A stretch of 64,000 nt of DNA from Spirochaetae bacterium HGW-Spirochaetae-1 (GTDB lineage: Bacteria; Spirochaetota; UBA4802; UBA5550): positions 473,037 to 537,036 of the forward strand of contig PGXY01000002.1 of NCBI GenBank assembly GCA_002839375.1. Reading direction: 5' to 3'. The translations under genes were made by a program, and so were the position numbers. This document shows positions 1 to 64,000 of the stretch, one piece after another. The first letter of the stretch is position 1. Each line of letters starts with the position of its first letter. The notes beneath the pieces are model-generated. The model did no database searches. It worked only from the letters and a program-made list of their open reading frames with translations, and was not told where the DNA came from.

Positions 1-468
1 AGTTCCATAGACAAAATCAACAGTTAAAGCATAATTGTCTTTATCTGCGGGATCAGCATCGATGGAACGTGCATTGTATGTCGTAGATGACCAGTACACA
101 CTTGATATTGGAGAGCCAGGGCTAATATCTACACCTGGAAATATATTCTCATCGATTAGAGGGTATGTTGATCTGTACACAGCTAATATACTATGTAACT
201 CTCGTATATTAGGTAGGCGCCATTCATATTTGTTATTATCATAGTTAAGATTTTCACATATGTCCAAAGCATCTTCCCATAAAAATTTTCCCGATGATGC
301 TGAACATTCATATGTTGTATCAACTTTACCATCAGCAGTCAATGAACACCGTGTCCATACAAGATTGGTAATTGGATCAGTATATGTTATATAATCATTA
401 TTGCAATAGCTAAGAGTCAATACTGTTAGCATCATAAATGCTGCAGAGATTGCTTTTTTTATTTTCAT
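1..468 (-). CDS. DUF1566 (Lcl C-terminal domain) family putative lipoprotein, 3' end truncated by window edge
   Basis: Manual minus-strand translation from the ATG at 468-466 gives MKIKKAISAAFMMLTVLTLSYC..., i.e. signal peptide plus Cys. Downstream are the motifs LVWTRCS and EWRLPNIRELHSI typical of DUF1566. It runs off the window start, which is why it is absent from the ORF track. The plus ORF 35-244 is its antisense shadow. Confidence 0.6.
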   Translation of the reverse strand, partial: MKIKKAISAAFMMLTVLTLSYCNNDYITYTDPITNLVWTRCSLTADGKVDTTYECSASSGKFLWEDALDICENLNYDNNKYEWRLPNIRELHSILAVYRSTYPLIDENIFPGVDISPGSPISSVYWSSTTYNARSIDADPADKDNYALTVDFVYGT

Positions 469-493
469 GCTTTTGTATTAGTTCTATCTTATC

Positions 494-1270
494 TTATTGG
501 TTTCTGACACAGCGCACGAAACCATATTCGTAGTCAAAGGTATTTGAGTTTGCGACGCCATTATAGAAATTAATGGTTCTTGCATAATCACTGGAGAAAA
601 TTAAAGACGATGTCCAATATTTTTTTATATCAGTTGAGAAAGCAAGCACAAACAATTCTGTTAAGGAATTTGCAAATCCTCCAATATCCTTGTAAATAGT
701 GTTTGGAAAGAATGTTTCGTTAATTGCCGCCTCGTTTGATTCGGTATTCCCAAAATATGTAATTGAAAATAATTCATGGGAAGTAGGTAACCGCCAATCA
801 TCATAACCTGCGAAAATTAGATTTTCACAGGAGCTCTTGGCATTAGTCCATGTATATGCTCCTTCATTCGGGGGAGTCCCTGAATGATCAATACCGCTGC
901 AGTCAGCACTTGAATCAATTACGCCACCTGAATCCATTGAACATTTGGTCCACATGAGACTTGTAATGTTATCAACTACGACATCATCCCCTCCTAGAGT
1001 TTGGGATGTATATGACATGGCTGGAAGATTTAAGTAATCACTATCTTCACCGAAGTGATTGGTATTACTGTCAACTTGCCCGGTATCAGTAATGGGGAAG
1101 TATATTTTGTGTATTTGTTCTAAACCATTATAATCGACATAATTATTTTCTTCATTAATTGTATCAATCATGTCATCATCAAAGCAAGCCGATACCGTCG
1201 TGGTCAAAGTGATCAGACAGATAAGAACTATCAATCCAGGAAAATGCTGAGGTAAATTCTTTATAGTCAT
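494..1270 (-). CDS. DUF1566 (Lcl C-terminal domain) family lipoprotein
   Basis: ORF 494-1306. The first ATG at 1270 gives MTIKNLPQHFPGLIVLICLITLTTTVSAC with lipobox VSAC. Motifs LMWTKCSMD and GYDDWRLPTSHELFSI are the DUF1566 hallmark. It is a tandem paralogue of the preceding gene. Confidence 0.7.
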   Translation of the reverse strand: MTIKNLPQHFPGLIVLICLITLTTTVSACFDDDMIDTINEENNYVDYNGLEQIHKIYFPITDTGQVDSNTNHFGEDSDYLNLPAMSYTSQTLGGDDVVVDNITSLMWTKCSMDSGGVIDSSADCSGIDHSGTPPNEGAYTWTNAKSSCENLIFAGYDDWRLPTSHELFSITYFGNTESNEAAINETFFPNTIYKDIGGFANSLTELFVLAFSTDIKKYWTSSLIFSSDYARTINFYNGVANSNTFDYEYGFVRCVRNQ

Positions 1271-1625
1271 ACCCTGTTTTTTATAATCGATTAAATAATG
1301 CAGCAACTTGATTTCAATCTAAGTTTGTTATAATAGAATTGCATATTACGAATATTCTGTGTCTTTCATTAAAATATAAATAATTTTGAACCGCCCGGCA
1401 AGGTTTATTTGAACAATTTATAAAAAAATGTCGGTTATGCTCTCTAATCGAGTCTTATGTCACGCAATGTTTATGTATATAGTGAACAAAGTTAATTTTA
1501 TTGTAAAGAACAAATCAATCTCTGATTAATCAGGAATTGCACTTGTATTGTTAAGACCTGCATGGTACTTTAAATGCAAACCGTCCGGAAGGACGGATAA
1601 TCACCTTCTTACAGGATATCCGTCA

Positions 1626-3773
1626 ATGAAAAAATCATCGGGGAACCTCTCGCATAAGAAAAGAAAATTAGTCATTGCTCTTATTATTCTTACCGCGGCA
1701 ATGTCAGCAACCTGTTATGAGAATGAAGACGTGACACCACGGATGACACAGAATTCTTCCGATGGCGGTGTCTCGGGAGAAGACGGTATTTACCTTGTTG
1801 GATCCGGCATATATGATATAACCGGTCCGGCTGCGGAAGTGGGGATGATGGGATTTGCCGTCATGGAGCAGAAGACCTCGGGCATACATATGAGGCTGCG
1901 GTCCCGTGCCTTTATCATAGGCGACGGAAATAAGCGCGTGGTTTTTGTCAGCACCGATACGGGCATGATGTTCCAGGCCGTAAAAATGAAAGTAGCGGAG
2001 AAATTGCAGAGCGATCCGGAACTGGGGAAGTATTATGATGAATCCAATGTATGCCTCTCGGCCATCCATACTCACAGCGGCCCCGGAGGGTATTCCCATT
2101 ACTTCATGTATAATGTCACCATACTTGGCTTCATAGAAGATAATTTCAATGTCATAGTCGAGGGGATTTATGAATCGATAAAACGAGCCCACAATAATCT
2201 CCAACCGGGAAAAATTCTCATCAACACAGGCACACTGGACAACTGCGGATGGCAGCGGTCTGACTTCGCTTATCAAAATAATCCCCAAAATGAAAGAGAC
2301 CTGTATAAAAGCAACACGGACACCAGTTTCACTCTCCTGAAACTGGTTACGCTTGAAGGCGAGGAAGTGGGGATGATTAACTGGTTTGCCGTGCATCCCA
2401 CCAATATAGGACCGGAAAATACCCTTATCAGCGGTGATAACAAGGGCTACGCCTCCTACCTCTTCGAAAGGGACAAGGGAACGGATTACCAGGCTGAAAG
2501 GACTTTCGTCGCAGCTTTTGCCCAGGCCAATGCCGGAGATATATCGCCCAACGTTCCTTACGGCCCGGCCCCCGACAGTATCGATTTTAAAACAAACACC
2601 GGGCTGCATGAGGTCACCATGCGTCAATATGAGAAGGCTGTGGCACTATACAATGGCGCAGCGGAGTATGTGAAGGGAAGCGTGGATTTCAGGCATGAGT
2701 ATAAAGATATGAGAACACTTTTCGTTGAAGAAAAAAACTGTGTTACCTGCGCAGCGGCAATGGGAGCCTCTTTTGCATCGGGCAGTCCCAGCGATAATCC
2801 GAGCCCGGCACCTCTTTTCCCTCCCGGTGTAACGCGCGACAGCATTGACTGGACTGAAGACGCAAAAACTGCATTCCTGGCGGAATTTTTCCCGGCTGTG
2901 CTGGGGATAATATGGCCCGACACCCTGGATGAGGCATATGTGGAATGTCATGAAGAGAAACCCATTCTTATTCCCACGGGGATCATGGCATTGAACCTGA
3001 AAAATATCCCCATGACTCCCCAGATCATGCCCGTGCAGGTTCTGAAAGTGGGAAGTCTTATTATTGCTGCGCAGCCCACGGAAGTAACAACCATGGCGGG
3101 GCGGCGGCTGAAATTCTCCGTTCTCGATGAAATGAAGGGAAGCGGTGTGAAATATGCCGTTGTGGCCGGTCTGGCCAATTCGTATGCATCATACATGGCA
3201 ACAAGGGAGGAGTATGCAATGCAATCTTATGCAGGAGCATGCACACAGTTCGGTCCCAATGAACTGGCGGCATTCCAGCAGGAATTCCGCAGACTCTGCG
3301 CTGCCATGAAAAAAGGTGAAAAAGTTGAGAAGGTTATTACTCCGCCAGATCTTTCCGGAGAGCAGCATAATTTTCTTCCCGGCGTTGTCTTCGATGATAA
3401 GCCTGTGGATGTTGAATACGGTGACACCGTAGTCGAGCCGGCCGCCGAATACAATATCGGCGATACGGTTGAGGCCGTGTTCTGGGGAGGGCATCTTCGT
3501 AATAATCCCATGATCCAAAAAACGTTTCTTGAAATAGTAAAAGTTGACGAACAGGGGAATGATCTGGCTGTCGTAGCCAGGGACTGGAATCCTGAAACGG
3601 AACTTCGATGGAAGAGGGACGGTATTGCCTACTCGAAAATTACCATTCGCTGGAGAACTGAAAATGCCTCGAGGGGGATGTATGTCATCCGGCATTACGG
3701 TTATGAAAAATCCGGTTGGACCGGTCGGATAAGCCCTTATGAAGGAGAAACGAAGCCGTTTACTTTACAGTGA
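1626..3773 (+). CDS. neutral/alkaline ceramidase (N-acylsphingosine amidohydrolase) with lipoprotein-like signal
   Basis: 741-aa ORF. The HTHSGPGGY motif and GIHMRLRSRAFIIGD region match the neutral ceramidase family, and the C-terminal domain is present. The likely start is the internal ATG at 1626 (MKKSSGN...LTAAMSATC, signal plus Cys). Confidence 0.8.
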   Translation: MKKSSGNLSHKKRKLVIALIILTAAMSATCYENEDVTPRMTQNSSDGGVSGEDGIYLVGSGIYDITGPAAEVGMMGFAVMEQKTSGIHMRLRSRAFIIGDGNKRVVFVSTDTGMMFQAVKMKVAEKLQSDPELGKYYDESNVCLSAIHTHSGPGGYSHYFMYNVTILGFIEDNFNVIVEGIYESIKRAHNNLQPGKILINTGTLDNCGWQRSDFAYQNNPQNERDLYKSNTDTSFTLLKLVTLEGEEVGMINWFAVHPTNIGPENTLISGDNKGYASYLFERDKGTDYQAERTFVAAFAQANAGDISPNVPYGPAPDSIDFKTNTGLHEVTMRQYEKAVALYNGAAEYVKGSVDFRHEYKDMRTLFVEEKNCVTCAAAMGASFASGSPSDNPSPAPLFPPGVTRDSIDWTEDAKTAFLAEFFPAVLGIIWPDTLDEAYVECHEEKPILIPTGIMALNLKNIPMTPQIMPVQVLKVGSLIIAAQPTEVTTMAGRRLKFSVLDEMKGSGVKYAVVAGLANSYASYMATREEYAMQSYAGACTQFGPNELAAFQQEFRRLCAAMKKGEKVEKVITPPDLSGEQHNFLPGVVFDDKPVDVEYGDTVVEPAAEYNIGDTVEAVFWGGHLRNNPMIQKTFLEIVKVDEQGNDLAVVARDWNPETELRWKRDGIAYSKITIRWRTENASRGMYVIRHYGYEKSGWTGRISPYEGETKPFTLQ

Positions 3774-3792
3774 ATAAATGGTTTTGACATTT

Positions 3793-3856
3793 GTAGTGGC
3801 GTATATTCAGTAGGGGGCGGTTAATAAACCGCCCCCTACTGAATATACGCCACTAC
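3793..3856. repeat. perfect 30-bp inverted repeat with 4-nt loop (gtagtggcgtatattcagtagggggcggtt / aaccgccccctactgaatatacgccactac); probable bidirectional terminator between convergent genes
   Basis: Read directly from the sequence. The arms are exact reverse complements. It sits in the 94-nt gap between the ceramidase stop at 3773 and the HU stop at 3868. Confidence 0.6.
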
Positions 3857-3867
3857 TGTTATATATG

Positions 3868-4254
3868 TCAGTCTTTTTTCATTTTTGCTTTCAAAACTTC
3901 TTCTTTGAAATTTTTGTTGAAAGAAAATTTAGGAACCTTGGTTGCTTTCTTGGCGGAGATTTTTATTTCTTCACCGGTGGCGGGGTTCCTGCCGATACGG
4001 GCCTTTGTCGCCGGTCTTACTCGTACATGCAGTTTGCCGATGGTTCCAACCGGTACGCGCTCACCGGACATGACACCGGCATTGATCACATCGTAAAGGG
4101 AGTCGAGTATTTCCTTGGCCTGCTTTTTGGGCAGCTCGTGCTTTTCGGCAATGTAGCTGGAAATAGCTGTTGCGGTAAATTTTTCAGGATATTTCACCTT
4201 CGCTTTCTGCGTTGCCTTGGCAGCGACTTTTTTTTCGGTTTTCTTTGTAGCCAT
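3868..4254 (-). CDS. HU/IHF-family histone-like DNA-binding protein with lysine-rich N-terminal extension
   Basis: 128 aa. The C-terminal 90 aa carry HU signatures (GRNPATGEEIKI, arm region). The N-terminus is a K/A-rich tail (MATKKTEKKVAAKATQKAKVK). Confidence 0.8.
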   Translation of the reverse strand: MATKKTEKKVAAKATQKAKVKYPEKFTATAISSYIAEKHELPKKQAKEILDSLYDVINAGVMSGERVPVGTIGKLHVRVRPATKARIGRNPATGEEIKISAKKATKVPKFSFNKNFKEEVLKAKMKKD

Positions 4255-4355
4255 AATTACTCCTAATTAATTTCACTTGGTATTAAATAATAACTACTTT
4301 GCCATCATAAGAAAGAAATCTGTCAATATAATTTTAATAAAATCGCGGAATATTC

Positions 4356-4385
4356 AAAAAAACCCTGTATTTTGTGGGTTTTTTT
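4356..4385 (-). terminator. rho-independent terminator-like hairpin (aaaaaaaccc ... gggttttttt) downstream of plsB
   Basis: Stem with flanking A/T runs. It lies 55 nt past the plsB stop on the minus strand and is symmetric, so it could act in both directions. Confidence 0.5.
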
Positions 4386-4440
4386 GAATATTCATCCATG
4401 AGAGCGGTATGGAGTGCCGCAATGAGTGCCGTTGTTCCAA

Positions 4441-7182
4441 TCAGTGGACTTTATCTGAAAGATGCGTGTTTCTCTCATTTATCTGCTTGTTGGGGATGAT
4501 GTCAGCTCTTTTTTTCAGAAGATGTATGTTAAGGGTAAGAAGGTATTCGTGGATCATAGAGTGTATTCCTGCCAGATTTGACGGCTCCACAACCTTCAGT
4601 ATTTTTTCTTTTTTCCCCGACGATGTTTCAATAAGCATTTTACTTTTTATCAGATAATTCAACGCATTGCTGTAGTTTGCTATGGATAGAGATTCGGGAA
4701 GTTTAATCTCCTCCATGTGATACATCTGAACGCCCTTTTTACGTATAAGGTTTATGAGCTCCTTCTTTTCAGTCTTTGATGAAAGCGGGAGCAGGGTTGA
4801 AAAGGCAATGTAATATGATTCAAGATAATCCTGGATGATGGAGGCGTTGTTGCGAAGTTCAACGAATTTATTATCATGTATCTTCACCTCATCACCTTGC
4901 ATGGAAATCATCTTTTCATTCTGGAGAAATTGCAATGAGTTTCTGAATACTAATCCGGCATCTTCATCACCACGGTTAATAAACTCCATGGAAAAGAGTG
5001 ACCGGAGAGAGAGGAATATTTTTTCAATATCTCCAGCGGGAACTGATTCCCTTTCGCTGCACATAAGAACTGCCAGTGATGCATACGATAACGGGTACAG
5101 GTGATTGATTATTGTGTTTTTGTAAAAGTTAATTTTTGGTCTGTCCTCTTCATCGAGAAGATAAATATTTTCCATACTGTTCTTATCCGGCGTATTGCGG
5201 TCATCCCTGATATCGCTGATGATCCCGTCATTCATGAACTTATCAAGTATAGAATCCAGCTGTGCCGCTATGCTGTCCTGAGTTTGCAATTCTTTTGCCA
5301 GAGGAGCCTTGATTTCTGAAAAATATTGAACAAGATGAGTTATCCTGCCCAGCAGTGCTTCCTTCTGAAAACCCCGGCCAGGAGAGGAGAGCAGGGCCGT
5401 TGACACAATGGGAACGGGCATCGCCATGGCTATCTCGCTGATTTTCACCATGAGGTGATCGGCGATTTCACTAACGTCCTCTCCTGTTGTATCGTATTGT
5501 TTTTTAAGATCGCTATAATAAATGGGATCGTTGAATGAAAGATATACCTTTCCGTAATTTCTTTTCAGGAGGCCACGGCTTTTAACAAAATTGGAGGTTG
5601 ATTCGGATTTTTTTTCCTTTCCCTTGAGTTCCTTATGGTACGAATTTTCTTCAAGAATGCGGTTGTAATTTATTGTGGTGGGAACAAAAACCATGTCGCT
5701 GGCGTATCCCTCTTCGATGGCCTCTATCATGTATTTGAGTATTCCCATCTTGGGAGTGAGCAGCTTGCCTGAGCGGGTCCTTCCGCCCTCAGCGAAGAAT
5801 TCAATACTGTATCCTTCGCTGACAAGGGTCTTTATATACTGCTTAAGTATGGTTGTGTAGAGCTTCATGCCCTTGAAGGAACGGCGCATAAAAAAGGCCC
5901 CGGATTTGCGGAAGATGAGACCCATGGGGAAAAAAGTCAGGTTTGCACCTGCCACGATATGCGGGGGGATCATCTTTTCCCTGTAGAATATGCTGGATAC
6001 AATGAGATAGTCCATGTGGCTTTTATGGCTCGGGGCTATTACCACAGGACCCTTGCGGGATGCTTCCCTAATTTTTTTTATATCCTCGATGTCATATTCT
6101 ATTCCGTCGAAGATTTTCCTGAATATGAAGCGCAATGTCTTCTCGAAATATTTTATCGTAATGATGGAAAAGTCGGCAGCTATCTCATCAAAATATTTAT
6201 ATGCGTTGCGGCGCAGTTTTTTCTCAGAGAGACCTTCATCTTTCATGAGAAGCTGAATGGTATCAAGCGTATTTGAATGATAGAGAACCTGCTCCATCAT
6301 CTCCTGTCTTGATTTTATGACCGGACCCAGTATCGAACGTTTTTCATAGTCATATGTTTCCAGAAGCCTGCTGCGAATTTCCCGTGTGAGATGTTTTATG
6401 TCATCATGACCGGCAAGTTCAATTTCTTCTTTGAGGTTGATGGGAGAGGCTATCCTGACAAAGGCAGGGGTTATGCTTTTCCACATGGCGAAGAGGCCTG
6501 AGAAGAGACCCCTGTCTCCCGTTGCCCGCATTTCCATGAATGTTCTTTTTGCTTTTGTTTTTTCAGGGTTCCGGTTCCAGAAGATAATCTGGGGAAAAAT
6601 AAAAATCGGTTCTTCAATATTCTTCTGAATGCTGAGAAGATATTCAAGAGTGTCGGGCCTCTCTTTCAGATAGTTGCTGATGAAGAGCTTTTGCGATAGA
6701 AGTGCTATGAGGATGCTGTGGCCGGATTGTACTACATCTTTTATATACTCTTCGTCGGAAATGTGTGTCCTGTCAACATCACTGAAGATATCTTTGATGA
6801 AGAGATATATCCGATTGAAGAGGCCGGTGACCATTTGAAGAAGGTAGGGCGAATTCCCCAGGGCCAGTTCAGGTGTATCAAAGCCGTGGCGTCTCAGGAT
6901 GTTGTTGAGGATCAGTGTGGAAGTGATGGAGCTCTGGAACGAGCCGAATACGACGCGGCCTTTCTTGGAGTATTCTTTCAGAATAGAAAGACCTTCGTTG
7001 CCAAAATCCACTTTTCGGAAGAGCAGGTGGATTATTCTTTCGATGATGATATTTGAGCGCCTGTTAATGATGCCCTGTTGTATAAATGTGGAAACATTCA
7101 TGTCGCTTTTTCTCATTCTTGTACCCTGTTGTTCTCGATTATTTTCACCCGCCTGATGCGGATATTTGTAGCGAACTGACAT
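4441..7182 (-). CDS. plsB: glycerol-3-phosphate O-acyltransferase PlsB
   Basis: 913 aa. The acyltransferase block I VIAPSHKSHMDYL (HX4D), GAFFMRR and FAEGGRTRSGKLL align along the length with E. coli PlsB. The start is uncertain because the N-terminus is about 75 aa longer than E. coli. Confidence 0.85.
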   Translation of the reverse strand: MSVRYKYPHQAGENNREQQGTRMRKSDMNVSTFIQQGIINRRSNIIIERIIHLLFRKVDFGNEGLSILKEYSKKGRVVFGSFQSSITSTLILNNILRRHGFDTPELALGNSPYLLQMVTGLFNRIYLFIKDIFSDVDRTHISDEEYIKDVVQSGHSILIALLSQKLFISNYLKERPDTLEYLLSIQKNIEEPIFIFPQIIFWNRNPEKTKAKRTFMEMRATGDRGLFSGLFAMWKSITPAFVRIASPINLKEEIELAGHDDIKHLTREIRSRLLETYDYEKRSILGPVIKSRQEMMEQVLYHSNTLDTIQLLMKDEGLSEKKLRRNAYKYFDEIAADFSIITIKYFEKTLRFIFRKIFDGIEYDIEDIKKIREASRKGPVVIAPSHKSHMDYLIVSSIFYREKMIPPHIVAGANLTFFPMGLIFRKSGAFFMRRSFKGMKLYTTILKQYIKTLVSEGYSIEFFAEGGRTRSGKLLTPKMGILKYMIEAIEEGYASDMVFVPTTINYNRILEENSYHKELKGKEKKSESTSNFVKSRGLLKRNYGKVYLSFNDPIYYSDLKKQYDTTGEDVSEIADHLMVKISEIAMAMPVPIVSTALLSSPGRGFQKEALLGRITHLVQYFSEIKAPLAKELQTQDSIAAQLDSILDKFMNDGIISDIRDDRNTPDKNSMENIYLLDEEDRPKINFYKNTIINHLYPLSYASLAVLMCSERESVPAGDIEKIFLSLRSLFSMEFINRGDEDAGLVFRNSLQFLQNEKMISMQGDEVKIHDNKFVELRNNASIIQDYLESYYIAFSTLLPLSSKTEKKELINLIRKKGVQMYHMEEIKLPESLSIANYSNALNYLIKSKMLIETSSGKKEKILKVVEPSNLAGIHSMIHEYLLTLNIHLLKKRADIIPNKQINERNTHLSDKVH

Positions 7183-7223
7183 ATGCCGGCCGTTACCTAT
7201 AAGAAATGTACCGAACGGGTCCG

Positions 7224-8015
7224 TCAGAAACGGAGACCGTCCTGGATGGATTCGCGGGATTTATTTATAAGATCCTGTATTGTATTCTCATCGTAGGCAG
7301 ATGTATCGATTGGTTTGTGTATGGTCATTGTTGCATTGCCGGGGAAGAGAGCCATGGAGCTGGCCGGAAGAATGTCCTTGGTGCCGCTGATAGTAACGGG
7401 AAGCACGGGCAATTGCATGTCCAGGGCGAATTTAAATGCACCCTTTTTAAATTCCGTGAGATTGCCCGTTTTACTCCGGGTCCCCTCGGGGAAAAAAATG
7501 ATGGATGTCCCGCCGGTAATTCTTTTTTTTGCCTCGTTGATGGACGCCAGCGCCGATGCGTGATCGGAACGGTTGATAAAGATGTGACCGGCTTTATAGC
7601 AGTAATAGCCCAGGACCGGCGCCTTGCGAAGTTCTACTTTCATGACCCAGCGGAAGTCAAGGGGAAGCCAGCCGTATATGGCGAAAATATCAAACTGGCT
7701 CTGGTGGTTCGCCACAACCACATAGGACTGATTGGGATCAATATTTTCCTCACCTTTAAGGGTCATTCTCATGGGGGTAATAAAACTGTTGAAGCGGGCC
7801 CAGAGGATACCGCTGATCTGGCCGGCTCTCTCTCCAAAGAGCCAGATAATAGGGACGGCCGCTATAGTGAGGATTATGGTGCTGAGTCCCAGTAACGGTA
7901 AAAAAATGAGCCATTTATATATCTGGTAAACGGCAAATAATGCCTTTATTTCACGCAGTTCTTTTCCGGGAATATATAAATTTTCTTTTGCTTTTTCCAA
8001 ATTACCAAATTTCAT
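7224..8015 (-). CDS. plsC: 1-acyl-sn-glycerol-3-phosphate acyltransferase PlsC-like
   Basis: 263 aa with an N-terminal TM segment. Motifs VANHQSQFD (HX4D) and FPEGTRS are present. There is a good RBS (AAAGAGGA) before the ATG at 8015. Confidence 0.8.
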   Translation of the reverse strand: MKFGNLEKAKENLYIPGKELREIKALFAVYQIYKWLIFLPLLGLSTIILTIAAVPIIWLFGERAGQISGILWARFNSFITPMRMTLKGEENIDPNQSYVVVANHQSQFDIFAIYGWLPLDFRWVMKVELRKAPVLGYYCYKAGHIFINRSDHASALASINEAKKRITGGTSIIFFPEGTRSKTGNLTEFKKGAFKFALDMQLPVLPVTISGTKDILPASSMALFPGNATMTIHKPIDTSAYDENTIQDLINKSRESIQDGLRF

Positions 8016-8076
8016 CAGATCCTCTTTGTTTTAATAAAAAAAAATTTTTTAAAAAAACTATCAAAGTAATTTAAAA

Positions 8077-8094
8077 GGACTGACCAGTCAGTCC
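8077..8094. promoter_or_regulatory. 18-bp palindrome GGACTGAC-CA-GTCAGTCC in divergent plsC / TetR promoter region; candidate TetR-family operator
   Basis: Exact 8-2-8 inverted repeat seen in sequence, 62 bp upstream of the plsC start and 347 bp upstream of the TetR ORF. TetR-family regulators typically bind such palindromes. Confidence 0.4.
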
Positions 8095-8440
8095 GATTAT
8101 TATAGAAGATATATCATAGTCTTACTTTGTCAAGAATAATATTGTCTTTTTAGCATAAATTGGCTTCAGACATATTCTTGTTCTTATAAAGAATTTTTAT
8201 ATCAATCGAATTTAGTTATTGAGCATAAAGAACAGAAAATTAAAAATGTTGACCATCCCCATAATTATTTTTCAAAGTTTCATTATGAGATATGGTTTTC
8301 TTGAAATTGTATCAAAGAAATAAAATAGAATAAGAAAATATGGCGCAATATCAACAATCATTAAACAATTAAGCCATGTGACCGGCATTACCTGATGATA
8401 ATCGTATGATATGCAAAACCGCAGAGCAGAGAGGTAGAAT

Positions 8441-9412
8441 ATGGACAAAGAAATAGAAAGGCAAAAACGTATCGCTTTTTATAGTGAAATCGGGCAGTTT
8501 TTTTCCCCCGATGCTACCTTTAACCGTCACAGCTTTCAGCAGACCCTTGCGGAGACATATGGGAAAATAGAATATGGACAAAATGATGTAGATAATCTGC
8601 CGGGTTCAAAGGCAGCGTGGCTTACGGAATACCTGTCCAGTATTTTTGAGTATCTGCAGGAAAAGGGCATGTCGCATAAATCCATGGATATCTTCAATGC
8701 TGCCCTGGAGGTTTCAGAGTCTCATGGCATAAGCTCAATTTCCATGCCGACAAAATATCTACGACAGATGATTATCAGCTATGAGGAAAAGAAGAGTACC
8801 CGGACCGACAAGAAAATATCCCCCGATGACAAGCGAGATCTTATTTTCAGGGCAGCAGTAAAAATATTTGCAGAAAAGGGCTTTCATAAGGCTACTATGG
8901 ACGAGATTGCCTCCCAGGCAGGAATGGGCAAGGGTTCCATATACCGGCACTTTAAGAGTAAGGAGGAGCTCCTCAGGCAGCTTCTCAATGAGAAGTACGA
9001 GGAAATAATGAAGCGCATTATACAGATTTTCTCCCGTGAACGCGACGTACTTCAGTATATAAAGGAAATGATAGAGGTCTGGATCGATTTCATAGATAAA
9101 AATCACGTAGTCTATCGGTTGATACAGAATGAAAGCATCGGGCTTATCGTCGGTGAAAATACCATGTTTTATGATTACCTCATAACTCATCTGCCAATGT
9201 TCAAAGAAAAAATACTGGCCATGAACAAGGAGAACCGGCTCAAGACCACTAACTTCTACACGGTTTTTTATGGCATACTCGGTTTTATCGACGGCGTTGT
9301 ACAGAAATGGTTTAGAAGGGGGATGAATTACTCCCTTCAGGAGGAAGTTCCTGTCATAATAGAGGTCCTTTTTAATGGATTCGTTGGCGCTTCTTCTTCC
9401 GGGACGAAGTGA
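8441..9412 (+). CDS. TetR/AcrR-family transcriptional regulator with about 125-aa N-terminal extension
   Basis: The TetR HTH IFAEKGFHKATMDEIASQAGMGKGSIYRHFKSKEELL lies at residues 140-175, followed by a ligand-binding-like helical domain. The N-terminal region is non-repetitive protein-like sequence in the same frame. An alternative internal start (MPTKYL...) is possible. Confidence 0.7.
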   Translation: MDKEIERQKRIAFYSEIGQFFSPDATFNRHSFQQTLAETYGKIEYGQNDVDNLPGSKAAWLTEYLSSIFEYLQEKGMSHKSMDIFNAALEVSESHGISSISMPTKYLRQMIISYEEKKSTRTDKKISPDDKRDLIFRAAVKIFAEKGFHKATMDEIASQAGMGKGSIYRHFKSKEELLRQLLNEKYEEIMKRIIQIFSRERDVLQYIKEMIEVWIDFIDKNHVVYRLIQNESIGLIVGENTMFYDYLITHLPMFKEKILAMNKENRLKTTNFYTVFYGILGFIDGVVQKWFRRGMNYSLQEEVPVIIEVLFNGFVGASSSGTK

Positions 9413-9529
9413 TCCCGGGCCGTATAGGGAATTCACGGTGCCTTGGAAAATATGGTTGACGATTGAATCACCCTTTTTTAAATAAAATAATCGGGACGGC
9501 ATGATCGTTATGCGTTATGCTCCAATCAA

Positions 9530-10786
9530 ATGATAACTACAGGATGTACTATGGAAAGTAATAGTAAAATAATCGGTGAAAATATGTACCGGTTCCAATC
9601 GGCCCTTGCCGAGAGCGGTTCTTCTCTGGAAGACTTTATCCGTGAGAATTACACCCGGAAATGGCTTTCCGATGAGCTTTTTCATGCAGCCGCGGTGAGG
9701 ACGACATTCGTCCATGCCATAAACCAGTTCCTGGTCAATGAAGGGCTCTTCAATCTGGAAAAAGTCATGCTCAGCATTATCACCGACCCGCTGGCCCATG
9801 ACATAGAGCACACTCCTTCTATACAGTATAAAGGGCATACGTATCTGACCACGCACAGCATGATCTATAGCAAATTCCTCGCCTGTTCCAATCCAAAACT
9901 GAAAGGTATATTCGTTGATTCGCCCAATATCCGGCTTGAACTGGAAGATCCCAACAATGTGCAGCGCGGGAAATATCTGGCCGATTTTTCCCAGATTGAC
10001 ATTGAAATGCGGAGAAACAGGAATATCACCCTTGAAGACTACTACACAAAGAAGTCCATGGTGCTCGATATTCTTCGCCAGGACATGGATGTTGCGAAAA
10101 GTCTTTTCGAGAGAATGATCGTATTCGCCTGCGAGGAAATAAACAGGAAAAACAGTGAAAACCTGAAGGCCCTGGGAGTGGTGATTGAAGTGCCGAAAAT
10201 TCCTTTTCCATCCTTTCACAAGGATGATGCGGTGAAGAAACACGGCGCCAGGCACCATGAAGAAAAATGCGGTGAAGATACAAAAGCTCAGTTTTTCTGG
10301 ATCACGGGACTGCTCCGCGAGAACTACGATCTTATCTATCCGTATCTCAATGCCGACGGAACCAGGGCAGTCATGTCCGATGTCGGTTCGGAGAATATTT
10401 TCAATTATGACATACTGGCGAAAAGCATCGATTCAAAAACAGGGAAGCAGACGCAGGCCAGAGAAATTCTTTCCGGCGCTATCCGCGAGTGGCTCTTTGA
10501 ACCTATAATTGAACGCATCATCGATAACAAGGTCCTTCCCGTGCGGCCTGAAATCAGGGACGGCGGCATTGTAAATATCAATGAGCTGGGAGGATATGGC
10601 CCCTTCCTGTATTTTGCCTCCATGAAGGATGATAGCGGACGGTCCCTGTTCCCTGACACCTTCGGCGGCGGAATCGGCGTTGAGCGAAGCCTTTATGCTA
10701 TTTTGCGCGGCGATAAAATTAAGAAAATCGACGATATAACCTTTTTTGGGAAGAATCCCGATTCTCATCCGGTATATCTCTATTGA
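9530..10786 (+). CDS. class II aminoacyl-tRNA-synthetase-like catalytic-core protein (AsnRS/AspRS/AsnA-type paralogue) lacking anticodon-binding domain
   Basis: 418 aa. Motif 1-like VRTTFVHAINQFLVNEGLF, motif 2-like SPNIRLELEDPNNVQRGKYLADFSQIDIEM and motif 3 GGGIGVERSLYAIL all align with AsnS in the next gene (FRAE..., GFGLGFERL). There is no N-terminal OB fold. The antisense ORF 9515-10258 is rejected. Confidence 0.6.
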   Translation: MITTGCTMESNSKIIGENMYRFQSALAESGSSLEDFIRENYTRKWLSDELFHAAAVRTTFVHAINQFLVNEGLFNLEKVMLSIITDPLAHDIEHTPSIQYKGHTYLTTHSMIYSKFLACSNPKLKGIFVDSPNIRLELEDPNNVQRGKYLADFSQIDIEMRRNRNITLEDYYTKKSMVLDILRQDMDVAKSLFERMIVFACEEINRKNSENLKALGVVIEVPKIPFPSFHKDDAVKKHGARHHEEKCGEDTKAQFFWITGLLRENYDLIYPYLNADGTRAVMSDVGSENIFNYDILAKSIDSKTGKQTQAREILSGAIREWLFEPIIERIIDNKVLPVRPEIRDGGIVNINELGGYGPFLYFASMKDDSGRSLFPDTFGGGIGVERSLYAILRGDKIKKIDDITFFGKNPDSHPVYLY

Positions 10787-10961
10787 TATCAATTCAGCGG
10801 GGGGTCTTAAAATACTTATTCCTTTTTGGACCCTCCTGTTTCTGATATCCGTAATTATTTATCATACCGTATGCATGTTCCCCGGAAGTACTCCTTATTC
10901 CTGATGACAAATCAATACCTATGGAAACCGGGTTTGTGAAAACATTAATTCTGAACAATAG

Positions 10962-10990
10962 TTGACAAAAATACGAATCCGAATAGCTCT
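10962..10990 (+). promoter_or_regulatory. candidate promoter / shared upstream motif TTGACAAAAATACGAATCCGAATAGC upstream of asnS
   Basis: Consensus -35 TTGACA 57 nt before the asnS ATG. It shares TTGACAAAA...AATCC...TAGC with the element at 12471. The -10 is weak. Confidence 0.3.
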
Positions 10991-11018
10991 ATTCCAAACT
11001 GAAGAGGGGAGACGACTT

Positions 11019-12404
11019 ATGAATACTGCCAGTGTAAAAACCATATTGACCATGACGGGGAGCAATCAGACTCTTACTGTTGACGGCTGGGTCCGGACGA
11101 AACGTGAATCGAAGGGAGTGTCTTTCCTCGAGTTAAATGACGGTTCAACCATTAAAAATCTGCAGGTAGTGGTAGAGGCCGCCTATCCCGGTTACGAAGA
11201 GATTCTAGCGAGAATCAATACGGGTTGCAGTCTGTCCGTGCAGGGTAGACTTGTCTCTTCGGAAGGCACCGGCCAGACAGTGGAGGTTAAGGCTGAAAAT
11301 ATAACTGTAATAGGCGAAACACCGCAGGATTTTGTCCTGCAGAAAAAGCGTCACAGCTTTGAATTTCTCCGGGAGATAGCCCACCTGAGAGCCAGGACCA
11401 ACTCTTTCGGCGCCGTAGCACGGGTGCGCAGCGCCATGAGCTATGCCATACACAGCTTTTTCCAGGAGCGCGGGTTCCTGTATATTCATACACCAATTAT
11501 CACAGGCAGCGACTGTGAAGGGGCCGGGGAGATGTTCCAGGTAACCACTATCCCGTTGGAGACCGTTCCACTGGTCAATGGTCAGGTCGATTATTCAAGA
11601 GATTTTTTCGGCAAGAAGGCATCCCTTACCGTCAGCGGTCAGCTTGAAGGAGAAACATACGCCCTTGCACTGAAAAATATTTATACATTTGGTCCCACAT
11701 TCCGCGCTGAAAACTCCAATACTTCAAGGCATCTTGCCGAATTCTGGATGGTAGAACCGGAAATGGCATTCTGCAATATCACGGGAAACATGGATACGGC
11801 CGAAGAATTTTTGAAATACATCTTTAAGTATGTTCTCGATACCTGCGCCGATGACATGGATTTTTTTGACAGTAGGATAAGCAAGGGGATTATTGAGAAT
11901 TTGCAGAATATAATAGACAGTAATTTTGAGAGGGTAGCCTACACCGAGGCCGTTGAACAACTGCTCAAAGCCGGCCAATCCTTTGAGTTCCCGGTAAAAT
12001 GGGGCATCGATCTGCAGAGCGAGCATGAAAAATTCTTAACGGAAAAAATTTATAATAAACCGGTCATTCTCACCGATTATCCCCGTGAGATAAAGGCCTT
12101 TTACATGAAACAGAACGATGACGGGAAAACAGTGCGGGCCATGGATGTTCTGGTGCCGCGTCTCGGTGAAATAATCGGCGGCAGCGAACGTGAGGACAGC
12201 TACGATAAACTCGTACAGAGGATCCGTGAAAACGATCTGAATCCCGATGATTATTGGTGGTACCTGGACCTGCGCAGGTTCGGGTCGGTTCCCCACGCGG
12301 GATTTGGACTGGGATTTGAACGACTAATACAGTTTGTTACGGGGATGCAGAATATCCGCGATGTAATTCCCTATCCCAGGGCAGTTAATTCCCTTGATTT
12401 CTAA
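11019..12404 (+). CDS. asnS: asparaginyl-tRNA synthetase
   Basis: Anticodon-binding OB fold, motif 2 [21 protein letters not shown] and motif 3 [15 protein letters not shown]. The start is set at the ATG at 11019, preceded by GGGGAG with a 7-nt spacer. The ORF-track start at 10962 is a TTG. Confidence 0.9.
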
Positions 12405-12470
12405 GTTTAACGGGAACAACGGAACAGCTGATTCAGGTTCAGCGAATATCCCGTTGTTTTTGCGATAATA

Positions 12471-12499
12471 ATTGACAAAATCTCAAATCCATTATAGCA
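12471..12499 (+). promoter_or_regulatory. candidate promoter / shared upstream motif TTGACAAAATCTCAAATCCATTATAGC upstream of M18 aminopeptidase gene
   Basis: Same TTGACAAAA...AATCC...TAGC architecture as at 10962, about 65 nt before the ATG at 12540. Confidence 0.3.
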
Positions 12500-12539
12500 G
12501 TAACCCCTAAGATAATATGCCTTCAGGCAGGAGCTGCGA

Positions 12540-13835
12540 ATGGACCAGGAAACCTTTAACCGGGGACTCATAGATTTTATCAACGAATCGCCCACGGCCT
12601 TTCATGCTGTTTCCGCCATGGAAAGCATGCTCAAAGCCGCGGGCTTCAGCGGACTCAATGAATCCGATGCCTGGTCTCTGGATGAGGGAAAAGGGTATTA
12701 CGTCATCCGGAATGGTTCATCGATTATTACCTTTACCACGGGAAAAAAAGATAAACATCCTACAGGCTTCCGTATGACGGGTGCCCACACCGACAGTCCA
12801 TGCCTTAAAATAAAACCTGATCCCCTTTTGAAAAACAACGGTTATGTACAACTGGGCGTAGAGGTCTATGGCGGAGCCCTTCTGAATCCCTGGTTTGACC
12901 GCGATCTATCTATTGCGGGACGAGTGAGCTTCCTTGACGAAAAAAATACAATCCGTTCATGCCTGGTGGATTTTAAAAGACCCGTTGCCTTTATTTCGAG
13001 TCTGGCCATACATTTCGACCGGGAAGCCAATAAGAACCGCTCAATAAATGCCCAGAAAGACCTTCCTCCCATCATAATGAACATGCCTGCAGGGGAATTC
13101 TCATTTTCAGAAATTCTATCGTCGGAACTTAAAAATCAGGGACTTTGTGCCGAGGGGATATCCGTCAATGATTTTGAACTTTATCTGTATGACACGCAGA
13201 GTTCTTCATTGCTGGGCATGAACAATGAATATATAGCAGGAGGAAGATTGGACAATCTCCTGAGCTGTTATACGGGAATTCAGGCCTTGATATACAGCGA
13301 TAGGTCCAACCCGTGCATGATGGTCTGCAATGATCATGAAGAGGTGGGAAGCGTTTCTTTTACCGGGGCTCAGGGGACCTTCCTGCGGTCCGTTCTGCAG
13401 CGGCTTTCCAGGGACCCGGAAAACTATTACCGGATGCTGAGCAGGTCCATGTTTATATCCATGGATAATGCACATGGAATTCATCCCAATTATGCCGATA
13501 AATATGATATAAATCATGGTCCTGTGCTCAACAAGGGGCCGGTAATTAAAATGAATGCCGGCCAGCGGTATGCGTCGGACAGTGAAACGGTTGCCGTGAT
13601 ACGGAGCATTGCATCGGGACTGGCTATACCGCTCCAGACATTTGTGATGAGGAGCGATCTGGCATGCGGAAGCACCATTGGTCCGCTAACATCGGCTGAG
13701 GTCGGTTTGAAAACTGTTGATATGGGTGTACCAACCTTTGCCATGCATTCCATTCGTGAAGTAGCGGGTTCAACAGATCCATTTTTACTTTTTTCACTGA
13801 TTTGCGGATTTAACAGTAGCAGTATAACTATTTAG
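12540..13835 (+). CDS. M18-family aminopeptidase (aspartyl aminopeptidase-like)
   Basis: 431 aa. Motifs GAHTDSPCLKIKP, NDHEEVGS and the C-terminal MRSDLACGSTIGP are typical of M18 aminopeptidases. Confidence 0.8.
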   Translation: MDQETFNRGLIDFINESPTAFHAVSAMESMLKAAGFSGLNESDAWSLDEGKGYYVIRNGSSIITFTTGKKDKHPTGFRMTGAHTDSPCLKIKPDPLLKNNGYVQLGVEVYGGALLNPWFDRDLSIAGRVSFLDEKNTIRSCLVDFKRPVAFISSLAIHFDREANKNRSINAQKDLPPIIMNMPAGEFSFSEILSSELKNQGLCAEGISVNDFELYLYDTQSSSLLGMNNEYIAGGRLDNLLSCYTGIQALIYSDRSNPCMMVCNDHEEVGSVSFTGAQGTFLRSVLQRLSRDPENYYRMLSRSMFISMDNAHGIHPNYADKYDINHGPVLNKGPVIKMNAGQRYASDSETVAVIRSIASGLAIPLQTFVMRSDLACGSTIGPLTSAEVGLKTVDMGVPTFAMHSIREVAGSTDPFLLFSLICGFNSSSITI

Positions 13836-13875
13836 AGATATACTGGATATACATGCGGAAGACAAGGATAGGGAT

Positions 13876-15039
13876 GTGACCAAATCAAAACACAGGCATG
13901 ATCTCAATGAGGACAACGGGAAAAACGTCGACAGCATTGAGACCAGTTACAATGAATCGATAGTCCGATACTATCGGCACGTCCTGAGAAAACAGGATGA
14001 ACAGGTCCTGAAAAAAATACAGAAAATTCCCGATGACTGGGATGAGTATGATAAAACACGTCTTATATCTGACCCGGAAATTTCCGAGGATGAAAAAAAG
14101 CGGCTGTCCGATATCAAATCTAAAAAGGCCTGGGAACTGAAATTTGAAAGTCTGAATATATATTACCTGATTACTATTGAAAACACCATGATATCATGCC
14201 TCACCCATAAAATTCTCACCGATGATGAAATACATGAAGCGCAGGATTCCGTGAACAGCATCATCACGGAGATCGGCGGAAATATTAAAAATTTCAAACA
14301 TCTGCTGCTGAGCCTGGCCAAGAGGGCTGTCAGCGATCTTTATTATCTCATGATGACATTCCGTAAGTACTATTACAAACTCAATGTTGTTTTCGATGAA
14401 GATTTTCTACGATTTTGCGATGATCTCATCACTTTCTTTGATGAATACAGGGTCATGACCAGGAATATTTCCGGTTTTAAAAAGACCAGAGAATTCCTGT
14501 CCAGGTTTTTCCCCGTGAGTGCGAATAAACGGGGATGGAACATCGATGAGACGGCATTGAAGGAGTTCTTCGAAGAGGAAATAAAAGATGAGGCCAGGAC
14601 TCTCGCTGAATTAAAGAGAACCATATCTGCCGCCTACCTGTATAAGAAGAAGCAGAAAAAAGATTATGAATTTATAAAATATTATTATAATGAGCGAGAC
14701 GGGAAACTATTCAGGTATAATTTTGTTGTGAATTCCCTTTCTCAGAAATTGATAGACCAGAAGATCTCAGCCGATGTCTTCGAAGGATTTAAAAAGATCA
14801 GGGAAAATTTCATAAACCTGGTAAGGAATTTTGAAAACCGTGGCCTCCAGGGATTCGGTTCTCCCGATCTTTCTTATGGACAGCTGGTTGAGTTTATTTT
14901 TAAAGGGAGCCTGGTTCTCGAGTATTATTATCTTCGTACGCTACAGCATGACGAACTTCAGAAATTCCGAAACGATGTGCTTCATTACGTGGAGGAGGAA
15001 TATAATCAACTCAATCCCGATGCCGGGCGTTTTCGTTAA
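13876..15039 (+). CDS. hypothetical protein (387 aa, highly charged, K/E/D/Y-rich, no recognisable domain)
   Basis: Long ORF with protein-like composition and no convincing antisense alternative. Confidence 0.5.
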   Translation: MTKSKHRHDLNEDNGKNVDSIETSYNESIVRYYRHVLRKQDEQVLKKIQKIPDDWDEYDKTRLISDPEISEDEKKRLSDIKSKKAWELKFESLNIYYLITIENTMISCLTHKILTDDEIHEAQDSVNSIITEIGGNIKNFKHLLLSLAKRAVSDLYYLMMTFRKYYYKLNVVFDEDFLRFCDDLITFFDEYRVMTRNISGFKKTREFLSRFFPVSANKRGWNIDETALKEFFEEEIKDEARTLAELKRTISAAYLYKKKQKKDYEFIKYYYNERDGKLFRYNFVVNSLSQKLIDQKISADVFEGFKKIRENFINLVRNFENRGLQGFGSPDLSYGQLVEFIFKGSLVLEYYYLRTLQHDELQKFRNDVLHYVEEEYNQLNPDAGRFR

Positions 15040-15059
15040 TACGGCAACAGGGGACCATT

Positions 15060-15359
15060 TCAGGCTTTTCTTCTATCAGCGACGCGCCTGTCGTTGACTT
15101 CACAGGCAAATACATTCCGGCAGTATAGAAGTCGCTGTTTTAATCTTCTGTCACCTGTTTTCCGCCGGTCTTCAGTGCGGCGTTCTATATGGCTTTTATT
15201 GAAAATCAAACCATGGTCATAGCGTGTAGAAGTATTGTCAGTTCGTACCAGTACAAACCTAATAAATTTGGAAATATTGCTGAATATTTTGTAGAATATA
15301 ATGGTTGCCAGAGCTATTACCGAATAGAGGATGATATATTCAATTGTTGTCAATCCCAT
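15060..15359 (-). CDS. small membrane-anchored protein with basic DRR-repeat tail
   Basis: N-terminal TM helix (LTTIEYIILYSVIALATIIFYKIF), then a tail with repeated D-R-R units (EDRRKTGDRRLKQR...NDRRVADRRKA). A strong RBS (GGAGG, 9 nt) precedes the ATG at 15359. The antisense ORF 15189-15398 is rejected. Confidence 0.5.
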   Translation of the reverse strand: MGLTTIEYIILYSVIALATIIFYKIFSNISKFIRFVLVRTDNTSTRYDHGLIFNKSHIERRTEDRRKTGDRRLKQRLLYCRNVFACEVNDRRVADRRKA

Positions 15360-15434
15360 CAATTTATTCCTCCAGGGGAATTTTCTATTTATCTATAAGT
15401 AAATTGTAAGAAAGGGTGCAGAAAAAGTCAAATT

Positions 15435-15462
15435 AAAAAGCCCATTCATGTGGGCTTTTTTT
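15435..15462. terminator. rho-independent terminator-like hairpin aaaaagccca-ttcatg-tgggcttttttt
   Basis: GC stem with a T-run on the plus strand and an A-run on the other side. It lies in the divergent gap between the small DRR-repeat gene and the STAS gene. It may stop read-through from the 13876-15039 gene. Confidence 0.45.
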
Positions 15463-15536
15463 GAAAATTATCATCAATATTGGCTTGACAGTTTAACTTT
15501 GCCGTATCTTATTTTTAAATTACTTTTGACGTTATA

Positions 15537-15929
15537 ATGGTCAGGGAGCATATAGTGAGTCAAGGCTCAAATTATAATTTTTACTCATATGAGATTATTG
15601 ATGATATATTAATAATATCCATCGAACTTGAAAGACTTGATATGTACAATGTACATGATGTGCTCAATGAAACTGACCATAATTTCAAGGGTACCTCATT
15701 TTCACATGTTATAATTGAAGTTAAATCACTGAAATATGTTGATGCCACAGCCATTGGTGCTCTCATGGTGGCTATGGGAAGGATGAAAAAAAGAAAAAGA
15801 GGGGGCGATATATTTATCGTAACCGAAAGAAGCTCTCTGCTGAAGATTAAGGAACTGGTCAAGCTGGATAACCATATATTTAAAAGCAGGGAAGAAGCTT
15901 TGTTGCACATCCAAAAACTGAATTCTTAA
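15537..15929 (+). CDS. STAS-domain protein (anti-sigma-factor antagonist, SpoIIAA/RsbV-like)
   Basis: 130 aa. The sequence IIEVKSLKYVDATAIGALMVAMGRMKKRKRGGDIFIV...LKIKELVKLDNHIFKSREEAL matches the STAS fold pattern. Confidence 0.7.
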   Translation: MVREHIVSQGSNYNFYSYEIIDDILIISIELERLDMYNVHDVLNETDHNFKGTSFSHVIIEVKSLKYVDATAIGALMVAMGRMKKRKRGGDIFIVTERSSLLKIKELVKLDNHIFKSREEALLHIQKLNS

Positions 15930-15954
15930 AAAATGGATATCCAGGGAAGTAATA

Positions 15955-16422
15955 ATGAAAGTTGGATTTGTGGGAAATCAAAAAGAGATGTCAAAGCAGC
16001 AAAAAGATACTCTTATTCGTATTATGAAAAAATTAAAACATACGTATCAGAACATTGACTTCCATATGGGGAGCGCGGCGGGTTCTGACGCGGAAGCCTT
16101 TGCCATCGTTGTGGAGAACGGTCTGGTAAGCCGATTATTTTATTATCCCTCAAGTAATCCCGACGAAAATGCCTTTGATATCGAAGATCCAAGAGATCTG
16201 GAGAAGAAAGAGATAAAACTGCTGCGGCAAAAGGAGCGTACGATTTTCGAAAGAAACAGAAGCATCGTTGATACATGCGACATGATAATCGCCGTTCCCC
16301 GGGAAACATTGGAAAAAAGGGAATCTGAAACGTGGATGGCTATACGATACTCAAAAATTCAGAAGAAACGTCTTTTTACCCTCTATCCCGACGGGAAAGC
16401 AACAAAGTGGCCCACGCGATAG
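15955..16422 (+). CDS. small Rossmann-like protein with DprA/SLOG-like motif (GSAAGSDAEAFAIV)
   Basis: 155 aa. The motif resembles the GxARGIDxxAH region of DprA/SMF and LOG-like (SLOG) nucleotide-binding domains. The assignment is tentative. Confidence 0.4.
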   Translation: MKVGFVGNQKEMSKQQKDTLIRIMKKLKHTYQNIDFHMGSAAGSDAEAFAIVVENGLVSRLFYYPSSNPDENAFDIEDPRDLEKKEIKLLRQKERTIFERNRSIVDTCDMIIAVPRETLEKRESETWMAIRYSKIQKKRLFTLYPDGKATKWPTR

Positions 16423-16452
16423 CGGCCCGTCCGGATATATAAATGGCCTCTC

Positions 16453-17673
16453 TTATTTCTGACCGGAGATTTCCTCGAGTACCGTTTTTACATCACGGGC
16501 AATTTTCAGCTCTTCATTGGTTGGAACGACCAGAACAGTAACACGTGAATCAGCGGAGCTGATTATGCGTATGCCTTTACCGGTATCATTGTTTCTGTCA
16601 TTATCAATATGTATCCCCAGTTCTTCCAGGTTTTCGCAGGCCAGTTTCCGGATCAAGGGTACATTTTCGCCAATTCCTGCCGTAAATATCATAACATCAA
16701 GTCGTCCCAGGGCAGCATAATAGGCCCCGATGTATTTTTTGATCTGATACGTAAGCATTTCCACAGCGAGCCTCGATTTCTCGCACCCCTGTTCCATGTT
16801 TTGCAGAATTTCCCGCATGTCATTTTTTCCACAGATGCCGTAAAGGCCGCTTTTTTTATTCAGCATGGTGTCAATTCTTTCTATGGTGCAGCTGTTATTC
16901 TCGGCGAGAAAAAACGGAACGGCAGGGTCAAGATCTCCGCATCGGGTCCCCATCATTAGACCGGCCAGAGGGGTAAGGCCCATGGTTGTATCAACACATA
17001 TTCCCTGTTTTATGGCAGCCATACTGCTGCCGTTGCCGAGATGGATGGTGATCATGTTGAGCGTTTTTCGGTCCTTGCCGAGATGATCGGCTGCTTCCTG
17101 TGAAACAAAACCGTGTGATGTGCCGTGAAAACCGTATTTACGTATTCTGAAATTTTCATACATTTCAAATGGTATTGCGTACATGTATGAATATGGCTTC
17201 ATAGTCTGGTGAAAGGCCGTATCAAAAACGGCAATATGCTTTGCACCGGAAAATACCATCCTGGCAACTTCGATGCCGGTGAGATTGGCCGGATTATGGA
17301 GAGGGGCAAGGGGAATATTTTTTTTAATAGCGGCGATAATATCATCAGTTATTAATGCAGGGTTATGAAAATCTTCGCCGCCATGGACGACCCGGTGTCC
17401 CACCGCCTCAATTTCATCGCTGGTTTTTACAGAACCGTATTTTGAGTCGGTAAGCAAAGCTGCAATTCTGTTCAGACCGGTCCTGTGATCCGGTACCGGT
17501 TCTGTTTGCGTGAAACTATCGGTTGAGCCGTTTTTATAAACTTTATGATGTATGCTGCTGCCTTCCTGTCCGATCCTCTCTACCAGGCCTTCGGCAAGGA
17601 CTTGAATACCTTTCATGTCGAAGAGTCTATACTTTATTGAAGAGCTTCCGGTGTTTATGACGAGTACTTTCAT
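16453..17673 (-). CDS. ackA: acetate kinase
   Basis: 406 aa. N-terminal MKVLVINTGSSSIKYRLFDM plus ASKHA fold motifs. Confidence 0.9.
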   Translation of the reverse strand: MKVLVINTGSSSIKYRLFDMKGIQVLAEGLVERIGQEGSSIHHKVYKNGSTDSFTQTEPVPDHRTGLNRIAALLTDSKYGSVKTSDEIEAVGHRVVHGGEDFHNPALITDDIIAAIKKNIPLAPLHNPANLTGIEVARMVFSGAKHIAVFDTAFHQTMKPYSYMYAIPFEMYENFRIRKYGFHGTSHGFVSQEAADHLGKDRKTLNMITIHLGNGSSMAAIKQGICVDTTMGLTPLAGLMMGTRCGDLDPAVPFFLAENNSCTIERIDTMLNKKSGLYGICGKNDMREILQNMEQGCEKSRLAVEMLTYQIKKYIGAYYAALGRLDVMIFTAGIGENVPLIRKLACENLEELGIHIDNDRNNDTGKGIRIISSADSRVTVLVVPTNEELKIARDVKTVLEEISGQK

Positions 17674-17681
17674 AGCCTCTC

Positions 17682-19769
17682 CTATTTACCGGCCTGGATA
17701 GCCGTAATGATCACGGTGTTGATAATATCCGGTACTGTACAGCCCCTGCTCAGATCATTTACCGGTTTGTTGAGACCCTGCAGTATAGGACCGATTGCAA
17801 TAGCCCCGGTTTCGCGCTGGACTGCTTTATATGTATTGTTACCCGTATTAAGATCGGGAAATATAAAAACGGTGGCCTGTCCGGCTACTTCTGAATCGGG
17901 CATTTTAGTCGCGGCAACTGTTCTGGATACAGCCGCGTCATACTGTATGGGGCCTTCCATTTTCAGATCAGGGCGTATTTTTTTAGCCAGCACCGTAGCC
18001 TCGCGAACCCTGTCGACATCTTCACCGGTACCGCTGGTGCCTGTTGAGTATGACAGGAGGGCGACCCTGGGTTCAATACCGAAGATCATACCGGTTTCCG
18101 CTGAAGAAACGGCTATATGGGCAAGTTCCTCTGCACTGGGATTGGGGTTTACGGCACAGTCTCCATATACAAGAACCCTGTCTTCGAGGCACATGAGAAA
18201 GACGGAAGAAACAACGGGAACACCTGTTTTTGTTTTTATTATCTGAAGGGCTGGACGTATGGTGGATGCCGTAGAATGAACTGCACCGGAGACCATACCA
18301 TCGGCGTCTCCCAAATGGACCATCATCGTGCCGAAGTAACTTACATCATTCATGGCCGTCACTGCTGCATCCATGGTGAGTCCCTTGTTTTTCCGCAGAT
18401 TATGATAGGTGAGTGCGTAATGTTCCGTAAGTTCCGATGTCTGGGGGTCAATAATTCTCACGTTTTTCATGTCCAGACCCAGTTCTCTTATGCGGGATGA
18501 TATTTTATTTTCATCGCCTAGCAGAGTCAGTGTTACAATATCACGTGCTATGAGTGATTCAGCCGCCATAAGTACCCGATCTTCATTTCCTTCGGGCAGA
18601 ACAATGTGCATCCTTTTTTCCTTGGCTTTCTGGATGAGTCCATACTCGAACATCTTGGGAGTTATGATTTTCGTCGTTGCTTCGATGATTCGTCTGGAGA
18701 GCTCTTCTGAATCAATGTGAGTATCGAAAAGACTGAGGGCGGTCTGGATTTTATGGCTGTTTTCCGGAAGAATATCAGGTTTAAGATTCTCCATGAGAGA
18801 GGCTGTCCTGGTTATGGTCTCCGTCACTACGAGGATGGGAATTTTGAAAGGAAGCCCCTGAATGAGCTGAAGCACCATGTTGTCAATGACGAATTCAACG
18901 GTGAGGATTATGCCCGCCAATTCCGGGAAGTTTACCGATTGATTTACCATCATTGCTCCCAGAATGATGTCAACACGATCACCGGTTGTAATAATTATAG
19001 TCCCGTCTGAAAGGCCCCAGAGGTAATTTTCCAGGTGCATGCCGCCAATGGAGAATCTGTTAACGGGGCGGTTTAGCTGTTCTTCCCCGAAAAGAACAGT
19101 GGCTTTTAGATGTCTGACTATTTCGGCGATTGTGGGTGTATTGATTATGGAGCTTTCAGGCATAACCGCGATAAACTGTTCACTCAGATCGGTCTGTTCC
19201 CTGAGAATTTGACTGTACTGATCACAGCGGTCTTCATGAACGCGCGTAACAATGGTTCCGATTATTCTGCATCGCCTGGCACTGAAGGTTTCCTTAGCTA
19301 TTTTAATAGATTGAAGAATATTGTAAATTTCTTTTCTGTGGGCCGGGGTTATCAGAATAATTGGGCTGGCCAGGACTGAAGCGATGCGTGCATTTAAATC
19401 CATCTCGAAGGAGGAAGTCTCTTCTTTGAAATCAGTGCCATCGCAGAGTACAAAGTCATATCGTTCTTCCAGCTGTTTGTACTTGCGTACTATCCCCTCT
19501 AGGAATTCATCATATCTGCCGGCGGTGACGAGCTTTTCAGCTTCATCAAAGGTAAAAGCAAACATCTGTTCATCGGCAATATCAAGGCTGAAATAATTTT
19601 TTATGAGGGCGAAGTGTTCATGAGGTTTTTGTGAACCTGATATATGGACGATTGGGCGAAAATAGGCAACTTTATCAATTTTTCTCAACAGCAATTCCAT
19701 CAACCCAAGAGTTATTGCCTTTTTCCCGCTTTCCCCTTCCGTTGTTGTAAGATAGAGGTTTTTTGCCAT
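17682..19769 (-). CDS. pta: phosphate acetyltransferase (long form with N-terminal DRTGG/BioD-like domain)
   Basis: 695 aa. The N-terminal is the BioD-like regulatory domain and the C-terminal is the PTA_PTB catalytic domain. It sits immediately upstream of ackA on the same strand. Confidence 0.9.
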   Translation of the reverse strand: MAKNLYLTTTEGESGKKAITLGLMELLLRKIDKVAYFRPIVHISGSQKPHEHFALIKNYFSLDIADEQMFAFTFDEAEKLVTAGRYDEFLEGIVRKYKQLEERYDFVLCDGTDFKEETSSFEMDLNARIASVLASPIILITPAHRKEIYNILQSIKIAKETFSARRCRIIGTIVTRVHEDRCDQYSQILREQTDLSEQFIAVMPESSIINTPTIAEIVRHLKATVLFGEEQLNRPVNRFSIGGMHLENYLWGLSDGTIIITTGDRVDIILGAMMVNQSVNFPELAGIILTVEFVIDNMVLQLIQGLPFKIPILVVTETITRTASLMENLKPDILPENSHKIQTALSLFDTHIDSEELSRRIIEATTKIITPKMFEYGLIQKAKEKRMHIVLPEGNEDRVLMAAESLIARDIVTLTLLGDENKISSRIRELGLDMKNVRIIDPQTSELTEHYALTYHNLRKNKGLTMDAAVTAMNDVSYFGTMMVHLGDADGMVSGAVHSTASTIRPALQIIKTKTGVPVVSSVFLMCLEDRVLVYGDCAVNPNPSAEELAHIAVSSAETGMIFGIEPRVALLSYSTGTSGTGEDVDRVREATVLAKKIRPDLKMEGPIQYDAAVSRTVAATKMPDSEVAGQATVFIFPDLNTGNNTYKAVQRETGAIAIGPILQGLNKPVNDLSRGCTVPDIINTVIITAIQAGK

Positions 19770-19874
19770 GACTGCCTCGCTCGGTATAATGGACTACCAT
19801 GCATAATATACTGCATCTATGTCAGTCCTTCAATAGTGCTATGTATATTTTTAACATAGTATATTGGATAAATA

Positions 19875-20204
19875 ATGTATGGGATTTTCCCTCATGCCGA
19901 ATTAATGTACTTTACTCATTGCAGATATTGGGATAAATGGGGGAAAGTTTTAGTTCTCTGTATATTGTTCTGTAATTATTGGGATACATACATCATGGAA
20001 AAAATCTCCAAATTGATTCAGCTGGGTTTATTGTATTTTTTGAGAGTAATGAGGAAGGTTTTTGTAGTCATGATCATGGTCATCCTCTCATTTCTCTTAC
20101 TGTATAGCATCAAAACAGTCATGGGGATTAATCTTTTTGAGGACCTTTCCATTGTTGATTTTCTGGAATTTTTCCTTTCACTTTTTCAGGATCTGTTGCA
20201 ATGA
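19875..20204 (+). CDS. possible small hydrophobic protein translationally coupled (ATGA overlap) to downstream gene
   Basis: Hydrophobic ORF whose stop overlaps the ATG of the 20201 gene. There is no clear RBS and confidence is low. Confidence 0.25.
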   Translation: MYGIFPHAELMYFTHCRYWDKWGKVLVLCILFCNYWDTYIMEKISKLIQLGLLYFLRVMRKVFVVMIMVILSFLLLYSIKTVMGINLFEDLSIVDFLEFFLSLFQDLLQ

Positions 20205-21199
20205 CAAACATATCTGATAAAATTGGATTATCACTGACCAGGTACGTGATTCTGATCGTGATCCTGCTCATTGGTTCTATTAAACAGTCAAGTGCCCAGC
20301 TATACATGTGGACTTTCCAACTCGATAAGGCCGGACGGCAGGAGGCCTCCATCGAACTGGATCCATACTATAGCTGTGCTTATTATACAGTGGGGCTTAC
20401 CGATACTCCCATACCGAAAGAACAAATCAATTACGAATCAGAGCTGTACTGGCATATGATAAAAAATTTTTATCTTCCCCGGTTCGTACTTATTGAAGCA
20501 AGCGTATACCCCCTGCCCATTACCGGTGTCATGCTTAAAAAACATTCGCGGGATTTTTATGATGACAGCGAGCTTATCAAAGGTGTAAATTTTATCAAAG
20601 CGGTTACAGAGGGATTTCCCGAGCCATGGGCAACATCCCTGCTTATTGGAAATGTGGCAAACTTTGTCAAGGGGGAAGACAACGATATCGTAGGAAAAGG
20701 TTTTTCAGGTTTGCTGCTTAGCTTTGGGAATCAGCACATTGTCGACAACATCATGGTTGACGACTACTGGCTCGAAACGGAATTGAAACTGAAGGGCACA
20801 GATTTACGGGAAATACATTCTCTTAGTTACAGCTACGGTATAGGTGTAAAAAAGCATTTCAATGAGGAAATTCGTGATCAACTTTATATTTCTATAAAGC
20901 GCAATAGGATAGATTATCGGAAGGGAAATATGAATCCTTTCCTCGGATTCTTTGTCCGGAACACGGAACAGCAATTGCGTATGGATTTTGATCTGGAAAG
21001 GTTTTACAAAGGAAAAATATCAAAGCTGCTTGTACTTTTGGGTAAAAACTTCCCCATCGGTGATGGTTCTGTAACTCTTTCCTTCAGTGCCGGTTTTCTG
21101 AAAATATTCGGTGACAGTTACACCGGTACATTGAAACAGGAAGTGGGTCAGGAATGGATATTTTTGGTTCGACCAAATATTCATTTAAAATTTGATTGA
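20201..21199 (+). CDS. hypothetical secreted / outer-membrane-associated protein
   Basis: 332 aa. N-terminal signal/TM (YVILIVILLIGSIKQSSAQ). The beta-rich, aromatic-rich composition is compatible with a beta-barrel. Confidence 0.5.
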   Translation: MTNISDKIGLSLTRYVILIVILLIGSIKQSSAQLYMWTFQLDKAGRQEASIELDPYYSCAYYTVGLTDTPIPKEQINYESELYWHMIKNFYLPRFVLIEASVYPLPITGVMLKKHSRDFYDDSELIKGVNFIKAVTEGFPEPWATSLLIGNVANFVKGEDNDIVGKGFSGLLLSFGNQHIVDNIMVDDYWLETELKLKGTDLREIHSLSYSYGIGVKKHFNEEIRDQLYISIKRNRIDYRKGNMNPFLGFFVRNTEQQLRMDFDLERFYKGKISKLLVLLGKNFPIGDGSVTLSFSAGFLKIFGDSYTGTLKQEVGQEWIFLVRPNIHLKFD

Positions 21200-21361
21200 T
21201 TTTTTTTACCTTTATTCATCATATACATTTAAACTGAAATAAAGTCTGAATTTTCCAAGCACGACCGGGCGGAAATAACTGATGTATTTTAATATGAAGA
21301 AAGAAAATTATTTTGTTTGATTATTATAATTGTATCAGGTATTATAAAAAAGAAAAATATA

Positions 21362-21727
21362 ATGGATGTTGAAATTAAAAATTTAGAAAAGCTTATGATC
21401 GTTTACCTGAAAGGTAGGATGGATCTTGTTAAATCCAACGATTTGGAAAGAAGTCTTTTTAAACTTATCAATGAAGAAAAAGGAAAACACCTTCTTTTAA
21501 ATTTTGAAGATGTGGATTATCTTCACAGTTCCGGTGTCCGGATGCTCATTTCTCTGCACATCCGGCTGGAGGAACATGGGGCAATGCTCATGCTTTGCTG
21601 CATAAATCAGGCAGTGAAAAAAATTCTGGAATTTGTCGATATTATGGATATGATAAAAATTTTTAACAGTGAAGAGGAAGCCATCACTGCGTTTCCTGCA
21701 AGCGATGCTGGAGGATATCATGGATGA
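21362..21727 (+). CDS. STAS-domain anti-sigma-factor antagonist (RsbV/SpoIIAA-like), first of tandem pair
   Basis: The ATG at 21362 gives MDVEIKNLEKLMIVYLKGRMDLVKSN...DVDYLHSSGVRMLISL, a typical STAS fold. Confidence 0.75.
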   Translation: MDVEIKNLEKLMIVYLKGRMDLVKSNDLERSLFKLINEEKGKHLLLNFEDVDYLHSSGVRMLISLHIRLEEHGAMLMLCCINQAVKKILEFVDIMDMIKIFNSEEEAITAFPASDAGGYHG

Positions 21728-22061
21728 TACTATTAAGATAAAAAAAACCAAGGGTGTAATAATTATCTATCTTTCAGGGAGACTGGATCTGAATTCCTCG
21801 CATTTTATCGAGATGGGGATAAAGGACATATTAAAAGATGATAAAAGCAGCCACATATTGCTGAACCTTGCAAATGTTGATTTTATCGTTAGCTCCACCC
21901 TCCATATGTTCATGACGATAAAAAATGAATTAAAGAAAATGAATAAGAACCTCATGCTCTGCAATATAAATGAACAGGTTGAAAATGTATTAAAAGTAGT
22001 TGATTTGATAAATACCTTTGAAATTTACTCAACAGAAGAGGAAGCACTGGCGGTGATATAA
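21720..22061 (+). CDS. STAS-domain anti-sigma-factor antagonist, second of tandem pair
   Basis: The ATG at 21720 is preceded by GGAGG with a 5-nt spacer and overlaps the upstream stop (ATGGATGA). The protein reads MDDTIKIKKTKGVIIIYLSGRLDLNSS...VDFIVSSTLHMFMTI. Confidence 0.75.
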   Translation: MDDTIKIKKTKGVIIIYLSGRLDLNSSHFIEMGIKDILKDDKSSHILLNLANVDFIVSSTLHMFMTIKNELKKMNKNLMLCNINEQVENVLKVVDLINTFEIYSTEEEALAVI

Positions 22062-22109
22062 AAGGGATTTAATCGTTAAATATTTGGGGGGTCTTGCTTA
22101 ACTGTGATA

Positions 22110-22319
22110 TCATTCTATTATCTCAAAATGACCTGACTGAATAACAAGATATTTTTCAATAGTATAATTTTCCAGCCAGCCCAGCGCAATAAGAATCTGT
22201 CCTATTTTTTTACCCCTGTATTCCGTATTGGTTTTCTGAAAGTCAAGTGCAATAGTCACCTGTTCTCTGGTGAGCCTGTAGTCTTCTACAAGCAGTTCTC
22301 CTAATCTTCTCTTTTCCAT
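22110..22319 (-). CDS. standalone MshEN-like (T2SS-E N-terminal-type) domain protein, putative c-di-GMP-binding
   Basis: 69 aa. MEKRRLGELLVEDYRLTREQVTIALDFQ...GKKIGQILIALGWLENYTIEKYL matches the bipartite RLGxxLxxxGxxxxxQLxxAL...LGxxL MshEN motif pair. Confidence 0.5.
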   Translation of the reverse strand: MEKRRLGELLVEDYRLTREQVTIALDFQKTNTEYRGKKIGQILIALGWLENYTIEKYLVIQSGHFEIIE

Positions 22320-22643
22320 GTTTCTACCAGTCTGAAGGTTGATGAATATATTTTTTATTCCAATATAACAAATATATTCTATTTGTCAAGAATAAACCGT
22401 CCAGCCGGTAATATTTGCGGTATTTTCATATTACCTAACTCAATTATTTGGAAAAAAACTTTATTTCTTTCATATCCGTTGGGCTAACATCGGGAGGTGA
22501 TGAAGCGGCAGCCTCTTCCATGAGCAAGGAAATGGCAAAGGGGGCTATATGGATGGCTCTCTGGTAAATAGGGGAATCCTCAAGGGACAAGCTGCACATA
22601 CTCCGGACGTCTATTTGTGGGGGAGAAAAAGAATCTGATTTAT

Positions 22644-22672
22644 TTAGAAAAAGACTGCCCGTGAGGGCAGTC
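22644..22672 (-). terminator. rho-independent terminator: gactgccc-GTGA-gggcagtc followed by T-run on minus strand
   Basis: Perfect 8-bp GC-rich stem with a GNRA-like tetraloop, followed by TTTTTCT on the minus strand. It lies about 50 nt past the stop of the 22723-23058 gene. Confidence 0.55.
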
Positions 22673-22722
22673 GTGATGAAGTGTGTGAGATTAAATAGCT
22701 ACTGGCATAATTTAAAAGCCAA

Positions 22723-23058
22723 TCAGGCATGCGCCAATTCACGCTGCAGGGGGAACACCTCGGAAAGCTGGTAATTGGCATCACCCGGCATAAGATGAGC
22801 AGGATCATCACTGTCGTGAAGATAGGTGATTTCCAGTAAAGAACCGCGACATAAAAGTTCAAAAATATATGTTTTTACCGCTGTCGTGTTGATGGCTCGG
22901 ATGTGATATTTGAAATAGTCACGTTTTGGTGAAGCCAGATGACAATCAAAGCAAATATCGTTGCAACTGGCGTTATTCTGTTCCAGCCATTGTGAGATAA
23001 ATTCGCATGCCCGTTTTTGCGACACTCTCTGTTTGAAATTAAAAACATTGATATCCAT
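22723..23058 (-). CDS. hypothetical Cys-containing protein (111 aa)
   Basis: The ORF is followed by a clean terminator. It carries a CNDICFDCH motif and no recognisable family. Confidence 0.4.
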   Translation of the reverse strand: MDINVFNFKQRVSQKRACEFISQWLEQNNASCNDICFDCHLASPKRDYFKYHIRAINTTAVKTYIFELLCRGSLLEITYLHDSDDPAHLMPGDANYQLSEVFPLQRELAHA

Positions 23059-23286
23059 GATGCCCCCGTCTATATATTTTTGGGGAAAAATATGATTTTG
23101 TATATTAATTCAGTGTATACCCTAATGACACCTCATTAAGATTTGAATTAATCAGGGTAATATAATAAAATTACCAATACATGACAACTGATTAAACAAA
23201 AAAAATCATTTAATTTATAAAAAAAATCATTTTTTCCAGTGGGAACCAGGGGAGGCAAATCTAAGAACTGAAAAGCAAAGCTATTT

Positions 23287-23454
23287 TTATAGGTAATCGG
23301 TCAGTTTTTTTTGTACCTGCTCTCTGAAGAGATCTCCATGATATTTGCTTGTTTCTCTCAGAATATCATCAAGGGAAACACCCAGGCTGGTTGCTTCATG
23401 AACCATCCTGCAGTAGGATTTAATTTTATGTTGATTTGATATACGTTTTTTCAT
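23287..23454 (-). CDS. small protein (55 aa) not in ORF track
   Basis: Manual translation gives MKKRISNQHKIKSYCRMVHEATSLGVSLDDILRETSKYHGDLFREQVQKKLTDYL. A strong RBS (AAGGAG, 6-nt spacer) precedes it. It sits immediately downstream of the REC-PP2C gene on the same strand. Confidence 0.4.
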   Translation of the reverse strand: MKKRISNQHKIKSYCRMVHEATSLGVSLDDILRETSKYHGDLFREQVQKKLTDYL

Positions 23455-23549
23455 GGGAATCTCCTTAATGATCTGTTATTAAATAATCGGCATTACAAGT
23501 TCTCGGCAATAAATAACTTTTAGCGGCAAATATGAAATTCGAATATTTT

Positions 23550-25667
23550 TTATAGAGAGTTTTTCATATCAAGGGCAGTTTGGTTATCCGGGTCAATTGA
23601 AAGTATACCGTCCAGTGATTTATCGGCTTCGATGTAATTTCCATTTTCGATATAAATTTTTGCAAGATGCAGCAAATATCTTATGTTCTGGGGCAGCCGC
23701 AGGCAGACTCTTTCAGCCAGTTCACGGGCCTTTTCCAGGTTCCCCTTTGCTCTGAAACAAAAAGAAGCGGCAAACATAAGTGATGTGTCATGGGGGCGGA
23801 TATCGATATATGCGTCGCAGTATTCAGCAGCGGCTTCGTATAATTTATTATTGATCATATATCGTATAAGATTCCGAAGCAGTACTGGATTCCCCGGATA
23901 TATTTTAACGGCATCAAGCAGGACTGAGATGATATCATCTATGCTGTGTGTTTTTTCCATGTCACGTACAGCAGTTATAATGTCGCTGATTTCGTTTGTT
24001 TTATAGTTAATGGCTGGATGGAAAGAACTGATTTTGAGAAGAGACAGATCGTCTGTCAGTCTTCCCCGGGAAAGGATGGCATCAAAAATTCTTTTAAGTT
24101 CCCCGTCTCCTTCCTCGACCAAATTAAGAAACAGGTTGGAGTCTTCATTCAGCATCGGTGCGGCGGAAGCAGCATTTAACAGAATATCATCACGTCCGTC
24201 AGAGCCCATGATAATGATGTCCCCGGGTTTCATCTGCCATGTGTGGACTTGCAGTATCATGCCGGGTTCAACAACTCCCAGCTTCCAGAGCTGATGCCTG
24301 TTCTCGATAAAAGAGGCCCTGCCATCGCGATAAATAACCGTTCGTGGATGTTCAGCATTGATAAAATATACCAACCCGGTTTCATCATCGATCAATCCGA
24401 AGATGATGGAAACAAGCATGGAGCCGTCAAAGCTTTCAAATACATGCTGCAGTTCGCTATAGGTGCTTTTTATCCAGTGCTCAGGCGGCAGATTCTGTTC
24501 AATGGAGGAAAAACGAGTTCTGTTAATTATTGATTGAAATACAGCGCCAAGAACGAGCGCTCCTCCGGCACCCTGAATTGATTTTCCCATAGCGTCGGCG
24601 TTGGCAAAAACTCCGTATTTTTTCCCCTTGAGGTTAATGATATGGGCGAAGCAGATATCCCCGCCAATTTCTCGCTGCCATTTGCGGAACCGGAATTCCT
24701 TTTTCTGTTTAATGAAAAAATCGATACCGGCGTTTTCCAGCATGGAATGGTTATAGTTGAAGGGTTCAAGGAGAAGGCTGGTGAGAAAATAATCGCCATC
24801 CTGCGTGGATTTCATATCCTGGATTTTTTTCAAGGTGCTGCGCAGTTCAATTTGAACTGTTTTCAGGTCAGTTATATCCTCTCCTATGCACTGATATTCG
24901 ATTATTTCATTCTGCAGGTTCGCGATGGCCTGGATAGTCCACATCTGCCAGCGTGTCTTCCCGGCAATGAGTGAAGCGTATTCGAAGGTTACGAGGGGAT
25001 TGTCTGTGTTCAGCATTTTGATGTGGCCCGACAGCTCGTCGATTTTATTTTTGTCTATGAATTTGAACAGGCTTTCTCCCAGGATTTGCTGCCGCTCGAT
25101 CCCGAAATAAAGGCAAAGACCGTTATTTACGAAAGATATAATATTGCTTTCATCGTTGAACAGGCGCAGAATCATGATGGGAGAATTTTCTATCAGACCG
25201 CGATAACGCTTTTCGCTGAGTTCCAGTGCGATGTCTGAACGTCTTTTTTCCAGGGAAAGCTTATAGGCCTGTATGGCCGTTATTATCGAATAACCGAGGA
25301 TATCATGGGCATTGACATCGGAGAGGATATTTTTTGTAAGGTAGTCATAGGCTCCTTCCTTGATGGACCTGGCTGCAATGGTTTCATCCCCCTGGCTGGT
25401 GATGATAATTACCGGAATCAGGATACCCTTTACGGACAGCTCCTTCAATATAGCTATACCATCCACATCGGGAAGCATATAATCAAGGAGTATACAGTCA
25501 AAGTGTTCATCGGTGAGACGGGAAAAAAGGGATTCCCTTGATGAAGCGGTAGTAACCATGAAGGATTTATTTTTAGCCAGTATACGCTGGATAAGAACCT
25601 GCGTTGACTCGTCATCCTCGATGAGCAGGATTTTTATTTTGTTTTCTGTATCGTTTCTGTTCAGCAT
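23550..25667 (-). CDS. response-regulator PP2C phosphatase: REC - PAS - PP2C/SpoIIE phosphatase - TPR repeats (RsbU/RsbP-like)
   Basis: 705 aa. It opens with the receiver KILLIEDDESTQVLI...CILLDYMLPDVDGIAILKEL. A PAS-like segment follows, then the PP2C/SpoIIE core (GDYFLTS, GKSIQGAGGALVLGAV, FINAEHP, IIMGSDGRDD). C-terminal TPR repeats end the protein. Confidence 0.8.
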   Translation of the reverse strand: MLNRNDTENKIKILLIEDDESTQVLIQRILAKNKSFMVTTASSRESLFSRLTDEHFDCILLDYMLPDVDGIAILKELSVKGILIPVIIITSQGDETIAARSIKEGAYDYLTKNILSDVNAHDILGYSIITAIQAYKLSLEKRRSDIALELSEKRYRGLIENSPIMILRLFNDESNIISFVNNGLCLYFGIERQQILGESLFKFIDKNKIDELSGHIKMLNTDNPLVTFEYASLIAGKTRWQMWTIQAIANLQNEIIEYQCIGEDITDLKTVQIELRSTLKKIQDMKSTQDGDYFLTSLLLEPFNYNHSMLENAGIDFFIKQKKEFRFRKWQREIGGDICFAHIINLKGKKYGVFANADAMGKSIQGAGGALVLGAVFQSIINRTRFSSIEQNLPPEHWIKSTYSELQHVFESFDGSMLVSIIFGLIDDETGLVYFINAEHPRTVIYRDGRASFIENRHQLWKLGVVEPGMILQVHTWQMKPGDIIIMGSDGRDDILLNAASAAPMLNEDSNLFLNLVEEGDGELKRIFDAILSRGRLTDDLSLLKISSFHPAINYKTNEISDIITAVRDMEKTHSIDDIISVLLDAVKIYPGNPVLLRNLIRYMINNKLYEAAAEYCDAYIDIRPHDTSLMFAASFCFRAKGNLEKARELAERVCLRLPQNIRYLLHLAKIYIENGNYIEADKSLDGILSIDPDNQTALDMKNSL

Positions 25668-25820
25668 GGCAATTTAGTATGTTGGTGCGTCTCACTTCTA
25701 TTATCGCACTCTTGTGTAGTAAATGCAATAAAAGAAAATTCAATACTATGAAATAAAATGCGTGGACAAACCGTCCGGTAATTTGTCGAGGCGGATTACG
25801 GTGCATGATCTTTCTGGGGG

Positions 25821-25850
25821 TTGACATAGCAGACTTTTTCAGGTTATACT
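25821..25850 (+). promoter_or_regulatory. near-consensus sigma70 promoter TTGACA-N17-TTATAC(T) for DHH-CBS gene
   Basis: TTGACA at 25821-25826 and TTATAC at 25844-25849. The predicted TSS is about 10 nt before the ATG at 25868, giving a very short or leaderless 5' UTR. Confidence 0.45.
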
Positions 25851-25867
25851 TTGTTGCGGTATATATT

Positions 25868-27169
25868 ATGGGAATAAAAATTATCATCGGACATACTAAT
25901 ATGGATCTGGATTGTATCGGTTCCATCGTATTGGCAAGATATCTCTTTCCCGGCCACCTCCCGATAAAAAGCCGATTCATTCACCCCATGGCGAAAGGTA
26001 TATATAATCTTTATGAAAATCAGCTTAATTTCCTTACCATGGAGGATATCAAGAATGAAACCCCTGAGCGCATAGTCATTGTCGATACACGAGATATGGA
26101 CAGGGTTAAAGAGGTGCTTGACTGCTATCCTGATTTTAAGGGAGAAATTGAAATATATGATCATCACCGGGGGCACAACAGTGATTTCCCCGAGGCTCTT
26201 GTTCACGAGGGTGATAGCGGTTCAAATACATCTCTTCTGGCCATGGAAATCATGAATCGCAGTATAAAGATATCTCCTGACGACGCAACAGTAGCCCTGG
26301 CCGGAATTTATGCCGATACCGGAAATTTTACCCATTCCAATATTCAGGCTATCGATTTTAAGGCCGCCTCCTTTCTTGTGGAAAGCGGAGCATCGACTAA
26401 AATTCTGAGTACTTTTATGAAAGCTCTCAAGGAAGACCATCAACTGGAACTTTTTCACGGCATAGTGAACCAGATGGTTTATCAGGAGATAAACGGGAAT
26501 TTTATAATATTCAGCTATATGGCCATGGAAAAACAGGCGGGCGGACTTGCTGCCGTGGTGGAAAAACTCTTTGAAATAGAGAATCCCGATGCAGTCTTTG
26601 CCATATTCGCCTTTAAAAAGGACGGCAGTGTTCTTATTATCGCCCGCAGTCAGAAGTCGGATATTGATCTGGATGCTATTCTCGGTCATTTTGGCGGGGG
26701 GGGGCATGCACAGGCCGCTTCAGCCTTGCTCAAACACAGCCAGGGCAGGGATGTGCTTGAGACTTTATTGCGGCATCTGAAAACCAGCCTAATACCGGCC
26801 CTTACCGCCGACGAGGTCATGACAAAAAACGTATACTGCATCTCGGCAGGCTGGACTCTCAAAGAAGCGTCAATTTTCCTTGAGAACGCTGATCACGGCG
26901 GAGCTCCCGTCATTGATGAAGATAGCAGAATTGTTGGAATGCTTACATTGCGCGATATTATGAAAGGCAGGAAGACGGGACAGATCAATGCACCGGTGAA
27001 GGCGTACATGAAAAAAAAGATCATATCATGCTCCAGGACCACTACGTTGCGTGAAATTGAGCACATGCTTTATGAAAATAATATTGGACATCTCCCTGTC
27101 CTGGATGGAGAGCTGGTGGCTGGTATTATCACCCGTTCCGATATCCTCCGCTTTGCCGAGAAGCTGTAA
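25868..27169 (+). CDS. DHH-DHHA1 phosphoesterase with tandem C-terminal CBS domains
   Basis: The ATG at 25868 gives MGIKIIIGHTNMDLDCIGSIV, a DHH motif I. DTGNF and GGGGHAQAAS mark the DHHA1 domain. Two CBS motifs follow (VIDEDSRIVGMLTLRDIMKG and LPVLDGELVAGIITRSDIL). Confidence 0.75.
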   Translation: MGIKIIIGHTNMDLDCIGSIVLARYLFPGHLPIKSRFIHPMAKGIYNLYENQLNFLTMEDIKNETPERIVIVDTRDMDRVKEVLDCYPDFKGEIEIYDHHRGHNSDFPEALVHEGDSGSNTSLLAMEIMNRSIKISPDDATVALAGIYADTGNFTHSNIQAIDFKAASFLVESGASTKILSTFMKALKEDHQLELFHGIVNQMVYQEINGNFIIFSYMAMEKQAGGLAAVVEKLFEIENPDAVFAIFAFKKDGSVLIIARSQKSDIDLDAILGHFGGGGHAQAASALLKHSQGRDVLETLLRHLKTSLIPALTADEVMTKNVYCISAGWTLKEASIFLENADHGGAPVIDEDSRIVGMLTLRDIMKGRKTGQINAPVKAYMKKKIISCSRTTTLREIEHMLYENNIGHLPVLDGELVAGIITRSDILRFAEKL

Positions 27170-27378
27170 CAGAGGCTCCGCTAATAAGACATACATCATA
27201 TTCTTTTTCTCTATTTCATGGGTGTTCTGACAACAGGCGGTTTTTCAGAAACAGATATAATAAATCTTGACTTTATGTATATGTATGATACTTTTCAATA
27301 AACTTGTATATGTAAAGTCATATATTAAAAATGATTGGTACATATTATATATGGAACAATATCCAGAAGGAGGCTTGT

Positions 27379-27600
27379 ATGGCATTTATAACCGATAAAA
27401 TAAAGAAGAACGCCGAAGAATGTCGTGAATATGTTGAAAAGGCTCTGAGCGCGGCTGATAAAGATGGAATCCTTTTCGGAGAACTTCAGGCATTGGTTAA
27501 ATCCCTGGTAAATGTGGCACCTGGCAGGAAAGATTTTGAAAAAGTATATGGGATGTCCCCGTCGGAATATTTCATGAAGCAGATTGAGAAATACCGTTGA
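27379..27600 (+). CDS. small hypothetical protein (73 aa)
   Basis: The ATG at 27379 is preceded by GAAGGAGG. The protein reads MAFITDKIKKNAEECREYVEKALSAADKDGILFGELQALVKSLVNV..., with helical, charged composition. Confidence 0.45.
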   Translation: MAFITDKIKKNAEECREYVEKALSAADKDGILFGELQALVKSLVNVAPGRKDFEKVYGMSPSEYFMKQIEKYR

Positions 27601-27677
27601 TATGTTGACTGACGTGCTTACTATTTCCTGTTTTTATGATAACCGTTAAAATGTATTGCATTTTTCAGGCCTGAAGC

Positions 27678-27745
27678 AAATGTTGCTTTTGGCGCTGCAT
27701 TTTCAGCGGGTTCGGTACGGAGCGTCAGCAACATTTATTTTCGGA
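27678..27745 (+). terminator. extended stem-loop (aaatgttgct ... agcaacattt, 39-nt structured loop) followed by T-run; probable terminator/attenuator
   Basis: 10-bp outer stem with an inner cgctg/cagcg helix seen in sequence. It lies in the 156-nt gap between the small gene and the MBL gene. Confidence 0.35.
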
Positions 27746-27756
27746 TTTTTATTGCT

Positions 27757-28662
27757 ATGATAAAAAAGATAACTGACCGCATTTCAGCGGTTTTTACTGA
27801 AGATGGTTTTTCATCGGGAAACTGTGTCCTGGTTGAAGATACGGTCAATCTCATGATTGACAGCGGTGCAGGCCGTGCACTAAAGGAAACGAGGCCGGAA
27901 CGGATAAATATCCTCCTCAACTCCCACCATCATATAGACCACATGGGCGGCAATGACTTCTTCCCCGCAGCCGTAAAAATGGCACATCCCCTGGAGATTG
28001 AATTCATGCAGGTGCCTGAAAAACTCAGCGCCACCGACGCCTGGAAGGAACTCATGGATCAGGACTGCATTCTCCATGCCAGGGAAATAAACGGACGCCC
28101 CAACCGGTTGTACCAGCCCTGGCATATCGATGAGATTATGCAGCCGGGCCAGGTCATAGAGTGCGGCCATACCCGCATTCGTGTAATTCACACGCCGGGC
28201 CATACGGCAGGTCATTGCTCCTTTCACTTTCCCGAAGAGAATATCCTTTTCCTTGCCGACATATGTCTTTCCAAGGTGGGGCCCTGGTACGGCGGCAGCG
28301 ATTCCAGTGTCGACGACTTCATCCATTCGATCAATGCCGTGCGTGAGATGAAACCCGAAATGGTGGTGACAGGCCATTACACGGATATACTTCGGGAGAA
28401 TATCGACGCGATCCTGGTGGAGTACCGCGATAGAATCCTGAAGCGGGAAGGGCGGATACTTGATTATTTGAAGGATACCCCGTCAACCATTCATGAGCTT
28501 GCCGGAAAGCGATTCATATACCCCGATCATCCCAATCCATTTGTCGTGTACTGGGAAAAAAGTATGATAATGAAACATCTGGAACGTCTCATGGGGCTGG
28601 GAGAGGTGACCCGGGAGGAAGGCAACCGCTTCAGAACAACAGTGACTGCCTCCAGTATATAG
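27757..28662 (+). CDS. MBL-fold metallo-hydrolase
   Basis: HxHxDH motif NSHHHIDHMGGN plus downstream His/Asp ligands (HTPGHTAGH). 301 aa. Confidence 0.75.
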   Translation: MIKKITDRISAVFTEDGFSSGNCVLVEDTVNLMIDSGAGRALKETRPERINILLNSHHHIDHMGGNDFFPAAVKMAHPLEIEFMQVPEKLSATDAWKELMDQDCILHAREINGRPNRLYQPWHIDEIMQPGQVIECGHTRIRVIHTPGHTAGHCSFHFPEENILFLADICLSKVGPWYGGSDSSVDDFIHSINAVREMKPEMVVTGHYTDILRENIDAILVEYRDRILKREGRILDYLKDTPSTIHELAGKRFIYPDHPNPFVVYWEKSMIMKHLERLMGLGEVTREEGNRFRTTVTASSI

Positions 28663-28673
28663 GAATACCGCCG

Positions 28674-31634
28674 TTACAGACCGAATTCGGTCCTCTCTAT
28701 CAATTCCATCTGCATTTCCCGGTTAAGCGTTACAAAATATGCGTTATATCCTGAAATGCGAACCAGGAGATTCTGATATTTTTCAGGATTGGCCATGGCG
28801 TCTCTCAGCGTGTCGGAATTAATTACGTTGAACTGCATCTGCATGCCTCCCAGGTCAAAATATGTCCGGACATAGGAGTGCATGGCATTGACGATTTCTT
28901 CACGCGTGTCACGAACGTCGGGAGACAGCTTTACGTTGAAGGCGATATTATTATCCATGCTTCCCGGAATCAGCTGCGCCACGTCATGTATATTATCCAG
29001 AAAATTTTTCGACGCTCCGGGCTGCGGGGTAAGACCCGGTGTAAAAGCCCTGCCGTCGAGACGTCCCGATGGCAGAGTTCCTGAAAGTGTTCCGTATGCC
29101 ACATGCTGAGACATGGACCAGAATCCGGCCGTATAGGGCCCGCCGCGGAAATTGGTGTGTGTACTCCAGGCTTCATGTATGAAGGATGCTATCCGCTGCG
29201 CCATCTCCATGGCTTCCCGGTCTCCTGACCCGAAGAGGGGAACTTTTCGCCGTACAATACTCATGAGGGCTGGATTGCGGGAAAAATCCGAATCTATGGC
29301 TTTCTTCAGTTCCCGGAAAGAAACAGCCTTTTCATCATATATGAGTTTTTTTATTACCATCATGGAATCAGTCACATCGGCAAGTCCGATATTGGATGTA
29401 CCTGAAGAATTATACCGTGCACCTCCCCGGGTAACATCGATACCGTTTTCGATTGCACCGTCAATGAGTGAGCTGAGAAAAGGGGTGGGCCTGAGTACTG
29501 CATGGGCCTGCGCCAGGAGATTATTCAACATGACTGACTGGTCTATGAGAAACCGTTGTTGCTCCGTAAAGGCTCGAAAAAAATCTTCGAAATCAGGAAA
29601 TTGGTCCTTTTCAATGTCCCCCGTTTCAGGTCCAAACTGCTGATTCATGTGGGGATGTCTGCCGTTATTGAGGGCCATTTCCAGTGCCGATACCATGTTC
29701 ATGAGTATGGATCCCGTGTGTCCCATGTGTCGGCCCGAAAGTGTGGGTTCAACGCAGCCCGTGGCCGACCAGTCATGAATATGCCGCTCTTCGTAACCCT
29801 TGTCCGCAAGTGACAGAAAAACGGCGCTGTCATTATGCATGGACGGCGTGGCGGCAGTGGTATAATTAACTTCACAGAGACGTTTCAGATAGGTATCACT
29901 GTTTGTGCCGGGATGAAACCGGGCATTTATATTGGGATCCCGGATGGAAAGCATCTCCGTGGCTTTCAGGAAAATATATGTCATATCATTGACACCATCG
30001 TCTCCACCGGGAGTTATTCCTCCCAGCGTGACGGCCTGATCGGAAGAACTGCCGCCGAAGAGATAGTTGCCGATATCGGGCACCGTGGGAAGATGATCGG
30101 TGCCGCGCATAAGAAGACATCCCGTCAGTTCAATGGCTTTTTTTATATACGATTGTCTTTTTTCCCCTGATGAAATTTCCTGCATATCATTGATGAAATA
30201 AGGATTGAGCCATTGATCGAGGCGTCCCATGGAAAGCCCCGTGTTAGTGTTCTCCATATGCAGGGCAATCCAGACAATCCAGATCACCTGGAAGGCCTCA
30301 TGAAGCGTAGCGGCAGGATTGCGCGGCACCCTGTCACAGATATCGGCTATCTCCACCAGTTCATCACGTCGTGACGTGTCATCTTCCAGGGCAGCTCTGC
30401 GGCGCGCTTCACCGGCCAGATTAGAAGCATATATATTGAGGCCTTCAAGCGTGATTTTCATGGCTGTTAGACTGTTTATTTTGTCCATGTCCGTTTTTCT
30501 GTCCAGAGAACCCAGGCGTTCATCGATTTCCTTGATGATTCCTGTTGTGCCTCTGCCAAGAATGGATGGATAGTCCGGGATGGTGTGGGATATTCCCACG
30601 GATTTCCACACGAAATAATACACCCACCGTTCTTCGATTTTCATACACAGGGGATAATCGTTATTACTTCGAACATATTCCTTGAAGTTACGATGTATCC
30701 AGAAGGGAAAAATATCCCGGTGAAGCGTGAGGGCATCTTCAGGTGATATGCTGTAGGGATTGAGAGTGCGGTGTTCAAGGGAGTTCAGCTCGCCCCATAA
30801 CATGCCGGCATGGGCGTCGGGATAAAGAAGGACGCCTGCCGGTTCTTTCGACGTGGTGGTCCCGGCCAGGATTGATCCTTCCGCTATGACGGGTTTTTTT
30901 TTATCCATGAGGTGCTTGAAGGCCATGGCCTGCCGAAGCACCGGGATCCAGCAATGTTCTTCCTTATCGGTTTCAAATCCATGTTCCCTGAACCATTCTG
31001 TCAGGAGCCTGGGGCGTTCAATGCAAACGACGGGTTTAGCGGTGAAATGTTTTTCCAGCATTCTTTCAAGTCGGGGGAAATCAGCAAGGGTGTATTCACC
31101 CAGGTAGGGATCGTTCAGGTATTTTACGTTACGGTCTATTGAACCGGCCTTCAGGGGATTCCGGCTCCTTTCTTTCATTCTTGAACTGTAATCAGTATTG
31201 GCATGGCCTTTTAGTTGTTTTTTATCTTTGATATATTTTTTATTTTTAACAGTGAGCATTTTGCCATGGACTTTCCCCAGCAGAAGAGAAACGTAATAAT
31301 TGAAAAGTTGCAGGTATGCAATATTGCCGTCGAGAATCATTTTATTATTCAATATCAGGCTGAGCATTTCATTGGGAGTTATAAGAAGCATTTCCCATAA
31401 TGTTTTATTAGTGCTGAACCGGAGAATAACCTCGGCAGCTTCAGGAGTGGTTTTATGAACAAAAACCCGGCCTCCTTTGAACGATATTGCCCTGTCCACG
31501 CTGCCCGTTTCAGTTTTAAAACCGATAGTGAAATTATACCATCCTTCACAGTGTTGAAGATAGGTATTAAATCGCTTGTTTTTATTAAAAACGAAGGCCA
31601 TAGTATACAGTAATAGAAATATTATCATGTTCAT
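28674..31634 (-). CDS. glycyl-radical enzyme, PFL2/dehydratase (single-Cys GCVEP) clade, with about 180-aa N-terminal extension
   Basis: The C-terminal glycyl-radical motif is LVRISGYNAYFVTL and the active-site loop is WSATGCVEPTLSG. The canonical GRE N-terminus begins about residue 185 (FPRLERMLEKH...). The extension opens with a hydrophobic helix, MNMIIFLLLYTMAFVF. There is an RBS (GGAG, 10-nt spacer) before the first ATG. Confidence 0.8.
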   Translation of the reverse strand: MNMIIFLLLYTMAFVFNKNKRFNTYLQHCEGWYNFTIGFKTETGSVDRAISFKGGRVFVHKTTPEAAEVILRFSTNKTLWEMLLITPNEMLSLILNNKMILDGNIAYLQLFNYYVSLLLGKVHGKMLTVKNKKYIKDKKQLKGHANTDYSSRMKERSRNPLKAGSIDRNVKYLNDPYLGEYTLADFPRLERMLEKHFTAKPVVCIERPRLLTEWFREHGFETDKEEHCWIPVLRQAMAFKHLMDKKKPVIAEGSILAGTTTSKEPAGVLLYPDAHAGMLWGELNSLEHRTLNPYSISPEDALTLHRDIFPFWIHRNFKEYVRSNNDYPLCMKIEERWVYYFVWKSVGISHTIPDYPSILGRGTTGIIKEIDERLGSLDRKTDMDKINSLTAMKITLEGLNIYASNLAGEARRRAALEDDTSRRDELVEIADICDRVPRNPAATLHEAFQVIWIVWIALHMENTNTGLSMGRLDQWLNPYFINDMQEISSGEKRQSYIKKAIELTGCLLMRGTDHLPTVPDIGNYLFGGSSSDQAVTLGGITPGGDDGVNDMTYIFLKATEMLSIRDPNINARFHPGTNSDTYLKRLCEVNYTTAATPSMHNDSAVFLSLADKGYEERHIHDWSATGCVEPTLSGRHMGHTGSILMNMVSALEMALNNGRHPHMNQQFGPETGDIEKDQFPDFEDFFRAFTEQQRFLIDQSVMLNNLLAQAHAVLRPTPFLSSLIDGAIENGIDVTRGGARYNSSGTSNIGLADVTDSMMVIKKLIYDEKAVSFRELKKAIDSDFSRNPALMSIVRRKVPLFGSGDREAMEMAQRIASFIHEAWSTHTNFRGGPYTAGFWSMSQHVAYGTLSGTLPSGRLDGRAFTPGLTPQPGASKNFLDNIHDVAQLIPGSMDNNIAFNVKLSPDVRDTREEIVNAMHSYVRTYFDLGGMQMQFNVINSDTLRDAMANPEKYQNLLVRISGYNAYFVTLNREMQMELIERTEFGL

Positions 31635-31672
31635 TTGATGTTCTCCGTTTCTTGAATAATACGAGCCATAAA

Positions 31673-31700
31673 CATTGTTAATTTAACACTGTTAATTTAA
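31673..31700. promoter_or_regulatory. tandem 14-bp direct repeat cattgttaatttaa / cactgttaatttaa containing palindrome TGTTAA-T-TTAACA, in GRE promoter region
   Basis: Seen in sequence 40-65 bp upstream of the GRE start codon. A candidate transcription-factor site. Confidence 0.35.
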
Positions 31701-31787
31701 AAGTCAAGGTTTTTACTGAATTATAACTGAGATTTAAAGTTTTTTTTTCTTGCTATTTCGTTTCAATATACTAGGCTAAAAACATTA

Positions 31788-32168
31788 GTGTATATCAGGG
31801 TAGAGACTTGTTATTTATACAGGAATATGGAAAGTAATTCAGTTCATCCATTCAGTGAAGACCAAGTAAAAACGATCACCCTGGAATTCTACCTGGAGGA
31901 TATGCAATTATTCGTTCGTTATAACAACCAGACGCATCTATTCCGGGATTTCTGGAAACAAACTGAAGGGGCTGAACTAATCTGCCGCCGGATTTATGAA
32001 GCCTTTTTAATCCAGCATCGGGAACTTTTGGAAGATATAGCTGTTTCTTCGAAAAACTGGCTGGAGACCTTTCTTAAAATTATAAATAATCATCTTAGTG
32101 AAAAAACACCGATACTCGATGTCTTTATGCGTGCGAATGGAGACGTGATTATTAATCTTGAAAGATAA
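31788..32168 (+). CDS. hypothetical protein (126 aa)
   Basis: ORF only, with no recognisable motif. Confidence 0.35.
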   Translation: MYIRVETCYLYRNMESNSVHPFSEDQVKTITLEFYLEDMQLFVRYNNQTHLFRDFWKQTEGAELICRRIYEAFLIQHRELLEDIAVSSKNWLETFLKIINNHLSEKTPILDVFMRANGDVIINLER

Positions 32169-32239
32169 TCCTCGGTAGAGTAGCATTTATTGTGCATTTT
32201 GTTCATCAAATTACAGGATAAGGACGCAAGTAACCATTA

Positions 32240-32698
32240 ATGCTGATTGTACTCCTCGTTTCATTGCTTCTCATTTCCTTCCTGGTGCATATTAATTTTA
32301 TTCTCAAGTATATTATCAAAAGAGAAAACGTATACTACAAAGGATTCATCATAACAATCTTCTCCAATTTTATCATTGCCGGCATTCTTATTGTCATAGC
32401 ACTCACGAAACCGGAGCTCATACGCGATCTGGATATGACTATCCTTGTATGGGCATTGTCGGGAGTTATCATGACAATGCTGCTTCTCATGAAAATCTCC
32501 ATATTCAGAAATATTTACAAACGATCCAAATTGCCGGAACATTATCATCTGAATTTTTTTGGGAAAAAAGTGCTTCACGGTACTGTAGTTAAGCCGGCGG
32601 AAATAGTGCTTTTTTTTGGTTCTATTCCTTTTTTCCTTATTGCGGGAGCCTATTTTATAGCCAGAATAATCAATTTTATCATGTATAAACATTTATAA
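32240..32698 (+). CDS. hypothetical integral membrane protein (4 predicted TM helices)
   Basis: Four hydrophobic stretches. The antisense ORF 32261-32692 is rejected on composition. Confidence 0.45.
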   Translation: MLIVLLVSLLLISFLVHINFILKYIIKRENVYYKGFIITIFSNFIIAGILIVIALTKPELIRDLDMTILVWALSGVIMTMLLLMKISIFRNIYKRSKLPEHYHLNFFGKKVLHGTVVKPAEIVLFFGSIPFFLIAGAYFIARIINFIMYKHL

Positions 32699-32850
32699 AA
32701 ATTTTAATTTATTTGTGGATTTTTTAAAGCTCTTTAAAATAATGTTCATGAATAATTCATGGTATATTTATTAATAGTTGATCGTAATAATCTTTCATGT
32801 TATTATGATGATTGTTCTATAGCATGCAGGCAACTCCGGGAGGAATAACA

Positions 32851-33891
32851 ATGCTCGGCCTTTTTACTCCAGATATAGAGAGACTGAAAAGAAACAAGGA
32901 TATCAAGGAACTTATAAAATGCCTGAAACATACTAGGCCGGAAATACGTTCCAGGGCATTTGCAGCTCTTTCACCATTTTCACAAAACGCCGAGGTGGTG
33001 GAGGAGCTAAAACAGCTGATTAACGACCCCGATTCGCGCGTAAGAACACTCGCCCTGCTGAAATTTGCTCAGATTGGTGATGAAAATATTATCAGCGGTC
33101 TGCGTACCATAATCGTTAATGGCACTCCCAATGAAAAAATAGAACTCCTCCGCATCCTTGCTGATAAAAAGGAGAACCTTGCCAACTCATCGGAAATTAT
33201 TTCCAGGATACTTGTACAGGCCCTCAATGACAAGAAGATGATGGTGCAGTTTGAGTCTATGCGGACCATAGGGAAGATGAAACTTACTCATGCGATTCCA
33301 TATATCGTAGAAAAACTCAGCGACACCCATTTTAAAATACGGAAAGAAGCCGTCAAGGCTCTGGGAATGATTGGCACTGATGATACTGTCGATCATATCA
33401 TCGGGACACTGATGGACAACAACAACGATGTAAGAAACGCAGCTCTCGAAGCACTGAAAATGGTGGAATCGGACCGGGCTAAAGAGGCCCTTGGTGATGC
33501 ACCCTTCATGATATTGGCAAAAAAGATGAGCCAGAGCAGTGCGCAGCGACAGGAAACTATCCGCAGTATCGGTAAAAATAAGATGACCTTCGGCCTTCCT
33601 CTTCTGAAAAGGGCTCTCAGTGATGAATTCAAGTCAGTGAGAATAGAGGCAATTACATCCATAGGCAGTTTGCGGGACCGTTCCTGCATTGAGGATGTGG
33701 GGAAAATGCTTGATGATAAGTACTGGGACGTACGCATGGAAGCGGTGCTGTCACTGGAAAAACTGGTCGATGCGTCATCACTTCCATTCCTTGAGCGGGC
33801 AATGAAGGATAAAAATTCCAACGTTAAAAAGCAGGCGGACAAGTCCTTTAACACGTTGAGGTATCGCCTGGAAAAACTGGGCCGGCTTTAA
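32851..33891 (+). CDS. HEAT-repeat (PBS-lyase-type HEAT) protein
   Basis: Multiple repeats of the D-x-(V/I)R-x-x-A-x-x-(A/S)LG type (DSRVRTLALLKFAQIGD, DVRNAALEALKMV, SVRIEAITSIGSL, DVRMEAVLSLEKL). The start at 32851 is preceded by GGAGG with a 7-nt spacer. Confidence 0.6.
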   Translation: MLGLFTPDIERLKRNKDIKELIKCLKHTRPEIRSRAFAALSPFSQNAEVVEELKQLINDPDSRVRTLALLKFAQIGDENIISGLRTIIVNGTPNEKIELLRILADKKENLANSSEIISRILVQALNDKKMMVQFESMRTIGKMKLTHAIPYIVEKLSDTHFKIRKEAVKALGMIGTDDTVDHIIGTLMDNNNDVRNAALEALKMVESDRAKEALGDAPFMILAKKMSQSSAQRQETIRSIGKNKMTFGLPLLKRALSDEFKSVRIEAITSIGSLRDRSCIEDVGKMLDDKYWDVRMEAVLSLEKLVDASSLPFLERAMKDKNSNVKKQADKSFNTLRYRLEKLGRL

Positions 33892-33920
33892 CAACAAACA
33901 AATTACACGTCATGTAAAGG

Positions 33921-35519
33921 TCAGAATATACTGATCTTGCTTTTTAATTTTTCCGCCATGGTAGTGACATCCTTTGATGTATCAGAAAGCTGCATAGCCG
34001 CCGAGGCGATTGACTGTGTGGCTTCATTTATGGTGCCGATGGATTTTGAAACTTCAGAAATGGCAGTCTGTTGTTCCCGCGTAGAAATGTTTATCTCCTC
34101 TGACTTGTTTTTTACATTCACTGAATGTTCTCCGACTATTGCATTGAGTTCGAACTGGATGGTCATGAGGCCATTGATACGGCTCATACTGTCGCTGATT
34201 GTATTTATATTCTGAATCGTTTCTCTCATGATGCGGACTGTGTCCTGAACGTTGGTAAGTCCCTGAAAAATCTCCTGTTCCGTTGCATTGATCAGCAAGG
34301 AAATTTCCTTGAGACTGTCTCCGGTTTTAATGGCAAGCTTTGAGATTTCATCGGCCACTACGGCAAAACCTCGCCCCGCGTCCCCGGCGCGTGCAGCTTC
34401 AATCGCCGCGTTAAGCGAAAGAAGAGATATCTGGTCGGAAATCCCATTGATAACATCGACAACAGTGGTCATCTGTTTTGCCCGGTCATTCATGGCATTG
34501 ATGGTCTGATGCATAAGATCCAGTGATTTTTCGCCTGTGAGGGATTTTTTGGATGTTTCATCGGATAAAAGCATGGCTGTTTCAATCATGGAATGCATGT
34601 CATTTATCGAGTCGGAGAGCTGCTTCATTTTATCCATGAGTATTCCCTGACTGGTGAACTGTTCATCCACGTTGGAAGCCTGAAGATCCATGGTGGCATG
34701 CACTTCTTCAACGGCAGATGTTATCTCCTCAGCTGATGCTGCCTGACTCTGGGTGTTCTCGGAAAATGTTTCAGTTGCCCTTGACATCTGTTCAGAAGAT
34801 TTGTGGAGATCAAGGGATATCTCGCTTACTGACTGCAGGAGGTCTTTTATTTTCACGTACTGGTTTAAATTTTTCTCCGATTCGTCCTTCACATCATTAA
34901 TTGCATCTTTGCTCAATTTTGTTATGAGCAGGGCAAGGGCGAAAGTGAGCATGATGGTGAGGAGGCTGTCAACCATGCCGGTCTGGGCTACATGATTGTC
35001 TATGAGGCCCATATTTTTTATGGCAATGAAGAGGAAAATATCCGTGATTATGAAGGCGCCAGAAAGGATGCTGGTCCACATGCTGGCGCAGAAAAGGGCT
35101 GAAAAAATAATAATGGCCGGAGCCAGATATATCATTGAAGAAAATCCCATGAGGGGGGTCTGTACCATCTGAAAGACTATTCCAACAATAACGGTGATGG
35201 CCGTTGCGAGGCTTGTTATATTTGCCGCAAGATAGTATCGACCGACCCGAAGGAATAACAGGCTCAGTGAAGATCCCAACAGGGGAGGAATAGCCAGGCT
35301 GAGCGGTCTCAAAATATCTCCACGAATCTGGTATACAACGGGCGGTACGGGGATTACGAGGAGTATTACAGCAATGTTCATGTACGTCAGGAGAATGGCT
35401 TTCCGTCTGACAATCATGGATGTGTCTCGAAGATTTGCGGTAAAATAATGCCTGATTTTTACCCACATACTATCACCTTTGTGTTTCCGGGATTCAATGT
35501 TCTCTGGAATTTGATTCAT
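33921..35519 (-). CDS. methyl-accepting chemotaxis protein with polytopic N-terminal membrane domain
   Basis: The MCP signalling-domain hallmark LSLNAAIEAARAGDAGRGFAVVADEISKLA is present. The N-terminus has about 6 TM helices and no periplasmic ligand-binding domain. Confidence 0.85.
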   Translation of the reverse strand: MNQIPENIESRKHKGDSMWVKIRHYFTANLRDTSMIVRRKAILLTYMNIAVILLVIPVPPVVYQIRGDILRPLSLAIPPLLGSSLSLLFLRVGRYYLAANITSLATAITVIVGIVFQMVQTPLMGFSSMIYLAPAIIIFSALFCASMWTSILSGAFIITDIFLFIAIKNMGLIDNHVAQTGMVDSLLTIMLTFALALLITKLSKDAINDVKDESEKNLNQYVKIKDLLQSVSEISLDLHKSSEQMSRATETFSENTQSQAASAEEITSAVEEVHATMDLQASNVDEQFTSQGILMDKMKQLSDSINDMHSMIETAMLLSDETSKKSLTGEKSLDLMHQTINAMNDRAKQMTTVVDVINGISDQISLLSLNAAIEAARAGDAGRGFAVVADEISKLAIKTGDSLKEISLLINATEQEIFQGLTNVQDTVRIMRETIQNINTISDSMSRINGLMTIQFELNAIVGEHSVNVKNKSEEINISTREQQTAISEVSKSIGTINEATQSIASAAMQLSDTSKDVTTMAEKLKSKISIF

Positions 35520-35907
35520 ATTATACTCCTGATACCTGATGGAGAAGTTGATCGTGCAAATTTAGAAAAGGGAAAATTAACTTATGATATACCGATCCCT
35601 AATTCATTATCGAAAGTATGTATGATAACAATTAAATAATATCAAAATAATATATTAAAAATATACACATAAAAATTTAATATACATAAAAGAATTGAAT
35701 TTATATCAATGAACAAGGTTTATTGTTGTGAATAAACCCCCTGGCTGCACATAACAAGTTTAATTTGATCAGGCACAAAATAATGCTGATTATATTATAG
35801 ATACGAAAAAATTATTACTTGAAAAAAATCGGGTCTCTGCATTTTTTTGTTATTCTATTCAAATTTCGGAATAGAATGGCCGGACCTGATACATACTATT
35901 TGAGGAG

Positions 35908-36306
35908 ATGCGGGGTAATCATATGATACAGCTGGATTTTGATAAACAGGGAGGAATGGTTCCGGTAATAGCCCAGGATTACAGGACTAATGAGGTACTC
36001 ATGCTGGCCTACATGAACAGAGAGGCCTGGGAGCTTACATTGAAAACCGGGATCGTTCATTATTGGAGTCGCTCAAGGAATAAATTGTGGAAGAAGGGAG
36101 AATCCTCGGGCAATATGCAGGAAGTAAAGGAAATCCGGGTCGATTGTGATGATGATACGCTGGTTATTAAGGTAAACCAGGTTGGTGATGCGGCATGTCA
36201 TGAAGGATACAAAAGCTGTTTTTTCCGCGTCGTCGAAGGCAATGTATTGAAAGTGGACGGCGTGCGGGTCTTTGATCCTGCCGATGTATATGGAGAAAAA
36301 AAATGA
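35908..36306 (+). CDS. hisI: phosphoribosyl-AMP cyclohydrolase
   Basis: [30 protein letters not shown]...[14 protein letters not shown] is typical of HisI. The start is ambiguous between 35908 and 35923. Confidence 0.85.
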
Positions 36307-37196
36307 AAAAGCAGATAAAATTGGGTATTCCCAAGGGGAGCCTGGAAAAATCCACAATGGAGCTTTTTAATAAGGCGGGATGGAATATCTCAGTTTCTTC
36401 GAGGAATTATTTCCCGTCCATCGATGACATTGATATATCGTGCTCGTTGATCAGGGCCCAGGAGATGGCCCGATATGTCGACAGCGGAGTCCTGGATGTG
36501 GGGCTTACCGGACTTGACTGGATTCTCGAGAATGAGGCTGATGTAGAGACAATATCGGATCTCATATATTCCAAGGTATCGACAAGAAAGGCTAAATGGG
36601 TCCTGGCTGTTCCTGATGATTCATCCATATCAAAGCTTGAGGATTGTGCCGGTAAAACTATCTCCACCGAGCTGGTCAATTTCACCTCAAAATATTTTCA
36701 GGAGAGAAATATCCCGGTTAATGTAGAATTTTCCTGGGGGGCCACGGAGGCAAAAGTCGTGGAAGGACTTGTTGATGCCATTGTGGAAGTAACGGAAACC
36801 GGGTCAACTATCAAGGCTCATGGATTGAAAATAATACACACCCTGCTGGAAACGAATACTAAGCTTATAGCTAATAAAGCGAGTATGCAGGATGAGTGGA
36901 AGAGCAACAAAATCAAGCAGATAGCCCTTCTTCTCAGGGGAGCCCTTAATGCCGGGAAGCTGGTGGGAATTAAAATGAATGTTCCCGAGGATAAGATAGA
37001 AAAGGTCGTGGGCATTATTCCCAGCCTGACAGCTCCCACGGTTTCACAGCTCTATAAATCTCAGTGGCTTTCCGTCGAATCAGTAATTAACGAAGATGTT
37101 GTAAGAGAAATAATACCGCTGCTCATTGAAGCGGGTGCTGATGGAATCATCGAATATCCGCTGAATAAAGTGGTCAATAAAAATGATATAATGTAG
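36303..37196 (+). CDS. hisG: ATP phosphoribosyltransferase, long form
   Basis: [27 protein letters not shown]... with the C-terminal regulatory domain, 297 aa. It overlaps the hisI stop (ATGA). Confidence 0.85.
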
Positions 37197-37387
37197 TCAT
37201 CACACTGAAAGCAGGTAAAGACAAACTTTATTTTGTGCAATGATAACTCTACCGATGATGTTAGCAAAGGGATGTTAAACATTATGAAAAATAAAAAACT
37301 GTATCGGATAATTTCTATCTGATACAGTTTTTCTCATGAAGACAAAATATCAGTTGGCAATTTTATTCCAGGTATATAATCGTGCTG

Positions 37388-37612
37388 TTATGATATGCCC
37401 GGATACATTTGATAGGGCTTTTTGCCATAGATTTTTTCAAAATCCATTGCAAAGGGACAAACATTACAGCTGATTCTGACAACACCTTCTGCAACGATCT
37501 GAGCCTGTTCGTTAAGGACTCCTCTGGAGTCGATGTTGTTTCTCATTTTCATGATCGCACAATCGTTACATTTTTTAGCATTTTCCTTTACTCGATAACT
37601 GATTAGTGACAT
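37388..37612 (-). CDS. small Cys4 (CxxC...CxxC) putative zinc-binding protein
   Basis: 74 aa with CNDCAIMKM...CNVCPFAM. A strong RBS (GGGAGG, 5-nt spacer) precedes it. The antisense ORF 37409-37606 is rejected. Confidence 0.5.
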   Translation of the reverse strand: MSLISYRVKENAKKCNDCAIMKMRNNIDSRGVLNEQAQIVAEGVVRISCNVCPFAMDFEKIYGKKPYQMYPGIS

Positions 37613-37951
37613 CTGTACCTCCCTATTATAATATAAACATTTTCCCAGTTTGCAATATTCAAGAAAATGTTAAGTAAACAAATCAATGAATCTATATATA
37701 ATTTAGACAATTTTGATCCGAAAAAGCGAGCATTTTTTTTTAAAAACAAAAAAATTATAAAAGAATCATAATAAGTCATCATAAGAATGATGCCGGGTGA
37801 GTGTAACGACCGAAATAACCGTATTTTTTTAGTTCCCCTAATAAAAAACCTTGTTGATACCAGTCTCAATAAGGTAAAAAGTGATTGCCTGAAAATTCAA
37901 TTTGTAGAACAGTAATAATTGTTAAAATATCAATAAGGGAAATAGATATTA

Positions 37952-39448
37952 ATGAACTCAAAACCTGAAGAGACTCCGCAAATAAAAAACAGAAATTTAT
38001 TCTTCTCAGTTATTTCTTTATTCGCCCTCATCCTGGTGCCTCTGTTTATCCTTTTTACGATCATGTATGCCGTGCTCACGAGTAGTTTGCCGTATGTAAG
38101 CCTTCTGAAAAATGCCAGGCTCGTGGAAACATTTATCCATGCAAAAAACTGGCAGATGGAGGAGCAGATAAAAGAAGAGATTGAACAGAAAGTTCATCTG
38201 GAAGAATATAAGGTCGAGTTTAAAAGAATAAAAGCTGATTACGATAGTAAACAGGCCCATGTGAATGCAATACAAAAAGTCACGGAATATGACACACTGA
38301 AAAAACAGAGGAAGGAACTGGCCCGCCTTTCCTGGAAAAAGGCTCCCGGGATATTCAATAACGAAAATGAATTTAAGCAATATAAGGATGATGAACTGCA
38401 GCAATTGGATATAAAGATTGATGCAATTGAAAAGTATCGCGATCAGAATGAAGATGAAATTGAACGTGCCCGGGATGAATTTTCCGATGCGGAAGACGCC
38501 TTTGATGATGCCATGGATACCATGGAGGATAAGGAAGAGGAGGCGCAGGACATCATCAAGTCTCATAAAAACAGCTTCATGGGGAAGATATATTCCGATA
38601 TAGAGATCATCAGCCCGCCGCTCACCGAGGAATTAAACCAAAGGTTTATATCGGTGCCGGTTAAAAGGGAAATTGAAAAGTTTCTCTATTTCATGACCCA
38701 TTATGAAAAACAGGTCGAGAATGGCAACGTGTATCGCGATGGGCTCAATCTTTCCGGTCAGGGCTTGCAGGATACATTGAAAGTACGGATTCCGGGTTTT
38801 GAGATAAGCCTGTGGGTTGAGGACGAGAAAAACGGGATCCCGCAGAAAAGGCATCTGCTGAGTGAAGTTTTCGTTGATAAAATAGATGAACTCGAAAACC
38901 TGAAAAATAGAACACTGCTTGCAAATCTTTTCAGATTTTCCGACTCAGGACTGGCCGAGAGATTCAGTCGCTCCTATTTAAAAAAAGCCCGCTTAACGAT
39001 TGACAACGGAATCATTGCCATGGAAAAGATCGAACTTTCGGGAACAAGCGCTGAAAAGATGGAAGTATTAATGAAAGTATTGACGTGGGGGAAATATGCC
39101 GCTGTGGGACTACCTGTATTAGCACTGTGTATGATTCTTTTCATTATTTTTTCATCCGCAGAGAGAGAAAGAAAGATTCGTAGTTTGAAAAGAATTTTCA
39201 TTTATCCAGGTGTTTTAATGATTGGTCTTGGTGTAATTATGGCAGGCATGGCCTTCAACATCAATAATATTCTCCCCGATTTATTTGCGAGTCCTTTCGT
39301 TCAGATATATATGAAGAGAATATTTCTGCTAGCCACGCTGCACGTCTGGGGACCGGTTGTTGCGGTATTTGTTGTTCTGGCAATCACCGGTTCTTTCTTA
39401 AAAACAGGAATTAGCGAAAATGAGAATAAATCATCTGCCGTCGATTGA
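37952..39448 (+). CDS. hypothetical membrane protein with central coiled-coil and highly acidic segment
   Basis: An N-terminal TM helix, then about 200 aa of heptad-like charged sequence (DAEDAFDDAMDTMEDKEEEAQD), then 3 C-terminal TM helices. Confidence 0.5.
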   Translation: MNSKPEETPQIKNRNLFFSVISLFALILVPLFILFTIMYAVLTSSLPYVSLLKNARLVETFIHAKNWQMEEQIKEEIEQKVHLEEYKVEFKRIKADYDSKQAHVNAIQKVTEYDTLKKQRKELARLSWKKAPGIFNNENEFKQYKDDELQQLDIKIDAIEKYRDQNEDEIERARDEFSDAEDAFDDAMDTMEDKEEEAQDIIKSHKNSFMGKIYSDIEIISPPLTEELNQRFISVPVKREIEKFLYFMTHYEKQVENGNVYRDGLNLSGQGLQDTLKVRIPGFEISLWVEDEKNGIPQKRHLLSEVFVDKIDELENLKNRTLLANLFRFSDSGLAERFSRSYLKKARLTIDNGIIAMEKIELSGTSAEKMEVLMKVLTWGKYAAVGLPVLALCMILFIIFSSAERERKIRSLKRIFIYPGVLMIGLGVIMAGMAFNINNILPDLFASPFVQIYMKRIFLLATLHVWGPVVAVFVVLAITGSFLKTGISENENKSSAVD

Positions 39449-39568
39449 TCCACCTCATTACAAGGAATGCCGGTAATGATGGGATTGAATTTACAGGGAC
39501 AGTTACTGTTTTATAAAAATTAAAAATGTCATACGCAATTGTTACCAACTCATTTATACGAGGTTGCC

Positions 39569-40489
39569 ATGTCAGATCAATTGATGAATACAAAGGAAAT
39601 AGCTGAATACCTGGGAATACATGAAAAACAGGTGTATGCCCTGATCAAAGCAAAGAGAATCCCCTGTACGCGGGTTACGGGAAAGTGGCTATTTCCAAAA
39701 CATCTCATTGATAACTGGATAAATGATCAATCCAGGTTCGGTGTAGAGGGAGGCATTACTGAGACGGAAGGACGCCGGGACATGCTTCTCTCGGCAGGAA
39801 GTAATGACCCCATTCTGGATATACTGCTCAGTTCGATGAAGGGAAAACACGAAGAATTTCTTATATTTCACTGCAATACAGGGAGCTTGAATGGGCTTGA
39901 TCTGCTGGCAAAGAATAATGTCGATATTGTCTGGTGCCATCTCTATGACCAGGAATCGGGGACATATAATATTCCATATATTAAATCATATTTCCCCGAG
40001 AAAAAAATCGCCGTGGTGCACCTCTTTTACCGAGAACAGGGTTTTCTTCTCGCGCCGGACTTAGCAGGGAAAGTACAGTCTTTTGAAGACCTTACCGATC
40101 GGCAGGTTAAGTTTATTAACAGGCAGAAGGGATCGGGAACAAGGCATTTCCTCGACTATAATCTCAATAAAAGATCCATTGATCAGCATAAGATAAACGG
40201 GTACGATAACGAGGTATATACGCATACCGAGGTGGGGCTTACCATTTTTTCAGGGAAGGCCAATGCGGGTGTTGCCACTATCGCTGCAGCTAAGATGTTC
40301 GGGCTCAGTTTTGTTCCACTGGTGAAGGAAAGCTACGACATGGTGGTTTCACAGGAAACTTTTTTCAACCAGGGAGTACAGGCCTTTATTGATACACTGA
40401 ACTCCGACGATTTTCGCGGCAGGGTAAAGCCCCTTGGAGATTATGATTTCAGCAATTCCGGGAAAATTCTGTATTCATCTTCATCGTGA
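39569..40489 (+). CDS. DNA-binding protein: N-terminal HTH (excisionase/MerR-like HTH_17) fused to periplasmic-binding-protein-like (molybdate/tungstate PBP-type) domain
   Basis: NTKEIAEYLGIHEKQVYALIKAKRIPCTRVTGKWLFPKHLIDNWI is an HTH_17-type helix-turn-helix. The C-terminal 230 aa resemble the PBP-like domain found in COG1910-type regulators. The start is the ATG at 39569, preceded by GAGG. Confidence 0.55.
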   Translation: MSDQLMNTKEIAEYLGIHEKQVYALIKAKRIPCTRVTGKWLFPKHLIDNWINDQSRFGVEGGITETEGRRDMLLSAGSNDPILDILLSSMKGKHEEFLIFHCNTGSLNGLDLLAKNNVDIVWCHLYDQESGTYNIPYIKSYFPEKKIAVVHLFYREQGFLLAPDLAGKVQSFEDLTDRQVKFINRQKGSGTRHFLDYNLNKRSIDQHKINGYDNEVYTHTEVGLTIFSGKANAGVATIAAAKMFGLSFVPLVKESYDMVVSQETFFNQGVQAFIDTLNSDDFRGRVKPLGDYDFSNSGKILYSSSS

Positions 40490-40509
40490 TTGGGTATATC
40501 GATCTGCTA

Positions 40510-41274
40510 TCAGGATTGGGACAGAGCCGTGCTGATATCATGAAGAAAGGTATATACTGCTTTTTCATACGCCTGGGGTTCCTGCTCCATTATCCTGAGT
40601 ACTTTGCTGCCGATTACTATTATGTCGGCAAATCGGCCGATCTCAAGGGCCTTCTGAGCGGAATCAATGCCGAAACCTACAGCTACGGGCATTCCCGTTA
40701 TTTTTTTAACCGTCTTCACGTATGCGCCCAGCTTCTTATTAATATCCTTCGCGTTACCCGTTATACCTATTCGTGATGTACAGTAAATGAAACCGCCGGC
40801 ATAGTGTCCGATCAGAGCAAGCCTTTCACGTGACGTTGTGGGAGAGATGACATAGACCGGTTTTATTCCCTTCTCCAGGCAGGAACGGTAATACAGTCCG
40901 CCATCTTCCTCAAGGGGGATGTCGGGAACGATAAGGCCGTACATGCCGCATCGGGCAGCCTGACCGATAAAATTCTCAACACCGTAATTAAACAGAATAT
41001 TGTAGTATGACATGAAGAGAAATGTAACGTTCTGATACTGGCCGGCCATATCCCGCGCAAAATCAAGACAATCTTTTACCGTTGTCCCGTTGTTCAGTGA
41101 CGACTGGTTGGCGTGGAGGATGGTGGGGCCGTCGGCAACGGGATCGGAAAAGGGAATCTGTATTTCGATATACGCAACTCCTGCCCGGGCCATGGCGCCG
41201 ATGAGTTTTCGATTATCATCAAAAGAAGGATAACCGGCCACGATGTGGGTCATGATACCTGGTCGTTCTTTCAT
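40510..41274 (-). CDS. trpA: tryptophan synthase alpha subunit
   Basis: IVAGYPSFDDNRKLIGAMARAGVAYIEIQIPFSDPVADGPTI. Confidence 0.9.
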   Translation of the reverse strand: MKERPGIMTHIVAGYPSFDDNRKLIGAMARAGVAYIEIQIPFSDPVADGPTILHANQSSLNNGTTVKDCLDFARDMAGQYQNVTFLFMSYYNILFNYGVENFIGQAARCGMYGLIVPDIPLEEDGGLYYRSCLEKGIKPVYVISPTTSRERLALIGHYAGGFIYCTSRIGITGNAKDINKKLGAYVKTVKKITGMPVAVGFGIDSAQKALEIGRFADIIVIGSKVLRIMEQEPQAYEKAVYTFLHDISTALSQS

Positions 41275-41275
41275 T

Positions 41276-42523
41276 TCAGTATCCTTCTTCCACTTTTGAT
41301 TTCAGGAATTCGATCCATTCCCTGTCTTTGAGGGCTTCGGCAATGATGAAGATATCTTTATCACCGCGTCCCGAAATATTGATGACGATTATTGCGTCTT
41401 TGCGGGAATTTTTCGCAACGGCGATTCCCCGGGCAACGGCGTGGGAAGATTCCAGGGCCGGGATGATTCCTTCGGTGGAAACAAGGGTCTTCAGGGCTTC
41501 CAGTACCTCTTTGTCCGTGACGGACTGGTATTCAACCCGTCCCAGGCTGTGAAGATAGGCGTGTTCGGGCCCTATTCCGGGATAGTCGAGGCCCGCCGCT
41601 ACGGAATATGTGGGAAGGGTCTGGCCGTCGTGGTTCTGGAGAAAAACAGAGCGGTATCCTTCGATAATGCCCTCTTTGCCGCCCTTGAAGCGGACGGCAT
41701 GCTTTCCGGAATTGATGCCCAGACCTCCCGCTTCCACGCCTATCATTGCAACTGCTTCATCTTCCAGGAAGGGGAAAAAAAGTCCGATAGCATTACTTCC
41801 GCCGCCGACGCAGGCAATGAGGTAGTCGGGATTCCTCCCTTCATATTCCATGATCTGCTTTTTCACTTCTTTGCCGATGACGGACTGAAACTCACGCACA
41901 ATGACCGGGTAGGGATGGGCGCTCAGGGCCGATCCTACAAGGAGGTGTGTTGTTTCCATGGTTTCGATCCAGTTCCGGATCGATTCGTTGACCGCATCTT
42001 TCAGCGTCATGCTGCCCGTGGTTACCGGCGTCACCGTGGCCCCCAACTGCTGCATCCAGAAAACATTGGGGCGCTGGCGCTTTATATCCTTCAGCCCCAT
42101 GAATATTTCGCACTCAAAGCCGAACTTCGCTGCAACGGTAGCCGTGGCGAATCCGTGCTGGCCGGCTCCTGTCTCGGCAATGAGTCTTTTTTTTCCCATC
42201 CGTTTCGCCAGCAGAGCCTGGCCGATGGCATTGTTTATTTTATGCGAACCCGTTTGTCCCAGGCCTTCAAGTTTCAGATAGATTTTACCACCCTTCAGCT
42301 TTTTAGTGAGATTTTCTGCATAATAAAGTGGAGTGGGTCTGCCGGAAAAAGTTTTAAGCACGTGATGATATTCTTCCATGAAACTTTTATCGCTTCGTGC
42401 TTCCAGGTAGGCTTTTTCCAGTTCTTCAAGGGGAGGGATGAGCATTTCAGGAACATATCTTCCGCCATAGACACCGAAATGGCCGCCGGTCTTGAAAGGA
42501 TTTACTATGAGCTTTCTTTTCAT
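41276..42523 (-). CDS. trpB: tryptophan synthase beta subunit
   Basis: PLP motif GQTGSHKINNAIGQALLAKRMGKKRLIAETGAGQHG, 415 aa. Confidence 0.9.
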   Translation of the reverse strand: MKRKLIVNPFKTGGHFGVYGGRYVPEMLIPPLEELEKAYLEARSDKSFMEEYHHVLKTFSGRPTPLYYAENLTKKLKGGKIYLKLEGLGQTGSHKINNAIGQALLAKRMGKKRLIAETGAGQHGFATATVAAKFGFECEIFMGLKDIKRQRPNVFWMQQLGATVTPVTTGSMTLKDAVNESIRNWIETMETTHLLVGSALSAHPYPVIVREFQSVIGKEVKKQIMEYEGRNPDYLIACVGGGSNAIGLFFPFLEDEAVAMIGVEAGGLGINSGKHAVRFKGGKEGIIEGYRSVFLQNHDGQTLPTYSVAAGLDYPGIGPEHAYLHSLGRVEYQSVTDKEVLEALKTLVSTEGIIPALESSHAVARGIAVAKNSRKDAIIVINISGRGDKDIFIIAEALKDREWIEFLKSKVEEGY

Positions 42524-42527
42524 TGGA

Positions 42528-44027
42528 TTATTTCCAGTTCCGGAGCAGATTTACGAGAATTCTTACACCGTAACCCGTGGCGTTTTTGGGACGATACCCC
42601 CTCGGCTTGGAATACCATGCCGTCCCGGCTATATCCAGGTGCGCCCATTTGGTGTCCTGAATGAAATTTTTCAGGAAGGTGGCCCCGTGTATCGTCCCGG
42701 CGTTTTTTTCACCGGGTATATTGCAGATATCGGCCGTATCGGATTTAAGATTTTCTTCGTACTCGTTGTAAAGCGGCAGCGGCCAGATTTTTTCACCCGT
42801 ATCCTCGCCGGCCTTTCGTATTTTTTCCGTCAGTTCTTCATCGTTGGACAGCAGGGCGGCCGTTATTTCTCCGAAAGTAACGACACATGCGCCGGTTAGT
42901 GTGGCAAGATCTATGATGTACTCGGGCTTCAGGGTTTTTTCCGTGAAGCTCAGTGCATCGGCAAGTATGAGGCGCCCTTCGGCGTCGGTATTGCCGATTT
43001 CCACGGTCTGTCCATTATAGGCGGTGAAAACATCTCCGGGCCGGTATGCATCGCTGCTGAGCATGTTCTCCGTGAGCGGTATTACGGCATGGATATTTTT
43101 TCTTATTTTCAATTCAACGGCTGATTTAAAGGCAAAGAGAACAGCTGCGGCACCGGCCATATCCATTCTCATGGTCTCGATGGAGCCGGAAGGCTTGAGG
43201 TTCATGCCACCGGAGTCAAAGGTGATGCCTTTACCTATCAGGGCGATTGATTTTTTTTCCGCGGGTGCGCCCCTGTATGTAAGGACAATGAGGCGAGGTT
43301 CTTTTTTGCTTCCCTGGTTTACGGCCAGAAGAAGACCCATCTTCATCTTTTTCAGTTCCGCTTTCCCGTAGATTGTGCAGGAAACATCCTTCAGAGAGAC
43401 CATGCCTTCCGCAAGTTTTGCTATACCCTGGGGATCACTGTTATATGTTGTATCATTTACAAGGTCGCGGCACAGGAGCGTGTTGCCTGATATAATTTCT
43501 ACTTCCTTCAGGATTGATGCAGCTTCTTTATTGTCGCTGCAGAAGGAGGCATGTGCAAGAAGGGGTTTCTCGTCATTTTTGGTTTTGAATTTGGAAAATG
43601 AATAGTTGCTGAGGGTGACACCTTCAGCAAGGGATCTCAGTGTTGTCTCATCAGTAAGTTTTTTAATGACCGGTATGATGATATGAATAGTGCTGATTTT
43701 CTGGTTTCTGCACAGGGATGTAACATTACCTGAAGAAATCCGCAGGGATTCACCGGTGATATCCTGCTCTTTCCCCAGGCCGCAGATAATGAGAGACGGT
43801 GCTCCGCTCAGGGGAACAAAAAGCATATCCCCCTGTTTCCCTTTAAATACGCTGAGATCAATGGTGTTTGCAGCTTTTTGTATGCCTGCGGGCAGTAATG
43901 AGGCGACTGAACCATTCTGTTCTTCCGTGACAAAAAGAGCGTAAGTATCGGTCGTTTTATAGATCCGGGCTGATTTTTCAACCGTCAATTTCATGAAGGA
44001 CTCCAGGTAAATAATGATATCCCGCAA
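42528..44027 (-). CDS. pepA: M17 leucyl aminopeptidase
   Basis: NTDAEGRLILADAL signature plus metal ligands. Confidence 0.85.
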   Translation of the reverse strand: MRDIIIYLESFMKLTVEKSARIYKTTDTYALFVTEEQNGSVASLLPAGIQKAANTIDLSVFKGKQGDMLFVPLSGAPSLIICGLGKEQDITGESLRISSGNVTSLCRNQKISTIHIIIPVIKKLTDETTLRSLAEGVTLSNYSFSKFKTKNDEKPLLAHASFCSDNKEAASILKEVEIISGNTLLCRDLVNDTTYNSDPQGIAKLAEGMVSLKDVSCTIYGKAELKKMKMGLLLAVNQGSKKEPRLIVLTYRGAPAEKKSIALIGKGITFDSGGMNLKPSGSIETMRMDMAGAAAVLFAFKSAVELKIRKNIHAVIPLTENMLSSDAYRPGDVFTAYNGQTVEIGNTDAEGRLILADALSFTEKTLKPEYIIDLATLTGACVVTFGEITAALLSNDEELTEKIRKAGEDTGEKIWPLPLYNEYEENLKSDTADICNIPGEKNAGTIHGATFLKNFIQDTKWAHLDIAGTAWYSKPRGYRPKNATGYGVRILVNLLRNWK

Positions 44028-44209
44028 AACAGGATGTGTTCACCACTAAACATGAAAGTGATGATGTCAAGAATAATAGCACGAAAGAATCTGTAAATAT
44101 TTCAATTGAATAAAAAAATTTTTGACGTAATTGAATGCATGGGATATGAATGATTCCCGGGAATTGTTTATCAGGAAAAAGCATTGTATTCCCGTATAAA
44201 AGGTGCACA

Positions 44210-47200
44210 GTGAAATTTATCACGGATTTTCACATTCATTCCCATTTTTCCATTGCAACCAGCAGGAGGCTCATTCCCGAGTACCTGGAATTGTGGGCAC
44301 GCATCAAGGGTATAAATGTGCTGGGGACCGGTGATTGCATTCACCCCGGCTGGCTTAAAGAATTGAGAGATAAACTTGAACCGGCTGGAAACGGTTTTTA
44401 CCGGCTCAAAGACCAGTATCGGCTTCATGAGTCAAAAGCACTGGCATCGTCCATTCTGCCCGGCGACATATATTTTATGCTTACCGGTGAAATCAGCAGT
44501 ATTTATAAAAAGGACGGTCGTGTACGGAAAGTACATAACGTATGCGTATTTTCCGACTTTAATTCGGCACTGGCAGTTCAGGCCAGGCTGGACAAACTGG
44601 GAAACATAACATCGGACGGACGGCCCATCCTGGGTCTCGATTCAAAAATACTTCTGGATATGGTGCTGAACGCCTCACAGACCTCTTTCCTTATACCCGC
44701 CCATATCTGGACCCCGTGGTTTTCCGTTCTGGGGTCGAAGTCGGGATTCGACCGGCTTGAGGAATGCTATGAGGATCTCACCGGCAATATTTTTGCCGTA
44801 GAAACCGGACTCTCGTCGGACCCTGCCATGAACTGGACATGTTCGTTTCTCGACAGGTTCAAACTCGTATCAAATTCCGATGCCCATTCTCCGGACAAGC
44901 TGGGTCGTGAAGCGAATTTATTCGACTGCGAACAGAGTTATCGCGGCGTGTATGATGCTCTCAGGGGAGACAGCGGATTTGAGGGAACGATCGAGTTCTA
45001 TCCCCAGGAGGGAAAGTATCACTATGACGGACATCGGAAATGCGGGATATGCTGGGACCCCCTGGAGACCATAAAACACAGGGGGATATGTCCGGTCTGC
45101 GGCCGGGAGGTAACGAAGGGAGTCCTCTACCGAATGGCGGAACTTGCTGACCGGACCGATATATCCACGGCGTCGGAGAAAAGAATGTATTACAGCATTA
45201 CACAGCTTTCCGATCTCATTGCCGAAATACTTAACATTAAAAACAGCGGCGCTCAGGCGGTACAGAGGGAGTATTTCAACCTGATACGGTCCACAGGTTC
45301 GGAATTTTACTGTCTGCTTTTTGCCGATATTGAAGAGATACGGGAAAACAGCTCTGAAATCATGGCGGAAGGAATTGCCAGGATACGTCGTGGTGAAGTT
45401 ATCATCGAAGAAGGATTCGACGGTGAATTCGGCAGAATCCGCGTGTTCCGGAAAGGAGAAAATGAAATGTTCGAGGGACGTGGTCTTTTCCCGGCCAGCC
45501 TTCCTGAACATGTCGGTAAAGCAGAGGCATATCCCGATCAGTGGTCTGTAAAATTTGATATATCGGCCTTCAAAGCCCTTGCTCCCATGAGAAACATTTC
45601 TGAATACATACCGGTGACCGATGGAAAAAAACTCGAAAGTCAACCGGCAGACTCGTTTACCGAAGAGCAGCGTATGGGGATACGGCACGGCAGCGGTCCC
45701 TGCATGGTTATTGCCGGTCCCGGTTCAGGAAAAACAAGGATACTCACGGAGAGGATATCCCGCCTTATTAAAAGCGGCGAGGCTCATCCTGAGAATGTCC
45801 TTGCTGTTACATTCACCAACAATGCCGCCCGGGAAATTCGGGACAGGCTGAGGAAATCACTGGATCCCCCCTATCCTGAAATTATGACATTCCATTCTCT
45901 GGGTCTGTCAATTTTAAGGAAGCACTGTTCACGTTTTAATCGGGACGCCGGTTTTGACGTAATTGACGGAAAGAGGACAGAGCAGATAATCAATACAATC
46001 TGCGGGAATAAAAGAGAGACCGGCAAAATAATAAGCGGCATAAGCAGATACAAACAGGGTATTACCGATGATATCAATTCGGCCGACATCCTCGATGAAT
46101 ATGAAAAGGAGTTGATTAAGAGGAACTCCTTTGATCTCGATGATCTTATTCATCTGCCGGTCCTGCTCCTGTCGGAAGATGAAGACGTCTGCGCAAAATA
46201 CAGAAACAGGTACCAGTGGCTTCTCATAGACGAATACCAGGACATAAACCGGCGGCAATACCAAATGGTTCGCCTCCTGACCCATGGAGAAAATCCCAAT
46301 ATATTTGTGATCGGCGATCCGGACCAGGCAATCTATGGATTCCGCGGCTCCGATATCCGGTTCATCCGTTCCTTCAGTGAGGATTTTCCCTCGTCTCGGA
46401 CTCTGCGTCTTTCCAGGAGTTTCCGTTGTCCCGATGCAGTGCTTGCGGCAGCTTCCCAGGCAATCGGATCAACACAGGTCATGACCGGTGAACGCGGTGG
46501 AATTAAAATCCAGATACAATCGGTTCCGACGGAAAAGAGCGAGGCAGAATGGATCGCTTCAACAATCGAAGCCATGATTGGCGGTGTCAGAAGCTTCTCC
46601 ATGGACAGCGGCGTCAGTGACGGGTATTCCATTGATGGCGATAGCGGTTTTTCCGACTTTGCCGTTCTGTGTCGTTCGTCGTTGTTATTCGAACCGATTG
46701 TCGAAGCCTTCGGCAACCATGGCATCCCCTGTCAGCAAATAGGCCCGGACCCCTTTTACTTTAATGAACCCTATTACGGAACGATACGGCTGCTTCATCA
46801 TGCCTATTATAAAAATACAGGAAGTGATTTTCCCGATGAAATTGTAAAAGAAATCAGCTTGCTGATTGATAACGAGAAGGACATGCTTACCGTCACGGAA
46901 ACGGCTTTACGACGAAGAGATGCGTCTGCAGAAGAGATTAAAAAATTCAATCGCTTCTGCAGCAGGTATGAAAACTATACGGATTTGTTTCAGGCCCTGG
47001 CGATCAGGAACGGGGTTGATGACCTGGATATAACAGCCGATGCCGTTTTTATCATGACAATACATGCCGCCAAGGGCCTGGAGTTCAATCATGTTTTTAT
47101 TCCCGGCTGCGAGGAAGGAATAATTCCTTTTACGATCTTCGGCGGCAGGGAACAAGAAGAACTTCTTGAAGAAGAACGACTGTTTTATGTGGGAGCCACA

Positions 47201-47371
47201 AGGACAAAAAGAAATCTTTTTCTGTCCCACGCCCATGTCCGGCATATAAAAGGTCGTGTTCTGAAACAGCCGGCCACCAGATTTTTAAAAAAAATTGAAC
47301 TTGACTTGTTGAATTTTAATGAAAGAATATTTTTTAAAAAAGAAGATGAGCAGCAACTGGAGCTGTTCTGA
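44210..47371 (+). CDS. fusion protein: N-terminal PHP-family phosphoesterase with Zn-ribbon (COG1379-like) + C-terminal UvrD/PcrA-type SF1 helicase
   Basis: The PHP motif I FITDFHIHSHFS sits at the N-terminus. A Zn-ribbon follows at residues 430-460 (CGICWD...CPVCGRE). The helicase core (from about aa 510) has Walker A (AGPGSGKTRIL), motif II (DEYQD), motif III (GDPDQAIYGFRG) and motif VI (VGATRTKRNL). The probable start is the GTG at 44210, preceded by AAGGTG; the ORF-track start is 44150. Confidence 0.75.
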   Translation: MKFITDFHIHSHFSIATSRRLIPEYLELWARIKGINVLGTGDCIHPGWLKELRDKLEPAGNGFYRLKDQYRLHESKALASSILPGDIYFMLTGEISSIYKKDGRVRKVHNVCVFSDFNSALAVQARLDKLGNITSDGRPILGLDSKILLDMVLNASQTSFLIPAHIWTPWFSVLGSKSGFDRLEECYEDLTGNIFAVETGLSSDPAMNWTCSFLDRFKLVSNSDAHSPDKLGREANLFDCEQSYRGVYDALRGDSGFEGTIEFYPQEGKYHYDGHRKCGICWDPLETIKHRGICPVCGREVTKGVLYRMAELADRTDISTASEKRMYYSITQLSDLIAEILNIKNSGAQAVQREYFNLIRSTGSEFYCLLFADIEEIRENSSEIMAEGIARIRRGEVIIEEGFDGEFGRIRVFRKGENEMFEGRGLFPASLPEHVGKAEAYPDQWSVKFDISAFKALAPMRNISEYIPVTDGKKLESQPADSFTEEQRMGIRHGSGPCMVIAGPGSGKTRILTERISRLIKSGEAHPENVLAVTFTNNAAREIRDRLRKSLDPPYPEIMTFHSLGLSILRKHCSRFNRDAGFDVIDGKRTEQIINTICGNKRETGKIISGISRYKQGITDDINSADILDEYEKELIKRNSFDLDDLIHLPVLLLSEDEDVCAKYRNRYQWLLIDEYQDINRRQYQMVRLLTHGENPNIFVIGDPDQAIYGFRGSDIRFIRSFSEDFPSSRTLRLSRSFRCPDAVLAAASQAIGSTQVMTGERGGIKIQIQSVPTEKSEAEWIASTIEAMIGGVRSFSMDSGVSDGYSIDGDSGFSDFAVLCRSSLLFEPIVEAFGNHGIPCQQIGPDPFYFNEPYYGTIRLLHHAYYKNTGSDFPDEIVKEISLLIDNEKDMLTVTETALRRRDASAEEIKKFNRFCSRYENYTDLFQALAIRNGVDDLDITADAVFIMTIHAAKGLEFNHVFIPGCEEGIIPFTIFGGREQEELLEEERLFYVGATRTKRNLFLSHAHVRHIKGRVLKQPATRFLKKIELDLLNFNERIFFKKEDEQQLELF

Positions 47372-47392
47372 TCGGTCTTTTCAGGAGAGAAA

Positions 47393-48958
47393 GTGCGTTA
47401 CATGAAATTATTCGGGGCATTTATAATGATTACGGCATCCCTTCTTTTCGAAGGGTGCAGCAAGGATATAATGACGGAAAAAGAAGGCAATAACTCCTTC
47501 TCAACGGCAAATCCCCTGGTGCTGCAAAAACCGGTCCAGGGATTTCTTGATACTGCCGAAGACATTGATTTATACTCTTTTTCAGTCGATAACCTGTCGA
47601 CATTGGATATCCGCCTTTCGGGAATAAAGGGAGTGAACAATGCTTTTTCAGTCTGGAAAGGCGGTGATCAGCCGGTACTTATGAAGCTGGTTGATGACAA
47701 CAGAAAATCTTCCCCGGAAAGAATGGCCAATTTCTGCGCTGAGCCCGGGATGTATTATATCTCAGTACAGCATGGAGACCGTGACCGTAAAAGGGGCGCT
47801 ACGGATTCTTCCTATACTCTCACCGTAGACTACCGCGATTCCCTCAGCGAAGAGATCGAGCCAAATGATAATCGAATGCAGGCTACCCCGCTGACCATGA
47901 ACAGCGAGATAACGGGATATTTCAGCCCCGCTTACAACAGGCTCAATGAACAAGGCAATCCGCCATTCCGGGAAGAGGACTGGTATTCGATACAGGTGGA
48001 ACTTGACGGGGAGAAACCGCTTTTACTCGACGTGGTGCTATCCGAAGTTCCTGGAGTTAACTCCATCATCAGCTTTTTCGGAGAAAATACTGAACCTATC
48101 GCTGTGACAGATTATAATGCCACGGGAATGGCGGAAGAAATAAAGGGTATGGGTATTACCGTTTCGGGAACATATTATATCATGATCACCTCCAGGGGAT
48201 ATCAGGTTCAGGATGAGAAGCCCTATTATCTGAATGTGTCCTCGCGTGAATACGACTCAACTCATGAACTGGAACCGAACAATAGCCGGGAGAATGCCAA
48301 TACAATCGGTAATAATTCCATCTACGCAAGGTTTAATACGCCTGACGATCGGGATTTTTTCCGGTACGAGGGCAGCGCTGTTGCAGGCGTTTACCGCATT
48401 GAAGTTCAGCCCGACGAGACAAGTGATGTTGTACTGGCTATATACACGCAGAAGGGGAAACGTTTGATCGAGATAAATAACGCACCGGCGGGCGGGAAAG
48501 AAATATATCCCAATCTGAGCATCAGGAATGAATTTTATTGCGAGGTCTATTCCAAGTCTCCTGTTCCTACCGCATCAAATGAATACACTCTGCTTGTGGA
48601 ACCCCTGGAGAATATCAGGAATATGGAAAACGAGCCCAATGACAGTAAAGAATCAGCTACTCTTATCATCGATGATTCTCTCCGGGGCTACATAAGCAGG
48701 AAAGATGACAGGGATTATCTCCTGGTTCAGTATGATTCCAGGAGAAGAGTGGAGTTTGAGATCAGGGGCGTTAAAGATGGTGTCATTAAGGTTTCAGTTA
48801 CCGATCCCCTGGGATATATTTTAAAGTCCGTGAAGGTTGTCGGTGATTCAGTACAAACACTTACTGAAATGATAGACAGAAAGGGATATCTCATCATTGA
48901 ACCTGAGCAGGCAAATTATGAAAATCCCTATGAAATAAATCTGCGAGGGCATAAATAA
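47393..48958 (+). CDS. lipoprotein with four tandem PPC-like (pre-peptidase C-terminal-like) beta-sandwich repeats
   Basis: Signal plus lipobox MKLFGAFIMITASLLFEGC. There are four repeats of about 110 aa, each opening with E-x-E-P-N-(D/N)-S...A..I and carrying D-x-D-(Y/F)-(Y/F/L) (EIEPNDNRMQA, ELEPNNSRENA, ENEPNDSKESA, EGNNSFSTANP). Confidence 0.6.
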   Translation: MRYMKLFGAFIMITASLLFEGCSKDIMTEKEGNNSFSTANPLVLQKPVQGFLDTAEDIDLYSFSVDNLSTLDIRLSGIKGVNNAFSVWKGGDQPVLMKLVDDNRKSSPERMANFCAEPGMYYISVQHGDRDRKRGATDSSYTLTVDYRDSLSEEIEPNDNRMQATPLTMNSEITGYFSPAYNRLNEQGNPPFREEDWYSIQVELDGEKPLLLDVVLSEVPGVNSIISFFGENTEPIAVTDYNATGMAEEIKGMGITVSGTYYIMITSRGYQVQDEKPYYLNVSSREYDSTHELEPNNSRENANTIGNNSIYARFNTPDDRDFFRYEGSAVAGVYRIEVQPDETSDVVLAIYTQKGKRLIEINNAPAGGKEIYPNLSIRNEFYCEVYSKSPVPTASNEYTLLVEPLENIRNMENEPNDSKESATLIIDDSLRGYISRKDDRDYLLVQYDSRRRVEFEIRGVKDGVIKVSVTDPLGYILKSVKVVGDSVQTLTEMIDRKGYLIIEPEQANYENPYEINLRGHK

Positions 48959-49425
48959 TGAAAAGGTTTTATGGATATAGTATACTGTTGTTTTTCTCTA
49001 TGATTGTGTTGCTGACCGCCTGTAAGACACCACCCGGTATTGATGGCCAGGGGGGCGATATTATCCAGCCCGGGGCTTACAATGTAAAATTCATCGCCCT
49101 TGACAGGAGTATTACTGATCCAGCCATGGACAGACGCACGTATTATAAGGTATTTATAGACAAGGTGGAGTCGGGAAGGACCACGACAGGCCTGGAATCG
49201 CAGGAAAAATCCTTTGAAACAACACTGAGCAGCAATCGTCATCTTCTCATGGTGGAAAAATGGATTCTTGATGAAAAAAAGGGTCAGTATATAAAACTTA
49301 ACAATATAGAACAGCCGAAACCCAACTATATCTATTTTAGCGCTTCGGCCAACAGGATTATCACAATTGTCATGGAAACGGATAGCGAGGGAAAGGCGCG
49401 TTTTATTGTTGATTTTGGTAATTGA
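48958..49425 (+). CDS. hypothetical lipoprotein (155 aa)
   Basis: MKRFYGYSILLFFSMIVLLTAC lipobox. It overlaps the previous stop (TAATG). Confidence 0.5.
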   Translation: MKRFYGYSILLFFSMIVLLTACKTPPGIDGQGGDIIQPGAYNVKFIALDRSITDPAMDRRTYYKVFIDKVESGRTTTGLESQEKSFETTLSSNRHLLMVEKWILDEKKGQYIKLNNIEQPKPNYIYFSASANRIITIVMETDSEGKARFIVDFGN

Positions 49426-49447
49426 AAAATGAAGGGTTTATACGATG

Positions 49448-49483
49448 ATCGCAGCCGTCTTATGCAAAGTCGGCTGCGATTTT
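49448..49483 (+). terminator. rho-independent terminator atcgcagccg-N13-cggctgcgat + TTT
   Basis: 10-bp GC-rich stem 23 nt after the lipoprotein stop. Confidence 0.45.
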
Positions 49484-49542
49484 AATAAGGGAACCTCTAT
49501 AAATCATTATTTGGATGTTCCCTTGTGGGCACAAACATCGGG

Positions 49543-49587
49543 AAAATAAGGTTTTTTCATTTTGTAGTTAATGAAAAACCTTATTTT
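49543..49587 (-). terminator. long A/T-flanked hairpin (aaaataaggttttttcat ... atgaaaaaccttatttt) downstream of minus-strand gene ending at 49608
   Basis: About 17-bp stem with a single bulge, seen in sequence. Confidence 0.4.
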
Positions 49588-49607
49588 TAGAGGTGCCCAT
49601 AAATGAC

Positions 49608-50627
49608 TTAGATGGCATCATCTGCCTTGCTTTTGCTGCTCGAGACCTGTGCCTCTTCGGCATAATACTTCCGGGCTACTTCCATGGGGACAACATAGTC
49701 CTGCCTTGCGTTCCAGAAGATGAACCCCTTTATACCGGCATCATGCACAGCTTTGATTTGATACCGGACATAATCATCATAGGCATTGGGTCCCAGTTTC
49801 ATTTTAAATGCCTGGATGTAAGTGACTATCTGGGCGCTTTTTGTCCGTTCAGCTGCTTTCTTAGAGGTAATATATACCGTATGATAAGGATCATTCTGCA
49901 GCTTCTTGCTCCAGGTGTAATGAGAGGGATAGGCCATGGGGCAGATAACATCTACAACCTTATCCAGACCTTCCATGCGCTGTCCTATCAAGTCACTGCT
50001 ATTGAGGGGAATTCTTCCGAATACATCGGCGGCAATTTTAACGTTGTATTTTTTGAGATGGTTTTTTGCTCTGAGCAGGAAACCCTCAATAAAGGCATAA
50101 CGGTCGTTTAATTTAAGGTGCCTAAGGCGGCTTGAATCATTAAACCGGATATAGTCAAACTGGATTTCTTTGAATCCGTTTTGGCATGCGCTTTCGGCGA
50201 TTTCCAGTTTTTCCTGTATAACGCTATCAGGAATAGGATAGGTTTTCAATCCCTCGGGGAATACGACGATCCTGGCGATACAATGTATGTTATTATCCTG
50301 GCAATACTGAACATTTTCCGGCGGGACAATGCATTTCTTATATCTGGAACTCTGACAATCCATGACGAAGGTATTGATATTGGACTTTTTTGATTCTGAC
50401 ACAAAGCCCTTGAGCTTTTCAAGGCTTTTAGCCGAGACAATATTGAGATAAATTCCCCGATAGAAATCAGGATATGTGTATACAGCGGATTTGACCGGTT
50501 CTGCCTGATCTTTTTGCTTATCGCTGGCGAAGATATTATTTTCCGATGCTTTGCTGATGATTCCAAACTGGCTTTCAATGACGAAAAATGCAGCAACGAC
50601 AAGTAAGGCTAGATATGCTTTTTTCAT
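49608..50627 (-). CDS. secreted hypothetical protein, possibly glycoside-hydrolase-like TIM barrel (DUF4015/GHL-type)
   Basis: N-terminal signal peptide (MKKAYLALLVVAAFFV). Motifs FDYIRF and FIFWN resemble GH-like families. The assignment is weak. Confidence 0.45.
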   Translation of the reverse strand: MKKAYLALLVVAAFFVIESQFGIISKASENNIFASDKQKDQAEPVKSAVYTYPDFYRGIYLNIVSAKSLEKLKGFVSESKKSNINTFVMDCQSSRYKKCIVPPENVQYCQDNNIHCIARIVVFPEGLKTYPIPDSVIQEKLEIAESACQNGFKEIQFDYIRFNDSSRLRHLKLNDRYAFIEGFLLRAKNHLKKYNVKIAADVFGRIPLNSSDLIGQRMEGLDKVVDVICPMAYPSHYTWSKKLQNDPYHTVYITSKKAAERTKSAQIVTYIQAFKMKLGPNAYDDYVRYQIKAVHDAGIKGFIFWNARQDYVVPMEVARKYYAEEAQVSSSKSKADDAI

Positions 50628-50973
50628 AGTATCCCCGAATATATATTTTTTATCTGGTGAGCAGTTATGCGTAAATCCATGCCGTGAATTATGCTATTTT
50701 ATACAATATCGGCAGTTGCAGACAGATTTAATACCACAATCATGGCTGACAGTGTCAAGATTTTTATATGTTCAGAAAATTTTTAAAAATGTTCCGGGCA
50801 TGGAAGTACAATTCCTATGTATATTTAATTATTAAAAAATAACTATTTATTCGGTTGACGTTGATATCATTTTTTAGTATTAATAATACAGAGAGTCTGA
50901 TTTTTCTGCACTTCCCACATTTTAGGATAATCATTCACCTATACAATGATAATTATTCAGGAACAAACGTAAC

Positions 50974-52761
50974 TTGCATATTCCAAAAGAGACCATTGAG
51001 TTGATCCGTGAGAGATGTCACATCGAAGAAATTATTCAGCGATATGTTCCCTCACTAAAAAAAAAAGGTAAGAACTATCTCGGGCTCTGTCCCTTTCATA
51101 AAGAAAAAACCCCATCCTTCACCGTGACAGAGGACAAACAGATATTTTACTGTTTCGGATGTCATACCGGGGGCAATGTCTTTACTTTCATTTCAAAAAT
51201 TGAACGGCTGGATTTCCCCCAGAGCGTAAAATTTGTTGCCGATATCGTAGGCATTGAAATTAAAGATGAAGGCAGGAACGATGAACACCGTATTTTTGAT
51301 GAAATGATTCGTATTAACACCTATGCCATGAATCTCTACAGTAAATTTATCATGTCAGCATCAGGAAAGGAGGGCAGGGATTATATAACGGCCCGCGGCA
51401 TAAAACCCGAGTATATTGATACTTTCAAGCTGGGATTCGCGCCCGATTCCTGGAATTTTCTTCTCAACGGATTGAATAAAAAAAAAGCCAGCCTGAAACT
51501 GGCAGAACAAAGCGGTCTCATAAGCGCTTCACAGAAAAATGAAGGACAGTTCTTTGACCGTTTCAGAAAAAGGATCATTTTCCCGATTTTTGACATCAAT
51601 AATCGTGTGGTTGCTTTCGGGGGAAGGGTTATCGATAATAGCAATCCCAAATATCTCAACTCTCAGGAATCGGAATTATTTAAGAAACGAAATATTCTCT
51701 ATGGAATGCATACGGCCCGTGATCACATTCGTGAAATGAACCGCGCCATTATTGTGGAAGGGTATCTGGATGTTCTGGGCTGTCATCAGGAAGGAATTAA
51801 AAATGTTGTCGCTCCACTGGGCACGGCCCTGACGGAGAGCCAGGTACGCATGCTGTCACGGTATTGCGGGGAAATAATTCTTCTTTTTGATGCAGATTCG
51901 GCTGGAATAAATGCGGCACTCAAATCGCTGCAGATAGAGGACGATGTGACCGTGGATATACGGATAGCCACGCTTCCTGAAGGGGATCCCTTTGAATTCA
52001 TCCAGAATAAAGGGGTCCGCGAATTTATGGCCATTGTCGACAAGGCCCAGAAACCAGTGGATTTCAGAATATCCAGAATTATGACCGTTGCACAGAAACA
52101 GGGACCGGTAAAAACATTGATGCAACTTTTTTCAGCTATTTCAAGTCTAAACATGGAGTCTGAAAGGAGCATTTATCTGAAAAACATCAGCTCAATGATG
52201 AAGATAGATGAAAACGCCGTACGAAGAGATTTTTTAAAATATATCAAAGAAGGCAACAGTACTAGTGCGTCATCTGTCGATAATAAAACAAGCAAAAGCT
52301 CTGAAACTGAAAATTTCCTTACCAGGGGATACAGGGATCTTATTAAACTGCTCTGTTTTTATCCCGAACTGATTGACAAGGCCTATATAGATTTCTCCGA
52401 AGATGAAATCACTGATGCCGTATCCAGGAAGATATATAACAAAATTATGGAACTTCATCACGCTGAATCGGGTTTCTCTATAGATAAATTATTTGACTTT
52501 TTTGTCGACGGAATTGAAATGGACTTTTTGAACCGAATATTACATGACGATTTTTCTCTGGAAGACCCCAAATCTGCATATTCAGAAATATATCTCAGTA
52601 TGAAACTTTACGAGATCGATGGTAAAATTGACAAATATGTGGAATTGATAAGAAGCAACCACCCGTCACTGAATGAATATCTGACAGAAGTAGAAATCCT
52701 GAGAAGAGAAAAAGAAAAGCTTTCCCATTACATTTACAATAAAGGTAAAACACTGCAATAA
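50974..52761 (+). CDS. dnaG: DNA primase
   Basis: CHC2 zinc finger CPFHKEKTPSFTV...FYCFGCHTGGNVFTF and TOPRIM IIVEGYLDVL. A TTG start is implied by the ORF track. Confidence 0.9.
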   Translation: MHIPKETIELIRERCHIEEIIQRYVPSLKKKGKNYLGLCPFHKEKTPSFTVTEDKQIFYCFGCHTGGNVFTFISKIERLDFPQSVKFVADIVGIEIKDEGRNDEHRIFDEMIRINTYAMNLYSKFIMSASGKEGRDYITARGIKPEYIDTFKLGFAPDSWNFLLNGLNKKKASLKLAEQSGLISASQKNEGQFFDRFRKRIIFPIFDINNRVVAFGGRVIDNSNPKYLNSQESELFKKRNILYGMHTARDHIREMNRAIIVEGYLDVLGCHQEGIKNVVAPLGTALTESQVRMLSRYCGEIILLFDADSAGINAALKSLQIEDDVTVDIRIATLPEGDPFEFIQNKGVREFMAIVDKAQKPVDFRISRIMTVAQKQGPVKTLMQLFSAISSLNMESERSIYLKNISSMMKIDENAVRRDFLKYIKEGNSTSASSVDNKTSKSSETENFLTRGYRDLIKLLCFYPELIDKAYIDFSEDEITDAVSRKIYNKIMELHHAESGFSIDKLFDFFVDGIEMDFLNRILHDDFSLEDPKSAYSEIYLSMKLYEIDGKIDKYVELIRSNHPSLNEYLTEVEILRREKEKLSHYIYNKGKTLQ

Positions 52762-52839
52762 TGTGGTTTATTGACATTTTAGATTTTAATCTCAAGGATT
52801 GAGCAGGGGATTAAAAATTCTTAATTAAGGATAATATCA

Positions 52840-54615
52840 ATGAGTAAAAATGATCTGGTACTGGAAAATATCGAAGAAGTTAAAAAGCTGATTGAGATCG
52901 GCAAGATAAACCATGAAATAACTTATGATGAGATCAATGATATCCTTCCCGACAAGCTTCTCAATTCAGACAAGATTGATGATATTTTCATATTACTGAA
53001 TCAGCTCGGAATTGAAGTCGTTGAGGAAAGCACGCGCAAGGCGGCGAACGCGCCGGTTATTCCTCTCCCAGCGAAAAAGAAAGCAGCCTCGAAAAAAGCC
53101 TCGGCAATGTCAGATGATGCCTCCCACGTAGATGATCCTATACGTCTCTATCTAAAAGAGATCGGCAAGGTATCGCTTCTTTCGGGAGATCAGGAAGTGG
53201 ATCTGGCAAAAAGAATTGAGGACGGTGAAATCCTCATCGAGAAGGCCGTTATCAATTCAACACTGCTGGTGAATGAGCTTATAAAGAATCACTCCAAGGT
53301 GAAGAGCGGCAAGATAAAACTTACCGAGGTAATGCGAGTCAACCGGCTTTACTATTTCTCCTCCATTGATATGAAAGATCTGGAAAACCGTTATACTGAA
53401 AAGATGAAGATCATCATCGAAGAGGATAATAAAATCCTGAAGATGACGAGTAAACTCAAGAAAGTTGATGAAGACTCGAAGGATGCCCTTGAGTTGAACA
53501 AAAAAATCGATGATTCGCGTATACGGATCAGGGAATCTGTTTCAGATCTCGGTATTAATGAGGGCGAAATAACGAAGATGTCCTCCAAGATACAATCCAT
53601 GGTTTCCAGGATCAATGATACCTACTACTTCTTCAAACTCATTGAGGACAAATACAATAAGGACATAAAGGAATTAAAGCATTTCGCCCGCAAGGTGGAA
53701 AAAGGGGAAGATATTACAAAGATAATAAAGGAATCCAATATTCCCAATGAAGAAGAATTGCTGGAAATTGTCAAGGATGTCCGCAACAATGAACGCAAGA
53801 TCAGAAGGATAGAGCAGGAAGCCGGAGCCTCGGCCGATGATATTATGGAGTGGGGAAAGCAGATCGCCCACGGCCAGAGAAAAATATCAATTGCGAAAAA
53901 GGAACTGATAAACGCGAATCTCCGTCTCGTAGTCTCGATCGCAAAAAAATATGCCAACCGGGGAATGCATTTTTTCGACCTCATACAGGAAGGCAATATC
54001 GGTCTAATCAAGGCCGTTGATAAATTCGAATACCGGAAGGGCTATAAATTTTCCACATACGCAACCTGGTGGATCAGGCAGGCAATCACGCGAGCCATTT
54101 CCGATCAGGCCAGAACGATTCGGGTTCCCGTACACATGATCGAGCAGATCAACAAGGTCATGAGAGAAACCCGTTTGTTCCAGCAGGAATTTGGCCGGGA
54201 ACCCAATCCCGAGGAACTTGCCGATCGCCTGGGATGGCCCGTAGCGAAAGTAAAGGCCGTAAAAAATGTTGCCAGGGAGCCTATTTCCCTTGAAACACCC
54301 GTAGGCGAAGAGGAGGATTCTCTTCTGGGCGATTTTATCGAGGATAAAGAGGTCGATTCTCCTGTTAATACAGCGGCATATCGTCTCCTTCATGAACAGA
54401 TATCATCGGTCCTCAATACACTGCCGGCCAGGGAGCAGAAGGTAATACGAATGAGATTTGGACTTGATGACGGCTATTCCCACACCCTTGAGGAAGTTGG
54501 ATATGTTTTTAAAGTAACCAGGGAACGGATTCGTCAGATCGAGGCTAAGGCGCTCCGCAGACTGCGACATCCCACCAGGGCAAGAAAACTGAAAGACTAT
54601 CTGGATTATATGTAA
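52840..54615 (+). CDS. rpoD: RNA polymerase primary sigma factor (sigma-70)
   Basis: Region 2 [14 protein letters not shown], region 4 [26 protein letters not shown], and an acidic/lysine-rich region 1. It follows dnaG as in the conserved macromolecular-synthesis operon. Confidence 0.9.
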
Positions 54616-54627
54616 GATTGGATTTCA

Positions 54628-54664
54628 GTGTCATGTCATGTGTGTTAATCCACTGACATGACAC
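54628..54664. promoter_or_regulatory. 11-bp perfect inverted repeat GTGTCATGTCA-N15-TGACATGACAC between rpoD stop and next start
   Basis: Seen in sequence. No T-run follows and it ends 12 nt before the ATG at 54677. It could be an operator, a processing site or a translational control hairpin. Confidence 0.35.
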
Positions 54665-54676
54665 GATTGAATCATT

Positions 54677-57019
54677 ATGGCAATACGGTCACAGTTTAAA
54701 AAAATATCAATTATCGGTGCCGGATCCTGGGGCACATCAATTGCGTTGACGATCGCCGAAACGTATCCTGATATTACCATATACATGTGGGCATATGAAA
54801 AAAATGTCGTATCTTCCATAAATAGCAGGCATGAGAATATTCAGTTTCTACCCAATGTTATTCTGCCAACCAACATCCGCGCCACGGGAAGCATCAGGGA
54901 AGCCGTATCAGATTCCGATGTCATCCTCATTTCCACGCCGTCAAAGGTAATCCCGGACATTGCTCAGCGGATTCATAAACATCTTGATCCCAAAAGCCAT
55001 GTGGGTTTTCTGACAAAGGGGTTTTGTAAATATCAGGATGAAGTACTGACCATATCACAGACAATCGGAAAAATTATCCCGGAACTGAAGGACCGGGTAG
55101 TCGCCATATACGGACCGAGTCATGCAGAAGAGGTGTCACTGCACTACCATACCTGCCTCAATGTGGCGGGTAAAAACGTTACATCACGGAAGATATTCAT
55201 ACATTTTTTATCGTCGCATTCCATACAGTGCCGGGAAACTGATGATATCATCGGTGTCGAGATGGGAGGTACCTTGAAGAATCCCGCCGCCATCGCGGCC
55301 GGAATGATAAGTGTCCTTCCGAATTGCGGAGATAATCTGTCTGGAGCGCTCATTTCCGAGGCATTAAAAGAGATGCTGAAGATCGGGAGGTTGTTCAATG
55401 TTCGTGACGAGACTATCATTGATATCTCCGGTCTTGGAGACCTGGTCGCCACGGCTCTCAGTGACCACAGCAGGAACCGTCGTTTCGGTAAAGATATCGG
55501 CTTGCAGATCATAGAGAAAGGGAATGCGTTACGTTTCATCGATCGTGTCCTCCTCAGGTTCAAACCACAGTTTGTCCTGGAAAAGATGAGTGAAAATCTT
55601 CACTATCTGGCGGAAGGTGCCTATGCCATTGAACCCCTCATTGAACTGGCAGAAGCAAATGGTATTTCAATACCCGTTTATCGCTCTTTGTACGAGGTGC
55701 TTCTGAACAAGAAAGATCCTTCATTGCTCATCGAGACGATCAAAAATCCCGATAAGTTTGAGGAAATATACCGCCGTACTAAAATCCAGATCAGCGACAA
55801 GAAAAAGGGTCTGGAAAATGTGGGGGGCAGGGCCTTCAGGAGTATCATAGAAGGGAGGGTCCTCTCGTCATTTATTGCAGCCGATGGCAGCTCATCTGAT
55901 ACGCCTATTCCCCTGGAAAGTGTTATCAATAATATCAATGAATTGAGAAACCAGAGTAGCCTTTACGGTTCGAGTGTTGAAGAGAATAAAAGATTAAATG
56001 CCATAACAGACAAAAATTATGAGAAACCCCTGAAGAGACTTATCAATCATTATGTTGATGATGTAGCTGATCTCTACACTGTTTTCTTCAACAGGACTGG
56101 CATGATCATCCTCTCATTTCTGAGAGTGATAAACAGGTTGTCAGGCAATGGAGGAATCCTGGATATTTCTGGCGATGTAGACCAGATCCGTAATTTATCT
56201 GATATGGGAAATCCTCTGTATGTCTGCTCTTATAGTTCTATTTCTGACCTGTTTATCCTGATTTTTTCAATAAAAAAAGCCCGTCTGCCATTCCCCCGAT
56301 TCATGGTAGACAGTGACAAGGTGAAAACATCGCTGGAAAAAATGGCTATCAAGCTCATGGGGGGATTTATCATTGATGCATCAAAAATAAACAATATCGT
56401 GTACCGGGAAGTAGTAAAACAATACCTGTCAACGTTGACCGAAAATGGGGTCCCCTTTCTTTATTTTCCCGAAATTGCCCATAAAACATCAGTTCAGAAC
56501 GCTATAGGAGCTGATTCATTTTATTCTATGATTTCAGATATCATTTTCCGGCACACTGTTGAAATTCTTTTAATACCCATGGAATTGTCATATGCCAGTT
56601 CCATGGATGAATCAATCCTGTCATTGATGGCGCTTAGAAAACATATGAGCCGCAGCGCTATGATCAATTTTTCAGAGCCTGCATTTCTTTCGGAATTTAC
56701 CAAGGAAACCGAATCTATTACCACTTTAGGAGAAAAGGTACAAAAGATATGGAAGCGTGATAAAAAAATATTTCCCCATGTCATGGTATCTAAAATCCTG
56801 CAGGACAATAACTTTGAAATTGAATTGAAACAGCTGGAATCAGCTTCATATAAATATTTCAGAATATTGCAGGTTTCTCCTCCCAGCAAAATGAAAAAGT
56901 TTCTCAATGCCGGGGTAAATTCTCTGAAGAAGGAAAAGACGATTATAAAGGAAAATGGTATGCTGAAAGTCCTGAAAAGGATGGAGGTTGAGAATTACGC
57001 CGCACTCTTGTTAAAGTAA
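54677..57019 (+). CDS. gpsA: fusion: NAD(P)H-dependent glycerol-3-phosphate dehydrogenase (GpsA) + C-terminal PlsB-like acyltransferase domain with HX4D changed to YX4D (probable pseudo-acyltransferase)
   Basis: The N-terminal 340 aa carry IIGAGSWGTSIALTIAE and the GpsA fold. The C-terminal 330 aa align block by block with plsB in this window (VIAPSHKSHMDYL vs YVCSYSSISDLFIL; GAFFMRRSF vs GGFIIDASK; FAEGGRTRSG vs FPEIAHKTSV; ILKQYIKTL vs VVKQYLSTL). Confidence 0.8.
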   Translation: MAIRSQFKKISIIGAGSWGTSIALTIAETYPDITIYMWAYEKNVVSSINSRHENIQFLPNVILPTNIRATGSIREAVSDSDVILISTPSKVIPDIAQRIHKHLDPKSHVGFLTKGFCKYQDEVLTISQTIGKIIPELKDRVVAIYGPSHAEEVSLHYHTCLNVAGKNVTSRKIFIHFLSSHSIQCRETDDIIGVEMGGTLKNPAAIAAGMISVLPNCGDNLSGALISEALKEMLKIGRLFNVRDETIIDISGLGDLVATALSDHSRNRRFGKDIGLQIIEKGNALRFIDRVLLRFKPQFVLEKMSENLHYLAEGAYAIEPLIELAEANGISIPVYRSLYEVLLNKKDPSLLIETIKNPDKFEEIYRRTKIQISDKKKGLENVGGRAFRSIIEGRVLSSFIAADGSSSDTPIPLESVINNINELRNQSSLYGSSVEENKRLNAITDKNYEKPLKRLINHYVDDVADLYTVFFNRTGMIILSFLRVINRLSGNGGILDISGDVDQIRNLSDMGNPLYVCSYSSISDLFILIFSIKKARLPFPRFMVDSDKVKTSLEKMAIKLMGGFIIDASKINNIVYREVVKQYLSTLTENGVPFLYFPEIAHKTSVQNAIGADSFYSMISDIIFRHTVEILLIPMELSYASSMDESILSLMALRKHMSRSAMINFSEPAFLSEFTKETESITTLGEKVQKIWKRDKKIFPHVMVSKILQDNNFEIELKQLESASYKYFRILQVSPPSKMKKFLNAGVNSLKKEKTIIKENGMLKVLKRMEVENYAALLLK

Positions 57020-57967
57020 TGCATCCGCTGATAGATTCTGCCATATAGTGTATATGTCCGATGAGTTTTTTATCTCCACCGCCATAGTTCTGAATTTTAA
57101 CAAAATTCCATCATAGATAAAATGAATTTTTGATTTAACAGGAGAATCTGCAGACTCAAGTGAACTGTCATGCGGTACAATGACAATGTATTTCGACAGG
57201 GAGAGAATGTAAATTACCGAATCAAGATTGTGGTAGTGGTATAGTGTATGATAAATTTCTTCAGAGACATCGGCAATGGTCTTGATTCCCATATGGGCGA
57301 ATGTATCAGTAAAAGATTCAAATCGGTAAATATGGGCGGTTACTTTCATGTCGGATTCAAGAAATGAGGCAATGATGTTTTTTAATTCGCTGCCAATTCC
57401 TGCATAAAGATCGAGACTGACATTCCTGGGGAATTTTAAACTTCTGACGAGAACGGACCGGATCATGTCACAGAAATATTCGAAAGCACTGCTGGAAAAA
57501 TATGATGATGATGATATGGTTGCGATAATTCTGCTTTTTTCAACGGGATGCAGATAACGCGCCAGTAGTATATAGGAAAGCCTGTCGTCCCCGCTTATGG
57601 GCAGGGATGTAACGGTATCATTTTTAATAAGATTTCTTCCCGATTCAAGAATGGTCTCGGCAACAGGGATAAGGTTATCATTCCCTGTAAATATAACCGG
57701 TGACCACTTACCATCGATTTTTTCAAAGAGAGCGGTCAATTTGGCAAAATTATTAACAGTGTGATGATAGAAAATACCCTTTATATAGCTGCCCTTGTCT
57801 TCTGAGGCGGGTGTTTTTTCAAAACCTGCATATTCTTCCATGAGAGAACGATATGCACTTTTAGCCTGGCTGACTGAAATATCATTGTCGACAAAAGATT
57901 TGATTGCATCCTTTATTCTGATAAGCAGAGAATTTGATTGATTTTCCGTATTCATTATTCTGCACAA
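57011..57967 (-). CDS. hypothetical protein (318 aa)
   Basis: ORF with protein-like composition and a convergent 9-nt overlap with the gpsA-fusion 3' end. Confidence 0.45.
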   Translation of the reverse strand: MCRIMNTENQSNSLLIRIKDAIKSFVDNDISVSQAKSAYRSLMEEYAGFEKTPASEDKGSYIKGIFYHHTVNNFAKLTALFEKIDGKWSPVIFTGNDNLIPVAETILESGRNLIKNDTVTSLPISGDDRLSYILLARYLHPVEKSRIIATISSSSYFSSSAFEYFCDMIRSVLVRSLKFPRNVSLDLYAGIGSELKNIIASFLESDMKVTAHIYRFESFTDTFAHMGIKTIADVSEEIYHTLYHYHNLDSVIYILSLSKYIVIVPHDSSLESADSPVKSKIHFIYDGILLKFRTMAVEIKNSSDIYTIWQNLSADALL

Positions 57968-58021
57968 TTTAAGATTTACTTTGTAATATTATCGGTTCTG
58001 GCAAAACTGTGCAACGGTTTT

Positions 58022-59323
58022 TTACAGAGAAGATATTAATTTTTCAGTTATAGAAAGGGCCGTATCGTATATACGGAACGAACCGGTAAAAAGCAGTACA
58101 CGGTTGTCCACCGGCAGACCTGTAATGTTTTTAAGAAGCTGGTGCTCGTCCCGGGAAATGGAATGGAACCGTGGATGTCCTTCGATCTCTGGATCATAAC
58201 TCCGGTTATCATCGCCCGGACCATAATAATATAGTATGGGAATCGAAGAGCCTTCCAGTAAATTGAAAATATCTTCATAGTCCTTATCCTTCATAACGGT
58301 GATGATGGCGTAAATTCGGCCAAGCATATATTTTACACGTATGGTTTCTATCAATGCACGGATAGCAGATGGATTATGGGCTGGATCAAAAATAACGGGA
58401 GGTGTCTCCTGGATGATGAAGAAACGGCCAGGAACCTGTGTATCAGATACAGCCATCCGCATCGTTTCTAAACTCAGTTTCTTAAAAACCGGCATGAGCA
58501 TGATAGCTGCAGTCAGTGCCAGGGAGGCATTTCGCATTTGTTCATGTACGGGTGACTGAAGATTTACATTCTGTAAATGAATCTCTTCGTTGCTGTAATT
58601 AAAATCATAATTAAAGCAGACATGATGTGGCATGGATGGAATCCTGGCGCACCTGAAGTCTTCGCCGAGAGTAAGAAGTCGGGAACCCATGGATTTGCTT
58701 TCGCGTAAAAGGATATCACGGATTTCGGGATCATGGTTGGAAGTAATGACCGGGATATTTTTTTTTATGATGCCTGCCTTTTCAGCTGCTATTTTATCTA
58801 TGGTTTCACCCAGTATGGAAGTATGGTCTAACGAAATATCAGTTATAATAGAACAAAGGGGGATGATTATATTTGTTGAATCCTTTATTCCACCCAGGCC
58901 TGTTTCAATGATGGCAATGTCAACCGAACTTTCATGAAAAAAGAAGAATGCAGCTGCTGTGAGAACATCGAAATAAGTAGGTGTAATGGTTGGAAATGAA
59001 TTCATTACCTCGCGGATTTTAGTCAAATAGTTCCCCAGTACTTCGTCATCAATTGGCTCATTGTCCACCAGCATCCGTTCATTAACGCTGTGTAGATGGG
59101 GCGATGTATAAAGACCGGTTTTGTACCCGGCAGCTTGAAAAATAGTATTGAGGAACCATGCCGTGGAGCCTTTACCATTGGTCCCGGCAATATGGATACA
59201 TTTTATTTTACGATGAGGATTGCCGAGTTTATCAAGAAGCAAAATAATGGACTCAAGGGAATAACCGGTATATCGAGTTTGTTTCTCGTTATTTATGAGT
59301 TCCCGGAGTATGTCTGTAGTCAT
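58022..59323 (-). CDS. folC: folylpolyglutamate synthase / dihydrofolate synthase (Mur-ligase family)
   Basis: P-loop HIAGTNGKGSTAWFL and Mur ligase middle and C-terminal domains. Confidence 0.8.
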   Translation of the reverse strand: MTTDILRELINNEKQTRYTGYSLESIILLLDKLGNPHRKIKCIHIAGTNGKGSTAWFLNTIFQAAGYKTGLYTSPHLHSVNERMLVDNEPIDDEVLGNYLTKIREVMNSFPTITPTYFDVLTAAAFFFFHESSVDIAIIETGLGGIKDSTNIIIPLCSIITDISLDHTSILGETIDKIAAEKAGIIKKNIPVITSNHDPEIRDILLRESKSMGSRLLTLGEDFRCARIPSMPHHVCFNYDFNYSNEEIHLQNVNLQSPVHEQMRNASLALTAAIMLMPVFKKLSLETMRMAVSDTQVPGRFFIIQETPPVIFDPAHNPSAIRALIETIRVKYMLGRIYAIITVMKDKDYEDIFNLLEGSSIPILYYYGPGDDNRSYDPEIEGHPRFHSISRDEHQLLKNITGLPVDNRVLLFTGSFRIYDTALSITEKLISSL

Positions 59324-60195
59324 GGCTGTGCCGTATCGGATATGCTCGCCGTTCTATTCTGCAGGGCATCCTTGAGTGCCTCCCTCATAATTTCCAGAGG
59401 AGCCTGCATCTCGGTCCATAATTCGTATTGCTTTATTCCCTGGTAGAGAAGCATCTCGATTCCTTTAATAACATTGCAGCCCCTGCCAGTGGCCTCGGTG
59501 AGAAGCCGGGTCATGTCAGGAGTATAAACGATATCAAAAACCGTGTGACCGGCATGAAGTACATTTTCCCGCAGGGGCGTATTGTCAGTGTTGGGCGACA
59601 TGCCCACCGATGTAGTATTTATAATAATATCTATATCAGCCATATATTCCCGGGTTATTTCATCAAGGGATATGATTGAGATATCGTTATATTTTTTCAT
59701 GAGGTCCTTGGCCAGCATGGAGACCCTGGATATATCTCTGCCGGCTAGCGTAATGGAAGCGCCCTGCAGGAGGAGCGTAAAGGCGATGGCACGGGCCGAT
59801 CCTCCGTTTCCGAGAATGAGTATGCGGGCTTTTTCCAGAACAGGATGTACTTTCTGCAGTGCCATAAGGGCGCCATAGCCGTCAGTATTATATCCCCATA
59901 TAATTCCCTGCCTGTTTACAAGTGTGTTGACAGAACCGATATCGGAAGCGAGTTCATCGATTTTATCTATATATTGAAGTACATCGATTTTAAACGGTAT
60001 GGTGATGCTGGCTCCCTGTATAGCGAGATTTTTCATAGCTGCCAGTGCCTCTTTTATCGAGGTGGGTTCAAATGCCAGGTATACGGCGTCGATATTTTGG
60101 GCCTGAAAGGCGCGGTTATGCATGCTGGGTGATAGTGAGTGTTTTGCCGGATTGCCGAAGATGCAATACATTTTAGTTTTGGATGTTATGTTCAT
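59320..60195 (-). CDS. aroE: shikimate dehydrogenase
   Basis: MYCIFGNPAKHSLSPSMHNRAFQA...ILGNGGSARA NADP-binding motif. Confidence 0.85.
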   Translation of the reverse strand: MNITSKTKMYCIFGNPAKHSLSPSMHNRAFQAQNIDAVYLAFEPTSIKEALAAMKNLAIQGASITIPFKIDVLQYIDKIDELASDIGSVNTLVNRQGIIWGYNTDGYGALMALQKVHPVLEKARILILGNGGSARAIAFTLLLQGASITLAGRDISRVSMLAKDLMKKYNDISIISLDEITREYMADIDIIINTTSVGMSPNTDNTPLRENVLHAGHTVFDIVYTPDMTRLLTEATGRGCNVIKGIEMLLYQGIKQYELWTEMQAPLEIMREALKDALQNRTASISDTAQP

Positions 60196-60427
60196 TCTTT
60201 CACCCTGAAATATTCAATGTCATCACGCTTTTAATATAAAATCTGGATACAGAATTTTGTCAATGGAATATTGCACAAGTTTTCCTATCTTTGATATTTA
60301 TGTGCGCGTAATTAATGCTAAAAAATTTTAATCAAATCCAATAAAATATTTACATATGTTTCAATATTTCCTATATGAATTATGGAGAAATCTATAAATC
60401 ATGGTTAAGAAAAGGATGGTTCCTTGA

Positions 60428-61357
60428 ATGGACACAGTTGGGATAATTATAAACGCTAATGCTAAAAAAAACAGGAAGATGAAAAAGGACCTGGAATCAT
60501 TATACAGGGAAATCGGCGGCCAATATGTCGATGTACAGCTTACGAGCAGCCTTGATCAGCTTAGTGCTGTAATCCGTGATTTTAAAAAGAAAGGTGTATC
60601 CTACCTGGGAGTGGCCGGCGGCGATGGATCACTGCATCATGCCATGACGCGCGCCATGGAAATTTATGGAGAAGGAAATGTGCCGCCTCTGCTGATTCTG
60701 AAGGGAGGGACCATGGACAATGTTTCCAGGTCCATTTTTCTCAAAGGAAAAGGTCCGGAAATATTGAAACGTCTTATAAGCCGGTTGAAGAGGAAAGAGG
60801 CTATTTCACTGCAGACACGAAGTACAATGAAAATTAATGATAGTTACTGTTTTCTTTTCGGAACTGGATTGGTCACTAATTTTCTGAACGAGGTATACGG
60901 TGGCCGGGAAAAAGGCCTGGTCAGGAATCTCCAGGTTATATTTCGTGCCGTGAAGGAAATAGTGAGCAAACCGGCTGGAGCATCCATATTTGACGGGATA
61001 TACGGTGAATTCATTGTCGATGGGGAAAAACTGGATATTACCTATTCATCAGCTATCCTGAGTGGTACCGTTGAACACATCGGTATGGGGTTTTCGCCCC
61101 TGTCGCGTGCCTTGGAAAATCAAAATTCTTATCACGCCATTATCAGCGGTATTCCTCCCACCACATTTCTGAAAAACCTTTATAAGATAAAAAAGGGTAA
61201 AGCGATATGTCACCCGCTGAATTACGATATTTTGCTGAACCGATTGCTTATCAAATGTCCCGGCCCTTTTCAGTATACCATGGATGGAGATATTTATGAA
61301 TCACCGGGAGAATTGGAGGTTGTGCTGGGGCCGCAGGTTAACCTTGTATCGGTATAA
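60428..61357 (+). CDS. diacylglycerol-kinase-catalytic-domain lipid kinase (YegS/BmrU-like)
   Basis: GVAGGDGSLHHAMTRA (GGDG motif). 309 aa. Confidence 0.75.
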   Translation: MDTVGIIINANAKKNRKMKKDLESLYREIGGQYVDVQLTSSLDQLSAVIRDFKKKGVSYLGVAGGDGSLHHAMTRAMEIYGEGNVPPLLILKGGTMDNVSRSIFLKGKGPEILKRLISRLKRKEAISLQTRSTMKINDSYCFLFGTGLVTNFLNEVYGGREKGLVRNLQVIFRAVKEIVSKPAGASIFDGIYGEFIVDGEKLDITYSSAILSGTVEHIGMGFSPLSRALENQNSYHAIISGIPPTTFLKNLYKIKKGKAICHPLNYDILLNRLLIKCPGPFQYTMDGDIYESPGELEVVLGPQVNLVSV

Positions 61358-61381
61358 TGCCCACTCCTCATGACAGCAGCA

Positions 61382-63106
61382 TCAGGAGATGATAATCGTT
61401 GCAAGGAAAATGGCTATGGATAAAAAGAAATTGGCATCGATTATAAATTCATATCTCAGCGTTATCAGATATCTTATTTTAACCAGTCTGTTGATAAGTA
61501 CTGAATAATAGAGAAGGGGGAGTATCATCAGCAAAAAGAGAAATTGTCCTTCCAGGACTACATGGATTATGCACATCAGACTTGTGAGTGCGGTAAGAGT
61601 ATGTGTAATATATTTGGCCGCATCAATTCCGAGCCAGATGGGGATAGTGTCTCTACCCATGATGAAATCACCCTGAAAGGCTATGATGTCGATGAGGATG
61701 TGCCGAACCGTAATCATAGTGATTGTGAAAAGAGAAATAAATAGAATCGATGTCCATGGAACATGTGTATTAATGAGAGGAAGCAGTGTCGTGACAATGA
61801 GCCACCCTAAACCTGTAATTATTTTGGAATTGTAGACTTTGCGAGCCAGGGGAAAGCTAAGCGAGTTCATTATTCTTTTCACAGGAGATGTAAAATAACT
61901 GAATCCGAAGATGTAAGAAAACAGTAATAGAATAATTTGATCTAAACCGGAACTTCTCATCAAGTAGAACGACATGGGAATCGAAACCAGGGAAAAAAAG
62001 ATGAGGGCTTTCCCATATTTCTTATAAATTCCATATTTATATGAGTTGCTTTCCCGCAGGAAGGCCCTGTCAAAATAATTATTGAAAGAATACATGGAAA
62101 ATATATACAGCATGGAGACCACGGGGTAAGTTAACCCATGCTTTGCCGTGATTGCCGATTGAATAAACAGTGTCAGCATAAAAGCGAACAGAGATGAAAT
62201 AATATTTGTCCTTGTTATAAGTTCTATTACATTTTTTATGTGCTTGATGAAGAAATTGCTGTTCCTGAACTTAATATCATAGAGCTTCTCAAGAACGTTG
62301 TTGATAATCCATCCCGGCGTCGATGCCCCTGCTGTAACAAGAACTGATTTTGAATCGGTAAAATCCTTCCACTGAAGTTCCTTTTCAGTCTCCACATGGA
62401 ATGTCAGGAGCCCGTTTTCCCTGCCTATGCCGGCCAGTCTTGATGTATTGGCCGAGTTTTTCCCGCCTACGACAATAAGTGTATCAAATTTTTCCTCTAT
62501 GGCTTTTCGCACGTCATCCTGCCGATGCCGTGTCGAATCGCAGATGGTGTCCATCACCGTGAGATTTTTCAAGGATTTTTGGAGTATCGGAATGATTTTT
62601 TCAAAAAGGTCCCGGTCGAAAGTGGTCTGTGAGACCAGCAAATATTTCTCTGCAGGTGGAATTTCAGCTGCCTCAGTTGCTGATGCTATAATAGTCACAC
62701 CTGCCGATGCATAGCTTTTAAGTCCGATAACCTCGGCGTGATCGCTGTCACCCAGTATGATGGTATAATGTCCCTGTCGGGAATATTTTTTTATCAGGGA
62801 TTGTACATTGGCCACGCGCGGACACGTCAGGTTAATGCACCGTGTGGCCTCACTTTTTAGATAACGGTTATCTTCAATGGGTATTCCATGAGTTCTTACG
62901 GCAACTTGCTTCCCCTTTATTCCCGAGAGATCATGGATTGTCTGCAATCCCCGACGGTGAAGAATATTCACTGTCTGTGGATTATGTATGAGAGGGCCGT
63001 ATACAAAAATCGTTTCGTCGTTATTGTTGAGTTCATTGACGATCCTGAGGATGGCATTTCGAACACCGAAACAGAATCCCGAATGTTGAGCCAATTGTAT
63101 TTTCAT
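61382..63106 (-). CDS. ispH: fusion: IspH/LytB (4-hydroxy-3-methylbut-2-enyl diphosphate reductase) + C-terminal UbiA-superfamily polytopic membrane domain with degenerate Asp-rich motifs
   Basis: The N-terminal 280 aa have the three IspH cysteines (FCFGV, LTCP, ICDST). The C-terminal 290 aa form about 8 TM helices carrying NNYFDRAFLRE (vs UbiA NDYxDRxxD) and QGDFIMGRDTIPIWLG (vs DxxDDxxxGxKST). Confidence 0.8.
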   Translation of the reverse strand: MKIQLAQHSGFCFGVRNAILRIVNELNNNDETIFVYGPLIHNPQTVNILHRRGLQTIHDLSGIKGKQVAVRTHGIPIEDNRYLKSEATRCINLTCPRVANVQSLIKKYSRQGHYTIILGDSDHAEVIGLKSYASAGVTIIASATEAAEIPPAEKYLLVSQTTFDRDLFEKIIPILQKSLKNLTVMDTICDSTRHRQDDVRKAIEEKFDTLIVVGGKNSANTSRLAGIGRENGLLTFHVETEKELQWKDFTDSKSVLVTAGASTPGWIINNVLEKLYDIKFRNSNFFIKHIKNVIELITRTNIISSLFAFMLTLFIQSAITAKHGLTYPVVSMLYIFSMYSFNNYFDRAFLRESNSYKYGIYKKYGKALIFFSLVSIPMSFYLMRSSGLDQIILLLFSYIFGFSYFTSPVKRIMNSLSFPLARKVYNSKIITGLGWLIVTTLLPLINTHVPWTSILFISLFTITMITVRHILIDIIAFQGDFIMGRDTIPIWLGIDAAKYITHTLTALTSLMCIIHVVLEGQFLFLLMILPLLYYSVLINRLVKIRYLITLRYEFIIDANFFLSIAIFLATIIIS

Positions 63107-63112
63107 GGCGGG

Positions 63113-63985
63113 TTAATTCATTTTCATATTAAGAACATCTTCCTGGTCTTCCGGCTCATCAGGCTGTCCGAATTTTAAATTCAGCGGATCCCTTTTATCC
63201 ATGGGGGATTCGCCCCTCATATCCGCTGATTCCCCCTTCATGCTCGCCCTGGGCCTGGAAAAGGTCCCTTTGAGTGGTATGGTGATTTTACCTTTATTGT
63301 CTATAAAGGATGAAAGCAGAGGCTTGAATTCGGCGAACACTGTTGACTCGGGATCAAGTGATATGGAGAGGTCCAGTTTCGAATTTGGAAAAATTGGGGC
63401 CATAATTATATTACCGGAAATGGTCCCGCGGATGTCTGTTCCCGATATAAGAAACTGTTTTATTATCATCTTGTTGTTGGCAATTTCAGTATCGATCTGA
63501 ATAGAAGATATTTTGATAATAGGAGGCAGGGATATTCCTCCCATGCTGTCGGGGAGAGTCATATTTTCAAACTTGCAAAGGACGTTTTCCGTCATTAATT
63601 TGATAGTGCCGTCCGAGATAGAACCGGATTTGGGGTTAAAGGATACATCAATATTCCCGTTAATATTTCCGTCAATGCTCATCTGTAGAGAGGAATACTT
63701 AATACTGCTGATCTGAAGGTCGCCTTTGAAGGTATTGCTGAAGAGAAGGGAATAGGGGTTCAATGAGAGATTGGCAAGGATCTGCTTAATCGACAATTCA
63801 CTGCCGTTTTTAAAAGTAATATAAATATTCTCAAAAAAGGAGTCACCGATAAAACTGATGTCCATATCCTGAATAAAAATATTCTGGAAGGCTTTTTTTT
63901 CAAGTTTCTGCAGGTGCTGACGAATAATCATGTCATAGGGAAAAGTAAATATGAAAAAAATAAATGTCACAACTACAGACAGCAT
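63113..63985 (-). CDS. hypothetical membrane-anchored protein (290 aa), beta-rich, acidic C-terminus
   Basis: N-terminal TM helix (LSVVVTFIFFIFTF). It is S/I/N-rich, consistent with an extended beta structure. It sits immediately upstream of the ispH fusion on the same strand. Confidence 0.45.
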   Translation of the reverse strand: MLSVVVTFIFFIFTFPYDMIIRQHLQKLEKKAFQNIFIQDMDISFIGDSFFENIYITFKNGSELSIKQILANLSLNPYSLLFSNTFKGDLQISSIKYSSLQMSIDGNINGNIDVSFNPKSGSISDGTIKLMTENVLCKFENMTLPDSMGGISLPPIIKISSIQIDTEIANNKMIIKQFLISGTDIRGTISGNIIMAPIFPNSKLDLSISLDPESTVFAEFKPLLSSFIDNKGKITIPLKGTFSRPRASMKGESADMRGESPMDKRDPLNLKFGQPDEPEDQEDVLNMKMN

Positions 63986-64000
63986 TAGATATGTCTTGAA

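What the first reader, a model, noticed from the sequence alone, without database searches (positions are those of the whole stretch)
61382..63106. IspH (LytB) fused to a UbiA-superfamily membrane domain with degenerate Asp-rich motifs
A complete IspH, with all three cluster-ligand cysteines, continues without a stop into about 290 aa of polytopic membrane protein. Its motifs NNYFDRAFL and QGDFIMGRDTIPIWLG align with the two Asp-rich motifs of UbiA/MenA-type prenyltransferases, but with most Mg-binding aspartates replaced (NDxxDxxxD becomes NNxxDxxxL; DxxDD becomes xQGDF). One possibility is a membrane anchor and pseudo-prenyltransferase that tethers the last MEP-pathway enzyme to the membrane. 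Another is a divergent prenyltransferase that receives DMAPP/IPP directly from IspH. Either would be an unreported architecture for this essential isoprenoid step.
Basis: seen in the sequence. Interest (0 to 1): 0.65.

Follow-up and report, generated by a model that had tools for sequence, protein, structure and literature searches.

The report
Membrane-anchored IspH–UbiA fusion enzyme
This gene really does encode the last enzyme of the MEP isoprenoid pathway (IspH) fused to a UbiA-type membrane prenyltransferase-like domain, but the fusion was described in 2015 and is common, so this is a new spirochaete member of a known family whose function is still unknown.

Summary

The claim of an "unreported architecture" is wrong. 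Rao et al. 2015 (Chem Sci, PMC4746011) described 47 IspH-UbiA "Rosetta stone" fusions in sulfate reducers. An exhaustive search here finds 229 clusters of relatives, spread over several phyla.

The "degenerate motifs" reading is only half right. Motif 1 is reduced to N342-N-x-x-D346-x-x-x-L350, and this holds across the family. It is D473-x-x-A476-x-x-x-D480, the same pattern that chlorophyll synthase has. By motif register, three of the four direct Mg2+ ligands defined in AfUbiA survive. The substituted positions are themselves conserved in the clade, which argues against a decaying pseudo-enzyme.

What is new is modest. This copy belongs to a subclade of uncultured Spirochaetota/Leptospirales with its own motif signature. 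It most likely acts as the cell's IspH, tethered to the cytoplasmic face of the membrane by a domain that still binds ligand and probably still catalyses. Its acceptor substrate is unknown.

The parts
61382..63106 (-). Complete ispH-ubiA fusion ORF: 574 aa plus the stop codon at 61382-61384.
   Evidence: ORF list. The exact protein is NCBI PKL40868.1 and is on 6 independent contigs. AF2 model of the full length: pLDDT 95.6, pTM 0.93.
62264..63106 (-). IspH (HMBPP reductase) domain, residues 1-281.
   Evidence: Pfam LYTB 1.3e-79. TIGR00216 scores 255 bits, above its cutoff. phmmer to A. aeolicus IspH 3dnf gives 1.9e-54. Foldseek TMt 0.85. Catalytic residues are invariant in 57/57 and about 80/80 relatives.
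63071..63073 (-). Cys12, first [4Fe-4S] ligand.
   Evidence: Aligned to GFCxGV of the A. aeolicus and E. coli IspH structures. 57/57 in the clade. Codon verified.
62822..62824 (-). Cys95, second [4Fe-4S] ligand.
   Evidence: Aligned to TCPxV of the IspH structures. 80/80 and 57/57. Codon verified.
62540..62542 (-). Cys189, third [4Fe-4S] ligand.
   Evidence: Aligned to ICxxT of the IspH structures. 80/80 and 57/57. Codon verified.
62204..62263 (-). Linker and amphipathic pre-TM1 helix, residues 282-301. It includes the conserved R299 and N301. R299 is the proposed counterpart of AfUbiA R22, which binds the diphosphate.
   Evidence: AF2 helix H285-299. R17 and N19 of the C-domain numbering are invariant in alignment A2. 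The match to AfUbiA R22 is inferred from position only.
61385..62203 (-). UbiA-superfamily (PT_UbiA_5-type) membrane domain, residues 302-574, with 9 transmembrane helices.
62057..62083 (-). Reduced first Asp-rich motif, N342-N-Y-F-D346-R-A-F-L350 (canonical form NDxxDxxxD).
   Evidence: Register from HMMER against ChlG. In the clade N342 and N343 are 57/57, L350 is 52/57, and position 346 is D or E in 43/57. In the family N342 is 69/80, and position 343 is R, N or H.
61823..61834 (-). Conserved Y425-N-S-K428 in the cytoplasmic loop between TM4 and TM5. Y404 (61895-61897) lies on TM4.
   Evidence: K428 is K52/R5 of 57, and Y404 is 57/57. In the family S427 is 72/80 and K428 is 70/80. The link to the AfUbiA Y139/K146 region is an inference.
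61640..61690 (-). Second Asp-rich motif and following loop, D473-I-I-A476-F-Q-G-D480-F-I-M-G-R-D-T-I-P.
   Evidence: HMMER alignment to DGGGPS 'DFEDMEGDKKEGVISLP' and ChlG 'DFKSVEGDRQLGLKSLP'. D473 is 57/57, D480 is 57/57 in the clade and 80/80 in the family, and A476 is 47/57 in the clade against D in 51/80 family-wide.

Best explanation
This gene is a member of the IspH-UbiA fusion family that was published in 2015. It comes from an uncultured Spirochaetota bacterium.

Shown:
- The N-terminal 281 residues are a complete IspH, with every cluster ligand and substrate-binding residue conserved.
- The C-terminal 273 residues fold as a 9-helix UbiA-type intramembrane prenyltransferase.
- The domain's N-terminus lies on the cytoplasmic side, as do its active-site loops HL2-3, HL4-5 and HL6-7. 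IspH is therefore held at the inner face of the membrane, packed rigidly against the cytoplasmic cap of the UbiA domain.
- The two halves have diverged together, as a single unit.

Inferred:
- The IspH half acts as the cell's HMBPP reductase and makes IPP and DMAPP.
- The UbiA half is not a passive anchor. It keeps a diphosphate/Mg2+ site made of R299, N342, D346, Y404, K428, R468, D473 and D480.
- It most likely binds a prenyl diphosphate made from IspH's products and transfers the prenyl group to a membrane acceptor that is still unidentified. The chemistry would be DGGGP-synthase-like or chlorophyll-synthase-like.
- The fusion places the final step of C5 supply next to a membrane consumer.
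For: Intact IspH:
- Family and structure matches.
- Catalytic residues are invariant in 80 full-length relatives and in 57 Spirochaetota copies.

UbiA fold and homology.

Real, ancient fusion:
- The same protein is on 6 independent contigs.
- 60 of 64 genome loci are fused in-frame.
- All 79 full-length hits among the top 150 of 229 clusters carry IspH.
- Pairwise identities of the N and C halves correlate at r=0.76.

Fixed domain arrangement: AF2 pTM 0.93.

Topology: K+R count is 14 on the cytoplasmic side against 2 on the periplasmic side.

Retained active site:
- N342, Y404, R468, D473, D480 and G484 are 57/57. D480 is 80/80 across sequences only 20-40% identical.
- AfUbiA's direct Mg ligands are N68, D72, D198 and D202, and D76 is not a direct ligand (PMC4106721). 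By motif register this protein keeps three of the four.
- Chlorophyll synthase shares the D-x6-D form of motif 2.

Housekeeping behaviour:
- Neighbouring genes differ between phyla.
- No other IspH is present in the window or in 1.07 Mb of related loci.

Prior proposal of the same idea: Rao et al. 2015.
Against: - No activity has ever been shown for any IspH-UbiA protein. Rao et al. could not express a full-length one.
- Motif 1 has lost two of its three Asp across the whole family. In this clade even position 346 is not acidic in 14 of 57 sequences, so the first Mg site may be altered or absent.
- In AfUbiA, N68A and D72A abolish GPP binding.
- This copy scores below the Pfam UbiA gathering threshold.
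- A channelling rationale is weak if the donor is a long-chain prenyl diphosphate, because soluble chain-elongation enzymes act between IspH and that donor.
- No acceptor-pathway gene is consistently linked to the fusion.
- Whether the genome has a second, stand-alone ispH could not be checked.
Confidence: 0.5

Rival explanations
1. Sensor or regulator model. The UbiA-like domain no longer catalyses prenyl transfer. Instead it binds a pathway end-product or intermediate, such as a polyprenyl diphosphate or phosphate. In this way it regulates or positions the attached IspH. This would resemble human UBIAD1, which binds HMG-CoA reductase and responds to GGPP.
For: - Motif 1 is reduced across the family: positions 343 and 350 are never Asp in the clade, and position 346 is variable.
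- The ligand-binding residues are nevertheless conserved.
- The model predicts a rigid interface between the domains (pTM 0.93).
- UBIAD1 in complex with HMGCR is among the structural neighbours (8djk and 8djm).
- No acceptor-pathway genes are linked to the fusion.
- The UBIAD1-HMGCR regulatory role is taken from general knowledge, not from a tool result.
Against: - Three of the four direct Mg ligands, together with Y404, are retained. Y404 is the proposed equivalent of the catalytic Tyr near the scissile C-O bond.
- Most family members outside this clade have a fully canonical DxxDxxxD second motif.
- No regulatory precedent of this kind exists in bacteria.
Confidence: 0.25
2. Pure membrane-anchor model. 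The C-domain is a relic whose only role is to tether IspH to the membrane, for example close to an electron donor or to downstream membrane enzymes.
For: - This copy scores below the Pfam UbiA threshold.
- The Asp-rich motifs are reduced.
- Rao et al. raised localisation as one option.
Against: - A simple anchor would not keep polar and charged residues inside the membrane domain invariant. D480 is 80/80. D473, R468, N342 and Y404 are 57/57. This holds at 24-36% overall identity.
Confidence: 0.1
3. Direct C5 prenyltransferase model. The UbiA domain takes DMAPP straight from the fused IspH and dimethylallylates a membrane acceptor. This would be true substrate channelling.
For: - The fusion itself, and the rigid packing of the two domains.
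- AfUbiA, one of the closest structural neighbours, has been crystallised with DMAPP bound (4tq4).
- A modified motif 1 could reflect an unusual donor.
Against: - No evidence is available on the size of the binding pocket, because model coordinates could not be inspected.
- The nearest sequence families (DGGGP synthase, ChlG, MenA) all use donors of C20 or longer.
- No known bacterial membrane lipid needs such a reaction.
Confidence: 0.1
4. Assembly or annotation artefact. Two adjacent genes, ispH and a ubiA-like gene, were joined by a frameshift error.
For: None found.
Against: - The identical 574-aa protein is present in independent JGI, ENA, Logan and NCBI assemblies.
- 60 of 64 related genomes have the same in-frame fusion.
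- All 79 full-length representatives among the top 150 hits, out of 229 clusters, carry both halves.
Confidence: 0.01

Closest known systems
IspH-UbiA 'Rosetta stone' fusion proteins (Rao, O'Dowd, Li, Wang & Oldfield 2015, Chem Sci 6:6813; UbiA part classed as CDD PT_UbiA_5)
   Same: - Same architecture: IspH at the N-terminus, a UbiA-like domain of about 9 transmembrane helices at the C-terminus, about 575 aa in total.
- Same family by sequence. The window's C-domain retrieves about 575-aa fusions from Thermodesulfobacteriota and 'Deltaproteobacteria' MAGs.
- Function is unknown in both cases.
   Different: - The published set was described as occurring only in sulfate-reducing bacteria, mainly Desulfobacterales.
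- This copy belongs to a coherent subclade of uncultured Spirochaetota/Leptospirales: 62 of the 64 GTDB-species loci are labelled spirochaete.
- The subclade has its own signature, N342-N343...L350 and D473..A476..D480. Most other members have D476.
- The paper states that 'two DXXXD repeats' are present. Here only the second motif is canonical across the family.
Archaeal digeranylgeranylglyceryl phosphate synthase (DGGGPS; PDB 6m31, NCBIfam PRK12882) and related archaeal UbiA prenyltransferases (PRK13591, PRK12872)
   Same: - It is the best sequence-profile match among solved structures (E=1.9e-6).
- These are the best-matching curated families.
- It shares the motif 2 form DxxDxxxD-x3-G-x3-LP.
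   Different: - All scores lie far below the curated cutoffs, for example 21-24 bits against 288-296.
- Motif 1 lacks two of its three Asp.
- The protein is fused to IspH.
- It is bacterial, and no GGGP synthase is evident nearby.
Chlorophyll / bacteriochlorophyll synthase (ChlG/BchG; PDB 9sau)
   Same: - It has the same D-x-x-(non-Asp)-x-x-x-D version of motif 2, followed by G-x3-(S/T)-L-P.
- It gives weak profile hits.
   Different: - ChlG keeps a full NDxxDxxxD motif 1.
- There is no sign of tetrapyrrole-related gene context here.
- Scores lie far below the cutoffs.
AfUbiA and ApUbiA (PDB 4tq3, 4od4), archaeal UbiA homologues with solved structures
   Same: - By motif register, the equivalents of N68, D72 and D202 are conserved, and possibly those of R22 and Y139 as well.
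   Different: - Sequence identity is about 12-16%.
- The D198 equivalent is Ala and the D76 equivalent is Leu.
- Neither archaeal protein is fused to another enzyme.
IspH-RPS1 fusions of Clostridia and Fusobacteria (NCBIfam NF000907)
   Same: IspH at the N-terminus with a C-terminal extension. The IspH half scores 8.2e-83 against that model over positions 1-281.
   Different: The C-terminal partner in those proteins is soluble ribosomal protein S1 repeats, not a membrane domain. The total score of 279 bits is well below the cutoff of 624.
Human UBIAD1-HMG-CoA reductase complex (PDB 8djk, 8djm)
   Different: That system is a non-covalent complex in the eukaryotic mevalonate pathway, and UBIAD1 is itself an active prenyltransferase. 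The resemblance is an analogy only.

Membership tests
IspH / LytB (HMBPP reductase, TIGR00216 / PF02401) | Whole-domain match above the curated threshold. | tested here: met
   TIGR00216 scores 255.3 bits against a cutoff of 187.85. PF02401 scores 267.7 bits against 24.5.
IspH / LytB (HMBPP reductase, TIGR00216 / PF02401) | Three conserved Cys that ligate the [4Fe-4S] cluster (E. coli C12, C96, C197). | tested here: met
   C12, C95 and C189 align to these cysteines in 3dnf and E. coli IspH. They are invariant in relatives.
IspH / LytB (HMBPP reductase, TIGR00216 / PF02401) | Substrate-binding and proton-relay residues (E. coli H41, H74, H124, E126, T167, S225, N227, S269). | tested here: met
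   H41, H73, H123, E125, T161/T162, S218, N220 and S262 are present. They are 57/57 in the clade and about 80/80 in the family.
IspH / LytB (HMBPP reductase, TIGR00216 / PF02401) | Trefoil alpha/beta fold. | tested here: met
   Foldseek TMt 0.84-0.85 and rmsd 1.9-3.0 A to 3dnf and 3ke8.
IspH / LytB (HMBPP reductase, TIGR00216 / PF02401) | HMBPP reductase activity. | not testable with these tools
   This needs an enzyme assay or complementation of an ispH mutant.
UbiA prenyltransferase superfamily (PF01040) | Pfam match at or above the gathering score. | tested here: not met
   This copy scores 24.0-24.9 bits against 34.2. However, 23 of 26 family members match at E<=0.01, with a best value of 6.4e-19, so homology of the family to UbiA is established.
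UbiA prenyltransferase superfamily (PF01040) | UbiA fold of 8-9 transmembrane helices with cytoplasmic cap helices. | tested here: met
   [not shown]
UbiA prenyltransferase superfamily (PF01040) | First Asp-rich motif NDxxDxxxD. | tested here: not met
   The motif reads N342-N-Y-F-D346-R-A-F-L350. Only the N and the central D are kept. The same reduction is seen across the family.
UbiA prenyltransferase superfamily (PF01040) | Second Asp-rich motif DxxxD (extended form DxxDxxxD). | tested here: inconclusive
   The motif reads D473-x-x-A476-x-x-x-D480. The strict DxxxD pair is broken in this clade. D473 and D480 are invariant, and ChlG has the same pattern. Across the family D476 is present in 51/80.
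UbiA prenyltransferase superfamily (PF01040) | Mg2+-dependent prenyl transfer. | not testable with these tools
   No biochemical data exist for any member. Expression failed in Rao et al. 2015.
IspH-UbiA fusion family (Rao et al. 2015) | IspH at the N-terminus fused in-frame to a C-terminal UbiA-like membrane domain. | tested here: met
IspH-UbiA fusion family (Rao et al. 2015) | The C-domain is homologous to the C-domains of other IspH-UbiA fusions, not to some other UbiA lineage. | tested here: met
   An exhaustive phmmer search with the C-domain returns 229 clusters. All 79 full-length hits among the top 150 carry IspH. They include Thermodesulfobacteriota and 'Deltaproteobacteria' entries. 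Direct comparison with the named species in the paper (Desulfobacula toluolica and others) was not possible.
IspH-UbiA fusion family (Rao et al. 2015) | Occurrence in sulfate-reducing Desulfobacterales, as the paper describes. | tested here: not met
   The host is a Spirochaetota MAG (PKL40868.1), and the subclade is almost entirely Spirochaetota/Leptospirales. This is a statement about taxonomic range, not a structural criterion.
DGGGP synthase (NCBIfam PRK12882/PRK12883) | Equivalog-level score. | tested here: not met
   It scores 18-21 bits against cutoffs of 296-353.

The most novel reading that the evidence does not exclude
In this Spirochaetota subclade the UbiA-like domain has a remodelled metal/diphosphate site (N343, L350 and A476 fixed in place of Asp). 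It may have taken on a non-canonical role. One possibility is a prenyl-diphosphate sensor that gates the attached IspH, a bacterial MEP-pathway counterpart of UBIAD1-HMGCR. Another is a transferase that consumes DMAPP directly from IspH to make an undescribed membrane isoprenoid.
Probability: 0.15. Interest if true: 0.65.

Novelty: new member of a known kind. Interest (0 to 1): 0.3.

Why it matters
IspH is an essential enzyme and a drug target. A whole family of bacteria, now seen to span several phyla, has welded it to a membrane prenyltransferase-like domain. Eleven years after the first report, nobody knows what that domain does.

This analysis adds the following:
- The fusion is much more widespread than the 47 sequences first reported, and it is not restricted to sulfate reducers.
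- The two halves evolve as one unit and are predicted to pack rigidly against each other.
- Motif 1 is reduced across the whole family, while motif 2 and other active-site residues are strictly kept.

These points narrow the hypotheses towards a live ligand-binding site. They also identify specific residues to mutate: N342, D346, Y404, K428, R468, D473 and D480. None of this changes the basic picture already in the literature.

Tried and rejected
- Frameshift or assembly artefact. Rejected, because the identical protein is in independent assemblies and 60 of 64 loci are fused in-frame.
- Single-sequence search of the C-domain against PDB found nothing. The family profile was needed.
- The first genome-contig scan, using peptides from the window protein alone, found nothing. 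An alignment of 26 diverse C-domains was too divergent for the tool. A 7-sequence subclade alignment worked.
- The AFDB50 fold library was unavailable, so UniProt-level taxonomy of the architecture could not be listed.
- Looked for a conserved functional partner gene:
  - In the Spirochaetota clade, the upstream T2SS-operon tail gene and the downstream aroE/folC are syntenic. This looks like backbone synteny, not a functional link.
  - A DAGK_cat kinase lies next door in only 21 of 64 loci.
  - In other phyla the neighbours differ: O-methyltransferase, RecQ/MGMT, proA/proB, epimerase.
  - No partner emerged.
- Looked for a second ispH, or other isoprenoid genes, in the window and in 1.07 Mb of related loci. 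None was found, but whole genomes could not be scanned.
- Tried to align AfUbiA and ApUbiA to the family by sequence so that residues could be mapped directly. There was no hit, so the mapping rests on motif register plus the HMMER alignments to DGGGPS and ChlG.
- Rfam scan of the window found no hits.
Full report
**1. The observation**

Window 61382..63106 (minus strand) is a single ATG-initiated ORF of 574 codons.
- Residues 3-275 match Pfam LYTB at E=1.3e-79. The protein passes the curated NCBIfam IspH equivalog TIGR00216 (255 bits against 187.85).
- Aligned to the solved IspH structures from A. aeolicus (E=1.9e-54) and E. coli (E=3.8e-33), C12, C95 and C189 fall on the three [4Fe-4S] cysteines. 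The residues H41, H73, H123, E125, T161/T162, S218, N220 and S262 fall on the known substrate-binding and proton-relay residues.
- The reading frame continues without a stop codon into a hydrophobic C-terminal half (residues about 282-574). This half gives only a sub-threshold Pfam UbiA hit (24 bits against a gathering score of 34.2), plus weak hits to archaeal DGGGP synthase and chlorophyll synthase models.

**2. Is it an artefact?**

No.
- The identical 574-aa protein has been called on six contigs of 50-644 kb from independent JGI, ENA, Logan and NCBI assemblies. It is GenBank PKL40868.1, from a 'Spirochaetae bacterium' MAG, and is annotated simply as IspH.
- A scan of one genome per GTDB species, using a subclade alignment, returned 64 loci. 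In 60 of them an IspH domain is fused in-frame to the membrane domain. Three are cut by a contig end and one is a fragment.

**3. How common is it?**

An exhaustive phmmer search of 1.84 billion cluster representatives with the C-domain alone found:
- 229 clusters at E<=1e-3, and 63 at E<=1e-10.
- Of the best 150 hits, 79 are full-length (540-660 aa). Every one of these has an IspH N-domain.
- Most shorter hits are fragments. A handful may be stand-alone proteins.

Named members come from Spirochaetota, Thermodesulfobacteriota, 'Deltaproteobacteria', Nitrospinota and Candidatus Auribacterota MAGs.

Pairwise identities of the N and C halves correlate at r=0.76 across 136 fusions. The subclade that contains the window protein is coherent in both halves. 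The fusion is therefore old and is inherited as a unit.

**4. Is the C-domain a UbiA-fold protein?**

Yes.
- 23 of 26 diverse family members match Pfam UbiA (best E=6.4e-19).
- A family profile hits M. jannaschii DGGGP synthase (6m31, E=1.9e-6) and chlorophyll synthase (9sau, E=2.3e-3).
- AlphaFold2 with a 77-sequence alignment gives a very confident full-length model (pLDDT 95.6, pTM 0.93). The C-domain modelled alone gives pLDDT 93.
- Foldseek matches the N-half to IspH (TMt 0.85) and the C-half to AfUbiA (E=9e-6), DGGGPS, ApUbiA and UBIAD1.
- The model has nine transmembrane helices.
- Loops on the predicted cytoplasmic side carry 14 Lys+Arg, against 2 on the other side. This puts the domain's N-terminus, and therefore IspH, in the cytoplasm, together with the active-site loops.
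- The high pTM implies a fixed packing of IspH on the cytoplasmic cap. Coordinates could not be inspected.

**5. The motifs**

- NDxxDxxxD has become N342-N343-Y-F-D346-R-A-F-L350.
- The reduction is shared by the whole family. Position 343 is R, N or H. Position 350 is L, A or G. Position 346 is D or E in 55 of 80 sequences.

- The true register is DxxDxxxD, which here reads D473-I-I-A476-F-Q-G-D480 followed by x3-G-R-D-T-I-P.
- HMMER aligns this to DGGGPS 'DFEDMEGDKKEGVISLP' and to ChlG 'DFKSVEGDRQLGLKSLP'.
- Across the family the motif is canonical: D473 70/80, D476 51/80, D480 80/80.
- In the Spirochaetota clade the middle Asp is Ala (47/57). ChlG likewise has Ser at that position.

*Comparison with AfUbiA.* According to the AfUbiA structure paper (PMC4106721):
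- The direct Mg2+ ligands are N68 and D72 in motif 1, and D198 and D202 in motif 2.
- D76 is too far away for direct contact.
- R22, K146 and Y139 complete the site.

By motif register these map to N342, D346, A476, D480 and L350. R299 and Y404 are plausible counterparts of R22 and Y139.

So three of the four direct ligands are present in the window protein.

*Conservation within the clade (57 sequences).*
- N342, N343, G401, Y404, W435, R468, D473, D480, G484 and G493 are invariant.
- L350 is 52/57 and A476 is 47/57.

The 'lost' positions are therefore fixed, not drifting. This is what a remodelled site under selection looks like, not a decaying one.

**6. Context**

- The gene starts 6 nt after the stop codon of the last gene of a type II secretion operon (gspD...M plus an unannotated 290/324-aa gene).
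- It converges on a DAGK_cat lipid kinase 24 nt from its stop codon.
- In the clade the T2SS tail gene lies upstream in 53 of the 64 loci. Downstream, aroE is present in 28 loci and folC in 38, and the kinase is present in 21 loci.
- In distant members the neighbours are unrelated: an O-methyltransferase, RecQ/MGMT, proB/proA, an epimerase.
- No isoprenoid gene or second ispH is present in the window or in 1.07 Mb of related loci.

The gene behaves like a housekeeping ispH. Whether it is the only ispH in its genome could not be tested.

**7. What is known**

The architecture is not unreported.
- Rao, O'Dowd, Li, Wang and Oldfield (Chem Sci 2015, PMC4746011) found 47 IspH-UbiA fusions through a sequence similarity network, 'all in sulfate-reducing bacteria'.
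- They classed the UbiA part as CDD PT_UbiA_5 of unknown function and modelled Desulfobacula toluolica IspH-UbiA on ApUbiA.
- They proposed that the UbiA domain localises IspH to the membrane and benefits from locally high IPP/DMAPP.
- They failed to express a full-length protein.
- No later study of the fusion is present in the searchable library.

**8. Interpretation**

- *Best supported (about 0.5).* An active IspH is held at the inner membrane face by a UbiA-type domain that still binds ligand and probably still catalyses. Its acceptor is unknown.
- *Main rival (about 0.25).* A non-catalytic sensor or regulator, analogous to UBIAD1-HMGCR.
- *Less likely (about 0.1 each).* A pure anchor, which is disfavoured by the invariant intramembrane polar residues, and a direct DMAPP-channelling transferase.
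- *Excluded.* An assembly artefact.

**9. Verdict**

This is a real and correctly described gene, but it is a new member of a published family. It represents a Spirochaetota subclade with a distinctive motif signature.

The new information is the wider taxonomic range, the finding that motif 1 is reduced across the family, and the confident rigid two-domain model. Interest is moderate to low, at 0.3.

Noticed in passing
window 54677..57019 (+): A 780-aa protein. Residues 9-352 are GpsA (NAD-dependent glycerol-3-phosphate dehydrogenase). About 430 further residues follow, with a weak, sub-threshold Acyltransferase (PF01553) hit at residues 502-599. It is conserved at 44-52% identity across most of its length in most of the related Spirochaetota loci. 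It may be a second 'pathway fusion' that joins G3P synthesis to acylation.
   Followed up: partly
window 63113..63985 (-), continuing beyond the window end; L001 9020..9994: An unannotated gene with no Pfam hit: 290 aa in the window's ORF list, called as 324 aa on the contigs. It follows T2SSM as the last gene of a gspD-to-M type II secretion operon and ends 6 nt before the ispH-ubiA start codon. It lies upstream of the fusion in 53 of the 64 Spirochaetota loci. It may be a GspN-like component, and ispH-ubiA may be co-transcribed with the T2SS operon.
   Followed up: partly
window 60428..61357 (+): A DAGK_cat family lipid kinase (309 aa). It converges on ispH-ubiA, with 24 nt between the two stop codons. 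The same arrangement occurs in 21 of 64 related loci. Its lipid substrate is unknown, and a link to an isoprenoid alcohol or lipid is pure speculation.
   Followed up: partly
window 1548..3773 (+): A full-length neutral/alkaline ceramidase (PF04734 at 1.6e-158, plus the C-terminal domain) in a spirochaete MAG. A PlsB-type GPAT (4441..7182) and another acyltransferase (7224..8015) lie next to it. This hints at sphingolipid turnover in this lineage.
   Followed up: no
window 28674..31634 (-): A 986-aa glycyl-radical enzyme (PFL-like plus Gly_radical domains) with an N-terminal extension of about 187 aa. Pta (17682..19769) and AckA (16453..17673) are also present. Together these fit a fermentative, anaerobic lifestyle.
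   Followed up: no
L061 and L065 (contigs CAWAOG010000033.1 and CAWAOG010000008.1): One MAG labelled 'uncultured delta proteobacterium MFD02979.bin.1.23' carries two separate IspH-UbiA fusion loci. Each N-domain is 55% identical to the window's. This is either paralogous duplication of the fusion or mixed binning.
   Followed up: no
L067 9754..10758: In one distant member (P0049, GCA_029261405.1) the fusion is followed, 4 nt later, by a family-2 O-methyltransferase (PF00891). This might act on the unknown prenylated product. The arrangement was not seen in the other contexts examined.
   Followed up: no
P0082, P0143, P0098, P0054: A few hits of 280-310 aa begin with Met directly at TM1 and have no IspH remnant. 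They may be genuine stand-alone PT_UbiA_5 proteins. Their genomic contexts might reveal the domain's function but were not examined.
   Followed up: no
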